Part shown: positions 1-64,000 of the stretch, piece by piece | Position numbering within the stretch: position 1 is the first letter of the stretch | Layout of the letters: the number at the start of each line of letters is the position of its first letter | From: Botryllus schlosseri | Taxonomy: Eukaryota | NCBI GenBank assembly: GCA_051294905.1 | Contig: CM119372.1 | Location: 11,844,001-11,908,000, forward strand | Reading direction: 5' to 3' | Length of the DNA stretch: 64,000 bases | Notes under the pieces: model-generated | Databases searched by the model: none | Told to the model about the DNA's origin: nothing | What the model saw: only the letters and a program-made list of their open reading frames with translations | Program-made: the position numbers and the translations under genes

Positions 1-93
1 GTCTGTGATATTAAATTATTTTAAATCCATGCGAAGATTTTGAAGTTATTGAATCTGAATTGAACATAATATTAATACCATAAACTCTTACAG

Positions 94-3000
94 TTCAACT
101 ACCAAAAATCCGCTAAGAAGAATCTCGGAGATGTGCATTACAATGTGACGTTGACCGAAGCGTACAAAGACCTGAAAGACAAGGAAAAACTATCTGACGT
201 ATGACGATATTTCACATCCAGCACAACGAGATTAAAATTCACACTCCGTTTTTGCAGCATGCATACAAAGAACATCCGTCGAAGGTTTTGTTCACGCAAA
301 TCGCAGACGCTCCGGACGTCAAACACGCGAAGGCGGTGCAAGCGTTGACGAGTTACTCGTTCTACAAAAATGCAGCGAAGAAAATGATGGATAAGTACAA
401 CTTGACCATCGACGACCAGCACACAACGCATGCATTGCTTGCCAGTAAGGTAAGTGACCGTGAATACTTCAATTTTTCTGAAATATCACTTTTTATAAGT
501 TTCTTTATTTGACGGAGGAAATTTTCGAATTGACAGAGTGCATTTAAAAAAAATTCTTGAGCCTTGCATTATTGGAGTTCTGTTAGAATACAAAAATAAA
601 TAAAAATCATCGGTATCAGTTTATTAATATTTTCATCGTATCATAACATCACAAGACTGTAACACAATGAAAATATAGGGTCAAAGTTGTTTCAATACAG
701 TGTTCTAGATTTGTGAGTGCAAAACAACTTTCCACTTTGTATCTTTCAATACCTAATTAAACAACCCGGCGGTTTATAAAATGAAATAATTTTTCGAAGC
801 TCTTCTCCGGTGTCAACTACAAGAGCGATTATGACAAGAACGTCAAAGGAACAATGCTGGCAAAAACAATGGAAAGCTATCCAGAGCATCAGAACGCCAT
901 GAAAGCTTCGAAGAATCTAAGTCAGGTAAGTTGCTGGAATCATGAAGATAAGATTATATTTATGTTGAATGCTCTTGAATATTTGCATGACAACTAACGG
1001 AATAACATCTCAGGTGGAATACCAGAAAATGGCCGACGAGTTGAAACACTTCTACTCTCTTCCCGTTGACATGCCGTCAATCACTCACGCCAGGCAGGTC
1101 GCTGAAATGCAAAGCAATGTAAGTATGGTGGTAAGCTGTAAAAATCCTGTCGTAATGAACCTTGTGTTTAGATAAACTATGTGAAATCGCGCAAAGAAGT
1201 CATTGACGGGTTTCGAGGATTTCAGACCATGGACAGCAAAACACATCCCGTCGTGCAGCGGGGAATTAAAGCGGCTGATTTGATTTCCGAGGTTGGTAAT
1301 ATTGTGGATGTCGCCAGCAAGTTCTTGGTGCTTAGTGCTCGAGAGTGTCTTCTTCACTTTTCTGTTGTACAAGACTTTTAATAGATTTGCATTTCTTCTA
1401 TATGGGGCTAGTGATGTAGCTGCTGTAGGAATGAATATGGTTTCAAAGTAACATTTTTTACCTCATCCCATGGTAACCTTGAACATTTTTGGAGTTCCAC
1501 ATAGATAAAATGTTTCTAGGAACAATTGTATGGCTCATTGTTTCAAGTATCCTTTCAACTTTAGCACTTAGCTCTCACTAATATTTCATCATGCGCAGGA
1601 TATTTCACACCAAACATAGAAACTGATGTCATTTTGTATTCTCAGCGCAAATACAAGGAGGAATATTTGGCCGATCGAAATCTAATCTACTATCCAGTCC
1701 ATCTCACTCCGGGATACGAGGCTTCCACGAGTGCTAGCAAATTTGCCAGTGATGTAAGAAAATATGTGCGGCACACTCATACATGTAATATTAAGCTCTG
1801 TAATACAGGCTGATTACAAGAAATCGTACAGAAGCGAACTGTCAAACTATCACAACTTTCCGGCAGAGCAGACTCCGACGTACAAATCCGCTAAAGAACA
1901 CGATGAATTAACTAATGAAGTCGGTATTTGTATTTCTGCAAAGTCAAGCAAGCGTCAGTAATGTCAATGCCATTCTTGTTTAGAAACGATACAGGCAGAA
2001 GAACGAGCATTTCAGCCAAGTGCCGGATATGAATGAAACTAGAGTACTGAAAGAAGTGCAGCCGCTAATAAGTCAGGTAAACTGTCTTGTATAAAGCGGA
2101 AGAAGCCAAATCATAAAACAATCACACTACTATGTGATATACAAGCTATAGTGCTATTTTGCAATAGTCGGTAGCCATAGAGACCAAACAAATCAAGGTG
2201 GATTCATTCCATGCACAATTTCCATGGAACTTGACTCACACTGGCCTCTGAATACTCTTTTTATGGATTCTTATTTTACTCTATTTGTAACTGTCCTCGT
2301 ATATTTCAGTTCGAGAGCAAATGATCAAATCATTACAATAGGAGCATTGCATCGGGAAAAGTTGTGATTTGGGGCAAATTGTTGTTCTGGCTACCTATTT
2401 CTCTACGCCATTTTGCAGTATATTTTGGTTCAGTATCTGTATTTATTATTCATGCTCATGCATACCCAATACATTTTTGCAGAAAAATTACAAAGAGAAG
2501 GCGAAGGAATTGCTGGGAAAATATCACCTGACGGCAGAGATTCCAGAAATTGCTCATGCGTTATACGTCACTGATATTCTCTCACCGGTAAAACACACAT
2601 TGTCAATTTGTTTTTCGCTAATTCACCGTTACCGCTTACCATTGTCAGATCAACTACCATTCAAAATACGCCAAGGATTTGAAAGGTAAACCTGCACGAG
2701 GATTGGAAAAATCGGAATACTTTGCTCAAATCAAGAAAGCCACAGAACTGACGAGCGATGTAAGCCGTAATCTCTGTTGCTTGCACGGGTGTCAACGTTA
2801 ACCTTTGAGAATTACAGAAATCCTACGTGAATGACGCGAAACGGTCTATGAACGATTACACGTTGGATGGCAATTTACCTTCGATCGAGCAAGCCCAGAT
2901 TGCGTCGAGGCAGTACAGTGATGTATGTGTAGTGTGAGCAAACTATAACGGAGCACGTCTCGACGATTTTTTTCTTACAGATTTTGTACAAGAAAGGCGC

Positions 3001-6000
3001 AAATGAAGACAGAGAGAAAGGATCTCATTATCATAAAATGACAGCAAAGGAAGTGCCTTCGTATGAAAAAGCGCTTCAAAACGCTTCCAATCTCAGCGAC
3101 GTAAAATATCCTTTCCCGATACGATTCTCATTTGCTCGCTCCGTGACATGCATTCTAATTGCAGACCAAGTACAAGGAGGAATACAATGATATCAAAAAG
3201 TATGTATACTTTCCCTACCACATCACCCCACAGTATGAAAAGTACATGGAAGTTAGCAAGCTTATTGCTGGGGTAAGACGCCATGAGTTCAGTGTATAAT
3301 ACGTCACTGCAAGTAACAAGGATGAAATGGTAATTTAGAGCGAATACACGAAAGACATGAAGAGCAATCTGAAGCAGCTCAACTACGACTACACAACTGT
3401 GCCAGGATACCTGCATCAAAAGGCTTTATCTGATGTTATTAGCTCGGTAAGTAGGTTCTGGGAAAAGTCTGTAATATTTCATGAAGATTTGTATTTTGAT
3501 TTTGTCTTCACTCCGTCACTAGTAGATTCAATAGAGTCAGTGTCATCTAGTCTAATTTTATATTCAGCATAAAGACAAGGCCATCCTGCACGAACTGCAT
3601 ACAAAAGGATTTACCCCGATCGCAGACGATGTCTATCAAAGTCATGCTCTTGAAGCCCAGAAAAGAGTTGGTAATGTGAGTATAATTCCGATTGATACAA
3701 AGTAAATTGGGATTCGAATATAATCTCAAGATATGTGTACCATTAAGAATTTGTACAAGCTCGCGGCCAGAAAAGTCATGGATCAATATCACATTGACGG
3801 CGAACTTCCAGAAATCAAAATGGCAGAATTCGCATCGAAGCTGTCCAGCCAAGTGAGTGTTCAGTGTTTGTAGATATACATGCAGATATGTAGAAAAATA
3901 ACTGTTTTATCTGTGCTTCAGCGTGTCTACAAAGCCGATTTTGAAAAAGCGAAAGGCACCGCGGGCAAGCTTGGATTGGACATGCCAATGTTTGAACTGG
4001 CGAAGCGTGTCAAGGATTATTCTAGCGAGGTGACTGATCCACAGTGTCAATACTTTGTTATTTCACGTATTTACTGCACGAGTCGATATGTAGATTGTCA
4101 GGCCCCTATTTTAATATTGATCTTAATTTAGCGGTAGCTTGGTACCTAACGTCACAATTAATTCAGATCACTGCTAAAACATCCATTCCACTTCCAAGTC
4201 TTGTCAGATTTTTTCAAGTATGTCGGATCGATTTACTGTTGGCATGGTGCTCAGCCTGCGTGTTGGGCTGTGTCCTTAAATCAACTAATTACAACCCGGC
4301 ATACAGTGATTTAAACACTAGTAAATAGATATGTATTTTTCCTTTTACTTGATACAGCGCAATTTCTTTGTGCACTGCTACACCAATAATTATGCGAATT
4401 TTGATCACTTGTAAGAATGTCTATGAGATATCTGTGGCGTTGATATTTTCAATGCCACTTATTTTGAAGCAAAATTCAGAACCCAGTGCCGTTACAGTTA
4501 TTTGGCGGTCGCGTTACCTAAGTAATAGGACCTTGTGATAGCAGTTTCAATTCAACATGCGCTTTTTTGTACAGACCGCTTACAAACAGAAAGCAGAGGA
4601 AGAAAAACATTTTTTCACCGTATTCCCTGACAGGCCGGACATCGTACATGCAAAAGAAGTGGATAAAAATATTAGTAATGTGAGTTAATCTTATGTTAAT
4701 TATTATCTAGCACCTGTAAGGAGTCATTTTTGCTCGTTCTTAACACTACATTGGACAACATGCTCTTGCAGATTCTCTATAAGCAGAAGGGTAAAGAGCA
4801 ATCGGCCACGTGTCAAGGTTACCAGCGTTTGAAAGCGCTCGACCACCGCGATGTGGCGCACGCTATCAAGGTTGCAGACCTGATTTCGGACTCAAAATAC
4901 AAGGAAGAATACAACGAGCTGCGGAATATCATTTATTTCCCTGTGCATTTGACAACAGGGTATGATAACTTCTATAATGCTGTTATTTCCTGTTGTGAGA
5001 CCAAATTCTGTGATTTCGTGTGAAATGTGACCTCTAGAATAGAAGCATCAGCGTATTTGAATAGAGCCGCCCTCTTCATTCGTGTTTATTCATTTTCAGA
5101 TACGAGACCGCCGTAAATGCCAATAAATACGCGTCCGATGCGACCTATAAAGCAAAATGGAAAGCCGACAGATTCATGAACTCATTCAAAGTCAATGAAA
5201 CCGAAGCTTACAAACACGACCGCTCTATGCATGAAAAAATCAGCGACGTATGTATCGTACAGTAGCATTAACCGGTAAAATGAAGCTTGTATGTACTTAC
5301 TGTCACATCTTCCTAGATTGCATACAAGGCCAAGTACCGGGCTGATGTCGGAAAATGTCCCTACATCACTGAGACTCCAGCGCTATCTCATCACAAAGAC
5401 ATGAAGTCACTGTTCAGCGAGGTATGGGCATGAGCAATAGATCGATTCTCTAGTTACAAACTGAATTAAAGTTGTGATTGGCCAGTAAGGATGTCTACAT
5501 GTTTCCAAGTTAATTTGGGTTCCAACGGGACATTTATGACAGGAATATGAAATGACAATGACTACTCGATACAATAGAGTCTGTAACGTCATTGCAATGG
5601 TAACAATACGCTATTATATTTGAGATCTCAAAACATCCATGAAGTTGAAATTAGGTAATGAAATGGAGTTAATTCAATGCAAAAATTAGTGACATTCATA
5701 GGTTGAAGAATTTGGCTTTAACTGCACTAATGAATCATAACAGATTAATGAGGTTTGCATATGACAAATTTGAAGTTACACTAATCAATTTTCCATCTTA
5801 GAATGCATACAGAAGTGACGCCAAAAGTATTATGGACAAATATAACCTTGTCAGCGACGAGCCCAGAATAAAACAAGCATTGCATGCTACCGCTTTGGCA
5901 AGTGAGGTGAGCACGCTCATGAATGGAAACTGCAATGTCATGAACAACTATATTTGCAAATCTTCTCTGTCCAGAAAATATACAGATATGCGTACGACAT

Positions 6001-9000
6001 GCTTAAAGGGCAAGGTGCTGTCAACATTCACGAAACTCCGTTGATGAAACAGCAGCTGTTAGCGACGTCGTTACGCGATGACGTAATGCCTTTCTCATTG
6101 GACATAAATTATTTCCTTCACAATACCTATTCGATTTAGAAACCGTACAGATCTACTGCCCGTAAATTGCTTGAAACTGTCCGCATCCCAGAAGACACAA
6201 GCGAAATCAAACACGCGACTTCGGTAGGCAAACTTGTCAGCGATGTAAGTTCAAGTGTATTTCTCTGTCGTTATAATGATTTTGAAAACGGCGGCTTGAT
6301 TTATTTAGCTGGTGTACAAGGCTGAAGGTGGCAAAAATGACCTTCACGGTTACAAGAAGTTGCAGATAAAGCAAGACTTCACGCAAAATCATTTGGAAAA
6401 ACAGAGAGATATCCATTCCGAGGTTCCGAAATTAAAGCCCGTTGCCATGAGCGTGTGCCATTTGACTATGCAGCTCGTGATTTGGATTGGATGGTCATTA
6501 TGTGCAAGTGCATGCATGCATCGATACAGGTTGCGTTACGGATGATGGTTTGGAAACCTTTGCAAGGCGGAACCAAGAAAAAAAAGATCATACCCTTCGA
6601 TTATGAGCATTGCGATGGAGTTGTGATGGGAATGGCACCACCCCCTTCTGGCTAAGGCCCTGTGTGTCGGGATTAAAATTTTGCATTCACCTTGATTTTG
6701 TTTTGCAGTGACCGAGTGGAAAGCATCATTTGCATCTGTCTCTCTCTTTCTGTCTGACTTCTATATTTGACATATCCGGCTTGTTTTCGTTGGCTTTGGC
6801 TAGTTTAGGTGTAGTGTGAGGAGAGGTGCCGATACATGTGTCTTGTATAGGTAAACTACAAAAAGGAATTCGAGGAGCAGAAAGGCCATAACATACCTGT
6901 TGCGGAGACGCCGGATACTGTGCGCGTGAAGAATCAACAGAAATTCCTGAGTGATGTAAGACCATATTCTACTTTAAAGTGTATGGCTATGTCTAAAGCA
7001 TTTGCCGGGTATTTTAATGCCTTGAATATCACCGTAGCTTTTTTTTCATTTTTAAATGTTGCAAATGCTCGTAACTATTGACGACATGTTCAATTTTGTA
7101 GAGAATTCTACGTCAATTCTATGCTCCAATTTATCCTTGCTTCTTTTCTTCCACAGTGTCTTTTTTTCCATTTTGTTCAACGTTGCAAATTTTCATAATT
7201 ATTGATGACATATTTGTTCGTTGGCGAATATTGTATGCCATTTCTGTGCTTTAAATGATTCAGTTTTCTCGCTGCGTATTCAGTGCAATTCGTGCCTTCA
7301 AGTTTGTGATATATTTTCAAGGCGGTTTATAAAAAAGACGTGGAAAAAGAAATTAAGGGGCACGGCCTCACCACCGACAGTACCCCTCAGATAGTCCATG
7401 CCAAACATGCTACCGAAATCCAAAGTGAGGTAATTCACACATGGATTGAGCATGCTGTGTTTCATTGGATGTGGTTTTTCTTAATTTTTGAGATTTTGAT
7501 TGCGCGAATCTTTCATTTTGTCAAATCACAATTTTGAGTGCTTTTTACGGTTTTTCATTTGTAATGATGAGTGATATTTTGTGATCATTGCAAGCATGAC
7601 TTTGAAATTGAAGAAACTGCATGGACGACTTGGACAATAGATCACCCGAGGTAAGACATATGATAGTGTGTGTGTGGATCCTAATAGGACAGACTCCTCT
7701 ACAATCACCATAAACCAGTTTCAATTTCACTATGCCTTTTTATCCCTAAAATATTCATGGTGACAGCATGCATGATATCCTATTAATGCATCTCTGAAAG
7801 AAATGAATGTTTGAGAACTGGGTCGAATATGTTGGGCTTTTGTAGACGTTAAAACACATGCTTTTCCCAGCAAAAATACAAGACTGGCCTGGAAGATATC
7901 AGCCAATGGAAAAGCGGAGAAGCACTAAACACTCCTATCGCTCGAAAAGTCACCCAAAATAAAGACCTCTACAGTCAGGTATTGAAGTTTGTACACAAAG
8001 CATTCCATTTTACCATACCGTTTGTCCACTCTGATAGCACAAATACAGAGAAGCGTACGACAATTTGAAAGGATCGGGATGTGACGTGGTAACCCCGGCG
8101 ATGGCTTTTGCGCAAGACGTCTCGAAAGTATGGCACGAATTGATATCACCTATACGAGTGACACTATTCTTATGTGACTCTGTATTATTCTAGCTTACAA
8201 GCGAAAATAAATACAAAGAGCTGTATAATGAGACGAAGGGAAACTCTTGCTTCAGCACAATGGATTCGACCCCTCAAACGGAGCATGCGCGGGAAGTCGA
8301 AGCAAAAATCAGTGATGTTTGTATCGGTTTTAGTATTGGCATATTATAATAGATGGTGATCAAAAATGAATTATTTCCACCTTACATGAGTGCATGTAAA
8401 ATAGGACCGTTCAAATTTTCCAAATTTCAGTTGCACTAGAATTAACAATTATCAAGTGCCTAAAAAAACGCTGCACACCAGATTTGTTCAATTCCAACCT
8501 GTAGCCGCAGAATAACTCCAACGTGAAATTTCAACCATTTTATGAAATAATAGTATTTGAAGAGCTTCTTGGTGAGCTTCTTGTGTGCCTTGGAATCAAC
8601 TTTTATCAAAATACACCAACCAAAACTCTGTCAACAAAAGGAGTTCGTGTATCACCTAAAAATAGTACATTGAACGCTCTCTCATTCGAAATTTCATGCT
8701 GGTGACGTCATATTTTGTGATACGATTGTTGATATACAATGTTCTTTCCAATTCTCTACTAGTTGCTGACGATTACCCCTGACAAGTGTCAGCCGAAAAT
8801 ATTCGGGTTCATTTCAATATGAATATACTATTTAATTGAAATAATAGTATTTATATTTTCAAATTTTACTTCACCATGACAATGATGCTTTTTTTCAAGC
8901 GTTGCCATCTGAAGATTTCATCTGTGATAGAGTTTGGATAAAGACATAGCTAATTCACGAAAAACAAATTAACACACTGTTTATCTGGAAATTAATCAAC

Positions 9001-12000
9001 TTAATGAAAACAACAGTGATATAGTCGACATATAATATATTTTATACCACTGAAATTGGCGACCACACAAAGCAAATGAGCTGAGAAACAGATATAATAC
9101 AAGTAAAGTTTTTAACACCCCTCCTAGTCTACAATTTACTTACGTAAAGGAAGGTGATTTAGATTTATGCTACTTCCGTGCTACTGTTACCCGACAAGCC
9201 GTTTATACAGCAATGTTTGCAAGATAGCATATAACACTCAAAAGGTTAACCATAATACTTACAACGTCCGAACAAAACTTTCTCAGTAATAACGACAAGC
9301 TTTTTACGTCACTAATATTCAGATATCTTCTATATTTTGTGTGCCTCTTCTACTAGAAGTTAAGAAAGGGTTTATCGGGTCGACTTTGATGAACAATTTA
9401 ACACCGTTGATTGCATAACTCAGATCAAGTACCGGGAGCAACACCAACAGGAAGACGTCGGAAAATCGTCCGAACTCAATAATTCCGTTCTCATCAACGC
9501 CAACCTAAAAGCGACAGATTTGCAAAGCAACGTATGCAAGTACACAAATACCGTTTGTGCCGAATTGTCTAAAACGCCTTGCTTTATGACAGCTGAAGTA
9601 CGCCAAGCAATTGGCAGAAGCCATCGAGCAGTACAAAGGATATTTCCAGAATATCATAGACACGCCTTCGATCAAGCACGTGCAAAAGGTGTGTGCTTTT
9701 CTTTGTGTGCCCCTTGACCACTCCGGTCAAACCCGGTTCAAAATTTTTTGTCTTTAGGTTCGAGACTTGCTGAGCGAAGCGAAATATCGTGAGGATTACG
9801 AGAACGAAAAATCGGTCATCTACTTTCCATACATCGTCACGCCGGAATATGTGTCGCGGAAAAAAGCCAGTGAGCTGCTCAGCAATGTATGGCGAAACTG
9901 ATCCGATTGGATGCGGCCGTTTTAACGTGGGCTTGTTTTGTTAGAACGTTTATAAAAGCAAGGCCGAGACGGAAAAGTCACATTTCACACTTCCGGTGGA
10001 CATGCCAAGTCTTGTTCATGCGAAGGAAGCCAACGAAATACTATCAGACGTGAGTTGCAACAGATTGGATTGTAATTGGCACGATTACTATTGTATTAGA
10101 CACAATTTTGAATAGCACCTGTGTCAATGAGTTTCTATTCTTCATATGTACTAGAATACTCATACATTCATTTGTTTAATATTTTCATCAGTTTGAAACA
10201 CCACAAGATTGTGATAAAATAACTTGCAGTAGTCTTTTATTCAGACCTTGCCCTAGAACATATATAAAAGTCAAAATGATATTTTTTTGTGTGTGAAACT
10301 TTATTGTGAGGAAGTAAGTATGCGCGATTACTACACCCGTACAAATTTGTTCCAATTATGTGTTGTGTTTTCAATTTTTTAGATTCCAGTCGTTACTATG
10401 TTATTTCGTATTACACCGGTACACACGTTTCTGTTTTGTAATGTTCTGTCACCAGGTTGGCAATCGCTTTGATCATGAACTAATGGTGGATGTTAGATTG
10501 ATAGACCGTATTTGGTCATTTGGACATCCTATCTATTCATTGCGTCTTGAGAGAATGGAAATGATATAGCCGCTGATTATGATTATTTTTATGCACGTAA
10601 CAACACCTAATGGAGCATTGTTCCGATTAGATCAACTACAAAAAAGCTTACGACATGGAAAAGGGTAAAGCAGTAACAATCACAGGAATGGCCGATCTCC
10701 CAGAGCTGCTGCACGCGAAGAAAATGCAGACTCTCTTCAGCGATCAGAACTACAAGTCAAAAAGTAAAAAGATCCGTGACAAATACCATTTGGACGTCGC
10801 CACTCCACAGATTCTCAATGCAAAACGGGCCAACGACCTTGCCAGCAAGGTATATATTGATATTAGTGCATTTGTTAGGGTGCAGAGCTTTGATATGTAT
10901 TTCAATAATAATTTCATATTGAAAATAGATGAAAACTAGAAGCTTTAATATAACTGCACTACTTACAACCAATTAAGATGTCACAAAAAAATATATGTTA
11001 TGTACAGTCGAACCGAGAGCACAACTACGGACCGATTTTCAGCTTGAACTAGAATTCCATCCGCTAACACTAGGGTTACCATATTTTGGAATCGAGAAAG
11101 GGGGACACAAATCATAAAAGTCGGTTGACAGAAATTGAAAACAGCTGATTTTGTAATATTTACTGGAAAACATGGTCTGTTGACTAAAAAAAAAACTTTC
11201 ATTCACTTTCATTTCACTTTCATTCCACTCCCGAACGACCCGCTCGAACGTCGGTGTCACCTATTTCACGTCATTTATGACGATTTTCACTTGACTCTGT
11301 CCATTATCCTAGCTGTAAAAGCTGTAAAGAATTGCCAAAAAAGAAGGACATTTAGGCGTCCTCCGAGGATATTTTCAATTTCCTTAATAAGGAGGACCAA
11401 TCCTCTTAAAGGACGACGTATGGTAACCCTACCTAACACAGACGGGGTTGGCCCTCTCTGTTTGCCTGTGTTTTGTGTTGCATTTGTTTCTTTTGATGCA
11501 TTTTCAAAACGAGTATATCATTAAATGTATATTAGCGTGTTGCATTACGGAAATAGTGAATCCTTGTTTTCTTTTATCAGAATCTTTACAAGGAGGCGTA
11601 CAAGAGGGACAAGGGTCAACCGTACGATGTCAGCGACTCGGTAGAAATGAATCACCTCAAGAAATTGCCAGATCAGACCAGTGATGTAAGGTGGAAATAT
11701 TGTGCTTTGCAATGTATAGAAACTTGATCGTTAGATTAGTATCGTGATGAAATATTTTAGTCTACACATTACGATATGTATTTACGATTTGTTCAGATAA
11801 AGTACAAGCAAGACTTGATCTTGTCAAGAGGCAAAGTCATTCAAGTTCCGGATACTCCTTGGATTCTATCATTTCGGCAAGTTCAGGATTATGTTAGCAA
11901 CGTAAGTCCGATTATGTTTTGATCTCGCGCTGCCATACTTGTAGTAACGTTGATTTTTCGCGAGAGCAGTGGTGTTACACTCTTGAGTTGGCAATCTTGA

Positions 12001-15000
12001 GTTGCTCGAACTATTCGAGACTAATCGACATCTCTATCAAATTCAAGAGTAGGGAAATTATATTTATGAAAAGTGCATGTTTCAAAGAAACATTGTGACG
12101 ACACTAGCATATCTCCGTGGCACAGATTGAAATTTCAAATATGCCAGCTCTTCGTATGTTTGCGTAGAACAATTACGGAAAGAAGCGTTGGGATTTGAAA
12201 AGTCGATACCAACCCGACAAGTTCAACGCGCATATCAAAAAGGTGACCGACAATATCAGCGATCTGAGGTCAGTAAACCGCCCATTTTACCCCCCACGTT
12301 ATCACACTGATATCACCGCTATTTCAGGTACAAAGAAGACTTTGATGAGTATTTCAAAGGAAATCTCATTCCAATCCCTGACCACCCGTTGGTATTGAAG
12401 GCGTTGCGTAATTCCGACCTTATCAGCAAGGTGACTTACTATGATAAATTATCATCGATGTTAACGTCTTGAAAATCGACAATCGGCATTTAGAAAAAGT
12501 ATAAAGACAAAGCGGTCAAGGACCACCAGCATTATATATTCGTTCCGGACACGCCGCAATACAAAGCCATACGAGATGCCGCTAAATATCTCAGCGATAT
12601 CACCTACAAGGAAGAAGGGGAGAAGACCAGAAACCAGTTCACATTGCCCGCGGACTTGCCGGTATTCAAGCACGCGAAAGATGCTCAATTGCTCACCAGT
12701 GATGTAAACAGATTGTTTCTCTAAAATTACTGTCAACGGTACTCATATTGCGATTCCATATCAGACCGCGTACAGCAAAGACGCAAAAGCAAAAATGTCT
12801 ACTGAATACATTATACCACCCGAAGGCACATCGACAATGCGTCATCATAAACTTGCATCCGCTCTTGCTAGCGATGTCGATTACAAAGAAAAAGGTGGGC
12901 CCATTATTTCTCCATATATATGAGTCTATGTGAGGTAACTAAGTACTATAGCATATGAAGGTAGTGACATTTTACTCACCACTACCTGAAATCTTTAAAA
13001 TTTGTGTTGTTGCAAGTGGAAAGAGAAATTGAAGGTGTGATAAGTACTCAAGTAATTACCTCTGGTTAAACCTCATTCCACACGAATTTACTGCTGTTAC
13101 CGCCCCAGTTGTTATAAAATCCCCATTCAGGCAAGTAACGGTTATTACATTTACAATTTTAGCGGAAGAAATGAAGCATTTGCCACGAGCTTATAGCACA
13201 CTTCAAGAAACGAGAGACACAAAGCATGCGAAAGAAATTGGCAGGCTACAGAGCAATGTGAGTGTCTGATGTCATTCTGACAGTAGTATGCTTTTGTCTC
13301 AGGTTATGTCCCTATAACGCTATCGATTACATACAAAAATCGAATCCATTTAGATTAGCTACAAATCTTCTGCAAAGAAAGGATTGCAGCACATCCACCC
13401 TTCAGCTGAAACGCCCTGGCTTCAGCAAGCCAAAGAGGCCAACGATAATGTCAGCGAGGTAAGTAATTCCTGCAGAATTAAGAGAGAATATATATTATAT
13501 TACACTCTTGGAAGTGGTAATGTCACACTGAACGAATAGCAGCAGCTAAGGGAATTTATCAGAGAGATATCAGTAAAATTTCTAATGCAAATAGCTGTCT
13601 GCACAATAATAATAATAGTTGGAACACAAGTATTTATTGCAGTCACATCTATTTGTTGTTGGAACATATCCAGTATACCACATTAATTCGAATAACATAG
13701 TCCAGACAAGTAATGTAATGCCTGTTTTATGTCATGTGTAATACCGGCAGTCTGTCAAGACACTCGAGTCTCACACCTTCACTGCTTACTATTCCAGACT
13801 AAGTACAAAGCCAAAGACAAAGATCTGATACACAGTTACAAAATGAAGGATGGCGAAGACCGCTTCATAAAGCACGCCTTGGAGGTTAGAAGCGTACTGT
13901 TATATGTTGAATTTGGCTCGCAACCGTGCAATGAATTTAGGTTCGAGATAAAGTCAGCAGTGTGAAGTATAAGGAAAAGTACTTAGAGGACGTCGGAATA
14001 TGCTGGTGCCTGCCGACGGACAGGAATACCGATCATGCAAAACGGGCAAATGAACTCGCCAGTTCTGTAAGTCTTATTTCGATGACAATTGTCACCCCAT
14101 ATGCGATTAAAGGCTGTTTAACTTACATATCGAGAGATATGTTCTAGAAATTAGGGTCAGCAAAAGAATCGTTTGTGGTTATCTATGAATTGCACTTTTC
14201 TGTCTGTACGTGACTGTGCAATGTGCATATCAATATCTCTGAGATTGCTGTATTTACCTACTGAAAGCACACCGAGCGGCATTCTCATGCGAAAAGAAGC
14301 ACCGCCAACAATATTCTCACTGACTACTGCTTTTTAGAATGAATACAAGCGTAAAGCCCAACAACTGAAAGGGAAATACCACATCACGACTGACACTCCG
14401 GAATTTGAAAGGCTGCGCAAGCTTCGAAGCGAATTGAGCGAGGTAAATTCGATCCTGTCAAGCCAGGAAAAGTTGATGATACAATTATCCATGCCATATC
14501 CGTTTATAGAGTCAGTACCGAGATGAAGTGAAAAAATTCACAATATTGGCCGCGACTCCTGAACTGCAACATGCCACGAAAGTGTCTTCGTTAGTAAGCA
14601 AGGTAACATGACAAGAAATTATTCATTAGGATAGCTGAGGAAGCATTTGAAAGTGTGTCCAAGCGCTGATATTTTACCATGAACTATCATCATTGACCTG
14701 AATACACAGTATATTATTACATTTTCAGACTATTTACAAATTTGACATTGTCACTCCCTTTGTTGTGCCGTAACCCGACACTTGTCACAGAATTAAACCG
14801 CAAAGAACATTGCTACCTGAAATTATTTACTGTATGGAGTGTTTAAGCAAGACCAGCATTGAAACGATTGACTTTATCACGACGAGTGTGAAGTGTTTTT
14901 TGATGTCACTATGTCGCAATGTTTGGAAATGACTGAATTTATTTGAAAAATCTTGATTCCATCTACAGAACAAATACAAGGAAACTCACGAGAAGGAAAA

Positions 15001-18000
15001 GGGAAAATACATATTGTTGAAAGATGACCCGAAGATTGCCCACGACCAGCAAGTCAACAAACAGTGCAGTGAGGTATGACGGATTCAATCAGTAGGAAAA
15101 GTAGTCACCTCGTTTTATTTCTATGTGAATCCCTAGATCTCCTACAAAAAAGATTTGGAAAAAATGAGGAAAGACGGCTTCACCTTTTTGCCGGACGCTC
15201 CCGATTTGGAACATCAGAAAAAAGTTCAAAAGAATGTCAGCAAGGTAGGCGGAACGGGGAACATGCCTACATTTGACAATAGCAGGGAACACCACCCGAA
15301 TCGACTCCGAGCATTACAAACATCTAGATTCAGTTGACATTTGCTAGCCAATTTCTCTTATGTGCTTTGCTGAATATGATCATTGACTATGTTTGGCCAG
15401 AAGTGGATACAACAAGGTGATACTATTAGCAAGTACTTCACGGTGATACTACTATTTGACCGCCTTTGGTCTTACCCTATTTGAAGAGATAATCTGTAGA
15501 TATTATTGTCAAATGACATGAGTTATTCCTTGTAAAAGGTCGAATACGAACGGGAAGGCAAAGAACAGAATAACTTTACGGTCCTCGAAGACTCTCCCGA
15601 TGTAAAACACGCCGTGGAGACGGCAAAGATGCAAAGCAACGTAAGAAATCAGATCTCAAAGTTCAGAACCGATAAGTCATATCTGACAGCCTACACATTT
15701 CGCAGGTCAACTACAGACAGAAGCCTCAAGGCAAAGACATCGCACTGCTCGAAACGCCGCACATGCAACACGTCATGAACGCCAACAATTTGCAGAGCGA
15801 CGTAAGTTTCTTTTACTTTAATAGTACTTTTTCGTCATTCTGACATTGTCTCGTTGCAGTTAAAATATAGAGAAGCGCACGCCAATCGACAGAAAGCAAA
15901 GGGCTGGCGCTTTACCGCTGACACCCCGACGCAAAGGCACGTTCAAGAGATCGGTAAAGTTCAGAGTGATGTAAGTACTTTGTAGAGTCACACTTCTCCT
16001 AGTTTAGTATCCACAATTGTAGTTGGCAAGAGGCGGCTTTCCTATGTTATTTACTTATACATTTACCTTGGAATTTAAATCTGCAGCGCCTGTCGAGTAG
16101 GATCGTCCAGTATTCTTATGATCCGGATAGGTGGTTATTTTTATCTTTCCTTCATAAAGGTAACACTGTTCCGGGCCTACCCTATCGATACTAAATCGAG
16201 AGTGGAGTATTTTTGTTCAAAGAAGTCACCACAAACCTAAGTCCCATGAATCTCTTGTTATATGACAGCAAGAGACTCATTAGTGCAGCGTCGATTTGAT
16301 GAATTCAATAAGGAAATTAAATTAGTCTTTCATGGATGTATGGTATGAAAATAATGTTTCTATATTTTGATTTATATTTCATATCTTCGTCACTTTGTCT
16401 TCAATCGTGTGAAATTAGTTTTTCGATAGTTTTTAAATTTCTTTCTAATAATATAACGCTATTCGAATAAGATATGGCTGTAGAAATTTCAAAGTATGAG
16501 GTTCGTTTGGCAAAATTATTTGCTATGGTCAGTCTTGGAAATCCATTGGTCCGTAAGCTCATTACGCTTTTCGAAAGGCATTCATTGACAAAAAAGTGTT
16601 GTGAATCACCAATTTCGAGAAAGCATGTTTCAAAGATGCGTTGATAGAGATATACATATCACATGATTGCAATCATTTTGCAGTACAAATACCGGAAAAA
16701 CTACAGAGAAAACGTCGGCAAGGGATTTACCACCATCACGGACAGACCAGATATCATGCACGCCACCAGTATGAAGGAGATGGTCAGCGATGTGAGTACA
16801 ATGCCTCGGTGTGGTGCGCTCAAAAATGCGAGTGTGAATTTGCATTTGCTGTAGAACGAGTACAAGCGTCAACATCGGGATATGGTCGGGAAGGGATACA
16901 CTTTCGTAGCCGATAATCCTACGATAACTCACGCCGAAGAAGCGAACATACTGCAGAGTGATGTAAATATTTCAATTCTTATCATTAGAGATGGGCGATG
17001 GCGATAAGCAAATCATCATGAATACTCGCATTGTATATGTGTGTATAGCCAGCGGACAACGGACAACACACCAGCAATGGTGCAGAAATGACAAAGTTCT
17101 CATTCTATGATTCCGAATCAGTTTGAAACTACCTGCCAACTAACTACGGCCGATAACTTTCCCTCAAATAGTTCAAACCGTTCCGCAATCCTGTTCAGGT
17201 GCAGTACAAGAAAGAATACGGCAAGTCCAAAGGCAAAGGCTGGCAGACGGAAGACTCGCAAATACACGGTCACTGCAAAGAAGCGCAAAAGCTAGTCGGA
17301 AACGTACGGCACGCCGGATGTAAAAGCATTGGCTTTACTCACCCGATAACAATCTCCTCCTTGACAGGTCGACTACAGGAAAAACGCGCAAGCCTTGAAC
17401 TCCAGAGGAACAAGCGCGTTCCTGGAGTTAACGCCGTCCGAGCTGCATCACAAACGGGCCGCCGAAATCCTTGACAGCAAACGATACAAGAGCGATTATG
17501 AGAAGAATGTCCGTGGCCGCGGCATGATGATGGACATGTCCAACACACCGAGTATGGATCACATAAGACATGCCGAGGATATCAAAAGCGATGTAAGGCG
17601 TTCCTTTTAGTTTAAGTAACGGTGGTTTAACGATTCCCGTTTTTTTGGCCGGTTAAGGTACGGTACAAGTCCAATTACCAGCAAAATATTCTTGGCAAGG
17701 CTGTCAATTCAGTCGCGGACGCTCCTGACATACTGCAAGCGAGACAGGCGTCTCACATCGCAAGCGACGTAAGTGTTAAAGTAAATAATACAATTCACTC
17801 TAGGCCAGTGGGTCTCAACCTTTTTTACCCGCGGACTCATCTCAAGCTCGCCAGTATACCCGCGGACTCAAGCTATATATTACTGAAAAATATATTCTTT
17901 TTTCTATCCAAGAGAGTGTAATACGGTATCAACAAAAAAATGAGCTAAAATTGAGTCAAGGGAGCTTTCTTAAATCTGTCTTTCCACATCTGTCGGCTTT

Positions 18001-21000
18001 GCAATTCAAGCAACTATTCAGTAATGCAGTCCACATCTCGAGTTCCACTTATATCAGACAACTATAGATTGTTTCTGTGATTAGCACATGTCCCTACGAT
18101 TTGTAATTTTCCAAATAGTCTATAAGTGAACAAGTCGCCATAATCAATTACCAGCACTCAGCGTATATCGCGCCGGAAACCTGTGCAATGTGCTTACGTG
18201 CATGACTTTAACAGCACTTCGTCACCCCCCCTCAATAACAAAACGTTGGTCTTGGGCCACACAGGCCATAAACCTAACTTCTGGTGGGCTTTACCCCCAG
18301 ACCCCCCCCCCCCCCCTTCCGATACCTTTTTACCGCCACTTCTCGGCGAAATTTTTGTACCGTTCATTCAGTCGTTTTGTTTTGAATAAACCGCGCGAGG
18401 CGCGAAAATATTCCATAATTCATGATTGAATCGGTCAACATGATCGGGGTCGCATCTATATATATATAGCTGTAAATTTTTTATACTATCTCTGCTCATG
18501 CATTCAGATTTATCGGTCGAGCTGAGTGAGACGTTTCGGAATTCGATATAATTATATAATTTTTCTAAAAAGTTGCATAAATTTTCAAAAAACACTCTAT
18601 AATTTATGTTAATTCACGAATAGTTTTGGCCCCCCCTTCGAGGTTCCCCCTCAATTATGGGGGTTTGGTGTACGGCAGTTACGGTCCCGCATACGTGTGT
18701 ATAAAGAGCTGTTCCAGGGGTTTATACCTGGCATATTCTGTATGTGAATCGGTAATAGTGAACACGCAGCATTAAATTCCGAGTCCATTTGTACTAAATT
18801 CAAGTCAATCCGACCAAAATCGTAGAGTTTATGACCGTGATAGAATTGCTTATGACAATTTTAGCAATAGGGTACCTCGAACATAAATGTAGGGCATTTT
18901 GAAAAATTCCAGTTGGTAATAATAGGGGTTTTATACCTGGCGTGATTGGTATCAAACCAGGATGATGCGACAGATGTGCAAAGCATACCCGATTTGCCTG
19001 TGATACTTGCAACCAACTGGTTTGCCCAAGACACAGAAAATCTCAGGAGAACCAATAATTCTTGGAATGCTGATCAATTTGTAGTGGTGCTGTTTCGTTG
19101 TTCTTGCGTTTGAAATATACGTAGCCAAACATCGCTTATTGAGGTATCTCTAATATTGCTTTCAAAACTACATTCACTGCAGTATAATTTATTAACTTGC
19201 AGGAATTTCGTATGCCCCTTATCAACAAGAGGTAACAGCACAATAAGAAGCATATAGAAAGAGATTCAAACAAAATCCAAATTGGCAAAATATGACGTAA
19301 CAATGCAATGATAAAAAGGAACGGTAGCTGGCCAAAGTCAACTGTACCGGTACTCCGGTAGTCATAATAAAGGGATAATAGAGAATCAAATCATACAATA
19401 CTCAGTAGACGTTACACAGACAATCAGCGGAATATATTAATGGAATATTGAAAGATTGTATACAAACTCTTTATCCTTTTTATGGTGCCGTTAATTCTTG
19501 ATAAGGGAAACCCGAAAAGTCACCGAGGTAATAAATTCTACTGCAATGAATGTAGTTCTGAAAGCACTATTGAAGTTGAGTGCCGCCAGTCACATATTTG
19601 AGGTATCTATGCATTTTTATGATAGCTATTAAGGTTACTAACATTTCAAAATAGGTATTTTGCAAATCACTCAGCCTAATTCTCAAATCGGAATTTGACG
19701 AAACCGGACTGGGACGGGGCTCATTCACTTTCGGACCAAAAAGCTATTTTCTCCGTAAGGCTGCAATGACTTTGGTCCGAAAGTGAACGAGCCCCGTAGG
19801 TCTGTCAATTACATGTTCCGAAATCATATCGGAAGTGGAAGAAAAAGTGTGTCGAGCCGATTAAGTTACTGAAAATTACTGTGTTCGCGGACTCACCAAG
19901 GACCTTCCGCGGACTGAAATGAGTCCGCGGACTCGGGGTTGAGAAACACTGCTCTAGGCTTTGAAGATGTTGCAAAAGTGAGACTTGTAGCTTGTGGTAG
20001 AGATGCGCGTTCTTATTAAAATGTAAGCCCATTAAGATAGAGACTGAGGCCAAGTCATAGGCTTTCTGGCCGTGGCAAGGCCACCCGTCATCTGATCAAG
20101 AATTGGAATACCGGACTAAATGCGATGGCGACATTTATCAATGAACTTGTGTGTCATACTACACGTAGCAACCCCGAATGGTTTCAGTAAAACACCACAA
20201 GGAAATTCTGATAATTGTAAAATTATTGGGTCAGATCATGTCAGGTGATACAGGCCATATTTCCACCATCTTGGATTGTCATGAAGATAGGCTGCCTTAG
20301 AGAGCTGTGTTTTCTGATTTCAGAAAATGAAATTTCATCAAAAAAGGTCATCTTGAACCGAAGCTATGACCGTCCAAAAATTGCTATTTTTGTGATCGCT
20401 CAAGCAGAAAAAATATCAGAAATTTATACATGTAGTTTAAATTTGCTATATTTCGGTCAAATTAGGGTTGTTGAGAGTGACACTTACACACTTGTTCATT
20501 TATATCCTGCTTGATACTTTTTCGATTTCTTCGACACTTGGAGTTGCATAGTCTGACCTTTAACCTTGTGATTTTGTTCATGTCTTTGAAAATCACTCAC
20601 GCGTGACTTCATTTTCAATTGCAGATATCTCTTGGTGACTAGGTGATGTCATCAAGTGTAAGGTATCATTGGCAAGAGCTTTTAAAAACAAAAATAACAT
20701 TAGTTACTTTTGAATCGTAACATACCATAAGAGCGCCATGAAGCTAGCTTGCAAATTTATTCAAAATCCTCCCCCTTTTCAACAAGAGCAGTTGAAAAAG
20801 TTGTGAAATTTTATGAAAACAACGAACATAGCAGGTTGATGCCAGGGATGAAAGACCGAGTTAGCATTAAATAGAATGTGTATCAACAAAAACGTCTACT
20901 TTTATGTACTCTGAAAGAATTCCATACCCTGTATAAACAGCAAAACCCGGATGCAAAAATTGGATTCACAAAATTTTGTGAATTGAGGCCGAAATGGTGT

Positions 21001-24000
21001 GTTAGTGCAGGATCATCTGGAACACATGCCGTATGTGTCTGTACCATAGATCAAAATGTTGTTCTTTTGCTGCATGCTGCCCGCATTGAAGAAACTTATA
21101 AAGGTTTGCTTCAATTGGCAGTCTGCAATATTGAAAATAGAGACTGCATGCTACAGCGTTGCCCAAACTCTCCCGGATTTCACCCGTTCAGGAATTGCTT
21201 GACTCAAAATTTGAGGATGAGGATGAACCTATTTCGTTCAAACAGTGGGTGTCAGTTGACCGAACTGATCTAATAACTCAAACCTTAACCATAACTGAAT
21301 TTATTCAGTTGATATTAAAAAAGCTTGCAGATTTAGCACCACATCATCACATTTCGCATTCACAGTCTTTATATTTGAAAAAACGAAAACAAGATATGAA
21401 TCAGCAAACAGCTCTTGTATTGATGGATTTTGCGGAAAATTATTCTTTCCAAATTCAAGATGAAGCGCAAGGGTATCATTGGACTCACCAATGCTGCACT
21501 GTGCACCCGGTAGTTTGCTACTACAAGTCTGCAAGCAACGATATTTTGCATTTAAATCTATGCTTTTTATCGGAAGAGTTGTTGCACGATGCAGTAATGG
21601 TGTATCTGATTCAGCGAAAGACAATTGAAATTCTCAAAAGTACAATTCACAACTTGGACAATGTGGAATATTTTAGCGATGGTTGCGCTGCCCAGTACAA
21701 AAACAGAAAATCATTTTACAATTTGTGCAAGCACAAAGCTGACTTCGAAGTGGATGCTGCGTGGTCCTTTTTTGCCACGAGCCATGGTAAATTGCCATGT
21801 GATGGCATTGGTGGCACTGTAAAACGAGCTACAGCAATGGAAAGTCTGAGGCGCCCACTGAATGGTCAGCTTTTGAATGTGGAAGAAATGATGTCCTATT
21901 GCGTGAAAAATATCCAGAAAATAAAATTTAATAATTTGCTCAAAGACGAATTGGATGCTACGAGAGCTTTTTTGGAACAGCGATTTCGGCTCGCTACCAC
22001 AGTCAAAGGTACTCGGGCATTCCATCATTTTAGGCCATTGTTATCAACCAAACTGGGAGCAAAACGTGTTAGTCAAGACAAACACTATGTATTGGAAGTT
22101 GAATTAGATGAAGACTCAAACCAAGAAAATGTACTTCAAATTGAAATTATCAAAAACAAATTTGTATGCTGCGTTTATGATGAAAACTGGTATATTGGCA
22201 TGGTCACAGAAATTGACAAGCCAAACAACGATGCCTTAGTTGAATTCATGCACCCAAAAGGCCCATCAGAGTTTTTTCACTGGCCTCAAAATAAAGATCT
22301 TGCTGGACACCGTTCCAGCACATTTTGTGCACAGTTGACGTTCCTTGTTTATTTAATAATCGGGGACAATACCACCTGACAAAGGAATCAGCACTGAAAG
22401 TCATACAAGTTTGGAAGAAATATCATCAAAGATAAATAGATATCTGATATGAGCAAATAGTTATTATCTAATAGTATGAAAACTAATGAACCCGCAGGAC
22501 CTTATATTGATTTTGATTGTCATTGTTCCTTTCATTGTTTAGTGCTGATCGTTGCCCGAATGTATTGTGTAGAGTACATAAAACATCGCATCTTATCCTG
22601 TCAGTTGTGAATTCTGAAGTGTTGTGGAAGTATTGTGTGTCACCTCAAACGGTGTAGCAAAATTTTCTCAAATTTTCAAAAATATCTCAAATTATTGTCA
22701 GCATAATTTATGTCAGCAATTATCTGTCTGAGTTATACTGACTACCTTATGTATAAAACACTTGGCACGGTACTGTATATAGAATAAAGGTGGTATGAGT
22801 TGCTTTACCGAGTTTGCTCTTGTTGAAAAGGGGGAGGATTTTGAATAAATTTGCAAGCTAGCTTCATGGCGCTCTTATGGTATGTTACGATTCAAAAGTA
22901 ACTAATGTTATTTTTGTTTTTAAAAGCTCTTGTCAAGAGCTTTCCAATGATACCTTACACTTGATGACATCACCTGGTCACCAAGAGATATTTGCAATCG
23001 AAAATGAAGTCACGCATGAGTGATTTTCGAATACATGAACAAAAAAGTGAGGTTAAAGGTCAGACTATGCAACCCCAGGTGTCAAAGAAGGCGAAAAAGT
23101 GTCAAGCAGGACTTAAATGAACAAATGTGAAAGTGTTACCTTCAACAACCCTAATTTGAACGAATTGTAGCAAATTCAAATTACATGTATAAATTTCTGA
23201 CATTTTTTCCGCTTGAGTGATCACAAAAACAGCAATTTTTAAACGGCCATATCTTCGGTTCTACTCATCCGATTTCGATGGAATTTATTTTTTTGAAAGC
23301 AGAAGTAAAAGTTTTCTAACCATGCCAATTTTAATGACAATCTGAGATGGTGGAGGTACATTTTGAAATTTTTCTGGATCACCTGACATGATCTGACCCT
23401 ATTGTCAAAAATATTTATTTGCAAAGTTAGCATATTTCTGGTTTGACACTTGGCGCGCCTCAGCTTAGTTTAATTAAACGTACTAGACTACCGTAATTTA
23501 AATTGGAAACCCAATCCGCGGGCCGCCCACCATTAAAAGTTGATATTTCTTCACTGTCCTCAAAAGTTTTCTCTATTGGCCGCATTTGGTACGCTCCCGG
23601 CGATTGCAATTACGTTCTTAGCAATTTTCTCCCTAACAAATCGCCAATATCATAATAATGAAATAATCCTGGCGATTAATACACAAATCGACATTGCAGA
23701 ATAAATACAAAGCGGATTACCGCAACAACATACTGGGAAAGACTAACTCCATCGCGCTGACCCCAGAGATGGAGCGAATGCAGGCGGCGCAAAAGTTTGT
23801 GTCTCAAGTAGGTCGAATCGAAGTGTGCGTCGATACAAGGGGGAACAACAGTCGTGCTCGCTCCTATTTACAGAAACATTACAAGAATAACAACGGCGAG
23901 AACCGGTCGCAGTATTCCACTCCTATTCTCGACACACCGGAGTGGCGGATGATCAAGCAAAACTCGAAAAACTTCAGCAAGGTAGCTTGCGGAAATTTTG

Positions 24001-27000
24001 CGAGGAATTATTCACCAACGAGCTGTTGTAGATTAACTATGTAAAATTCCACTCTCAAGCTTTCCGAAGCAGACAAACGGCACTCGAAATAGACACAGAA
24101 TGAGTTGCCAGTTGCAATACTACTTTATTTAAGAACTGTACGTGAAATAATTAGCATATCAAGTGCTATATCATAACATCATTATCATTTATTGACCCAG
24201 ACAAATATATATGAACTACTAATATTACTGTTCTATTTGATGGATATGACGAAATACGTTTTAACAAAATGAATTCTCAATCTCAAAACTATTTTACAAT
24301 TACAGATTACGCACATTGAGATCATACTAAAAGCCAAGAAAGCAAAGTTGAATGCAGCAAACTATTATAACGAGCATCCGTACCTTAATGTCGTGAAATG
24401 TATTTACAAACACTATTCCCTTTCCTTTTCTCTACACTTCCTTCACCTTTCCATTAGCTTTGTTATCTCTTCTTTTCTCTCTCTTCGCCAAGGTTCATTA
24501 CAAAGACAATTCATCTGTCGGACGATCTGTCTCTGTTCTTGATACTCCTGAACTACGTACTGCCCGACGAAATAAACATAATTTCAGTCAGGTACTCTTT
24601 CTGTTATTTGTGAAATTCTACATGCGCGTGTTGCTGCGATGTGCATTTTGTGAGTCACATGATTTTTCGTCTTCATATATCGTATGTTATTTCTGGTATC
24701 GCTGTACGCTTGGAATTTGGTCACATGCTATACTGTTGCAGTTACAAGCCATAATTGAGTGGATTGAATTACAAGTATCAATGTTAACCTTTGCATGCAT
24801 GAAGACGTTCTCAAATGCTTTTGGAACTTGAATCGCAATAGGGTCCATCAAACCACTAGGTGTTGCCAGACTTTAGGTGGTAACCGCCGTTGTTACGTAC
24901 GCGGTTGCCGTTATCAGAAACCTGTAGGTTACTTTCTCGATTGTGTAAGGGTATTTTATACGGAAATAATAGCTACAACATATTCTACGTGAGCTCGCTA
25001 TAATATGAACGAAAACTTCGAAAACTTCTGGTGCTGAGCTGGTAGCCGACATTTAGTTGATAATTTCACATTCTCACCTAGTTATCAAATCAGCCTTATT
25101 TCCTTCCGTAGAATATGTTGTAGCCATTTTTTCCATATAAAATACCCTTACACAATCGAGAAAGCAACCTACAGGTTTCTGAATACGGCAACCGCATACG
25201 TAACAAAGGCGGTTACCACCTAAAGTCTGGCGACACCTACTGGTTTGATGGACCCTATTTCAGATGCATTGTCATTTCCTGTTCTGTTTTATTCATTATT
25301 TTACCTGGTTGCCATGCATTTATGTGTTCGCGACTTCGCGTGCAATTGTGCATTCTTTCCAATTTCAATCGTTTCTAGTATGTGTTCGATTTTGTATGCC
25401 TTATTGCTTCACATTCGCTCTTTTATTGTATGATGTATGATGTGCGATGCATTTCACTTGTCAACTTGAATACCGTGATGTAATTTATGCAACGCTACAC
25501 ACAGCTCTCGCCAACAACTCACCCCTTCTTTTCTGTCGGCAACAGATCAAGTACCAAGAAGACCGCGAAAAGCTGAAAGGGAAAGCCACTCAAGTCACCG
25601 ACGATCCCGCGACCCGCAGAGCCATGCAAGCGGCAAAGATCGCGAGCGATGTCGAATACAAGAAGAACAAGGAAAAATCGGAGGAGATGGAGAGGAGACG
25701 GAAAGAAATGAACTCGGCGTCGCAAATCAGTAATTTATCTTCTTCAACTGTTTATAACGCTAACCTTTTGAAATTGTGGAATACGTCCCGATCACAGATC
25801 TCATTCACGAATTGACTGCCTTCTAAAGTTCATGTGTAGCTCGTGACTGGGGCTGGGTACAATGATGAGTACCCGAACCCAAGTCTAGTTTGGATGACGT
25901 GTAACTGGCATCATTTTTGTTGTGGCCGCAAAAACAGACAAATATTTTTGAACTTTCCAAGTCGTTATTACTGTCATGACGCCAAAATAGGTGGCACTCT
26001 AATAGGGTTGTAATGACTCGACTCGAGTCATGATTTTCTGATGACTCGACTTGACTCGAGTCATTTTTCTAAAAGCTGAAATGACTCGACTCGAGTCAAT
26101 CTGTGTCTCAATTGTGCATGACTCGAACCAAGTTATATGACTCAAGACTCAAACAGCCAAGACCGACATTTCATTATAAATTCAAAGAATAGTAAAGTAA
26201 CCACACTATTGGGATTTCGTCTATTGGTACTGGTACTTGAAAATGCGACCACAAACTGCTAAAAGTGAGTAAAATGAGCATATTATAAATGCGAACCATT
26301 TGATGTCACCAAACAGAGTTATAAAAAGTGAGTTTAAGAAGACTTTACCTGAAAACAGAGCAGTTAACACAATGACTTGAACTCGGACTCGAGTCAAAAT
26401 ACCACTCGGACTTGACCCTCTGCTCAATGACTTGGACTCGGACTAGACTCGGCGGTGAATTGAAAATGGCTCGACTTGACTCGAGTCAAAACTATAAAAA
26501 TGAAATTGACTTGTGACTTGGTTACAACCCTGCACTCAAATACTCGATTTGGCCCCTGTAAAGTCAGTGCGTCAAAATCTTAATACACACGCTAGTACTG
26601 ATCTACCAACATCTATTACTTTCTCCTATACTTCCACTGACTTCTCCCTTACCCTTCCATTCACTTCTCTTCTATCAGACAACTACAACGGGTCACTGGT
26701 GAAGTCCCGCGTCGCACCTCCACAACACCCGGGGCTGGGTCAGAACGGTTTAGTTCGCTACAGCCCGATTAGGCGTTGGCGACGACAGCCAGGCAGCATC
26801 TTCGACTACGATCCTTCCGATTACGAGACTGAACACGAATACGAATCGGGTCTAGGTTCTTGCGCTGTCTGTAACCTCTACTTTCTTCTTTTTATTCTCT
26901 TTTCTCGTCTTACGTAGTGGAGAAGAGACGCGATGACGCGAATAAGCTGTATCATACCGATACAGAAGCCGATTTTGTATCCTCGAGTCAGTATGGGACA

Positions 27001-30000
27001 CCGTTTGCGAAAAGTAATGTGGTGTCGTGGAAAGATTATTCGCCAGGTTTCATTCTTTCCTCCTTCCTTTTTCAAACTGTATTCTGATTGCTGAACTATC
27101 AGCCGATTAGCGGTCGGTGACGCAATACTTGCTTCCTACTCAAACCAAGTACGTAATTTACTGTTGTGTAAAAGGTAGCGGATCAATTTTGAAGCTGTAC
27201 TTGACGGAGGAAGTCGCTATCAGAGGTAGTTCAAGTAGTCATCGTTGCTACTAGTACATGCAGAGATTTCTAAGACACGTCAAAACTAGTTCAAGCGGAA
27301 GTAAAATGTGTAAGGTTTGGAAAGATACCTAAAATGTTCCGTTTCAAAATGTAGATTTGGTCTAGGTGTCGCATAATTTCAGCAGTCAATCGGTAGTTGT
27401 TGCTTTGAAATTTCGAGATCGATTTTCACGGCCGATGCAAAATAACTGAAGACACTACGAATATCGAAAATATATTCAATGACCTTTAAGCATGGGACAT
27501 TTCACGCTATTAGTGATAATTTCACTGATAAAAGTGATGCAAACTTATCGCAAAACCGCTTTGTACTTTTCAAAACCCAAACTGTAAATTAGTACAAAAC
27601 TATACAAGTAGAAGTAGTCTGAAACATACCTACTTGAGTAAGTAGTACAAGTGTGCAAAGCTACTTCGGTACTCTGAAAATATGTACTGACACCTCCAGT
27701 CACTATATCTTTGTACTTTTCAAAGTACCCAAACTGTAAATTAGTACAAAACTATACAAGTAGAAGTAGTCTGAAGCATAGCTACTTGAGTAAGTAGTAC
27801 AAGTGTGCAAAGCTACTTCGGTACTCTGAAAATATGTACTGACACCTCCGGTCACTATATAGGCCTATAGCATACTATCATTTTATATTTGCAGTGGATA
27901 TGGAGAATAAGATATATCTGTTTCTAGGTAGGACTGCATTTTACGTCACTGCTTAAGCTTCTACTTGAGCTTCGCACGTGACTTTTTGAACCAAACCCGT
28001 CCATAGATAGCAACTGCCGTCACTCTGCGTGACTGCTGATGCTCAATCACTATAACCAGCGCCTGTCTTTCCAGGTAAAGCTTACAAGCACGTCCCCGCG
28101 CCAGGGAAAATTGCGGATTACGACCCTGCCGAAAATATGCAGCGTATGAGTGTGAAGGAAAAGGTATTCGTTGATATGCCGCATAAATTAGGATGCATGT
28201 GTTGCCTTGATTGTTATTTTTGTCGCATGGTAGTGTGTTTGTATTTTTCTCTGGTTTGAAGTCTCGCGGAAATAGCACGGCGCAGCAATTTGAGTTGATC
28301 CGTGTCGATTCGAGATATATTGCCGGCGTGGCAAGAGTCCTGCTTTGTGTTTCCACTCTGCATTGTTTCAATCGATTAGGTAATTTCGCCTTTCTCCGAA
28401 CTATTGAAATTTTCAGGGTAACTCGCTGGCCACATTTGTAAACTAGATTAAATTGATTCAGGTCTTGCAAATTTCATATACCGGTCTTTGCCAATACAAT
28501 CAAGGTCGAACAGCATGGTATCCATCGGTGACCTGCCATTTCATAGCAAATGTCTCGGGCTGTTGCAGAAATGGGTCATCGTAAACAGAGGTGCTCAGAG
28601 TCGAAGTAATGCTGTAAATTTTTGCTCAATTATAAGTAGATATTAGCGGTTTTCGAAATATGTCAAAAACTTCCTCAAGTAGAAGTAGAAAGAGAGGTTT
28701 CAAAGGTACTCAAGTGAGTAGTTTCACAGAGTATCTTTGGTTGAAGCGTCGCATAATGATCAATTGGGGATGGATACTTTTGAATTGAAAGATGCACCGT
28801 TGCGGCTAACACAAAAGGACTGCTAAGTGAGGATTATTAAAGTGAATAGGTGCACTTTTCGAACAGATACACAAAGTTGTTTTGATCAGTTGTCAATTGT
28901 CAATCTTCCTCGAGAGTAAAAGTGATGCAATCCTGTTCGAAAACTACATTATAGCCTACCGTTAGGTAGAAGTGGAAGTAGTCTAAAAGCATATCCACCC
29001 AAGTAATGCCAGCAGGCAAAGTCTACTGACGGAAGAGCCATATTAGGACAGGGAGTGCATCGTACTAATTTGCATCCGTAGCAGCACTTTTTATCAGCAT
29101 GAGTGTGCTTTTCACGTAGCATTCCTCACAGGAGCCTGAAACCGAGCCCCCTACAACCCCAATACAATCACACGAGAACGTGGAAGACGAGCCATCGGAA
29201 ACGGTAGAAGTGCCGGAAACAACGACTGAGGAGCAGGAGCAAGAGAGTTACGAGGAATTTGTGAGACAATCCGATGGGGTATATCATCGCGCTGATTAAA
29301 ATTACTAAAAGCTGTAGCGCATGGCCATGTCATGAATAGTCAAATTAACTGCACATTTTGGTTGCTCGGTCGGCGGGCATGTGTTGGTTTCACTTGTGTC
29401 TGTTTCACGCATGAAGCGTCGTTCAACTGCTAGAGCATTTTGAAGTTTCGTTGTTTTCACTACCTTATTCTTTACTGCTACCATTCATTAATAACCTCCA
29501 CCCAGCAATTATGAATATAGGCTGTACGGATTCAGCTGATTCGAACCAGATCTATCGAACCATCGCATGAAATTAGCGCAACAGTTTGTAGTACTAGTTT
29601 CCGACTATCACTCTTTGACATTTGGAATTTTGCGACAAAAAAAAACTTGTAAGTCACCACCGCCTGTATTTGGACACAGACACGTGTGTGTTGGGAGCAA
29701 GTCTCAAAACAAATTGATAATATAATTGGGTGTAGGCACGGCGATGGCTTTTTGCGACCAAGTCGTATTATTGAAGGTGATATGACTTTAGGTGTCAACA
29801 CAAACTGCTATGGCCTAATAATTGCTTTCGCTCACAGCACGCCACGTGCTACTAATAACAGATATTTAACTTTAACAGCCTTGAATAACTGCGGTCACAA
29901 GCACATATATGAATATATTTCGTATTCACAGCATATCTACAAAGCCTTGTATGATTACACTGCTCAAGATGATGACGAAGTGTCATTCCTGGATGGGGAC

Positions 30001-30108
30001 AACGTCATCAATGCCCAACGTATCGACGACGGATGGATGTTCGGCACGGTGGAAAGAACAGGGCAAAGCGGAATGCTGCCTTCAAACTATGTACAAATGG
30101 TCCAGTAG
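94..30108 (+). CDS. NEB: Nebulin-family giant actin-binding protein, multi-exon, 5' end outside window
   Basis: About 60 GT-AG exons, most ~100-120 nt and phase 0, each encoding one ~35-aa module split at S-D|xxYK, e.g. 94-198 FNYQKSAKK...KLSD, 1646-1753 [24 protein letters not shown]...ASD, 3165-3272, and from 25546 [21 protein letters not shown]. Linker exon ~26679-26854 has [13 protein letters not shown] (nebulin/nebulette linker motif). Acidic exon 29120-29260. Terminal SH3 exon, stop at 30106-30108. About 67 modules counted, far more than nebulette or Lasp. Confidence 0.93.
8402..8560. mobile_element. Truncated single arm related to the fold-back MITE family
   Basis: Starts taggaccgttcaaa and contains caccagatttgttcaattccaacctgtag and aaataatagtattt, resembling the arms of the elements at 42351 and 45556. 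No partner arm seen. Confidence 0.45.
11071..11431. mobile_element. hAT-type MITE in nebulin intron
   Basis: TIR TAGGGTTACCATA...TATGGTAACCCTA; 8-bp TSD gctaacac/cctaacac (1 mismatch). Confidence 0.85.
17806..19951. mobile_element. Non-autonomous hAT (Charlie-like) element with nested insertions
   Basis: TIR CAGTGGGTCTCAACC...GGTTGAGAAACACTG; perfect 8-bp TSD CTCTAGGC (17798-17805, 19952-19959); subterminal cgcggactc motifs. Contains a copy (~18209-18688) of the family seen at 55882 and a small inverted-repeat element at ~19713-19797. Confidence 0.9.
20228..23399 (+). mobile_element. Degenerate Sola2-like DNA transposon with very long TIRs
   Basis: Ends GGGTCAGATCATGTCAGGTGAT / ATCACCTGACATGATCTGACCC; 4-bp TSD TATT on both sides; TIRs ~20228-20790 and ~22815-23399; internal transposase. 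GRG termini, 4-bp AT-rich TSD and long TIRs are Sola2 traits as I recall them; family assignment not checked by search. Confidence 0.8.
20785..22435 (+). pseudogene. Disrupted DDD-type transposase (Sola2-like)
   Basis: Motifs [76 protein letters not shown]. In-frame TAG at 20872-20874, frameshifts near 21170 and 22300 (continues [10 protein letters not shown]), N-terminus missing. Confidence 0.85.
24841..25255. mobile_element. MITE with ~90-bp TIRs
   Basis: GGGTCCATCAAACCACTAGGTGTTGCCAGACTTTAGGTGGTAACCGCC... mirrored at ~25165-25255. Flanked by TA on both sides (TSD or part of TIR). Superfamily unresolved. Confidence 0.8.
26003..26532. mobile_element. hAT-type MITE with GACTCGAGTC subterminal arrays
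   Basis: TAGGGTTGTAA...TTACAACCCTG; TSD cactctaa/cactcaaa. Same family inverted at 43241-43696; partial copies at ~31000-31091 and ~60685-61068. Confidence 0.85.
27221..27860. mobile_element. Old hAT-type MITE (agtagaagtagt family) with tandemly duplicated right end
   Basis: CAGAGGT...CACCTCCA, TSD gtcgctat/gtcactat; 150-bp segment 27559-27708 repeated at 27709-27860. Related fragments at ~28586-29030, 33240-33360 and 41100-41350. Confidence 0.7.
29932..30108 (+). CDS. NEB: Last exon of nebulin gene: C-terminal SH3 domain
   Basis: Acceptor ttcacag, then [58 protein letters not shown], a nebulin/Lasp-type SH3 (ALYDY, GWM, GMLPxNYV). Confidence 0.95.
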
Positions 30109-30267
30109 AAACCAGAGGATACTAACCAACTACTCCAACAGCAATCTATTGTTATCGTGTGACTGTCATACTAACACCCATTTATATCAATATACAAGCA
30201 GCATGCCATCTTGAAAATGAACTCATGCCAACCCAACTTACATCTCAACCTGTGCCCTCACCATTGA

Positions 30268-30273
30268 AATAAA
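30268..30273 (+). terminator. Candidate polyadenylation signal (AATAAA) of nebulin gene
   Basis: First AATAAA downstream of the stop, 160 nt after it. Confidence 0.55.
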
Positions 30274-30348
30274 AACGTCAAGTGATACGAAATGTTGAAT
30301 GCTATTAGATACGGAAAGAAAGAAATAATTTCAAAAATGACTGTTTAG

Positions 30349-33300
30349 TCAGTCATCCTCGTCATCAGATATAATCATACGTTTTTTTCGAGTGACATGT
30401 CCAGGCTGGTTCTTTACCCCCCTAAAATGGAACACACAAGTATAAGAGGCTGCAACACATGAATGGATTCAACACAGTGTAGTGTCACTTACTGAGTATC
30501 CATATTAACTGAAAAGGACTTTGCATTTTCTTTGTCGGAGTCATCAGAACTGCTGTCCGAGTCATCGAGTATGGATTTCTTATGTGTTACAGAAACATCA
30601 CCCAATGGCGTATTGGAACTATCAACAGTATATATATATAAATAAAAATGATCTCGGATAGCAACAGTTACACACCAACCTCAACAATGAATCGTCTAAC
30701 GAGCCAGATGTCACAATATTATCATCCTTTTCTAATTGCGTCTGTCGATCGGTCGGATCCTCGTTTTCTCTGAAAACAAACCACTGGTATTGCCACGATT
30801 CAATAGCAATTGGTGTCTGTAATACCCTATGTTGTTCGAGGTATCCTCATCTTCCGCCGAAATTTCCATCAGCTCTGTGTTGTCAATTGGCAAGCTATCG
30901 TGAGCAGGCTTAACATTAACAGTATTGGAACTAAAAAAAGAAGTACGAATTAAATGAGCTGAGCGAGAATCCCGGTTTCATTGCTGATCCCAAAAATTGG
31001 CTTGACTTGAATTGTGACTTGACACGAGTCAAAATGTGCATTGACTCGAGATGACTCGTGACTCGAAGGTAGTGACTTGATCCCAACACTGGTACTCAAT
31101 AACAACCCAACCATTGGTCATAGCATGAAGCAAGAGATATCACAATGACAAAATAATTCGTGTCAATATCAAAGATCTCTAATAAGGACATCAGAAATCA
31201 GGTTTCTAACAACAGCAAGGGAATGAACGACTGAAATCAAGTGCTCAACTCACTCCTTATTCGTATCAGATTCAAGCGGCTTCACAATCTCCTCATCAGA
31301 ATTGGAACTTTCTGAGTCGTCCAGGAGCATTCTTTTACGGGACACAGCAGTGTTGTCAGAGTCGCTAAATAACGACTTATTCGTAAGTTAAATCGCACAA
31401 CAACGCGACAACCAGACTAGGTACAAACAACGCAAACCACCGTTGCTGCCAGTACTAGCACATTGTCAGCAGACATCTAATTATCATTGTCTGAATTTAA
31501 TTTTATCGGGAATTGAGTAATGTAAGGTCACAGGTTGTGTTCAAGCATGGGGTAGAGCAGGGGATATTTGTGCACATTTAATAGTGTATTTCAATTTGCC
31601 AGACCCAAAATCACAAAATTTGATTTAAAAGAGGCAAGAGTTCTTGAACGAGTCTTCCGTGACTTGCAATCGGACAGTAATTTCCTAGCACAGCTTGGGA
31701 ATCGGCGTTTGGAGATAGAGTCAACCGTCTTTAGTGGTGAATTTCAATTTTAGTCGAGAGAACAAGTTGCAATTTGAAATGACGCGGAGTCAGAGTCACC
31801 ATTTGGAGTCGTACCACACCTGTCGATCCAGCCCAGGGTTAGGAGTTAAACTAGGGGTTAGATTAGGGAAGTGCAAGAGACATCCGTGACTTCACCAATG
31901 TAGGCCATAGCTAACTATGCCACGAGTTCATTCACTTACGAAACGACAAAGCTGCAAGTGACATGAAAAGTCCCAATCGATACAATAGTATCTACTGATA
32001 GCAATGTAGCACATACCGTAACGTGGAATTCTGGTCTTTAACGCTTGTTGACCCAACATTTTCGTTCTCCAACAATTGCTTTTGCCGTTTACTATCACTT
32101 TCCTCGTCTCCACTGGAATAAAGTGATTCAAAACCGAATGACAACTAAATTCGCCAAATTTATTTAATCATGCACCGTCTTCACTAGAGCAGTATTAGCT
32201 GAATGTCGCTGTCGCATACAGCCTACGAAATAACTCACTCGTCATTCCCGGATGAATCTCCATCGTCCGCTATGACCCGTTTACGTTTTATTCTCAACGG
32301 TCCCACATCTTCTGGAACGTTTTGGGACGTTGATGGACGGTTTTCAATGGAAGTTTCTCTGCGAAGAGCATTCGCATGAAAAAAATAGCGCTCGAATTAA
32401 ATTGCGTGTCCAGAGAGATTGATTCAACAACCGCCGATGGACGATGACATGCCCAATTATTAAGAGCAATGTTATGAAGGATAGTGAATGACGTTTATAA
32501 AGATTCTAAATTTATAATAATAATTTACAAAGTTTTATCTTGCGAATTGTTTTGTTATTTCTTTGTAGTTCTGTTTCATGTACGCCGGAGTCATCGTTAT
32601 AGCTCCAATCGTAGTTCTTACAACGAATGCAACTGCATGAAGGTGACAGGCCAAATATGGATAGCTGGAGGAAAGGGCGGATACGCATTTATACAATACT
32701 GGCTTTTTAGTAGTTGCTTTCAGACACAAAACTAGATGCGGAAATAATACTAGATAAAGTTGATGATTTTGTTGCGAGTCGGCAACCACTATGAGAATCC
32801 AGTGTCAGCTTGCTAGAATTCGCAAAATTATTCAAGGCGTTGAATTAATTTGGTCAAATTAACCACAGATGGTGAAGAACCGCTGCCGTAATACATACAG
32901 CGGAATTCAGCTGGGAAACACCGCTCCCAATAATAATTTGGGTCGATTATGACAGACGTAAATATTCCTATGTCTGGTTGCGGTATTTTATCGACACCCT
33001 CGAGCAAAATCACTCACTCGTCATCATCAGGCAGGGTCGCAGCGGCGTTCGATAACGTATCGACATAGTCTTGAAGTTGCGGCACAGACAACGTCGGCGG
33101 TATCCTCCAGAACATTTCCTACAGAACAACCGGGAACCAGAAACGTTCAAAGCAGTCAACGTTAGTGATCAAGTATAGAGGACGCTATACAAGTAGCGAT
33201 TATCAAGTAATAAAATACATATTCATGGTCTTTTGCGTAAAAAACTGTAGTAAAGTAGAAGTAGTCTAAATTCGTAACCGCCCGAGTAAGTAGTGCAAGC

Positions 33301-36300
33301 AAGCATATCCTACTCGAGTACTCGGAAAGAAACAAAGACTTATTACAAAACTACTTCCTATTCTACAGAATCCACAGATTGTAGAAAGTAAGAAGTTTTG
33401 CCGAAAAACGTTCAAGCATAAGTGGAAGGATTGTAAAAACACGAAGTGACGCAAACCGACGATCTCTGCCGGAAACACGTCGCTGAAAATTCAGGAACGT
33501 TTTTGTTGCGTCGTGACACCTTATTAGCGAAACTTCAGTAAACCGCTTTTTACCTGGCCGGCGACCGGTTTTTGAAGGCCAACAAAAAACAGGAGCTTCT
33601 TGAAGGCAGCCGTTTGCATCGCGTTCTCCTGCTCTTCCGTCAGAGGCACCAAAGGCAGGGGTTCCACGTCTTAACATTTCAAATCGGCGCGAGAAACGTG
33701 TGCGGCGCTGAAAAATTCAGAGCGCGCCCCGCAAGGTTACCTTCGTCCGGTGCGTTCCTGTCTTCGATCGCTTGTTCGAGGTTGCTCTTAACCCAGTCGA
33801 TCTGCTCCGTCAGACCGTCGCGCACAGCTTTCCTGACGCAAGATCGGATGTCTGTAACGGAAAAACGGGAGCTGTCAGTACGGCACGGGGGTGGGCAGTA
33901 ACAGTGCGTGCCCGAGTAGTTGTGTTTAGAGTTACTTCTACTTTTACGGCGGAGATTATAAAGTTGGATTATCAGGTTCATCAGGATTTAACAACCCAAG
34001 ATTAACCAGCTGGCACCGGCGTGTTTTCCCGAAGAATTTTGCTTCACTTTACAAAACTGTAAAACACGACCGCGATGGGAAGCGAAACCAACAAGTGATA
34101 TGTCGTCGGATTCAGAATTGCAACGACTAACTAACTACGCCAGTGATTCCCAACCGCGGCTCCAAGCTACCTTTCTTGCGGCTCTGAATGATTTTTGAAT
34201 ATGCAACAAAATATTATAGACAGTTGTTTTTTATTGCTGTTAATAGTTATAGTCAACTTCTGTGTATGAATGCTACAATGGAGGCTATTAGGTATGTCTC
34301 AAGCCACTCAAGGTCACTTCTAACGGCGGGGATAGACAATTCTTGCAGACTAGCGTCAAACGCGTGGATGAATACCCGTCAGACAATCATATATCTTGAG
34401 TTCCGCTGGTCATGGACCTTTATAGGTCGTCACTGCGAAGAGTAAATTTCGACACAACTATACTGGCAAAAGTAAGTAAGAAATTAACAGCCCATAGTCA
34501 AGTAGAAATTGCCATATTACCAATATTACTCAGTGTATAATCCCCCTCAAACTTGTGCATCAAGTGCTGGAATGTATGAAGAGCCATCACATAACGACAC
34601 ACATAGCATGTTGTAGTAATGATATGTATTTTCAGTTTATTACAACGTATAGCGCTCGCCAATCTGTGTCTATCAATGCAAAAATAATCGACATAGAATC
34701 AATAAAAGTATATGTGCATGCTTTTGAATTAGCTGGATGGTGAGATCCAGAGGCAGGCAAGCTACCTTTAAATTTTCGTTATAAGTAGCTTGCTCGAGTG
34801 TTTTCACGCGGCTCCGTACTTACTCTGAAGTTGGAAATGCGGCTCCGGCATCCAAAAACGTTGGGAACCACTGAACTAAGCCATGAATCTAGACGAGCAA
34901 CCAAACATGCATTTAATCAAGAGGACAGCATAACCTTGTTGCAAAATGGACTAGTTTTGATTACTTCCTTAATAGAGTCTACAACATATTCCTAGTGCGA
35001 ATGAGAACGTGCTATTCACTGCGACAGAGATGTTTTTTTTAAAAACCAGCTGTGAGTGACCACTTTTGCTCAACTAATTCAGTCGACACTATCAAAGCAT
35101 GGTAGAGCGTGCTAGCTCCGTGGCGTAGTTGGTTAGGCATTGAAATTCTGAATCCAATTACTTGTTAGTTTCGCATCCCGTTGAGGTTGTGTTTTACAGT
35201 TTTGCAAAGTGAAGCAAAACTTTTTGGAAAAACCACAAAGGTAACGGCTTCACTGAACAGTCAGACAACCACCGAAACATGTACCCACCGTTGTAGAGCG
35301 ATATTTCTATCAGTATTCTATAGTCCGTTTCTTCGCTGTACAATGTGCACATTAATGATTACGCACTACTTACATTTCGCGATGATAATAATTCTACCTA
35401 TCTTTATCCAACAGCCTGCCGTTTCAGTCAACAAAAAGTTGTTTTAGAACAAGTTTGCATCATCTTTTCGAGTGAATTGGTCAAAGAACCCCTGGTATTC
35501 CGGTAAGCGAATAACTTTTTAACGATCATCAGTCATCAGTCGTTTTGCGTTAGCTGTAAAGATAAATCTGCTTCTAAAAGCAGCTTCGATATGTCTCGGC
35601 GGTAATTCTACTTCTACTCGAGCAGTAACGCCGATTACTTTCATCGCCGCTTCAGTACCGCGGTAGCATCTTGTCCCGACAAGGACGTCCAAATTATGGG
35701 CCGGTCCGTGGCCTCTACAACCAGCCCCTACCCTGATGTTCAAATGTGAACAGAAAAACGGTACCGACAAAATTTTACTTCGGCACGATAACCATTAGTC
35801 AGCCTGGTATACTTGGGGCCTAGATGGAATGCATGATGATTAATTACTGCACCTATGAGAGTCCAGGTTTCGTCATCATCGTCAGATTCCGATTCCGATC
35901 GCCGACGGTTAACACTGACACCTTCGTCAGACGAGTCCGATCCCCCTGCTAAATACAAGCAAACTCTTATTTTCAACAACAAAGAGAGAGCCTGCGATGT
36001 TTTACCATGGACAATTTCCTGGTTTCGTCCACCTTTACTGGTTCGTTTCCTCTTTTTGTGAAGTGATTTTCTAAATACGCCACACATTTTTTTTCGCACA
36101 AGATTGACGGACAACTCAATCTTGAAGCCATTGTTTACAAATGTCGTACCTGTCAACCACGAGACCGAGCTCGACAATTTTTTCGATGACCTTGTTCTTG
36201 GGACGCTTGACACTCATCATCGCCATGATACTGCCAACTGGATCTAGAAAGCCAAAAAACCTATGCGGTCAAGTAGTAAGTCTTAGGTATTAAAGATAAT

Positions 36301-39300
36301 TATCATTATTATTCGACAATTCGCAAAAATGTCTGTTTACATGCAAACAAGTTCACTTGCAACACTACCTGCCTGGTTGTAGATTTTGATAGCAGTGTCA
36401 TGGCAAAATTTTATGAGAATTCTAGAAGTTAGGGGATGGATAGACTCAAATCTGTTTCCAGTGACTGCTGGGAAAAGATAGCCAATCACTTGCGGCAATA
36501 TCATTGTTTCCATGTTATAAGTAGCTATGGACTATGGTTGATAGTATTACAACCCTGAGATGTACTATCGCAATTGCCCGCCTGGTACAGCACTAAATCT
36601 AATCGAGAAGTATCGCCAACTATGGTACATCGCAAATCACTAATTCATAAAAATAGCACCTTCCGAGTCTTTAAACTCCTCGAACAGCCTCCTGAGCTCC
36701 ATCTCTTCGTGCTCTCTCCAAACCGCGAGCTTAGTACTGTTGTGAGCGAATCCAAGGTCATCTCACAGGCAAAAATTCAAATTCAACACGATACCCTTTC
36801 TTTCGCTTCAACACAGTCGCGTTCTCCACGAGGCCGAGAATAACCAACTGTCTGACGATCTGGTGTCGCGTTCGCGTTTCGTCCGTGATCTTCGTCATAA
36901 TATTATCCACGACATCTCGAAAAAGAAAAGGGGGAATATGCAACTTACGATACATTTGCATGATCGAAGGTTTTCAGACTTGATTGGGATACGGTCGAGT
37001 ATATGAAAAATATTTACAAATTATAATAATATACAATACATTAGTCGTCGCTGAGGAATCAGAGTAGCTTATGTCCATTTTACGCACTTTGAGAATTCAG
37101 CTCTTGTAAAGTTTTCATTTTCTTTCTGCCCTTTGAAACAATGCAACTAACATAACTATGACCGAAAAAATGGAAATTTTACAAAACCATGATCAGCTCA
37201 TAATTTGAAAAATGGACGTCAAAACTTGAAAATAGACATAAGCTACTTCGATTGCACACAGAGCAGCAGTGATACATAAATCACATACAATATACCACGA
37301 AAAGCCAGTCAATAGATGCGGATTGCGGATATTTTAAAAGTCCTATCAAAATGCTCAAATTCAAGATAAACTGCACTGGTATTCCCGAGGAAAAGGACCT
37401 AGAGACACGAGATAGCAAATTTTGTTGAAGGCCATTAACTTCCGGCTATCAAATCTTATATGCAAACAACCACAAGCGGCTGTGTCACGCCTCACGGGCT
37501 TCCAATAACGTTACCGTGCGAGATTTTCAACATTGGATTGCATTTCGAATCACGTCGAGCCGTGTGACACAAAGTCGATTACGTTACACTCAAATTACAT
37601 AGCAACACAACGCCATATTTAGCATGAATCATTACCGGTTTCGGCGTCTTTAAATTCCAAATATAGCTGCTTCAATTCTTCCTGTTCCGCCTCACTCCAT
37701 TGCTTCTTCGCACTGAACAAATGTTAAAAACGTAGCAGAGAGCAGCACAAAACCGAAATGCAAACAGCCAGAGCATTCAAGGACCGAAATATTGCGTGTA
37801 CCTACTTCAATCCACACCAGCGCATGGGATTGGACCACACTGTTAAGCCGTAAAAAATCCCACTTGACACTGTACACTGCACCACAACACTTAACTACAA
37901 ATAATTCTGACTTCAAGAGAGTCTACTCGCATAAATCAACAAGGACGTACCCTGCATTCGATTTCGAATACGTCCCGTAGCCTTCAGCCAGCTCGTACAC
38001 GTGAGCTGCGTTCTGCTTCCAAAACAACAGCTCCACGACTAGCTTATCGTTGGTGGGCAGGATCTCGAAAAATCTACGAATCAGAAACTTGCCGAACACA
38101 GCCAGTTCCCGAAACGATGGATTTGTTCTGACGGCTTTGAAAATCTGCAAATACTACCTCAGACTCGAGTGAACAGTGCAGCGATCGCGACGAGTTTGTA
38201 CCTTTTGAAAGACGCGAAAAATCGACGCCTGAAACATCAGCCCGTACATCTTGATGTCGTAGCCGACACGGTGGAGCATCTTCGCGACGTAGTGATTGAT
38301 CTCTCGCGTGTTGGTTTCAAATTTGGCCAGGAGCACGGCGTAGGCTTGAATAACTTTCGCGGCGGCGAATCTATAAGTTACCAGTGAATTCGGTATTACA
38401 AATGGAAGAACTATTATCATTAGGAAAGACATGTATCAATATTTCATTCGAATTCAACAATGGATGTTTCACCGAACATGAACGTGAATTGTGATACAAG
38501 GCACTTGGGCAATTCGGCACTTCGTATGTAGTATTCACGTATTAGGGTTACGGCAGGAGTAGGTTAAGATTAGGGAAAGCCAAATTCACAAGTATACCAA
38601 TCCAGACGCAAACTGTAATCTACGACAATAGTGAGATGTATATTATCGTCCTTGAGTCATGATATACATACACATAACACATGACCTGCGCATTTGCCAT
38701 GAGTACATGATGTGCATATGCTGCTGGACAAGGAAGGTGCCGCAATAGCCCCGTAAGGCTTTCCAAATACTGCACCGCCACTCCATGCTATCACGGAGAT
38801 GCTGAGCGTCCAGCGGGAAGCCAGGGATACCACTTTTACTGATCGGGTCTTTGGTCTGACCCGGCCAGGGATCGAACCCGTGACCTACCGATCAAGAAGC
38901 CGGACGCTCCACCATTTCGCTATCTTGTCGGTCTACAGCCGCTGTTTTTATGCTAATTGATTCGAAAAATATCGTACTTCTTCAAGTAGTCGTTGAAATT
39001 ATATTCGACCTCCTTGGCGGATTCGCGGATCTCCTCTTCCTCTTCGTCATCAGCCTCCTCTTGCGCGATGCTGGAAGGGTCCTCATTTGAGATGTCTACA
39101 AATTGCAAAACATTAGACATCGTGAATCGTCGGCGCAACATGAATCCTGTACTTGACATATCGGCGACGCAATACTCCTTGAGCAAGATAACATCGTCTT
39201 CCCAGGTGGATTCTCTTGTCCCAAAAACGTCGATTTCCGGCCACAAGTGCCTGAAAATTGACAATGGGCTTGTTAAGTTTTCGAGCATTTCAGACTTGTC

Positions 39301-42300
39301 TCCACGACAGTTGAACTCGTGAAACATTCGAGTCAGCAAGTTGGAGGGCAAAGCTCCGTGTACGACATCGTAACCGTATATCGTCGCTGTGGAATCAAAG
39401 TAGCTCATGTCCATTTTTCAAATTTTGAGATTCCTTGGCCGTGGTTATGTTTGTCACATCGTTTCAAAGTTTACCAGGCACAAGGCATATTTAATGCGTT
39501 GGATGTGCTTGTTTATACCGCCATACACGACTGTAACGAGGCTGCATTTTATTAACAACTTCACACCTGTGTTTTGTCGTCGATACCGAGCGTTCTCGCT
39601 CACCTACAGCTATTCATTTCAGTCAAACCGCAATAACCACGCTCGCACAGACGCAAAGATGGAAACGACAATATAATTGCGATCGCATTTGCACCGATGG
39701 TGGATTAATATTCAGGAGCAGACAGCCAAAACTTTATTTGCGAAAATATCGTTGTAAAAATTGAGACGTTTAAACGTATATATATTTACTAAGATCAGCT
39801 TCTTGATTCATATTGAAATGAAATATTTTCGGCTGACACTCGTCAGGGGTAATCGTCAACAACTAGTAGAGAATTCAAAAGAACATCGTATATCAACAAT
39901 TGTATTACAAAAATATGACGTCACCAGCATGAAATGTCGATTACGAGAGTGTTCAATGTACTATTTTTAGATGATACACAAAGTCTTTTTGTTGGCACAG
40001 CCCCTGACGTGTGCCGGCCAAAAATATACAGGTTCATTTCAATATGAATATACTATTCAATTAACTTAGATTCGCATCACATAGTTTGAAATCACTGTCG
40101 CAGATTTAAAGAAACGCGCCAGAACAAACACAGTCATACACACACACACACACACACACAATCACGGTTCCGTGTTTCCGCACAGTCGGTCACTGCGCAT
40201 TCTCCGAATCGACCCCACCACAGCAAAAGATCTGACCTGGCCTGCCGTAACATGGCCACACATCCCGGCACCTCCCTCGCGTGCAACTTCCGCTGTATCT
40301 TCTTCAACGCGCGTTTCTGTTGCTCCTCCTCGCCCACGCCCGAAGTGGGGTCGAAAAGGTCCAAGGGAGAGCCTGCCTCGGGGAGGTCCTTGCTCTGAAG
40401 CGACACAAATTTCAAAATCGTTGCAAAAGAAATCGAAAATATCAGCGGTGCTCACCTGAGCCGAAGCCTTCGCCGAATCCTCGATTTCGTCCCAGAGAGA
40501 GCGTCTCTCTTCCTCGGTCAGCGAGCTTTCCGCGGCGCCCTGAGTGCCGTCGGGCTTTTTCCGCTTCTTCTTGATTTTGCGAGTCTTCTCCACGATTACC
40601 GCAGAGCCTCTGACAAAAAGGAAATTGTCAGCAGCGAAGAAATCAGTTCTCGCGAGTAGGGACGGGTTGGGTACTCAAATCTGAAGCGAGCATTAATTCT
40701 AATGATCCGATGAGTCGAGTAGTAAAAACAGATTGTTTTCGAGCAACGAAGTTATATGCTCTATGCCGCTAAGCGTGAATTTATCACCAGAAGTTATAGT
40801 TCCGATACTATTTTCCACAGTGTTAACCTTGAAAATATGATAGGCGGTATAATAGCACGGAAAACATGTATTACAAAGCTACAAATTACCTCTGCGGTGT
40901 ACAACGGGCGTTATACTGCTTGAGGTAGCATAAAAGGTACGTATTTCAACTTTCCATATCTTTCATACTTTTATGATGACGTCATAACGAGTGATCCTCG
41001 AATACACGACCCGAAGCCTGACACTTGATTCAGAATCGAATCGCACAGGCGGTCGATTCTGCCCGGCCGTACTCGGAGGCAGAGGCAGCCCGTAACAAAG
41101 AGCTTCTACTTTCTGGCTTACACTAGATTTCTCTACTTGTACTACTAACTCAAGCTGTCATACTTTTAGACTGCTTCCAGTTGCACTTTAGGCAAAACGA
41201 CTTCCCTTTTTACAATTTAGATTGTGAAAAGAAGATAGTTGTTTTGCGGTGCGATTTTTGATCACTTTTGCGAAAGATTTTGCTACTACTTGCACTCGGG
41301 CGGTCATGTTTTTAGACTACTTCCACTTCTACAATCAATAGAACGGAGTAAAGAGTAGTTTCGGATAGGTTCGCGCCAGCGTTACGTACGAAACTGTCGC
41401 AACGACTGGGCGAAACATCCCCGGGACATATTTTCAAAAATTGCGCTTATTCATGGTGTCATTCGTCATTTAGCGTTAGTCGAGAAAATCAATGAGGCAT
41501 TTTCGAGAGCAGTCCGTGTCCTGTTAACTGAGAATAGTAGCTCTCGACCAAATCAACTTTACAAACTACTTATTGGAGCGCTTTTCAGACCTTTATTTTC
41601 TGCTTCCACTTAAAGACATGTTTTGGAAATAACTGCTTCTACTTGTAAACGAATAGAAATTTACTCGAGCAACAATCCTGACTATTTTGACCTCCACCAA
41701 TCCTGCTTACTTGCATTGCTTCTCGAAGAGTCTCGTAAACAAATGTGTCGTCTCAATCAGATCAGCGAGGTATCCGTGCGACAGTTTCGACTCGTCGTAC
41801 TTTTGCAGCAGCGTCGCAAACACTTCCCGGTACTCGTGAGTGTAGAACAAGTTGTCTGTGATGATTCGGACCGTGAAAACGCGTAAAGGGGGCTCGGCAA
41901 AGGACCGACGTACTCAGCAAGACTTTGGCGCTCTCTTTGAACTGCTCGTTTTCGGACGACAGCATCGAGTGGACGGTGAGGAGGAATTCTTTGTAACATT
42001 TCAGGGCACAGTGCATTCTGAAATCGAGAAGTGATTAACACGGCTTCGAGGCGGAAAAATGAGTTTTGCATGTTAGCACGAAGATAATACAGAGATTGGC
42101 ACGGAAAACAACGGTCAAAATAAAGACTGCGCTCATTTTCACTGGGCCTACTCAAGATTACAGCCATAGATCAGTGGTGTCCAATATTTTCATGAATGTG
42201 ACCTGACTTCCGACTTGAAAATGTCCCAAGAACCCATTACAAATTTAATTAGCTGCATACAAAAAAAGACACCTCCTTCGCCTAGACTTACTCACGTGGC

Positions 42301-45300
42301 CTACCTGAGAAGCTGATTACTAAAATACGATACTATCAAGAGGTCAGCACTAGGGCTCTTCAAAAATGACTTTTTTTCTCAAATCGTACTGGCTACTTGA
42401 TAAAATTGTTAGGTTACCTAATTTAAGCCTACACACAAAATTTGGTTGAATTCCAGCCAGTAACCGCTTTGCTACAGGAGAAGAGAGTTTCTATATATTA
42501 TATAAAAATTATTATTAAAAAATTTGAAAATTTTCTGTTCACCCCATGAAAGTGTTAGGCTGTCTATAGAAACGATGCTCACCAAATTTGGTTCAATTCC
42601 AACCAGTGGAAGCGGAGTTATTGCCGTCGAAAAATTGGGATTTGAATAAAATAGTATTTACTACGGTGACCGATTCTTTGTTCATTTATTATAGTTCTGC
42701 TCACCGTAAACTATTTTATTCAAATCAAAATTATTCGACGGCAATAACTCCGCTTCCACTGGTTGGAATTGAACCAAATTTGGTGAGGATCGTTCCTATA
42801 GACAGCCCAACACTTTCATGGGGTGAACAGAAAATTTTCGAATTTTTTATTATTTATTTTTATATAATAAATAGAAACTTTCTTCTCCTGTAGCAAAGCG
42901 GTTACTGGCTGGAATTGAACCAAATTTTGTGTGTAGGCTTAAATTAGGCAACCTAACAATTTTATCAATTAGCCAGTACGATTTGAGAAAAAAAAGTCAT
43001 TTTTGAAGAGCCCTAGTCAGCACCTTAGTGACTCCCAGAAAAAACCAAACAACCCACAGGTTGACAACCCAGCCGTAGAATCTCCTACTCTCCCATAAAG
43101 AGTCCTTTAACACATAATTTTCAGTAATCAAAAAACCATTGCGGAAAATCATAACATATCATAAAATAATTTAGCATCGAGTCCGTAAATTGGTACAAAG
43201 TCGCACCTCGCGTCCTGTCAATCATTGTGCAGCTGAAATCCAGGGTTGTAACCAAGTAACAAAGCTCCGAGTCACGAGTCATTCTCACTTTTACGGTTTT
43301 GACTCGAGTCAAGTCGAGTCATCTTCAATTCACCACCGAGTCAAGTCCGAGTCCAAGTCATCGAGGTTCGAGTCCGAGTCATGGTATTATGACTCGAGTC
43401 CGAGTCCAAGTCATTGTGCTGACTGCTCAGTTTCCAGTTAAAGTCTTGTTAAAGCCACTCTTATAACTCTGTTTGGTGATATCGAAATGTTCGCATTTAT
43501 AATATACTTATTTTCCTCACTTTTAACAGTTTCTGGTTGCATTTTCAAGTACCAGTACCAACAGACGTAATCCCAATAGAGAGGTTACTTTACTGTTCTT
43601 TGAAAATACAATGAAATGTCGGTCTCGGCCGGCTGAATATCGAGTCATATCACTTAGTTCGAGTCATGCGCAATGACTCGAATCATTACAACCCTGCTGA
43701 AATTCAGGTCAGGACCCAGGGGCGTAGCCAGGGGGGATTTCGGGGGTCGAAACCCCCTCCTTTAGAAACGAGAAAACCCCTCCTTTAACGCGAAACCTCG
43801 CCCTTTTTAAATGACCACTCTGACGCTAATACTCGGTTGCAATTCAATAAGTTGTATTATCAGTATTGCGCGCGGCCAATTAACGAAAGGCGCGATCAAT
43901 TAACGAAAGGCGTGTTGCTAATTATCGAGATTCGTCCGTGCGCATTGCACTGCACAATGTAACGCGACACGATCTCCCGCTGAGATGATTGCGAAATCAG
44001 GTCATTCATTGTAGCGCATTCGGCAATCATTACTGGCCTGATTTACCGCGTCTCCAACAAGCCTAATTCCGCTGGCTTGAATAATCACATCTGCAATAGG
44101 CCCTGTGCGCATGATATCGTCACTGGCCTTCACAATCACATCTGCATTGGCTTGGTGTGCACGATATCTTCGCTGGCCTACACAATCGCATCTGCAATAG
44201 GCCTAGTACTAAAGATATCGCTAGCCTAACTACCGCGTCTTGGGCCTACCATGCTTTGGCTCCTATTTCTCGATGGCTTGGATAAAATGCTATTAAGTAT
44301 ATGCTGATTAGCGATTGTGATTAAAGAGTGACATCTCGTAACTGAATGACATCGAATGTCCGCAATCATGTTCGACGCGTGCGTACATGCGTAATTGATT
44401 TCCACTAGTCTTCAGTTATAGTCCAGTAGGCTTGAGTTATAAAAGAGGTAAGGTTTGAGCCACCTGAAATCGGCGTCATTATAGCACATATTCCATAAAA
44501 ACTCGTACATTTTTACTTGCGCAAATCGTTGCCGAGGCTACGTAAGACCCAAGACGCAGTGATGAGCAGGCGTATTTAATTGTTGGACGCTTTGATAAAC
44601 GCGCGAATTTAATTGTTCGTCGCGTTAATAAAGCGCGTATTCAAATGTTCGACGCGTGCGTATTTCATTGTTCACGACAGATCAGGGAGTCGCTAATTAA
44701 CAGCACTACCCGACTCGTCGACAAGCTTATCATACGCCTATAATCGCCAACACGGGAATCTTGTATAATCGTTATTTACGCATCACATGTACTTAACCCT
44801 AATGAATCGATGCTACGTTACTAAATTCGAAAAAAATCGAACCCCCCCTTTTATTTCAACCCCCCCCCCTTATTTTTTGGCTGGCTACGCGCCTGTCAGG
44901 ACCAATGCAAGGGGGGATATTCTAGCGCGACAACAGCGAGGCAGTAACAGTACCTTCTCCCCCAAGTCACACATTCTTGCTTGTCGGTAACCATCAGTTC
45001 CAAGCAGTTCGTCATGCTGACGTCAATGAAATGCAGAGTCGCGATCTGAATCGTCTCCGACACGCGATCCACGTTGAATCGGTATTTCCTGTAGCACAAA
45101 ACCAACTCGAGCGACTCGCTAAGTAAGACGTGACGCGGAAAAATTTGAAAACCGGCACCTGTTGAATTCCATGAGGAAGCTCATGATGGTGAAGTAGTAA
45201 GTCTCGTCGTGGTCGTCGGACCTCTCACGGGACACCTTGTCCCTGATGCTGAACATGAAATGATTGTAGCCGCTCTCCAGCATCTTGACGCAGAAGTCCT

Positions 45301-48300
45301 TCATGATCTGGCAAACGTCGCGCGAAGCCTTCCTGAATATCGCGTCTCCGTTACGACGGGGCCTCAAACGTAGTATTCAGACAGGAGATAGGATGATACG
45401 ATGACAGGCCGTGACAAAACTAATTGGAGAAGGCAAATTTTACTCAAATTTCTTCCCCGTCAAGTTATATTACTTCTACTTCGAGTGCCGACGATGACTG
45501 CATCGACCACCTCTGTCTTATAGGCTCCTCATTGCTATCCTAGCTGCATGCACAATAGGGCTGTTCAAAAATAACCTTTTTTCCTGAATCTTGCTTGGCT
45601 ACATGATTAAATCGTTAGCTTGCCTTGAAAACGACGCGCACCAAATTTGAACTCGTTCCAACCAATATTCGCGAATTTCGTACAGTTTGAAAATTTTGAA
45701 TTTGCCCAAAAATGCAAAAAAAATCCGTCTAAATTTTCTGCCAACCCCATGAAATTGTTGCGCTGTCTTCAAAAACGATGCAAAACAAATTTGACTCAAT
45801 TCTAAGCCGTAGAAATGGAGTTATGTCTGTTTTTCTTTGATAATTCTGGGATTATCCTTGATCGGTGGATCATCCCAGAATTATCATCGAAAAACTTGAA
45901 TAACTCCGCTTCTACAGCTTGGAATTGAGTCAAATTTGTTTTGCATGGTTTTTGAATTTCATGGGGTTGGAAGGAAATTTTGAAAAAAAAAATTGCATTT
46001 TTGGGCAAATTCAAAATTTTCAAACGGTACGAAACCTGCGAATATTGGTTGGAATGAATTGAAATTTGGCATGCGTCGTTTTTCAAGGCAACCTCACGAT
46101 TCAATCACGTAGCCAGCAAGATTCAGGAAAAAAGGTTATTTTTGGAACAGCCCTAATGCGCAATGGCCTACAAAATTCTACTGGAGCGGGAGTAGATCAT
46201 GATTAAAGTCGCAAATCCGCACGCATAAAAAATCTGTGCAACTGCCGAGCCCCGCCTTAAACCCCCGACCTTGTCGCATTCCCCTCGCTCAGCGGTCTTC
46301 TGTTTTTGGCTTTCCTCAACTTTGACTTTCCATCGTCGAAACTGATCGAGTCGCATTTGTGCAGGGATTTGTGAATGACCAAGTCATTGGCGTCGGCCAA
46401 AGCCGGCATTCCCCGAGCCACATACGTCCCTCCGAACCTCGAATGCCTGAAAAGATAGAGTGGTGTTAGTCTCAATCTCACCCAGAGTTGGATCAATTAC
46501 ATTATTTCAGTTCAATTACAATTACAATTACAATTACTTTCATGCATGTTTCAATTACTTTACAATTACAATTACTCGATGCTAAAAATATCAAATTACA
46601 ATTACAATTGCAATTACTCCTTGCATGCTTCAATTACATTACAATTACAATTGCTGCTGTTGAACATGTAATTGAATAATCATAAATTCAACCGTGCTCC
46701 TTGACAACCGTAGCGTCGTATTTAACAATTCAAGTCTAGTTCAGATTGTGTAGTAATAAATGCGTTTATGTGCGTACATAGTATGATATGTAAGATGTCA
46801 TTGTGACGTAACATAAGCGTGTTTTGTATGCTCGGTAATTATGGCTCACGTAATTGGAAAAGTAAAATGTTATTTACCTAATTTCCTATGGGTTAGGATT
46901 AAGGATAGGGTGCAGTATGTCGTTGAAAAAGTATTATAATATATGCACGTGTTGGATTTGCGTATATAGTATATAATTAAAGAAATAATATTATTTTTAT
47001 CGAGGGACGTAGGAATTAGGATGAGGAGTAAAAACGAAACCGTGCTTTGTCAGATAAGACGTTATATAATATCCAGTGGTCTGGTTAGTTAGCCAGACGA
47101 AGTAACGATGCAGTATCGTGATCTGAAATCGTATTGTAGATTGCCAACCCACGGATAGATGCGCAAGATGTGAGTCACGGATGAATGTACCGACAAACGT
47201 ACTGCAGAGCCGGCTAAAAGCAGCAAACTTTGTAGTCCTAGAGCTGGCGATCCATGCGTCCAAATTTGATGCATCTGGTCTTTATCGTAAGCTATTGATG
47301 TACTAATTCCGATAATACAAAATAAAATCTCGTCAGGGCAATGCAACTGCTCCAAAATAGCCGTTTAAGGCCGACTGTTCTGAAAAGTGAGAGCGCTGCA
47401 CCAGCATGACCACAACAATTACTAATTACGCCCAGCGATTGTTCAGAACAATGCCGATTCCCAGACTTTCACGACTATTTCGGGATGGCACCATTGCCTG
47501 GAAATATACTTTTATTGCGGAATCAGTGCGACACTAGCTTTCGATTAGGACCATACATATCAAATTTCGACGCTTGGATCGCCAGCTATGGGACTATCAA
47601 TTCTGCTGCTTTTAGCCGGCTCAGCAGTTCGCTTCTCGGCGTATTCAATCGTGAGTCACGTGTTGCGAATCCATCCGTTGGTTAGTGATCTAAAATTGTA
47701 TACAATGGCAGCCGAGGCCAGCATAGCGGTGAAAATAAAAAAAAACTTCGCCCGCAGGGGCGCAGTCAAGGGCTTCCGCGAATGAATCCACCAAATTCCT
47801 TGTCGACATTAGAGAATGCATTATAAGTCAATTATTTTATGTTGTGCTTGTCAGGTCTCAATAGCAATTAATGTAATTGAAATTGAGCAAAATTTTTGTC
47901 AAATTACAATAACAATTACACAAAATAAAAATGCTTCAATTACAATTACATTACAATTACATTGAAAAATGTAATTAATTACATTCAATTACAATTGCAA
48001 ATTACAATTGATCCAACTCTGATCTCACCGCAGTAAAATGAAGCTTACAGCTTCCACCAACCTACCAGAGTAGGTCACCTGCACCCTGCACCTGATATTA
48101 AACCAACTAGGAATGTGTCACCAACAAGGTTTAATTCACTTCATTGATATCAGTATCGATGGGTCCGGTAAGACACCAAGCAATAGACAAAAAACCAAAG
48201 GAGTGCAACCTGTTCGACAAGCAAACCCATTAACTTCAGAATTGGTAACCTATATCTACAAAATTCGTTATCAGACAACATAAAGTTATAGCAAATACAA

Positions 48301-50909
48301 TAAAGTATAAAAATTTCAGATTATTAAATGAACTTTGTCAGAATATTCTTGCGCAAAATCATCATGTAGGCATATTTTCGTGTTTCATGTCCACATTTCT
48401 AAGCCCAATGGAGCTTTGCTCAAACCTACCAGACTAAACCAAATTAGAAACCAATTCCGCGGGTCGCCGATACTATTCAGCATTGGCACTTATATATTTC
48501 ACGAAAACTTCGAAAATGTGTCACATCACAAACTCATCCTATTCATCAATAGCCGTACAGCAAACCAATATCTGGGCTCAAAAGGCATCCAATGTGACTA
48601 TACAACCAGCAGTAAAAATGAGTTAGTCACCAGTTGTCCGCATAGCGGAGTGCATAAAAATTTCAGTGCCCGAATATCGCATGATCAACACCAACACCAA
48701 TTCAAATCATATGCCTGATATACTAGAAACACAAACCTGGAACTCAAATGGAGTCTATTCGCTTTATTCCTTTCACATTCCCTCGCCTTGATAGCTTCCA
48801 GCTCCTTGTCAATTCGCGGCGCTGGCTGAGAAGCATTGAATTTCGCGAGTTCCGAAGGATTCTAGACACATTCATCAACATACAGAAAACGACGCAGTCA
48901 CTACCTGCACAGCACAAACCTCATCCTTGAGAAGGAGCGCTATAATTTCGGCGACATGTAGACACCACCGTTGCTCCGTCGTAGACGAAGCCAGGTACAA
49001 CAGCATGGAGTCGACACCTGCATTGTGCATTGCGCTGCAAGGAATTTAGAAATAGATTATCGCCAACAGCACGAACAAATGGTACGTTACATGATCAATT
49101 TGTCTTGTAAGGACACATAATCGGATTGGTGTTCATCTTTCGGCGAAGAAATGTGAAGGATATTTCGGCAGAGCACCAAAATCCTTTCCACAGTCAGCGT
49201 GTCGTCCGGCAATCGATCTTCCCAATCCTTGTTGAAGATATCGTACACTTTTTGTGCGAGGACTTTCCAAATTTCCACATTCGAAAACTCCTACGCAAAG
49301 AAGGAAAACATTAGCGCATGCACATATCTAACCGTTAATCATCAAGTACCTGTTTATACGACACATTTAAAGCGAGGATATCCAAGTAGTTGTGGTACTG
49401 GTCGGCTTCTTTAGGGACTTTATTGCCAAAACAGAGTAATGCAGGCTGAGTGAGATTCACCAGGAGTCTACATGAAAGAAATACGATTTTAATCAACATC
49501 GATAGGCATCAGAAGGGATTGTTCGATGCAGCCCATGTACATTAGGGTTGTCCAAAATTTGGAAAATCTCAAAAATGCTGGATATCAATATCTCATTCTA
49601 TAGATTATGGATAAAAAACAACAATGAGTCTGAAATACACTCACAGTAAAGTCGTTAAGATTTGTCGCAAAGCGTTTGAAAGTAGCTACCGTCGAGTGGG
49701 CGTGCCAGCGACCATAGAACGGCAACAAGCTAGTAATCACGAAATCACGGCTCTCGATTGGCTAATCGGCTATGCTGCAATGATCACGACGGTAGTGGCT
49801 TGATGATCAGTTGTTAAAGGAGTCTGCTAAGAACGGCGGTGATTCTGTAAGCGCATTGTATGCTGGTTGGCAGATAATGATTTATTTAATATTTAATATT
49901 TCTCTGCGGTTGTGCTTTCCCGCGGCCAAAACAGACATGTGGGCTACTGCGGTTTCCTTCACAGTAAGCCAGTCATGCTTCAAGTTTATGTGAAGCAGCT
50001 GTTGTTTGTTCATAAACATGTATTTAGTAACTCAATATGTCTTGAATTAATCTTAAATCATAATCTGCCAACCGGCCTACAATGCGTTTACAGAATCACC
50101 GCCGTTAGCAGAGTCCTTTAACAACTAATCAGCAAGCCAGGACCGTCGTGAATCGCGATCATAGAAGTATAGCCGATTAGCCAATCGAGAGCCGTGATTT
50201 CGTGTTTACTAGTCTTGTTGCGGTTCCATGGTCGCTGACACGCCTACTCGTCGGTAGCTACTTTCATACGCATTGCGACAAATCTTAACGACTTTCCTGT
50301 GAGCTTATTCCAGGCTCATTGCTGTTTCTTATCAATAATCTATAGAATGAGACATTGATACCCATCATCTTTGAGATTTTCCAAATTTCGGACAATCCTA
50401 ATGTACATCATGACATCATATAGCTCATCTTCGAGACCAATTAATCCAATGCAGGTGTTAAGAAAATGTGTGTCCTCAAATGTGTTCTTAGCATTTAGAC
50501 GTGTAGCTCAAGCCATTAGTGTAACTCGATAATGGCTGGTAGAGTGATGCCACATAGGCACATATATCATGGTAAAGTTGGGATACAAGAATATTGAAGA
50601 GCAAACACGCACCTTAAAACAGCGCTACAGAGTGCTTCGTCGTTATAGTAATATTGCAAAATTGGGAGAAGGTCGTTTTTAACAACACGCACCGCGCCAA
50701 GTTGCATGCGGATATCATGATTGTCTTCTTGATGGAGGAATTTAATCAAGCACTTCACCGTATCTTCAAATAAACATTTAGAGTGTTATTTTCACTGAGT
50801 AGAATCAGAAGAGTCGCAGGCATTTACCCAAGCAATCCGGATCCTTGAAATACCGCTCTTCTTCCAAAGAGCCGAGAGCGTTACAAGTGGCAAGCAGATC
50901 GCTATCCAT
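30349..50909 (-). CDS. TIMELESS: Timeless (Tim2/Timeout-type TIMELESS, replication fork protection complex), multi-exon, apparently complete
   Basis: Exon 50909-50828 MDSDLLATCNALGSLEEERYFKDPDCL; 50763-50613 TVKCLIKFL...NDLLPIL; 49467-49350 LLVNLTQPALLCFG; ~49290-49090 VERILVLCRNILHI; ~46446-46268 RHSRFGGTY; ~45362-45159 HDETYY; ~42017 MHCALKCYKE; ~38030 VVELLFWK; PARP-binding-type region PLVPLTEEQENAM...FWRIP (~33670-33100); last exon ends RKKRMIISDDEDD*, stop at 30349-30351. Confidence 0.93.
34141..34873. mobile_element. hAT (Charlie-like) MITE in Timeless intron
   Basis: CAGTGATTCCCAAC...GTTGGGAACCACTG; TSD aactacgc/aactaagc; cggctcc subterminal motifs. Confidence 0.85.
38640..38932 (-). 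mobile_element. tRNA-derived SINE
   Basis: On the minus strand: Pol III box A TAGCGAAATGG (38922-38912) and box B GGTTCGATCCC (38878-38868), followed by a non-tRNA body gggtcagaccaaagac...gtggtatccctggcttcccgctggacgctcagca. 3' boundary approximate. Confidence 0.75.
40138..40159. repeat. (CA)n microsatellite
   Basis: About 11 CA units in a Timeless intron. Confidence 0.9.
42351..43015. mobile_element. Fold-back hAT-type MITE (near-complete palindrome), probably nested in an older MITE (~42172-43072)
   Basis: TAGGGCTCTTCAAAAATGAC...GTCATTTTTGAAGAGCCCTA; arms ~320 bp with a ~30-nt spacer; perfect TSD GTCAGCAC. Confidence 0.92.
43241..43696. mobile_element. hAT-type MITE, GACTCGAGTC family (inverted relative to 26003-26532)
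   Basis: CAGGGTTGTAA...TTACAACCCTG; TSD ctgaaatc/ctgaaatt. Confidence 0.87.
43717..44895. mobile_element. Non-autonomous hAT element with internal ~50-bp tandem repeats
   Basis: CAGGGGCGTAGCCAG...CTGGCTACGCGCCTG; perfect TSD TCAGGACC; three ~50-bp units (caatcacatctgcaataggcc...gatatc) at ~44068-44220. Confidence 0.9.
45556..46155. mobile_element. Fold-back hAT-type MITE
   Basis: TAGGGCTGTTC...GAACAGCCCTA; arms ~295 bp meeting near 45860; TSD atgcacaa/atgcgcaa. Confidence 0.9.
46483..48021. mobile_element. Non-autonomous hAT element with CAATTA subterminal arrays
   Basis: CAGAGTTGGATCAATT...AATTGATCCAACTCTG; perfect TSD ATCTCACC; (caatta)n at both ends; internal diverged inverted repeat ~47120-47290 versus ~47535-47700. 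Confidence 0.9.
49543..50400. mobile_element. Fold-back hAT-type MITE
   Basis: TAGGGTTGTCCAAAATTTGGAAAATCTC...GAGATTTTCCAAATTTCGGACAATCCTA; arms ~350 bp; perfect TSD ATGTACAT. Confidence 0.92.
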
Positions 50910-51963
50910 ATTTTGCTAATTAAATCACCATATTAGACCTAAGAGAAGGTATGAAAAATGGAGAGGGGTTATTCGCATGAAGTTCGAACAGGCACATACA
51001 TTCCATCGAAGAAACATATTAGTATGTTTGGTGCAATCAACACAATTCGCAGAGAGCAAGTTAGCACAATAGTGCCTGTATATAGCGAACAGGGGCCGGT
51101 AACAAAACAAGCAATATGTATACACATATATGTGTAGCTCACAAGTCTGTAAGCAAGAAAAACCCGCATTCCAACTGCATGGACATACAAAAGGCATATT
51201 CTAAACCAGATGGACTTCATCGAGGTGTTGTAAATTTTTACAACAATCCGCAAGTTGAAAATATATAAGCAGAAAATTTACCATTAAACAAATTCAGGAC
51301 CGTTGAGTGAGGTGGGTTGGACTTCGCATTACTGGGAGTACCCATTTCAATACCCAGCCACTTATTGTGCTATAACATTTGGAAACTTACAGCCAAAATT
51401 TGCAATTCGATTTTTCACCCATACTTCATTCAACAATACATTCACATACTGACATGGATAATCTAGGGTGCAAAATAGCTTGATTGCAAATTTTAACGGG
51501 ATAAATCATGGGAATACTACTCAACTCAATCCAACAGCAATGCGACCACACCAAACAACCAAGTTACACTTGCTACCTGAAGCAGGGACCTAAAATCATG
51601 TGTTTGTTTGAAAGACACATTTACCAACATAATATGTTCATAATTGTATGTTGCAGTTGAGTGGCATAATGACTGACAATCGTAGGCTACCAACGTAAGC
51701 ATGACATCAGGTCATACACAAAACAGCTCCAAATTTTGACTTGCTGAACAAAGCTTACCATGTCATAACTGTGATAACATTATTTATAAACACATCGAGG
51801 TAGCATCTCGAAATAACACCGTATCACACTGGAATATAACCTTCCCTAACAGCAAGAAATCCTAGAAAATCCAGCATTTTACTCATATCTGCAAGGTCAA
51901 AGATGTTCAGTTTGGCAAGTCAGTTGAACCTTCTGAAAATTCAACCAAAAAGAAGCGATCAAT

Positions 51964-53283
<1,320 letters not shown>

Positions 53284-54029
53284 CTATGCAGAGAGAGAGA
53301 CAATTTTATCAAATACAATTGCGAGTCATCCAGTTATCACCATTGATGGAGTACAATAGCGTCTTGCAAAGTCTCGCGTCATGAATAAATCGATAACAGG
53401 TCGCACAGCGGTAAGCAGTAACCCTATATTATCATAGATACATGAACATTTCATCTTTCAGTAATCTTATAACTGTCTTTCAGTAATAGAAAAGGTCTCA
53501 ATCAAAAGCTACGGTACTTTTGCACTGATTTTGAAAATATAAATTAAAATCTGCTCCGGGCACTGGAAACCCGCAAATAAAAACCGATAAATACAGATTG
53601 TAGCACACAAGCCTACGCATATCATCATAGAATTTACTATCAACGGGTATTTCTTTGCACGCAACAGACCACTCTACCAATACCAAACATATCGTTCCAT
53701 TCGGCTCTTAGCTGTTCATTAATTTCATTTATGAAATTTTCACTGTTACAATCACTGTAAGCATTTTGCGGAAAGCGGGGGTTCCCAGGAAAAATCATGC
53801 CTGACAGGACTATAGCTGTAATAATGGCCGAGATAACATTCAAGGATTCATATGAATAACTGATTGAACTTCAACTGATAATGTAAACAAGTAACATGAT
53901 AAGATTACCCCAGATTCACATACTACTATGTCATATGGAATACTACGGTAGTCTACTAGTACTAGGAATGTTGGATTCTTGTTTTATACCTGTTGGCTTT
54001 CGCCAAATGACAAAACATGGCAAATCTAC

Positions 54030-55057
54030 AGAGAGAGTGAGAGAGAGAGAGTCTTTATTTTCATCGAACCAAAATACATAACAAACGGCAGTGATGGTGG
54101 TACAGAAAATATGCGTGCACAGTATTCGGTATTAGATAGGAATGATCGATAAGACCGTGAAGGTCATCTAGTCTGATCACACCAGCATCAAACAGGTACA
54201 CTTGACTCTGAACAGTCTTGGCTGTAAAAAATGTTTAGCTAAGAAAGGAAAATAGAAAAAAAATTAACCAATGGTAGCAAATGATCAATGAAGCAATGTC
54301 TGGGCGAGGTAGGGCAACAGTGTTAGTGTAACGACAAGAGGTGATCAAGTAGGGCTTTTTTGAATCTATTATAAGGCAATTCACGGACATGTGGTGGTAA
54401 TGCATTCCAGATGATAGGTCCCGAGTAGTCGATTGATCTCTTAGTTAGGTTGCTATTGGGTGGGGGTAAGTAGATGTTTCCTTTAGACGAGGATCTCGTG
54501 TAATGGAAATGGACATGTTTAGCAGGTATGAAAAAGTCATCAAACACAGGAGGCAGACTATTGGAAAAATATTTGTGAACAACTTTTGATACTTCGAAGC
54601 GATATAGTTCGTCAACTCGCAAAATTCGATGCTTACGGTAGTAAGGCGATAAATTGGTACGTAAAGGTACAGATGAGATCAGCCGTATCGCACGGTTTTG
54701 CAGGGTTCGAATTCTGCACAAAAATGTTGTGCATGCATTTCCCCATACTACGATTCCATATTGCAGATGAGAGTGGAAAAGAGAGAAGTAGATGGTTCGT
54801 AGTACTGATCTGGAAACCAAAGATTGGAGACGGGTCATTATTCCCACACACCGAGCTAGTTTTGATATTGTGCATTCAATATGCTGCTTCCAAGACAATT
54901 TGGAATCAATGGTGACGCCGAGATATTTTGCTGAGTCACATATTGAGATTTGTTTATGATTGATGTTCACAGTGAAATTATGACTGGCATTATTTAAAAC
55001 GAGCATCTCGGTCTTATCTGCATTCCAACTTAGTTTGTTTGCTTGAAGCCATCTCGA
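54030..55057 (-). mobile_element. 5'-truncated non-LTR retrotransposon (L2/CR1 group) fragment
   Basis: ORF 54323-55006 is the C-terminal part of an RT ORF (AKYLGVTIDSKLSWKQHI, YFSLFHSHLQYGIVVWG, LQNRAIRLI, HYTRS, WNALP); 3' end AATAAA followed by a (CT)n tail at ~54030-54059. Confidence 0.9.
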
Positions 55058-55622
55058 ATATGGAATATATGATGGAATATATGATTGTTATAGAGGTTGC
55101 AGTCGCCAGTCAGTAATCACGGGTATAAAATTAGAAGGATAACGGTATATTTTATCTCTGATTGCTAACATCAAAGACAGTCAATAACTACCATATACTT
55201 TATACAAACATCGATACTCAATATGTAGGCCTACATACTTTACCTGCAGATATACGGTCGTAGGCCTACCACACTAATGCCACACGGTATAAGCTTACTA
55301 ACCTACTGGAATCTCGGTACGTTTTGCTTGATATAACAGGTGAGCACCGATGATTCTTCAAGTTAAAGTAATTTAATAAAAATAATAAAAAAATAAAACA
55401 TAGTGTGAGCACTATAAAGAGCATACAGGACACCGATTCCATACAGGCTTACTAGATCCATACCTTCTCGATCACCGATGATAAATATTATTCCATAAGT
55501 AAATAAACTGCGAGAAATAACCTGACCGACTTGCTTGAAATGAAAGAAAACCGACCGACCTTTTACAACCTAAGAGTTGTTAACCTAGTGTACCCTCTAA
55601 TAATATGGTGTCTGTTTTCCAC

Positions 55623-55631
55623 TTTCCCGCC
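55623..55631. promoter_or_regulatory. Candidate E2F site (TTTCCCGCC) in putative RBBP4/Timeless promoter
   Basis: Consensus match inside a small CpG-rich, non-repeat patch (~55490-55680) upstream of two replication/chromatin genes; a possible minus-strand donor (cag|gttatt) lies near 55522. Single short motif only. Confidence 0.35.
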
Positions 55632-55881
55632 ATGGCCCGCGAATGCGACCGAGCAGCAGCGAGCAAAGCAACAACCAACAAAAAGGCAAGTGAGCCATAA
55701 ATAGAGCACTCGAGCATATTATTATGATGTGTGATCGATATTTTGATAGAAGACGAAGACAGTGGCATGTTATGAATATATATATTATTTATGATCAGTT
55801 CACCACGCACTAAGGCAAGTTTTTGCAAATTTTTACAGCTTCCGGGACCTTCCTAAATACTCATAATGAATGTAGTGTGGT

Positions 55882-57150
55882 CAGGGCCGTAACAGCACTT
55901 CGTCAGCCCCCCCATCCCCCAAAAAAAAAACTTTGGTCTTGGGCCCCCATAGGGTTATAGACCGAACTTCTGGGGGGATTCGGCCCCCAGACCCCCTCCG
56001 GCGATACACTCTTTTACCGCTATTTATCATATTCATTATTAGTTTGTTTAGTGAATCAGCTTTTGTCGCCTAAGCGCGCGAAGCGCGAAAATTATCTAGA
56101 ATTCATGATTGAATCGGTCAGTATGATCGGGAATTGCATAGATATTGTTAACAATTTTCATCTTCTCTCTGCTCACGTAATCGGATTTGCCGGATGAGCT
56201 GAGTGAGGTGTGTATAGGACCACTCAATAATAATTAAACATCTTCGGGCGTATAGGCTACCCGTTGGCAGGCACGAAACAGCACCTCGTCAGGTCCCCCA
56301 AAACGTGGGTATTGGGCTCCCATAGGGTGATAAAACGACCCCCCCCCCCCATCACATTGTTCGCGTTTGTCACGAAATCATCTGTACTGTATTGTGAGCC
56401 AGCGCCAATCGCGAAAATTTTCGATAATTAATGATAAAATCGGTCAATCAGATCGGCGATTGCATATATATTATGCTATCAATTTATTGTCCTCTCTACT
56501 CACGTAATTAGATTTACCGGTAGAGCTGAGTGAAGTGTCTTGAAAACGGGAGGGCCCGTAAATAATAATTAAACATCTCTCGGGCGGGCGGACCCGTTGA
56601 TATGACTTCGTTACATGATGCTATTTCGTGACTTCCAGTCTGCTATATCAAAAAATATAGAATCGCCCAAACGTAGGCTTCTAAACTAAGCGACGCACAC
56701 GATTTAAAATTGGTATTTCTTCACTGGCATAAAATTTTTCCCAGCGGGATGGTATTTGTCTTGTGAGGTTCAGATTGCAAAGACAGAAACATTCGGCGCC
56801 AGTCATTAGGCGCCTACGGACGATTAAACCTATATGTATTTTGTATATATAACGAAGTCTTTGGTCAGCATAAGCGCATAGACCTTTTCGGCCAAGGTTT
56901 TCTCGCTGCCGATCGTTCTGGCACACTTCTTGTAGTCGCATGTTATATGGCCTAAAACTTGATTGTATGTATTGGTGGGTCGTGGCGCGGTAATGGCCCA
57001 ATACTCAATATTAAAGATAAATGGCTACTTGAATTCGCGCACCGCGCGAAAAAATTTTGAAAAAATTGCATAAATTTTCAAAAAATACTGTATGATTTAT
57101 GCTAATTCACGAAATAATTTTGGGCCCCCGTCGAGCTCGCCCCCCCCCAT
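55882..57150. mobile_element. Non-autonomous DNA element with internally duplicated left part, right end eroded
   Basis: Starts CAGGGCCGTAACAGCACTTCGTCA; ~55890-56250 is echoed at ~56277-56590; homologous to 18209-18688, which ends GTTACGGTCC. Confidence 0.65.
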
Positions 57151-57214
57151 GCTATAAAGCTATTTCTAGTATGATTTTCTCTTTAATATGTTCAACAAAG
57201 AGCTATGTAATGGA

Positions 57215-57402
57215 CAATGTTCCCTCTAAGCTGTGCAAATGCGCAGTGCTGCTGGCACGGTCTCTGCGCACAGAAAATCTAATTTGCGCACAAAGAATCC
57301 GAAGTGATAATCTTTTTTTAGGCGTTACGCACTGTTGTCCAAGGGTCTGCGCAGTGAGTTGATGAGTGTGCGCAGACACGTCAAAAATTAGAGGGAACAT
57401 TG
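57215..57402. mobile_element. Small hAT-type MITE
   Basis: CAATGTTCCCTCTAA...TTAGAGGGAACATTG; perfect TSD GTAATGGA; tgcgca motifs inside. Confidence 0.92.
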
Positions 57403-57527
57403 GTAATGGATTAGCTGCATCTTAATGCAATGGCTTGCAATATCGAATGCCTCTAATTTACTTCGCCTAGGCTAAGGTGGGAGTCTGATCTTAAAGGCTA
57501 CTCCAAGTTGCTTCGACACCTTCCTAT

Positions 57528-58503
57528 TAGGGATGGTGTGAACCTCTGAAAGGTTCAGGTTCGTGTGAACGCGAACCTTTTTGAAAGGTTCTGTTAGAAC
57601 ACTAACGTGAACCCCATGACGTCACATGACGCCACACTGCTAATTCCAACCCTACATTTCAGTGAAATGACAGCCTACATTATTGTACACGATTCCTAGC
57701 GACGATTCGCGCCACATAATGCCGCAATGCAGGGGCACTGACGTTTTAAACGTCGCCAAATTGGGCCATCAAATGATATAATAATCCCATAAAATCAATA
57801 TCTTCCGTCGATTTGCCAACAAATTTGACGAGGACTTGCAAGGGAATATAAGCTTACGGTCTAGGCCAGACCGGACAATGTATTCGGCGTCTGAGCATTG
57901 CTACGTTGATATTGAGCAGAGTGCAAAACGGGTTTCTGTACTTGCTACCGATATCACCCCTTAAACAAGTTATTCAGCAGTGACAAACACCCCAATCGAA
58001 TGGATTTGGTTTTTATGATACAATAAACATATGAAAACATAATTGGCCCGTATGCCTGATAGATTTTTTACATCTGAAAACGCCATCAATTTCATTGATT
58101 GTCTCAAGCATCATTCGCTGACTACATACATGTAGTGTATTTCGCTCTTGATGTTGCGTGATTGCGGGTCAAGCTCACAGCAGAGTCACTAAATATTCAC
58201 AAACGGTAAGTTGGATATTTCGAGTAAACTTTAGTTACAAACAAGTAAAATTTTTGAGATCGTCAAGGTGCATGCTCGTTTAGTGTTGATTCTCGTTATG
58301 CTGCCAGCGCCGTGCATAGAGTGGCCCGTAGTTGAAATGCAATACATTTCAACCAAAGATGTTATAATGAGGCGGAAATTATAATATATGCAAATGGTTC
58401 ACAGTCCAGAACCTACCAAGGTTCGTTTGTGAACGTGAACCTCTAAATTTCCGAGGTTCACACACAGAACGCGAACGTGAACCTCACGTTCACACCACCC
58501 CTA
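57528..58503. mobile_element. hAT-type MITE inserted into a LINE 3' UTR relic
   Basis: TAGGGATGGTGTGAAC...GTTCACACCACCCCTA; perfect TSD CTTCCTAT; gtgaac arrays near both ends. Confidence 0.92.
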
Positions 58504-58720
58504 CTTCCTATCTTTTTATTGTATCGCAGTCTTGTGATGTTTTGAAACGATGAAAATATTAATAAACCTGATTGATTGATTGATTGATTGTGACTATAGA
58601 ACGGAAACTCCCGTTTTCCCATTGTTAGGTCACGCTCGACTGAATCTAGTCGATTTGGTCAATCGCAGCGTAACAATCGCGACAATTTACCGTAGTTAAA
58701 TGGCATGTCACACTTATAGG

Positions 58721-59178
58721 TACTCGACTTTGATAACTAAATTACCAGCCTAATCAGTTAGTGGCAATCTTGAAACTTTCTACAGTGTTAGATGACATCA
58801 TCAAGAAATACAAGTCGAAAGCTAGTCGCTCATCAGGATATGCAACACAATCAAAATCCACATAGACCGATACCGGATTTTGCGAAAAATCCGTCACGCG
58901 CTAGGCTGCACGCACTGTACAGATTGTACAGAATGTGCACATACTCAACTTGGAGTACGAAATTACCAACCTAATCAGTTAGTGGTAATCTTGAAACTTG
59001 ATGGCACAGTGTTAGATGACATCATCAAGATATACCATTCGAAACCTAGTGTCTCATCTCGGTATTCAACACCATCAAAATCAACATAGACCTATGCTGG
59101 ATTTTGCGTAAAATCCGTAATTGGCTATAGGCTGTGCGCACCTATTATACATACTCGACTTCGATAAAGAAATTACTA
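58721..59178. repeat. Diverged ~215-220-bp tandem repeat (2 copies plus start of a third)
   Basis: tactcgactt...aaattacc...cctaatcagttagtgg...cagtgttagatgacatcatcaaga...ggattttgcg recurs at 58721, 58942 and 59152. Confidence 0.8.
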
Positions 59179-59420
59179 CGGCAGGTTTTTGCAACTTTTG
59201 CAATTTATATTACAGCTTCCGGCAGCTTCCTAAATACTTGGAAGTTATGTAGAATTCTGTTTTAAGCTGTTTCGAAGGAATCTTACAGTGCAACCTTTTG
59301 CAACTTTTGTCCATTTTTTTCATGCAACTTTTTCGATTTTTTATGAAACATTTTGCAAGTTTTTTTCGATTTTTCATGCAACCAACTTTTGACTGGAAAT
59401 ATATAGCAGTATATGTAAAT

Positions 59421-60468
59421 CAGTGGTCCCCAACCTGTGGTACGCGTACCTACGCGAAGGTGTTCCAGGTGGTACGCGAGTAGATTTCTTTTTTTTAATG
59501 AAGAGAGTTATTAGTTCAGTTGGGGTTTATTTTGAGTTTTCCGAAGCCATCGTCGTCGTGGGATGGTACGTCCGTGGTAAGATACGTCTTTTTTTCTCAC
59601 CAATTTGACATGTTGTGCCTACATGACCGGTCCATTCTCTGTTGATCCAGCCGACCTGCCTGTCGGGACTGGGGAGCAAGAGGAGTTCATAGATATCCAG
59701 GATCAGCAGACACCAAAGATGAAACACTAGGATTGTTCTCCATTATTCTTCTGGCTTAGCGTGGCCTCTTCGTACTCGACGCTAGCTTCTCACGCTATTC
59801 CCCAGCTGCTAATTTTCACTTCCACGTGGGACTGCGAGCAAGGATTTTCATCTCTGATGTCTATCAAGTCGAAGAAACGAAACCGACACTTGTTGCGCCC
59901 ATGCATGACTTTCGATGCGCTGCGAGCGTAGTGTCCTATATCGTGTGGACACAAGTAAATCTCACGGCGCAGTGAAATTGGTCTACGTCACACTTTCCAT
60001 TTGGTCAAAGGCAACTTTACGGCCATTTTTGACCGGCTTGCCGAGCGCTAAATTCGATAAAACGGGTATCAATGGAAAGCTGCTGCTGCACTGATTACGA
60101 AAATATAAATTTTATTCGACTGCTCCTGGTCCTGGAACCCCTAAAACCTGCCTCGAATTTTGGATTGTGATCGAGTTTTGACATTGTGACGCAACAATTC
60201 TGTCTGACAAAACGAGAGTGAAGTAAAAAGAAAAAGCCTAACAGCATTGTTGCGTCACAATTCAAAACTCGGTGGTGAAAAAACAATGCCATGCATCCCA
60301 CCAATCCTGGCTGATAACGCCTAGTTTAACAGAATATGTTATTTACACCTCGCATAGGTCAATTGCGCGATTATGACGTTATAAATGGTGGAACATATGT
60401 GGGTGGTACGCGAGCACTGCATATAACCTCGAAATGGTACGTGGGTGGGAAAAGGTTGGGAACCACTG
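59421..60468. mobile_element. hAT (Charlie-like) non-autonomous element
   Basis: CAGTGGTCCCCAACCT...AGGTTGGGAACCACTG with ggtacgcg motifs at both ends; flanks do not form a TSD. Confidence 0.7.
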
Positions 60469-61099
60469 CTATAGGGGGATTGGGGTGTGGTAATTGACTT
60501 GCTTCGTGGTTAATCGATTTGCTGTTTGAATTTTTGTGGACAATTATTTCCGCATTGCGTTATTTTCTTGCTGCGTATTGGCGAAACATGGAACTTTATG
60601 CGGTCTCACCAGGCAGTCCGTGAAATGGGAAAGTACCAAATTTGACAGCTCTGCAGGAGCGGACGACTAAATGCTGTCACGTGCATGACTTGAGACTAGG
60701 ACCAAGACAGACTTTTCATTGCAACTTCGAAGAATAGTAAATTTGCCACATTACTGGTATTTCGTCTATCAGTCCTAATAACTGGAATAAAGGGCCAGAA
60801 ACTGTTAACACTGGGGAAAATATAAACTATATTATGAAATCGAGCCATTCTACATCACTCGAACAGAGTTGTAAAAAGTGGGTTGAACCGGATTGAACTG
60901 AAAACTGAACAGTGAACATAATGACTTGGACTCGGACTTGACTCGGTGTTGAATTGAAATTGACTCGACTTGACTCGAGTCAATACTATAAAAGTGAGAT
61001 TGACTTTGTGAGAGACTCGGAACCTTGTGACACGGAGCATTGCGATTCGGTTGCAAGTTGCAACCCATGGTATTTTTAATCGAAGATCATGCTGATGGG

Positions 61100-61557
61100 C
61101 CTGGTTGCCCATCCAACAAGTCGCTGCTGAAGAGATTCGGCGTCCTAAACATAGAAGATATGCGGAAACTAGAAATAGCCAAGTTTATGTATCAGTTCCA
61201 CTGCGGTCGTAGCCCCTAATATTTCAATGAATTCTTTACCTCGGAATCAAAAGCGCACAAGTACAACACACGCGCGTCCACGTCGTCCAAATATCATATG
61301 TTCGACCGAAAAGATCATCACTCCATCAAATATGCCGGACCTGATGTGTGGAACAGTATCCCGCCAGCCATCCGACAGTCGACGAGCATGTCCAGTGTGC
61401 ATGCCTCCTCTTTACATCGCTTAGGCCAATGTGGGTGTTTGATTCCATATAGACTAATCCAAGTCGCTTCGACATCTTCCTGTCTATTCATTGTATCGCA
61501 TTTTTGTGGTGTATTGAACTGATAAAATTGCTAATAAACCAATGATGATGATGATGA
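61100..61557 (+). mobile_element. LINE (L2/CR1 group) 3' fragment
   Basis: Degenerate coding for LEIAKFMYQF...HKYNTR...SIKYAGPDVWNSIP, then 3' UTR, AATAAA and a (TGA)n tail. Confidence 0.8.
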
Positions 61558-62874
61558 AAATACATATTCTCTGCAAATTTATATTTTCTGCAAATTATAT
61601 TTTCTCAGATAATTTCCATGTGATGGCGCTAGAAAGTTATCATAAGTAGTTCAACAATTCTGCAATAATTGAAACACCATGTGTAAACTACATGTAAACT
61701 AGTCGCGCGCCATAAAGGCTTCTTCTGATCTGTAATGCAGGCGCAATAGAAGTTTTCAACAGTTTTAAAATTGTGTTGTTGGGACACATAGAAAACAAGA
61801 CGCCGTGAATAATCAGAATCGGATTCACAAAAAATAAAAGGTCGATTCCACATTCGTTATTTCCACAGTAGATCGGGAGATCGCCTAGTCTAGTTATTTA
61901 TACACTATAATCGATAGATGAATCTAATAGTTATATTCGTGAATCCTTGGCTATGCAGGTCTGAAACAGTTATCTTAAATTAAAAGCATTCACAATGATA
62001 TAAGTAGCCTAGGCTTATTACAGATAAAATTATACATTAAATTTACAACTAGGCTATGCTGTACAGGACAAGGATAATGTTTCTATATGCAAGGGTTACG
62101 GTCACCGTAGAAGTGAGAAATTGAAGATGATGTGCTAACATTAGAGAACGTGTTCAAGCTTAGCAGATTCTCCAGTTCTATTGAATAACTAGAAAGCGCT
62201 GGCAATAAGTAACTTATGGTCGGCATGTGCGTCATTCACTTTCATTACTAGTCGTTTTATGTTATTCGTTCTTTCTTTTCACCCAGTGTGCGATGCACAT
62301 TGCTTATGCCCGGGTGGGTGTCTGATTTCAAAGACTTCTCCAATGTTTCGACACCTTGCCATTGTATCGCGGTCTAGTGATGCCATGAAATTATGAAATT
62401 ATATTAATAAACTGATACTGATACTTCCCAAAACGAATTTTCGGATCGTAAATGAAATTCCTACAGTTTTCAACTCGCGATGAAGGCTACATACAGAACC
62501 GACCGACTTGGATAAGTTGTTTAAGTTCTATTTTGCTCTCTATATGTTGATTTGTTGACCAGCAGCACGCGACCAAGCTTTTTTTCTCACGTGACCGATT
62601 TATGATAAGCTCTGTCTCTTCTTTTATGATTCGAAACTCTCGTACACGTCACAAATGGGAGACGACCGGTGGCCGCGATGCCGGGCGCTTGACATTGGCA
62701 AACGAGATAATATAAGATAAGTCATTCATGGAAAGGTTATGGAGTTTCAAATATTTCATCGTGACATGGTCAGGAGTTTATGGTACGATCGTAATTGGAA
62801 AACTATGATATATATGGACGACTTCAAGAAATAATTAATTTATTGCTTTTTAACAGATAGCACATAATATATTA

Positions 62875-63982
<1,108 letters not shown>

Positions 63983-64000
63983 TAGAACATCTTGAATATA

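Follow-up and report, generated by a model that had tools for sequence, protein, structure and literature searches.

A tunicate nebulin gene in Botryllus schlosseri and the probable position-by-position homology of its seven-module super-repeat with that of vertebrates

Does a seven-module nebulin super-repeat that lacks the vertebrate hallmark WLKGIGW share its origin with the vertebrate super-repeat, or was it invented separately? The question is raised by a stretch of 64,000 nucleotides of Botryllus schlosseri DNA (the whole of it being referred to here as the window), in which a first-pass annotation had recognised nebulin modules in units of seven between positions 94 and 11690, and had left two origins side by side, namely a super-repeat that predates the vertebrates and changed its signature, or an independent one. 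It is now considered likely that the window holds the 3′ part of a tunicate nebulin gene on the + strand, that this is a single giant gene, and that its super-repeat and that of vertebrates are homologous at each of the seven positions.

Positions 94-11690 of the + strand carry short phase-0 exons that code for nebulin modules about 35 aa long, most of the exons holding a single module. The gene extends over at least 60 kb on this strand and starts outside the window, position 94 falling within super-repeat 14 of 17, and the gene model was built with 100 kb of upstream DNA added. It is our own model, including hand choices, and RNA contigs check only part of it; one junction upstream of the window uses a weak donor (score -5.9). 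The model comprises 5936 aa in 160 modules, of which 119 form an array of 17 super-repeats of seven modules (250-256 aa per unit, with no module gained or lost) that begins some 27.5 kb ahead of the window and ends at position 6422, followed by about 40 simple repeats and then an SH3 domain as the C-terminus. Thirteen of the 17 super-repeats lie upstream and the window carries the last 3.9, so that the “about five units” counted previously fall well short, and the numbering of modules “from the first exon” was arbitrary because the window opens inside super-repeat 14; module n of that numbering is module n+96 of the gene model.

Nebulin-family features were found in the form of tandem repeats of about 35 aa with an S-D-x-x-Y-K type junction, seven-module super-repeats, the C-terminal SH3 domain, and similarity to named nebulins. 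All 85 module HMM matches at E < 0.01 are on the + strand, between about -29,500 and +25,650. The third module position is tyrosine in 159 of 160 modules and the fourth is K or R in 108 of 160, while the second-last residue is serine in 146 and the module ends in S-D or S-E in 83. Of 36 exons searched singly with PF00880, 9 exceeded the cut-off and 14 reached E ≤ 0.1, this model crossing module junctions so that single exons match it in part only. A homologue search with a two-module exon, confined to proteins of 129-2000 aa, scored none of its 11 candidates.

The window opens with the last six modules (c2-c7) of super-repeat 14 (94..1291, + strand), encoded by exons 94-198, 258-449 (which carries two of them), 800-925, 1014-1118, and 1172-1291; c1 of super-repeat 14 is situated 178-285 bases upstream of the window. 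Super-repeat 15 (1646..3100, +) consists of seven single-module exons, 1646-1753 (c1, with the YYP motif), 1809-1919, 1984-2076, 2483-2587, 2649-2759, 2818-2922, and 2981-3100 (c7, long). Super-repeat 16 (3165..4891, +) is encoded by exons 3165-3272 (c1, with a YFP motif), 3339-3434, 3568-3675, 3748-3852, 3922-4029, 4575-4679, and, for c7, codons 1-40 of 4772-4959. In super-repeat 17, the last of the array (4892..6422, +), c1 is read across the intron 4960-5099 and is followed by exons 5140-5247, 5317-5421, 5802-5906, 5975-6082, 6140-6244, and 6309-6422, the latter a degenerate long c7 whose donor at 6422 was hand-picked and agrees with a gap-free Phallusia protein alignment.

Part of this structure was checked against transcripts. 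Spliced contigs of two runs (X1 and X3), presumed to be RNA and taken as transcripts because they skip introns at the exon borders of the model, fit the gene model: the 414 nt that X1 record 4 has between 10849 and 12494 and the 1584 nt that X3 record 15 has between 12703 and 17368 equal the exon sums of the model exactly. The end of an X3 contig past 449 runs into the start of the exon at 800, and the donor at 4959 is backed by an X3 contig piece over 4772-4958. The raw-read RNA run X23, with a depth of 0-2.6 outside intronic repeat bins, adds nothing.

The seven-module periodicity was assessed by comparing all-against-all module alignment scores with those of shuffled module order. In modules 97-136 (94-11901), the lag-7 mean was 33.7 versus 22.3 +/- 2.35 in shuffled order (z = 4.9, with none of 2000 shuffles as high); lags 14 (39.8) and 21 (31.3) were both raised and the remaining lags stood at 15.8-24.5. 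The lag-7 peak that the first-pass annotation had proposed to look for in such a matrix is present, and over the whole array it reaches z = 29. An independent test employed seven class HMMs trained solely on modules upstream of the window, chance being 1 in 7. Among the 27 modules in 94-6422, 18 received the class predicted by the register, comprising all six window modules of super-repeat 14 and four of seven in each of super-repeats 15 (where c1 scored 69.4 bits), 16, and 17; the same held for 4 of 13 modules in 6851-11901 and for 3 of 24 beyond. By these counts the periodicity stops at module 27 of the earlier numbering, with a single echo, in keeping with the fading that had been remarked upon. 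Much else in that reading also stood: the YYP/YFP motifs are found at all four sites (motif starts 1682, 3201, 4928, and 9815, in modules starting at 1646, 3165, 4892, and 9779), the long modules 6, 13, 20, 27, and 34 correspond to exons 1172-1291, 2981-3100, 4772-4891, 6309-6422, and 9593-9688, and modules 3, 10, 17, 24, and 38, with their [KQ]Y[NH][LI] core, are those of class c4.

Downstream of the array lie seven post-super-repeat modules, previously numbered 28-34 (6851..9778, +; exons 6851-6955, 7322-7429, 7871-7978, 8038-8127, 8194-8316, 9424-9531, 9593-9688, and the opening part of 9758-9886), which are collinear with Phallusia nebulin and of which one in seven, the c7-like last module (25.8 bits), fell in its expected class. 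A weak echo region of the super-repeat spans 9593-10849, the modules in 6851-11901 that match their class being the earlier 34, 35, 37, and 38. The echo following the seven modules (9779..10849, +) comprises a c1-like module with the YFP motif at 9779-9886, a c6-like module out of order at 9945-10049, and c3-like and c4-like modules at 10631-10849. With the upstream-only HMMs, c1, c3, and c4 scored in register at 41.4, 24.3, and 21.7 bits, respectively, and the module at 9945-10049 was called c6 (35.3 bits) where c2 was expected. The C-terminal simple repeats (11581..25729, +) run from exon 11581-11685 to exon 25546-25729, those past 23981 being uncertain, and modules 124-160 are without lag-7 periodicity (z = 1.3). 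The coding sequence finishes with the exon for the SH3 domain (29938..30105, +), within an open frame at 29653-30105 that is followed by a stop codon; residues 96-148 of this frame match PF14604 with 57.3 bits and PF00018 with 54.0 bits.

Seven-module super-repeats are also a feature of N-RAP, which carries an N-terminal LIM domain and is not known to have an SH3 domain. The Botryllus gene, in contrast, ends in SH3. None of the 81 LIM matches listed for the genome lies within C2:11.74-11.91 Mb, a listing that an intron-split LIM could escape, and a regular-expression scan of the upstream frames for a LIM domain gave no match. The identity of the gene as N-RAP was rejected on the presence of SH3 and the lack of a LIM domain near the gene among the matches listed. 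One RNA contig joins a LASP-type repeat exon, located 28.4 kb before the start of the window, straight to 6851, and by skipping the array it recalls short products of the nebulette/LASP-2 type that come from a single locus.

The gene is orthologous to the nebulin of another ascidian. The Nebulin of Phallusia mammillata (UniRef A0A6F9DLF8, 4779 aa) shares 51% identity across 4547 aa and 50.9-51.3% over some 4,550-4,600 aligned positions, the alignment beginning at residue 1344 of the gene model, and the 1435-aa product of positions 94-11690 is 48.9% identical to it with no gap longer than 4 aa. The two proteins are alike in the order of their seven classes (1234567 in Phallusia too, where 81 of 84 modules in 12 units are as expected), in their post-array modules, which correspond one for one, and in a C-terminal SH3 domain according to the Pfam list. 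The same class order was found in four further proteins that are 29-37% identical to the Botryllus protein, and the same class motifs in a Ciona intestinalis fragment (UniRef H2XXK9). Single nebulin genes with several transcripts are indicated for Ciona (Nishikawa et al. 2019, Gene 716:144036) and amphioxus (Hanashima et al. 2009, Gene 443:76), judging by the titles of those papers as cited in PMC12198301. With these genes in print and the Phallusia protein already named Nebulin, the result is to be expected by a specialist rather than surprising; a literature search, with the Ciona and amphioxus nebulin papers outside its reach, returned no paper on a class-by-class register against vertebrates.

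The class c1 motif is ..K..IYYPVHITPGYE, in a module of the YYP..TPGYE type. The absence of WLKGIGW, previously reported for the translated modules, holds for the whole 5936-aa model, which has no match to W.[KR]G.GW. Register shift 0 was defined as the pairing of c1 with the WLKGIGW module, and the vertebrates compared were eel (nebulin-like X10), mouse lemur (nebulin X4), Gopherus turtle (nebulin X23), and milkfish. The same register was chosen in every profile and HMM comparison with all four, so that c1 takes the WLKGIGW phase of the vertebrate unit. Pairwise class scores gave 18.7 at shift 0 versus at most 16.0 elsewhere (rank 65 of 5040 permutations), while hhalign class sums at shift 0 were 139.6 versus at most 119.2 for eel, 148.9 versus at most 128.9 in a further comparison, and 190.3, 193.1, and 195.4 versus at most 165.8 for lemur and turtle, these three sums ranking 57, 37, and 22 among 5040 permutations with a positive centred diagonal term for each of the seven classes; permutation ranks of 22-274 of 5040 are moderate, and the four vertebrate nebulins, being orthologous, do not amount to independent trials. 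When a doubled super-repeat HMM was used in a free hmmsearch, the 25 top-scoring domain alignments (129-168 bits over 406-454 HMM positions) included 24 that imply shift 0. Less decisive results were also obtained. In the raw matrix of the gene against lemur, where generic modules dominate the class-by-class scores, row maxima fall on the diagonal in two of seven classes (c3 and c5) and the register emerges only after centring or summing; shift 4 is a close second for eel modules 18-80 (11.3 versus 13.0). In hhalign -glob on rotated super-repeats, rotations 1, 2, and 6 slid to register 0, and their scores are not true other-register scores. The class-7 profile, searched against 1.84 billion representatives, returned 103 matches with no vertebrate nebulin among them as judged by length and ten names; class 7 alone thus does not reach the vertebrates.

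Vertebrate nebulin and the Botryllus gene are alike in a module length of about 35 aa, a ..S-D/E-x-x-Y-K junction, a seven-module super-repeat, an ordered class correspondence, and a C-terminal SH3 domain, although their identity is only about 23% (22.7% over 4904 aligned positions with eel nebulin-like X10, E = 1.9e-171). They differ in the seventh module (40 aa in the Botryllus gene, 31 aa in vertebrates), in unit length (about 255 versus about 243 aa), in unit number (17 versus 22 WLKGIGW-type modules at period 7 in lemur and 23 in turtle), and in the motif itself, the Botryllus gene having ..K..IYYPVHITPGYE in the phase of WLKGIGW. WLKGIGW defines vertebrate nebulin and not the family as annotated in ascidians. 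The description of the Botryllus signature as non-vertebrate is correct as regards the missing WLKGIGW, but a similar FYP/YFP...EYE motif occurs in eel, lemur, turtle, and milkfish nebulins, at vertebrate modules 4 and 11 (in lemur also 18) in phase with the WLKGIGW modules. With the c1 HMM, eel module 4 reaches 16.3 bits and eel module 11 reaches 26.6 bits, and hhalign brings the two motifs together at the K, at the final aromatic residue, and at the P.

Since the repeat matches the vertebrate one position for position, it appears to be an old chordate feature, and a common origin with a changed signature is the favoured reading of these alignments. The first of the two origins proposed initially is borne out by the one-to-one, in-order alignment of the classes, and the same tests disfavour the second. 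Under that second account, the seven-module unit arose separately in tunicates under the seven-actin period, its match with vertebrates being owed to chance and generic module similarity. Convergence of this kind would explain the lack of WLKGIGW, the weakness of single class matches (hhalign probabilities of 3-25% for c1/a, c2/b, c4/d, and c7/g), and the finding that WLKGIGW modules match the c7 HMM best (about 8-10 bits), not c1, in six of nine central eel super-repeats. It is nevertheless unlikely, given that shift 0 is best in all scoring schemes and all vertebrates tested, that a 38-aa module sits at the matching position in both (c5 here, e in vertebrates), and that c1-like motifs stand in the WLKGIGW phase at vertebrate modules 4, 11, and 18.

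A different account concerns the period itself, which might be a mere footprint of array growth through block duplication, seven modules at a time, in which case unit length would not be under selection today. Identity between super-repeats ranges from 23 to 65%, and central units (45-65%) being more similar than terminal ones (23-36%) is what block duplication predicts; Phallusia, moreover, has fewer units (12 called versus 17). Yet units as old as 23% identity all retain 250-256 aa, with none of the 119 modules gained or lost, no indel exceeds 4 aa against Phallusia in 94-11690 at 49% identity, and the class order is retained in proteins only 29-37% identical, which leaves this account quite improbable. 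That the register was produced by picking exons to a seven-module expectation deserves mention as 14 exon entries were hand-replaced, some after the pattern of other units. Such an artefact is scarcely credible, however, when the initial model, based on splice sites and codons only, already had the classes in order, the contig sums of 414 and 1584 nt equal those of the model, and the independently annotated Phallusia protein is collinear.

If common origin is accepted, the seven-module nebulin super-repeat would date back at least to the ancestor that tunicates share with vertebrates, its register having been retained despite a different hallmark motif. In a preprint on mouse nebulin (bioRxiv 10.1101/2021.10.06.463400), one simple repeat is assigned to each actin and WLKGIGW ends repeat 3 beside the TnT linker. 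In vertebrates this motif has been proposed as a troponin-T linker contact. By analogy, each module of about 35 aa would follow a single actin subunit in the thin filament of muscle and seven modules (about 255 aa) would span the seven actins of one tropomyosin-troponin unit, while c1, as suggested by its WLKGIGW phase, would be the once-per-seven-actins docking site in tunicates; actin and troponin binding, and a role as a ruler or stabiliser, may be envisaged. The Botryllus gene offers a natural variant, with another motif in the WLKGIGW phase, for comparison with the proposed troponin-T contact and for testing the role of a once-per-unit motif. It is tentatively proposed that the c1 motif represents the ancestral docking site of the troponin-T linker per seven actins, which vertebrates would have retained solely in the initial super-repeats at the pointed end (modules 4, 11, and 18) and replaced centrally by WLKGIGW, and that the whole 35-kb super-repeat block serves as an optional cassette, which a short LASP/nebulette-like product of this gene leaves out. 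Were this true, tunicate nebulin would show the original way of reading the tropomyosin-troponin period. Genes for the thin-filament partners are present in the genome, with troponin (PF00992) at two loci and tropomyosin.

The window lies at positions 11,844,001-11,908,000 on contig 2 of a 495.5-Mb assembly. In its first 30 kb, the + strand is made up of a series of short exons with AG/GT borders, mostly of 105-108 nt and in phase 0, each encoding a module of approximately 35 aa with a ..Y-K start and a ..S-D/E end. All 85 matches (E < 0.01) of a module HMM trained on 20 exons of the window were located on this strand, as were 108 of 108 matches at E < 0.1 upon iteration. The Pfam Nebulin repeat (PF00880) was also matched in the window, exceeding its cut-off in nine of the 36 singly tested exons and reaching E <= 0.1 in 14 of 36; since PF00880 straddles the module junctions, one exon can give a partial match at most. 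With 100 kb of upstream DNA examined for the gene model, module matches began about 29.5 kb before the window and continued to window position 25,650, and the window begins mid-gene. The 3' end of this nebulin gene is an open frame on the + strand (29653-30105) encoding a C-terminal SH3 domain (PF14604, 57.3 bits; PF00018, 54.0 bits) with a stop codon after it.

The gene model was built from a chain based on splice sites and codon usage, a second pass rewarding likeness to the repeat unit, and the replacement of 14 exon entries by hand, giving a final form of 146 exons and 5936 aa with the last exon excluded. Spliced contigs from two sequencing runs (X1 record 4 and X3 record 15) cover 10631-10848, 12492-12703, and 17368-17592 with spacings of 414 and 1584 nt, the exact sums of the model's intervening exons, and the unusual donor at 4959 is supported by an X3 contig piece that stops at 4958. 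A weak donor (score -5.9) underlies one model junction upstream of the window, and the model exons past 23981 are uncertain.

The protein model was divided into 160 modules, and modules 5-123 consist of seven classes in fixed order repeated 17 times, with zero modules gained or lost. The classes, with their typical lengths and signatures, are c1 (36 aa, ..K..IYYPVHITPGYE), c2 (36 aa, N.Y.VT.T..YK), c3 (35 aa, TPEM...K.L.P), c4 (35 aa, KYNL...QEIAHAL), c5 (38 aa, AYPEYEH), c6 (35 aa, HNLPLDYPEF), and c7 (40 aa, YRGFQTMD). Identity between the resulting super-repeat units, of 250-256 aa, is 45-65% in the middle of the array and 23-36% at its ends. In all-against-all module alignment scores, the whole-array lag-7 mean was 70.1 versus 23.7 +/- 1.6 in shuffled arrays (z = 29), lags 14 and 21 being as high as lag 7 and the remaining lags lying at 18-23.

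The first-pass annotation had proposed a seven-module nebulin super-repeat at 94..11690, numbering its modules from the window's first exon, such that its module n is model module n+96. The motifs it quoted were all recovered where it had placed them, and its periodicity was borne out across modules 97-136, where the lag-7 mean was 33.7 versus 22.3 +/- 2.35 in shuffled arrays (z = 4.9) and was matched by none of 2000 shuffles. Window 94-6422 corresponds to the final six modules of unit 14 plus the complete units 15, 16, and 17. In a window-independent test, class HMMs derived from modules 5-95, all upstream of the window, assigned the class expected from the register to 18 of the 27 modules in 94-6422, to four of the 13 in 6851-11901 (c7-like at 9593, c1-like at 9779, c3-like at 10631, and c4-like at 10745), and to three of the 24 past 11901, approximately the chance level of one in seven. 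The lag-7 signal was absent across modules 124-160 (z = 1.3). Given these counts and this absence, the annotation was right on both the poor fit of its module 28 and the fading of the period around its module 39; the array proper stops at 6422.

When the c7 profile was searched against 1.84 billion representative proteins, 103 proteins were matched at E <= 0.001, the long ones among them sharing all seven classes in identical order; a Ciona intestinalis fragment (UniRef H2XXK9) was one of ten matches looked up. A search seeded with one of the matches retrieved a 4779-aa protein of the ascidian Phallusia mammillata named Nebulin, as well as an eel nebulin-like protein, to which the gene model is approximately 51% and 22.7% identical, respectively. 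Over model residues 1344-5927, identity with the Phallusia protein is 50.9%, and the alignment has just one gap of at least 15 aa. For the region of the first-pass annotation (1435 aa), the counterpart is Phallusia residues 2196-3636, with 48.9% identity and gaps of no more than 4 aa, and the module count in this region is therefore conserved between the two species. On the strength of these sequence comparisons, we conclude that the genome belongs to a tunicate and the gene is its nebulin. Five long proteins (records P0001, P0002, P0003, P0004, and P0114), with 29-37% identity to this gene, have the class order 1234567 with variant signatures such as ..AWQTMD, ..GYQTMD, and IYYPV.ITEGYE; the seven-class unit has thus been kept across deep divergence.

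The ascidian orthologue already bears the name Nebulin, and the nebulin genes of amphioxus and Ciona have reportedly been the subject of published work. Module classes or a register against vertebrates were not found in a literature search whose reach lay outside the amphioxus and Ciona nebulin papers. A 2012 survey notes that earlier reports of nebulin repeats other than the LASP class came from vertebrates and Branchiostoma alone (PMC3305314).

For comparison with vertebrates, the nebulins of eel, mouse lemur, turtle, and milkfish were cut into modules as for this gene. K-G-x-G-W modules, representing the WLKGIGW hallmark, recur with a period of seven modules in lemur, turtle, and milkfish, two being missed by the pattern in milkfish, whilst the seven-module period of eel was taken from its module list. 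With the K-G-x-G-W module designated position a and the following ones b to g, the register c1=a, c2=b ... c7=g (shift 0) was preferred in all four comparison types. Mean pairwise scores gave 18.7 for shift 0 versus 13.0-16.0 for the six other shifts (rank 65 of 5040 permutations). Class-versus-class hhalign scores against eel were 139.6 versus <= 119.2 (rank 177), rising with profiles from five tunicate-type proteins to 148.9 versus <= 128.9 (rank 91), and to 212.2 versus <= 192.2 against eel modules 4-108 (rank 47). The five-protein profiles gave 190.3 against lemur (rank 57) and 193.1 against turtle (rank 37), and this gene alone gave 195.4 versus <= 163.1 against lemur (rank 22); in each of these three comparisons the seven centred diagonal terms were positive throughout. 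With hmmscan of eel modules 4-108 on this gene's class HMMs, the centred sum was 12.7 versus <= 5.3 (rank 58). In a free hmmsearch of the four nebulins with a doubled super-repeat HMM, 24 of the best 25 domain alignments (129-168 bits, 406-454 HMM positions) fell at shift 0, the sole other lying beyond the vertebrate array; the shift-0 share of bits was 1722/2910 in lemur, 1822/2851 in turtle, 1090/1702 in eel, and 1676/2282 in milkfish. As the four vertebrate proteins are orthologues, these results amount to roughly one trial under several scoring schemes.

In agreement with the c1=a register, the one 38-aa module occupies the fifth position both here and in vertebrate nebulin. Vertebrate modules 4 and 11 (in lemur also 18) stand in the WLKGIGW phase but carry FYPYNDSPE or CYFPQTIT.EYE in place of WLKGIGW, and on the c1 HMM eel modules 4 and 11 reach 16.3 and 26.6 bits. 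Alignment of the c1 and a profiles pairs the K, last aromatic residue, and P of ..K..IYYP with their counterparts in LKGIGW.P. Against the register, however, generic modules dominate the raw class scores, with diagonal row maxima in two of seven classes (this gene versus lemur), the central eel WLKGIGW modules score highest on c7 rather than c1 in six of nine cases (approximately 8-10 bits), and the preference over eel modules 18-80 is narrow (13.0 versus 11.3 for a second register; rank 274). On balance, the super-repeat unit is probably of common origin with that of vertebrates.

The units could be regarded as a mere footprint of duplication; because they keep to their length even at 23% identity and the region of the first-pass annotation shows no indel exceeding 4 aa against Phallusia, the sequences point instead to selection on unit length. 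In mouse nebulin, one simple repeat is reported per actin subunit, with WLKGIGW at the end of repeat 3 next to the troponin-T linker (bioRxiv 10.1101/2021.10.06.463400); an older proposal has tropomyosin bound by this motif (PMC4126377). The 17 units are predicted to run along 119 actin subunits, with c1 the putative module in contact with the regulatory complex, one contact for every seven actins. Troponin-family and tropomyosin genes are encoded in this genome.

An upstream LASP-type nebulin-repeat exon (L005:1461-1565, in a locus 28.4 kb before the window) is joined directly to 6851 in one X3 contig, in which 23 of the 26 letters just before 6851 match exactly the exon's last bases (L005:1543-1565). 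Carried by this single contig, the joint suggests that the gene also yields a short nebulette/LASP-like product, with the 17 super-repeats (approximately 35 kb) skipped. The LASP-type repeats comprise this exon and the one preceding it, and both were absent from the Phallusia nebulin sequence on reading it. An X1 contig is spliced up to 6309 and unspliced over 6309-6827, covering the final long module plus 400 bases of the intron after it; either an intron is retained here or an alternative 3' end lies directly past the array. The only other genomic Pfam Nebulin match over the cut-off in a six-frame scan (32.6 bits; G000:C6:13858607-13861687) may be a separate LASP gene.

Summed contig depth is very high in each of the four sequencing runs over intron sequence at approximately 8580-8840 and within parts of 10670-12000 and of 17340-20000 (for the bin 8672-9338, 18,045 in X1 and > 1.1 million in X15), with many rearranged joints; these are high-copy repeats in nebulin introns, probably transposable elements. 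One open frame at 51964-53283 on the minus strand, 438-439 aa in length, encodes a histone-binding RBBP4/CAF1C domain at its N-terminus (PF12265, 106 bits) together with WD40 repeats and resembles an RBBP4/7-like gene that lacks introns.

Follow-up and report, generated by a model that had tools for sequence, protein, structure and literature searches.

RBBP4 and Timeless of the ascidian Botryllus schlosseri probably form a two-gene operon of the Ciona type in a styelid, which is the likeliest reading of this locus. The two genes lie on the same (minus) strand with 1,054 bp between them, and their coordinates, re-read in the sequence, agree with those of the first-pass annotation of this DNA. 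That annotation had proposed either a dicistronic operon or a shared first exon. The operon branch is supported because RBBP4 RNA can be followed to a point no more than 26 nt from the acceptor of Timeless, where a contig of the latter gene begins, and because the species has a spliced leader (SL); no splice joint for the shared exon is listed in any of the four RNA runs.

Organization of the locus

The window is the whole 64-kb stretch of DNA that was analysed. Its relevant features are the following:

30349..50938, minus strand: Timeless (TIMELESS/timeout family) gene with many introns; ATG at 50909, stop ending at 30349
50828..50938, minus strand: first exon of Timeless, with a 29-nt 5′ UTR and the first codons; 50938 is the presumed leader acceptor position
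50920..50931, minus strand: upstream ORF of three codons in the Timeless 5′ UTR, out of frame, predicted from sequence
50939..50964, minus strand: polypyrimidine tract and AG, the Timeless acceptor and probable RBBP4 mRNA end (cistron boundary)
50965..51963, minus strand: RBBP4 3′ UTR of about 1 kb (the gap of the earlier annotation), from RNA contigs and read depth
51964..53265, minus strand: RBBP4/7 (CAF1 p48) CDS, 433 aa, intronless; ATG at 53265, stop ending at 51964
53266..53305, minus strand: RBBP4 5′ UTR (18 nt) and acceptor (AG 53285-53284), from the end of an X1 contig
53286..55592, minus strand: probable outron above the RBBP4 acceptor, with low-level sense transcription
53992..55119, no strand assigned: high-copy repeat within the outron, covered on both strands by contigs and reads whose depth reaches thousands
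55593..55680, minus strand: candidate for the promoter, containing an E2F-like site (55623-55630) and placed immediately beyond the furthest upstream of the low-depth RNA pieces listed

Timeless is recovered as 24 colinear pieces (tblastn, query P0139), with a Pfam TIMELESS match on one exon. RBBP4 carries Pfam CAF1C_H4-bd and WD40 matches and has no intron: a single alignment block spans the whole protein, and a 1,406-nt contig is unspliced. The protein matches Styela clava XP_039268179.1 at 83% and groups with it (SH-aLRT 100) in a quick tree of 50 hand-picked relatives among those stored, none of them labelled Ciona. A search of 50% representatives gained nothing further. The intronless state of RBBP4 and the transcription of the gap had both been overlooked in the first-pass annotation. 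Two ATG frames of more than 40 codons (59 and 84) lie in the gap, and an Rfam scan of 49000-57000 gave three matches, every one below gathering score.

RBBP4 transcripts approach the Timeless acceptor

RNA data came from four runs, with contigs from X1 (tentatively taken to be an RNA run) and X15, and raw reads from X23 and X21, the latter single-cell. They identify the 1,054-bp gap as the 3′ UTR of RBBP4. X1 contigs cover the RBBP4 message at 50965-51802 and 51880-53285, the first unbroken down to 50965, and in X23 the CDS and the gap are covered about equally (depth 5.1 vs 6.6). In X21, about 570 reads, all on one strand, fall at 50796-51359 and only some 21 in the longer interval 51360-53239, with the sense-strand pile at 50984-51171. 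Internal oligo(dT) priming was considered for this pile and ruled out, the A-rich 10-mers of the gap lying only near 51610 and 51415.

On the Timeless side, a spliced X1 contig has its first letter at 50938, the first base past the acceptor, and the intron 50827-50764 (64 nt) is removed in both X1 and X15 contigs. RBBP4 RNA (to 50965) and Timeless RNA (from 50938) therefore end at most 26 nt apart in the X1 contigs, and the X21 pile agrees; Ciona-type operons are defined by same-strand transcript ends less than 100 bp apart. The Timeless 5′ end is taken from this one X1 contig, because X23 and X21 have depth 0 over the Timeless 5′ exons in the bin 50608-50795, leaving exon 2 uncovered by raw reads. 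The contig start may mark fading coverage, since a leader-bearing contig should include the shared AG and these two letters are missing. The RBBP4 3′ end is placed at 50965 or lower, its exact base being suggested by analogy with Ciona. Among the records listed (contigs, and reads from samples that make up about 6% of one raw run and 3% of the other), none spans 50939-50964. X1 contig depths (RBBP4 59-96, Timeless 7.9) were set aside as a measure of expression.

The alternative that survives best places two separate units end to end: the Timeless promoter would lie inside the RBBP4 CDS or 3′ UTR, with an outron overlapping RBBP4 and trans-splicing at 50938, or a hybrid would use both promoters. 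It gains from the lack of any molecule bridging both genes among the listed records, from Timeless being monocistronic and trans-spliced in Ciona, and from a contig depth higher in the gap than in the CDS in both X1 and X15. The mean Ciona outron, given as 438 bp in PMC4691747, would also fit in the 1-kb UTR. However, the even X23 depth argues otherwise, the contig depths are explained by 3′ bias, and no site where many molecules start is listed in the gap. The meeting of the RBBP4 end with the Timeless acceptor is what operons display and would be chance between separate units. We consider this arrangement unlikely.

Spliced leader and the region upstream of RBBP4

B. schlosseri uses tunicate SL trans-splicing: 52 X23 reads at 54971 bear a leader identical to the published 'Chordata 1' SL (PMC3795323). 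No leader letters were found on RBBP4 or Timeless among the loose ends listed, and no leader-like sequence with up to 3 mismatches occurs in the 64-kb window. The RBBP4 X1 contig stops at 53285, followed by one further letter unlike the genome. Above this acceptor, X21 shows a depth of 0.8-4.5 on a single strand over 53240-53803, and low-depth contigs lie at 53615-54063 (X1), 53616-53987 (X15) and 55433-55592 (X1). The last of these passes a donor at 55463 unspliced, at a depth of 2.9 vs 58.8; separately, it carries 23 loose letters past 55592. The repeat, presumably LINE-like, contains a 254-codon open frame (54323-55087, minus strand) with no Pfam match.

These data bear on the second possibility raised before, a shared non-coding first exon that would end, for example, at the 55463 donor or lie beyond 56050, and be cis-spliced to either gene, leaving RBBP4 nested in Timeless intron 1. 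The donor is a good one (AAG/GTATGG), the extra letter of the RBBP4 contig cannot separate leader from exon as both end in AAG, and the region examined stopped at 56050, with short contigs possibly filtered away. Still, no joint to 53283 or 50938 is listed in any of the four runs (50420-56050), and the only X1 contig at the donor is the unspliced one. Depth in X23 and X21 is 0 at 55496-55683, where about 7-9 X23 reads would be expected at RBBP4 depth by a rough estimate. We judge the shared exon improbable.

Least credible, and very improbable in our view, is the layout that the first-pass annotation had set against its own proposal, a Timeless start with its own non-coding exon in the gap below a separate RBBP4 poly(A) site: a GTAAGT donor is present at 51390, and an exon ending in T would account for a Timeless contig starting exactly at 50938, but one X1 contig crosses 51390 without a break, no splice joint from it is listed, an X21 depth of at most 0.84 over 51360-52111 means that no 3′ end lies above this site, and most of the 3′ reads pile up within the supposed intron.

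Sequence signals compared with chance

A strong acceptor had been reported before each ATG. Both stand at their reported positions, AG 50940-50939 at 29 nt before the Timeless ATG and AG 53285-53284 at 18 nt before that of RBBP4. The epithet suits Timeless, with 17/20 pyrimidines, a value equalled or bettered by 11 of the 3250 YAG sites in the 64-kb window; RBBP4 is only moderate (14/20; 175 of 3250).

AATAAA and ATTAAA are indeed absent from the minus strand of the gap, the nearest variant being AATAAC at 50973. As an argument this absence is at chance level: of 1260 windows 1024 nt long, 435 have neither signal, and the same holds for 37% of 2000 shuffled versions of the gap. The supposed CpG-rich patch at 55500-55680 did not hold up, with a CpG o/e of 1.11 vs 1.04 for the window and 30% of equal-sized windows as CpG-laden. 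The E2F consensus claimed there is present (55623-55630) and carries no weight, its pattern occurring 7 times in the window vs 7.3 expected. The gap itself has no CpG patch, as stated before; it is poor in CpG, an o/e of 0.55 placing it among the lowest 0.2% of windows. CpG islands are reported to be absent in Ciona (PMC4691747). The CpG patch, the E2F motif and the missing AATAAA, all at chance level, were dropped as evidence.

Proposed expression as an operon

We now propose a scheme for the expression of both genes. A single promoter, probably at about 55.6 kb, would lie upstream of the acceptor of RBBP4. The pre-mRNA would run from the outron through single-exon RBBP4 with its 1-kb 3′ UTR to Timeless. 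Joining of the leader at 53283 would give the RBBP4 mRNA, and at 50938 the Timeless mRNA, the latter with the 5′ end of the single contig. The RBBP4 poly(A) end would fall at the Timeless AG, or at most 26 nt from it, without AATAAA. The branch point and AG used by Timeless sit in the 3′ end of RBBP4, so that a given pre-mRNA may yield either the RBBP4 or the Timeless message and not both, by analogy with a hypothesis put forward in PMC1488885.

Origin of the gene pair

Adjacency in other tunicates, suggested earlier as a check, apparently extends to Styela clava and fails in Ciona, where the genes are on different chromosomes. In S. clava, timeless and an RBBP4-like protein have consecutive RefSeq numbers (XP_039268178.1 and XP_039268179.1), so that adjacency is read here from accessions rather than coordinates. 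In Ciona, Timeless (KY21.Chr1.165) stands beside Lasp1 (Chr1.164), which also adjoins it at the B. schlosseri locus, and RBBP4 (Chr8.358) stands beside PBDC1. For Ciona Timeless there are reads with the leader; the gene is absent from the strict operon file, and 3,469 bp separate it from the next gene upstream on its strand. Ciona RBBP4 (KH.C8.192) spans 4,726 bp vs a CDS of about 1.3 kb, from which we infer introns.

RBBP4 probably moved in front of Timeless in one sea-squirt lineage, creating the operon, and perhaps did so by retroposition. The B. schlosseri gene has two retrogene features, being intronless and in a position new relative to Ciona, the only outgroup. Neither a leader-like remnant (up to 3 mismatches, whole window) nor an A-rich run at the UTR end was found; decay of such remnants is expected if the event is old. 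In the styelid or stolidobranch line, intronless RBBP4 would have been placed before a Timeless already trans-spliced and monocistronic, a step less sure than the operon itself, and the former Timeless outron would have turned into the RBBP4 3′ UTR. The full scenario would be a datable operon birth by retroposition: an RBBP4 mRNA copy would have entered the Timeless outron in a styelid or stolidobranch ancestor, captured its promoter, made a 3′ UTR of the outron and been kept in B. schlosseri and S. clava. We offer it tentatively, as plausible but short of probable.

We found no paper on an RBBP4-Timeless operon in ascidians, and none of four gene ids is present in the supplement of PMC11155486. 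As an operon, the locus is ordinary and of a well-known kind; what is new is this pair as a member. Its value is that of a before-and-after case, with a stand-alone Timeless and RBBP4 elsewhere in Ciona, and an intronless RBBP4 apparently directly ahead of Timeless in styelids. It suggests a testable route for the origin of tunicate operons, namely retrocopies inserted into outrons. If true and general, this route would account for the 60% of single-exon first genes in Ciona operons, left open by PMC2760879. If true, the full scenario would also tie a histone chaperone (RBBP4) to a replication-fork protein (Timeless). Finally, the case points to operons with abutting cistrons beyond Ciona, in a group for which our literature search found no genome-wide operon study.

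Comparison with known systems

About one fifth of Ciona genes are in operons. Cistrons abut in these and are resolved by a single SL, AATAAA/ATTAAA is missing within 40 nt of the upstream 3′ end in 16 of 18 cases, and the position of the 3′ end can differ by as much as 67 nt (PMC1488885); 1,310 candidate operons are known, and 60% of Ciona operons have a single-exon first gene (PMC2760879). The B. schlosseri locus resembles them in its same-strand pair within an SL species, an upstream 3′ end at or near the downstream acceptor, the absence of AATAAA/ATTAAA (here from the whole gap) and a single-exon first gene, common there and not required (PMC1488885, PMC2760879). The likeness covers ends at most 26 nt apart; the Ciona type further comprises zero spacing, with poly(A) addition at the acceptor G, a leader on the downstream gene (here Timeless), a downstream gene lacking its own promoter, and dicistronic RNA. 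It differs in its styelid host with the 'Chordata 1' leader (PMC3795323) vs the 16-nt leader of Ciona, and in a first gene that is itself preceded by an acceptor and, further up, by a probable outron about 2.3 kb long; the RBBP4-Timeless pair is moreover not an operon in Ciona.

Caenorhabditis SL1-type operons (PMC1488885) are similar in their scant or absent intercistronic sequence and in one leader serving monocistronic and downstream genes alike; unlike here, AATAAA is found in the three characterised nematode cases. The Botryllus fuhc sec/tm pair (PMC3691228), likewise in a styelid, also consists of close same-strand genes for which an operon was considered. There, in contrast, 227 bp separate the genes, the second one yielded no leader, and read-through was the explanation favoured by the authors (PMC3691228). 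The RBBP4 message, for its part, can be traced to 26 nt or less from a strong acceptor.

Retroposed genes can borrow the promoter of a neighbour. RBBP4 resembles such retrogenes in its intronless CDS at a place where the outgroup has none; unlike them, it lies ahead of a trans-splice acceptor, which points to an operon and not to a nested gene.

RBBP4 and Timeless as a probable two-gene unit

The locus is most likely a two-gene operon of the Ciona type, a well-known kind, here found in a styelid ascidian and read in the order RBBP4 to Timeless. The genes of the region are the following:

53265-51964, minus strand: RBBP4/7, a 433-residue frame (Pfam)
50909 (ATG) to 30349 (end of the stop codon), minus strand: Timeless, in 24 colinear tblastn pieces, with Pfam TIMELESS on one exon
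about 23600-30108, plus strand: a nebulin-repeat and SH3 gene (LASP/nebulette-like; Pfam), adjoining Timeless
62854-64000, plus strand: a gene start, with a zinc-finger-like exon downstream of a 307-codon frame
20875-22379, plus strand: a 412-codon frame and a frame-shifted neighbour, with no Pfam match

The best full-length named relative of the RBBP4 frame is Styela clava RBBP4-like (83%), with which it clusters at SH-aLRT 100 in a quick 51-row tree; the whole protein lies in one alignment block, without introns. The gene start at 62854, pieces of which gave no Pfam match where tried, is presumably Fezf-like, and the frame at 20875-22379 is probably a decayed transposon gene. Timeless introns contain long, MITE-like inverted repeats at 49535-50408 (195-nt arms, 89%, plus nested arms) and 47133-47696 (179-nt arms, 78%). 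Translation of Timeless could be damped by an upstream ORF of three codons (50920-50931, minus strand) that lies 7 nt past the gene's acceptor.

RNA evidence across the locus

The spacing of the genes (1,054 bp) and the acceptors reported in the first-pass annotation (AG at 53285-53284 for RBBP4, at 50940-50939 for Timeless) were confirmed on recheck. RNA data came from 4 of 24 listed runs, from four studies, over 50420-56050: X21 (single-cell) and X23 (bulk) as raw reads, X1 and X15 as contigs. That the latter two are RNA runs is a guess, though both contain a spliced joint.

The gap between the genes is the 1-kb 3' UTR of RBBP4. Contigs of X1 span 51880-53285 and 50965-51802, and mean X23 depth is 6.6 in the gap and 5.1 in the coding sequence. 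In X21, about 570 reads form a one-strand pile at 50984-51171 (depth 240), against only about 21 over 51360-53239. Because the sequence at the pile has no A-rich run, we take the pile to mark where RBBP4 is polyadenylated, the read pattern pointing to a 3'-primed library. With X1 contigs reaching 50965, the RBBP4 3' UTR ends at most 26 nt from the Timeless acceptor. The arrangement named in the first-pass annotation as refuting its proposal, an independent Timeless exon using the donor at 51390 with RBBP4 ending before that donor, does not hold: 51390 lies inside a contig, and X21 depth does not exceed 0.84 over 51360-52111.

The Timeless contig of X1 has 50938 as its first letter and lacks intron 50827-50764, which is also removed in X15. 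It starts two letters short of the AG that a leader-bearing contig should include, so its exact start may be coverage luck. Listed contigs account for all depth in the bin 50796-50983, and thus none of the listed (filtered) records bridges 50939-50964. Neither raw run, sampled at about 6% and 3% of its reads, has any depth on exon 2 of Timeless.

The species trans-splices, since 52 X23 reads carry a leader matching the 'Chordata 1' consensus of Table 1 in PMC3795323. These reads join the leader to an AG at 54971 (plus strand) within a high-copy repeat, on the strand opposite its long open frame; they are trans-spliced antisense RNA of the repeat family, from the local or another copy. Leader letters at 50938 or 53283 were absent among the loose ends listed (483 others lie outside that list). 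The RBBP4 contig of X1 stops at 53285, where one letter mismatches the genome, and low-level sense-strand RNA upstream of the acceptor fits an outron, as expected.

Altogether, RBBP4 RNA running to within 26 nt of the Timeless acceptor, a Timeless contig beginning just past it and a leader in use in the species support the operon that had been proposed as one of two arrangements. The locus falls within the operational definition of an operon (<100 bp) and has the typical features of one, for which a leader on Timeless, zero spacing and a dicistronic RNA would also be expected.

The other arrangement, one non-coding first exon common to both genes and ending for example at donor 55463, is very improbable on the evidence from 50420-56050, although an exon beyond 56050 may exist. 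The donor at 55463 is good, but a joint to either acceptor is listed in none of the four runs (50420-56050), and X23 and X21 depth is 0 across 55496-55683, where roughly 7-9 X23 reads would be expected for such an exon. The sole X1 contig at that donor, 55433-55592 (depth 2.9), crosses it unspliced; the 23 letters that it carries beyond 55592 may reflect either a 5' end or allelic variation.

Sequence signals proved less telling. The polypyrimidine acceptors, both called strong, are so for Timeless (equalled by 11 of 3250 sites) and only moderate for RBBP4 (175 of 3250). Lack of AATAAA/ATTAAA in the gap carries little, both being absent from 435 of 1260 windows. The supposed promoter patch at 55500-55680 is not CpG-rich (o/e 1.11 vs 1.04), and its E2F site loses meaning with 7 E2F-like matches observed against 7.3 expected. 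Over 50420-56050, the RNA data revealed no transcription start site. Just above the candidate promoter, sequence at 55927-56578 is imperfectly duplicated in direct orientation, the period being about 330-370 bp.

In the operon, a single promoter near 55.6 kb would serve both genes, the spliced leader would be joined at both acceptors (53283 and 50938), and RBBP4 3'-end formation may be coupled to the Timeless acceptor. Both proteins function at replicating chromatin. Functional coupling is not implied, since tight co-expression of operon partners is reported to be lacking in Ciona (PMC1488885).

Origin of the gene pair

In Styela clava, timeless (XP_039268178.1) and RBBP4-like (XP_039268179.1) have consecutive accessions. 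As RefSeq numbering usually tracks gene order, we infer that the genes are adjacent there. Conservation of the adjacency among tunicates, raised by the first-pass annotation, thus appears to extend to Styela and not to Ciona, where the genes lie on Chr1 and Chr8.

Our Ciona and SLOPPR facts come from supplement rows of PMC7986045, PMC10951915 and PMC12705688. In these, TIMELESS is KY21.Chr1.165 (KH.C1.487), beside Lasp1 (Chr1.164) and Chr1.166 (0 TPM in 16/16 samples), and RBBP4 is KY21.Chr8.358 (KH.C8.192), beside PBDC1 (Chr8.357). Ciona Timeless has leader reads in the SLOPPR files, its next same-strand gene lying 3,469 bp upstream; at the 1-bp cut-off, the one covered, the operon file contains neither Timeless nor RBBP4. 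The Ciona RBBP4 span of 4,726 bp suggests introns.

Here the LASP/nebulette-like gene and Timeless stand tail to tail, their stops about 240 bp apart. Since such a gene adjoins Timeless in this species too, the pairing of Lasp with Timeless is old, and the likely newcomer is RBBP4. Ciona Lasp1 lies on the same strand as Timeless and here on the opposite one, which implies a local inversion. The styelid RBBP4 stem is long (0.34) relative to most animal RBBP4/7 in a quick tree without Ciona, and might follow relocation.

The simplest history would be that RBBP4 was retroposed into the outron of Timeless; that the operon was born in this way we propose tentatively. With one outgroup, it is also possible that the intronless RBBP4 lost its introns in place and then moved at the DNA level, or that the pair is ancestral and was broken up in Ciona. 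Among the papers listed by literature searches, with subscription papers and bioRxiv supplements outside their scope, none was an account of the RBBP4-Timeless pair or of stolidobranch operons. The pair appears lineage-specific and may record a route by which such operons form.

Comparison with Ciona operons

According to PMC1488885, cistrons abut in 19/19 mapped Ciona operons, poly(A) usually starts at the acceptor G but can shift by 2-6 nt and in one case by 67 nt, and AATAAA/ATTAAA is absent from 16/18 cases; its authors suggest that each transcript may give just one of the two mRNAs. The first gene is single-exon in 60% of 1,310 candidate Ciona operons, for a reason called unclear by the authors of PMC2760879.
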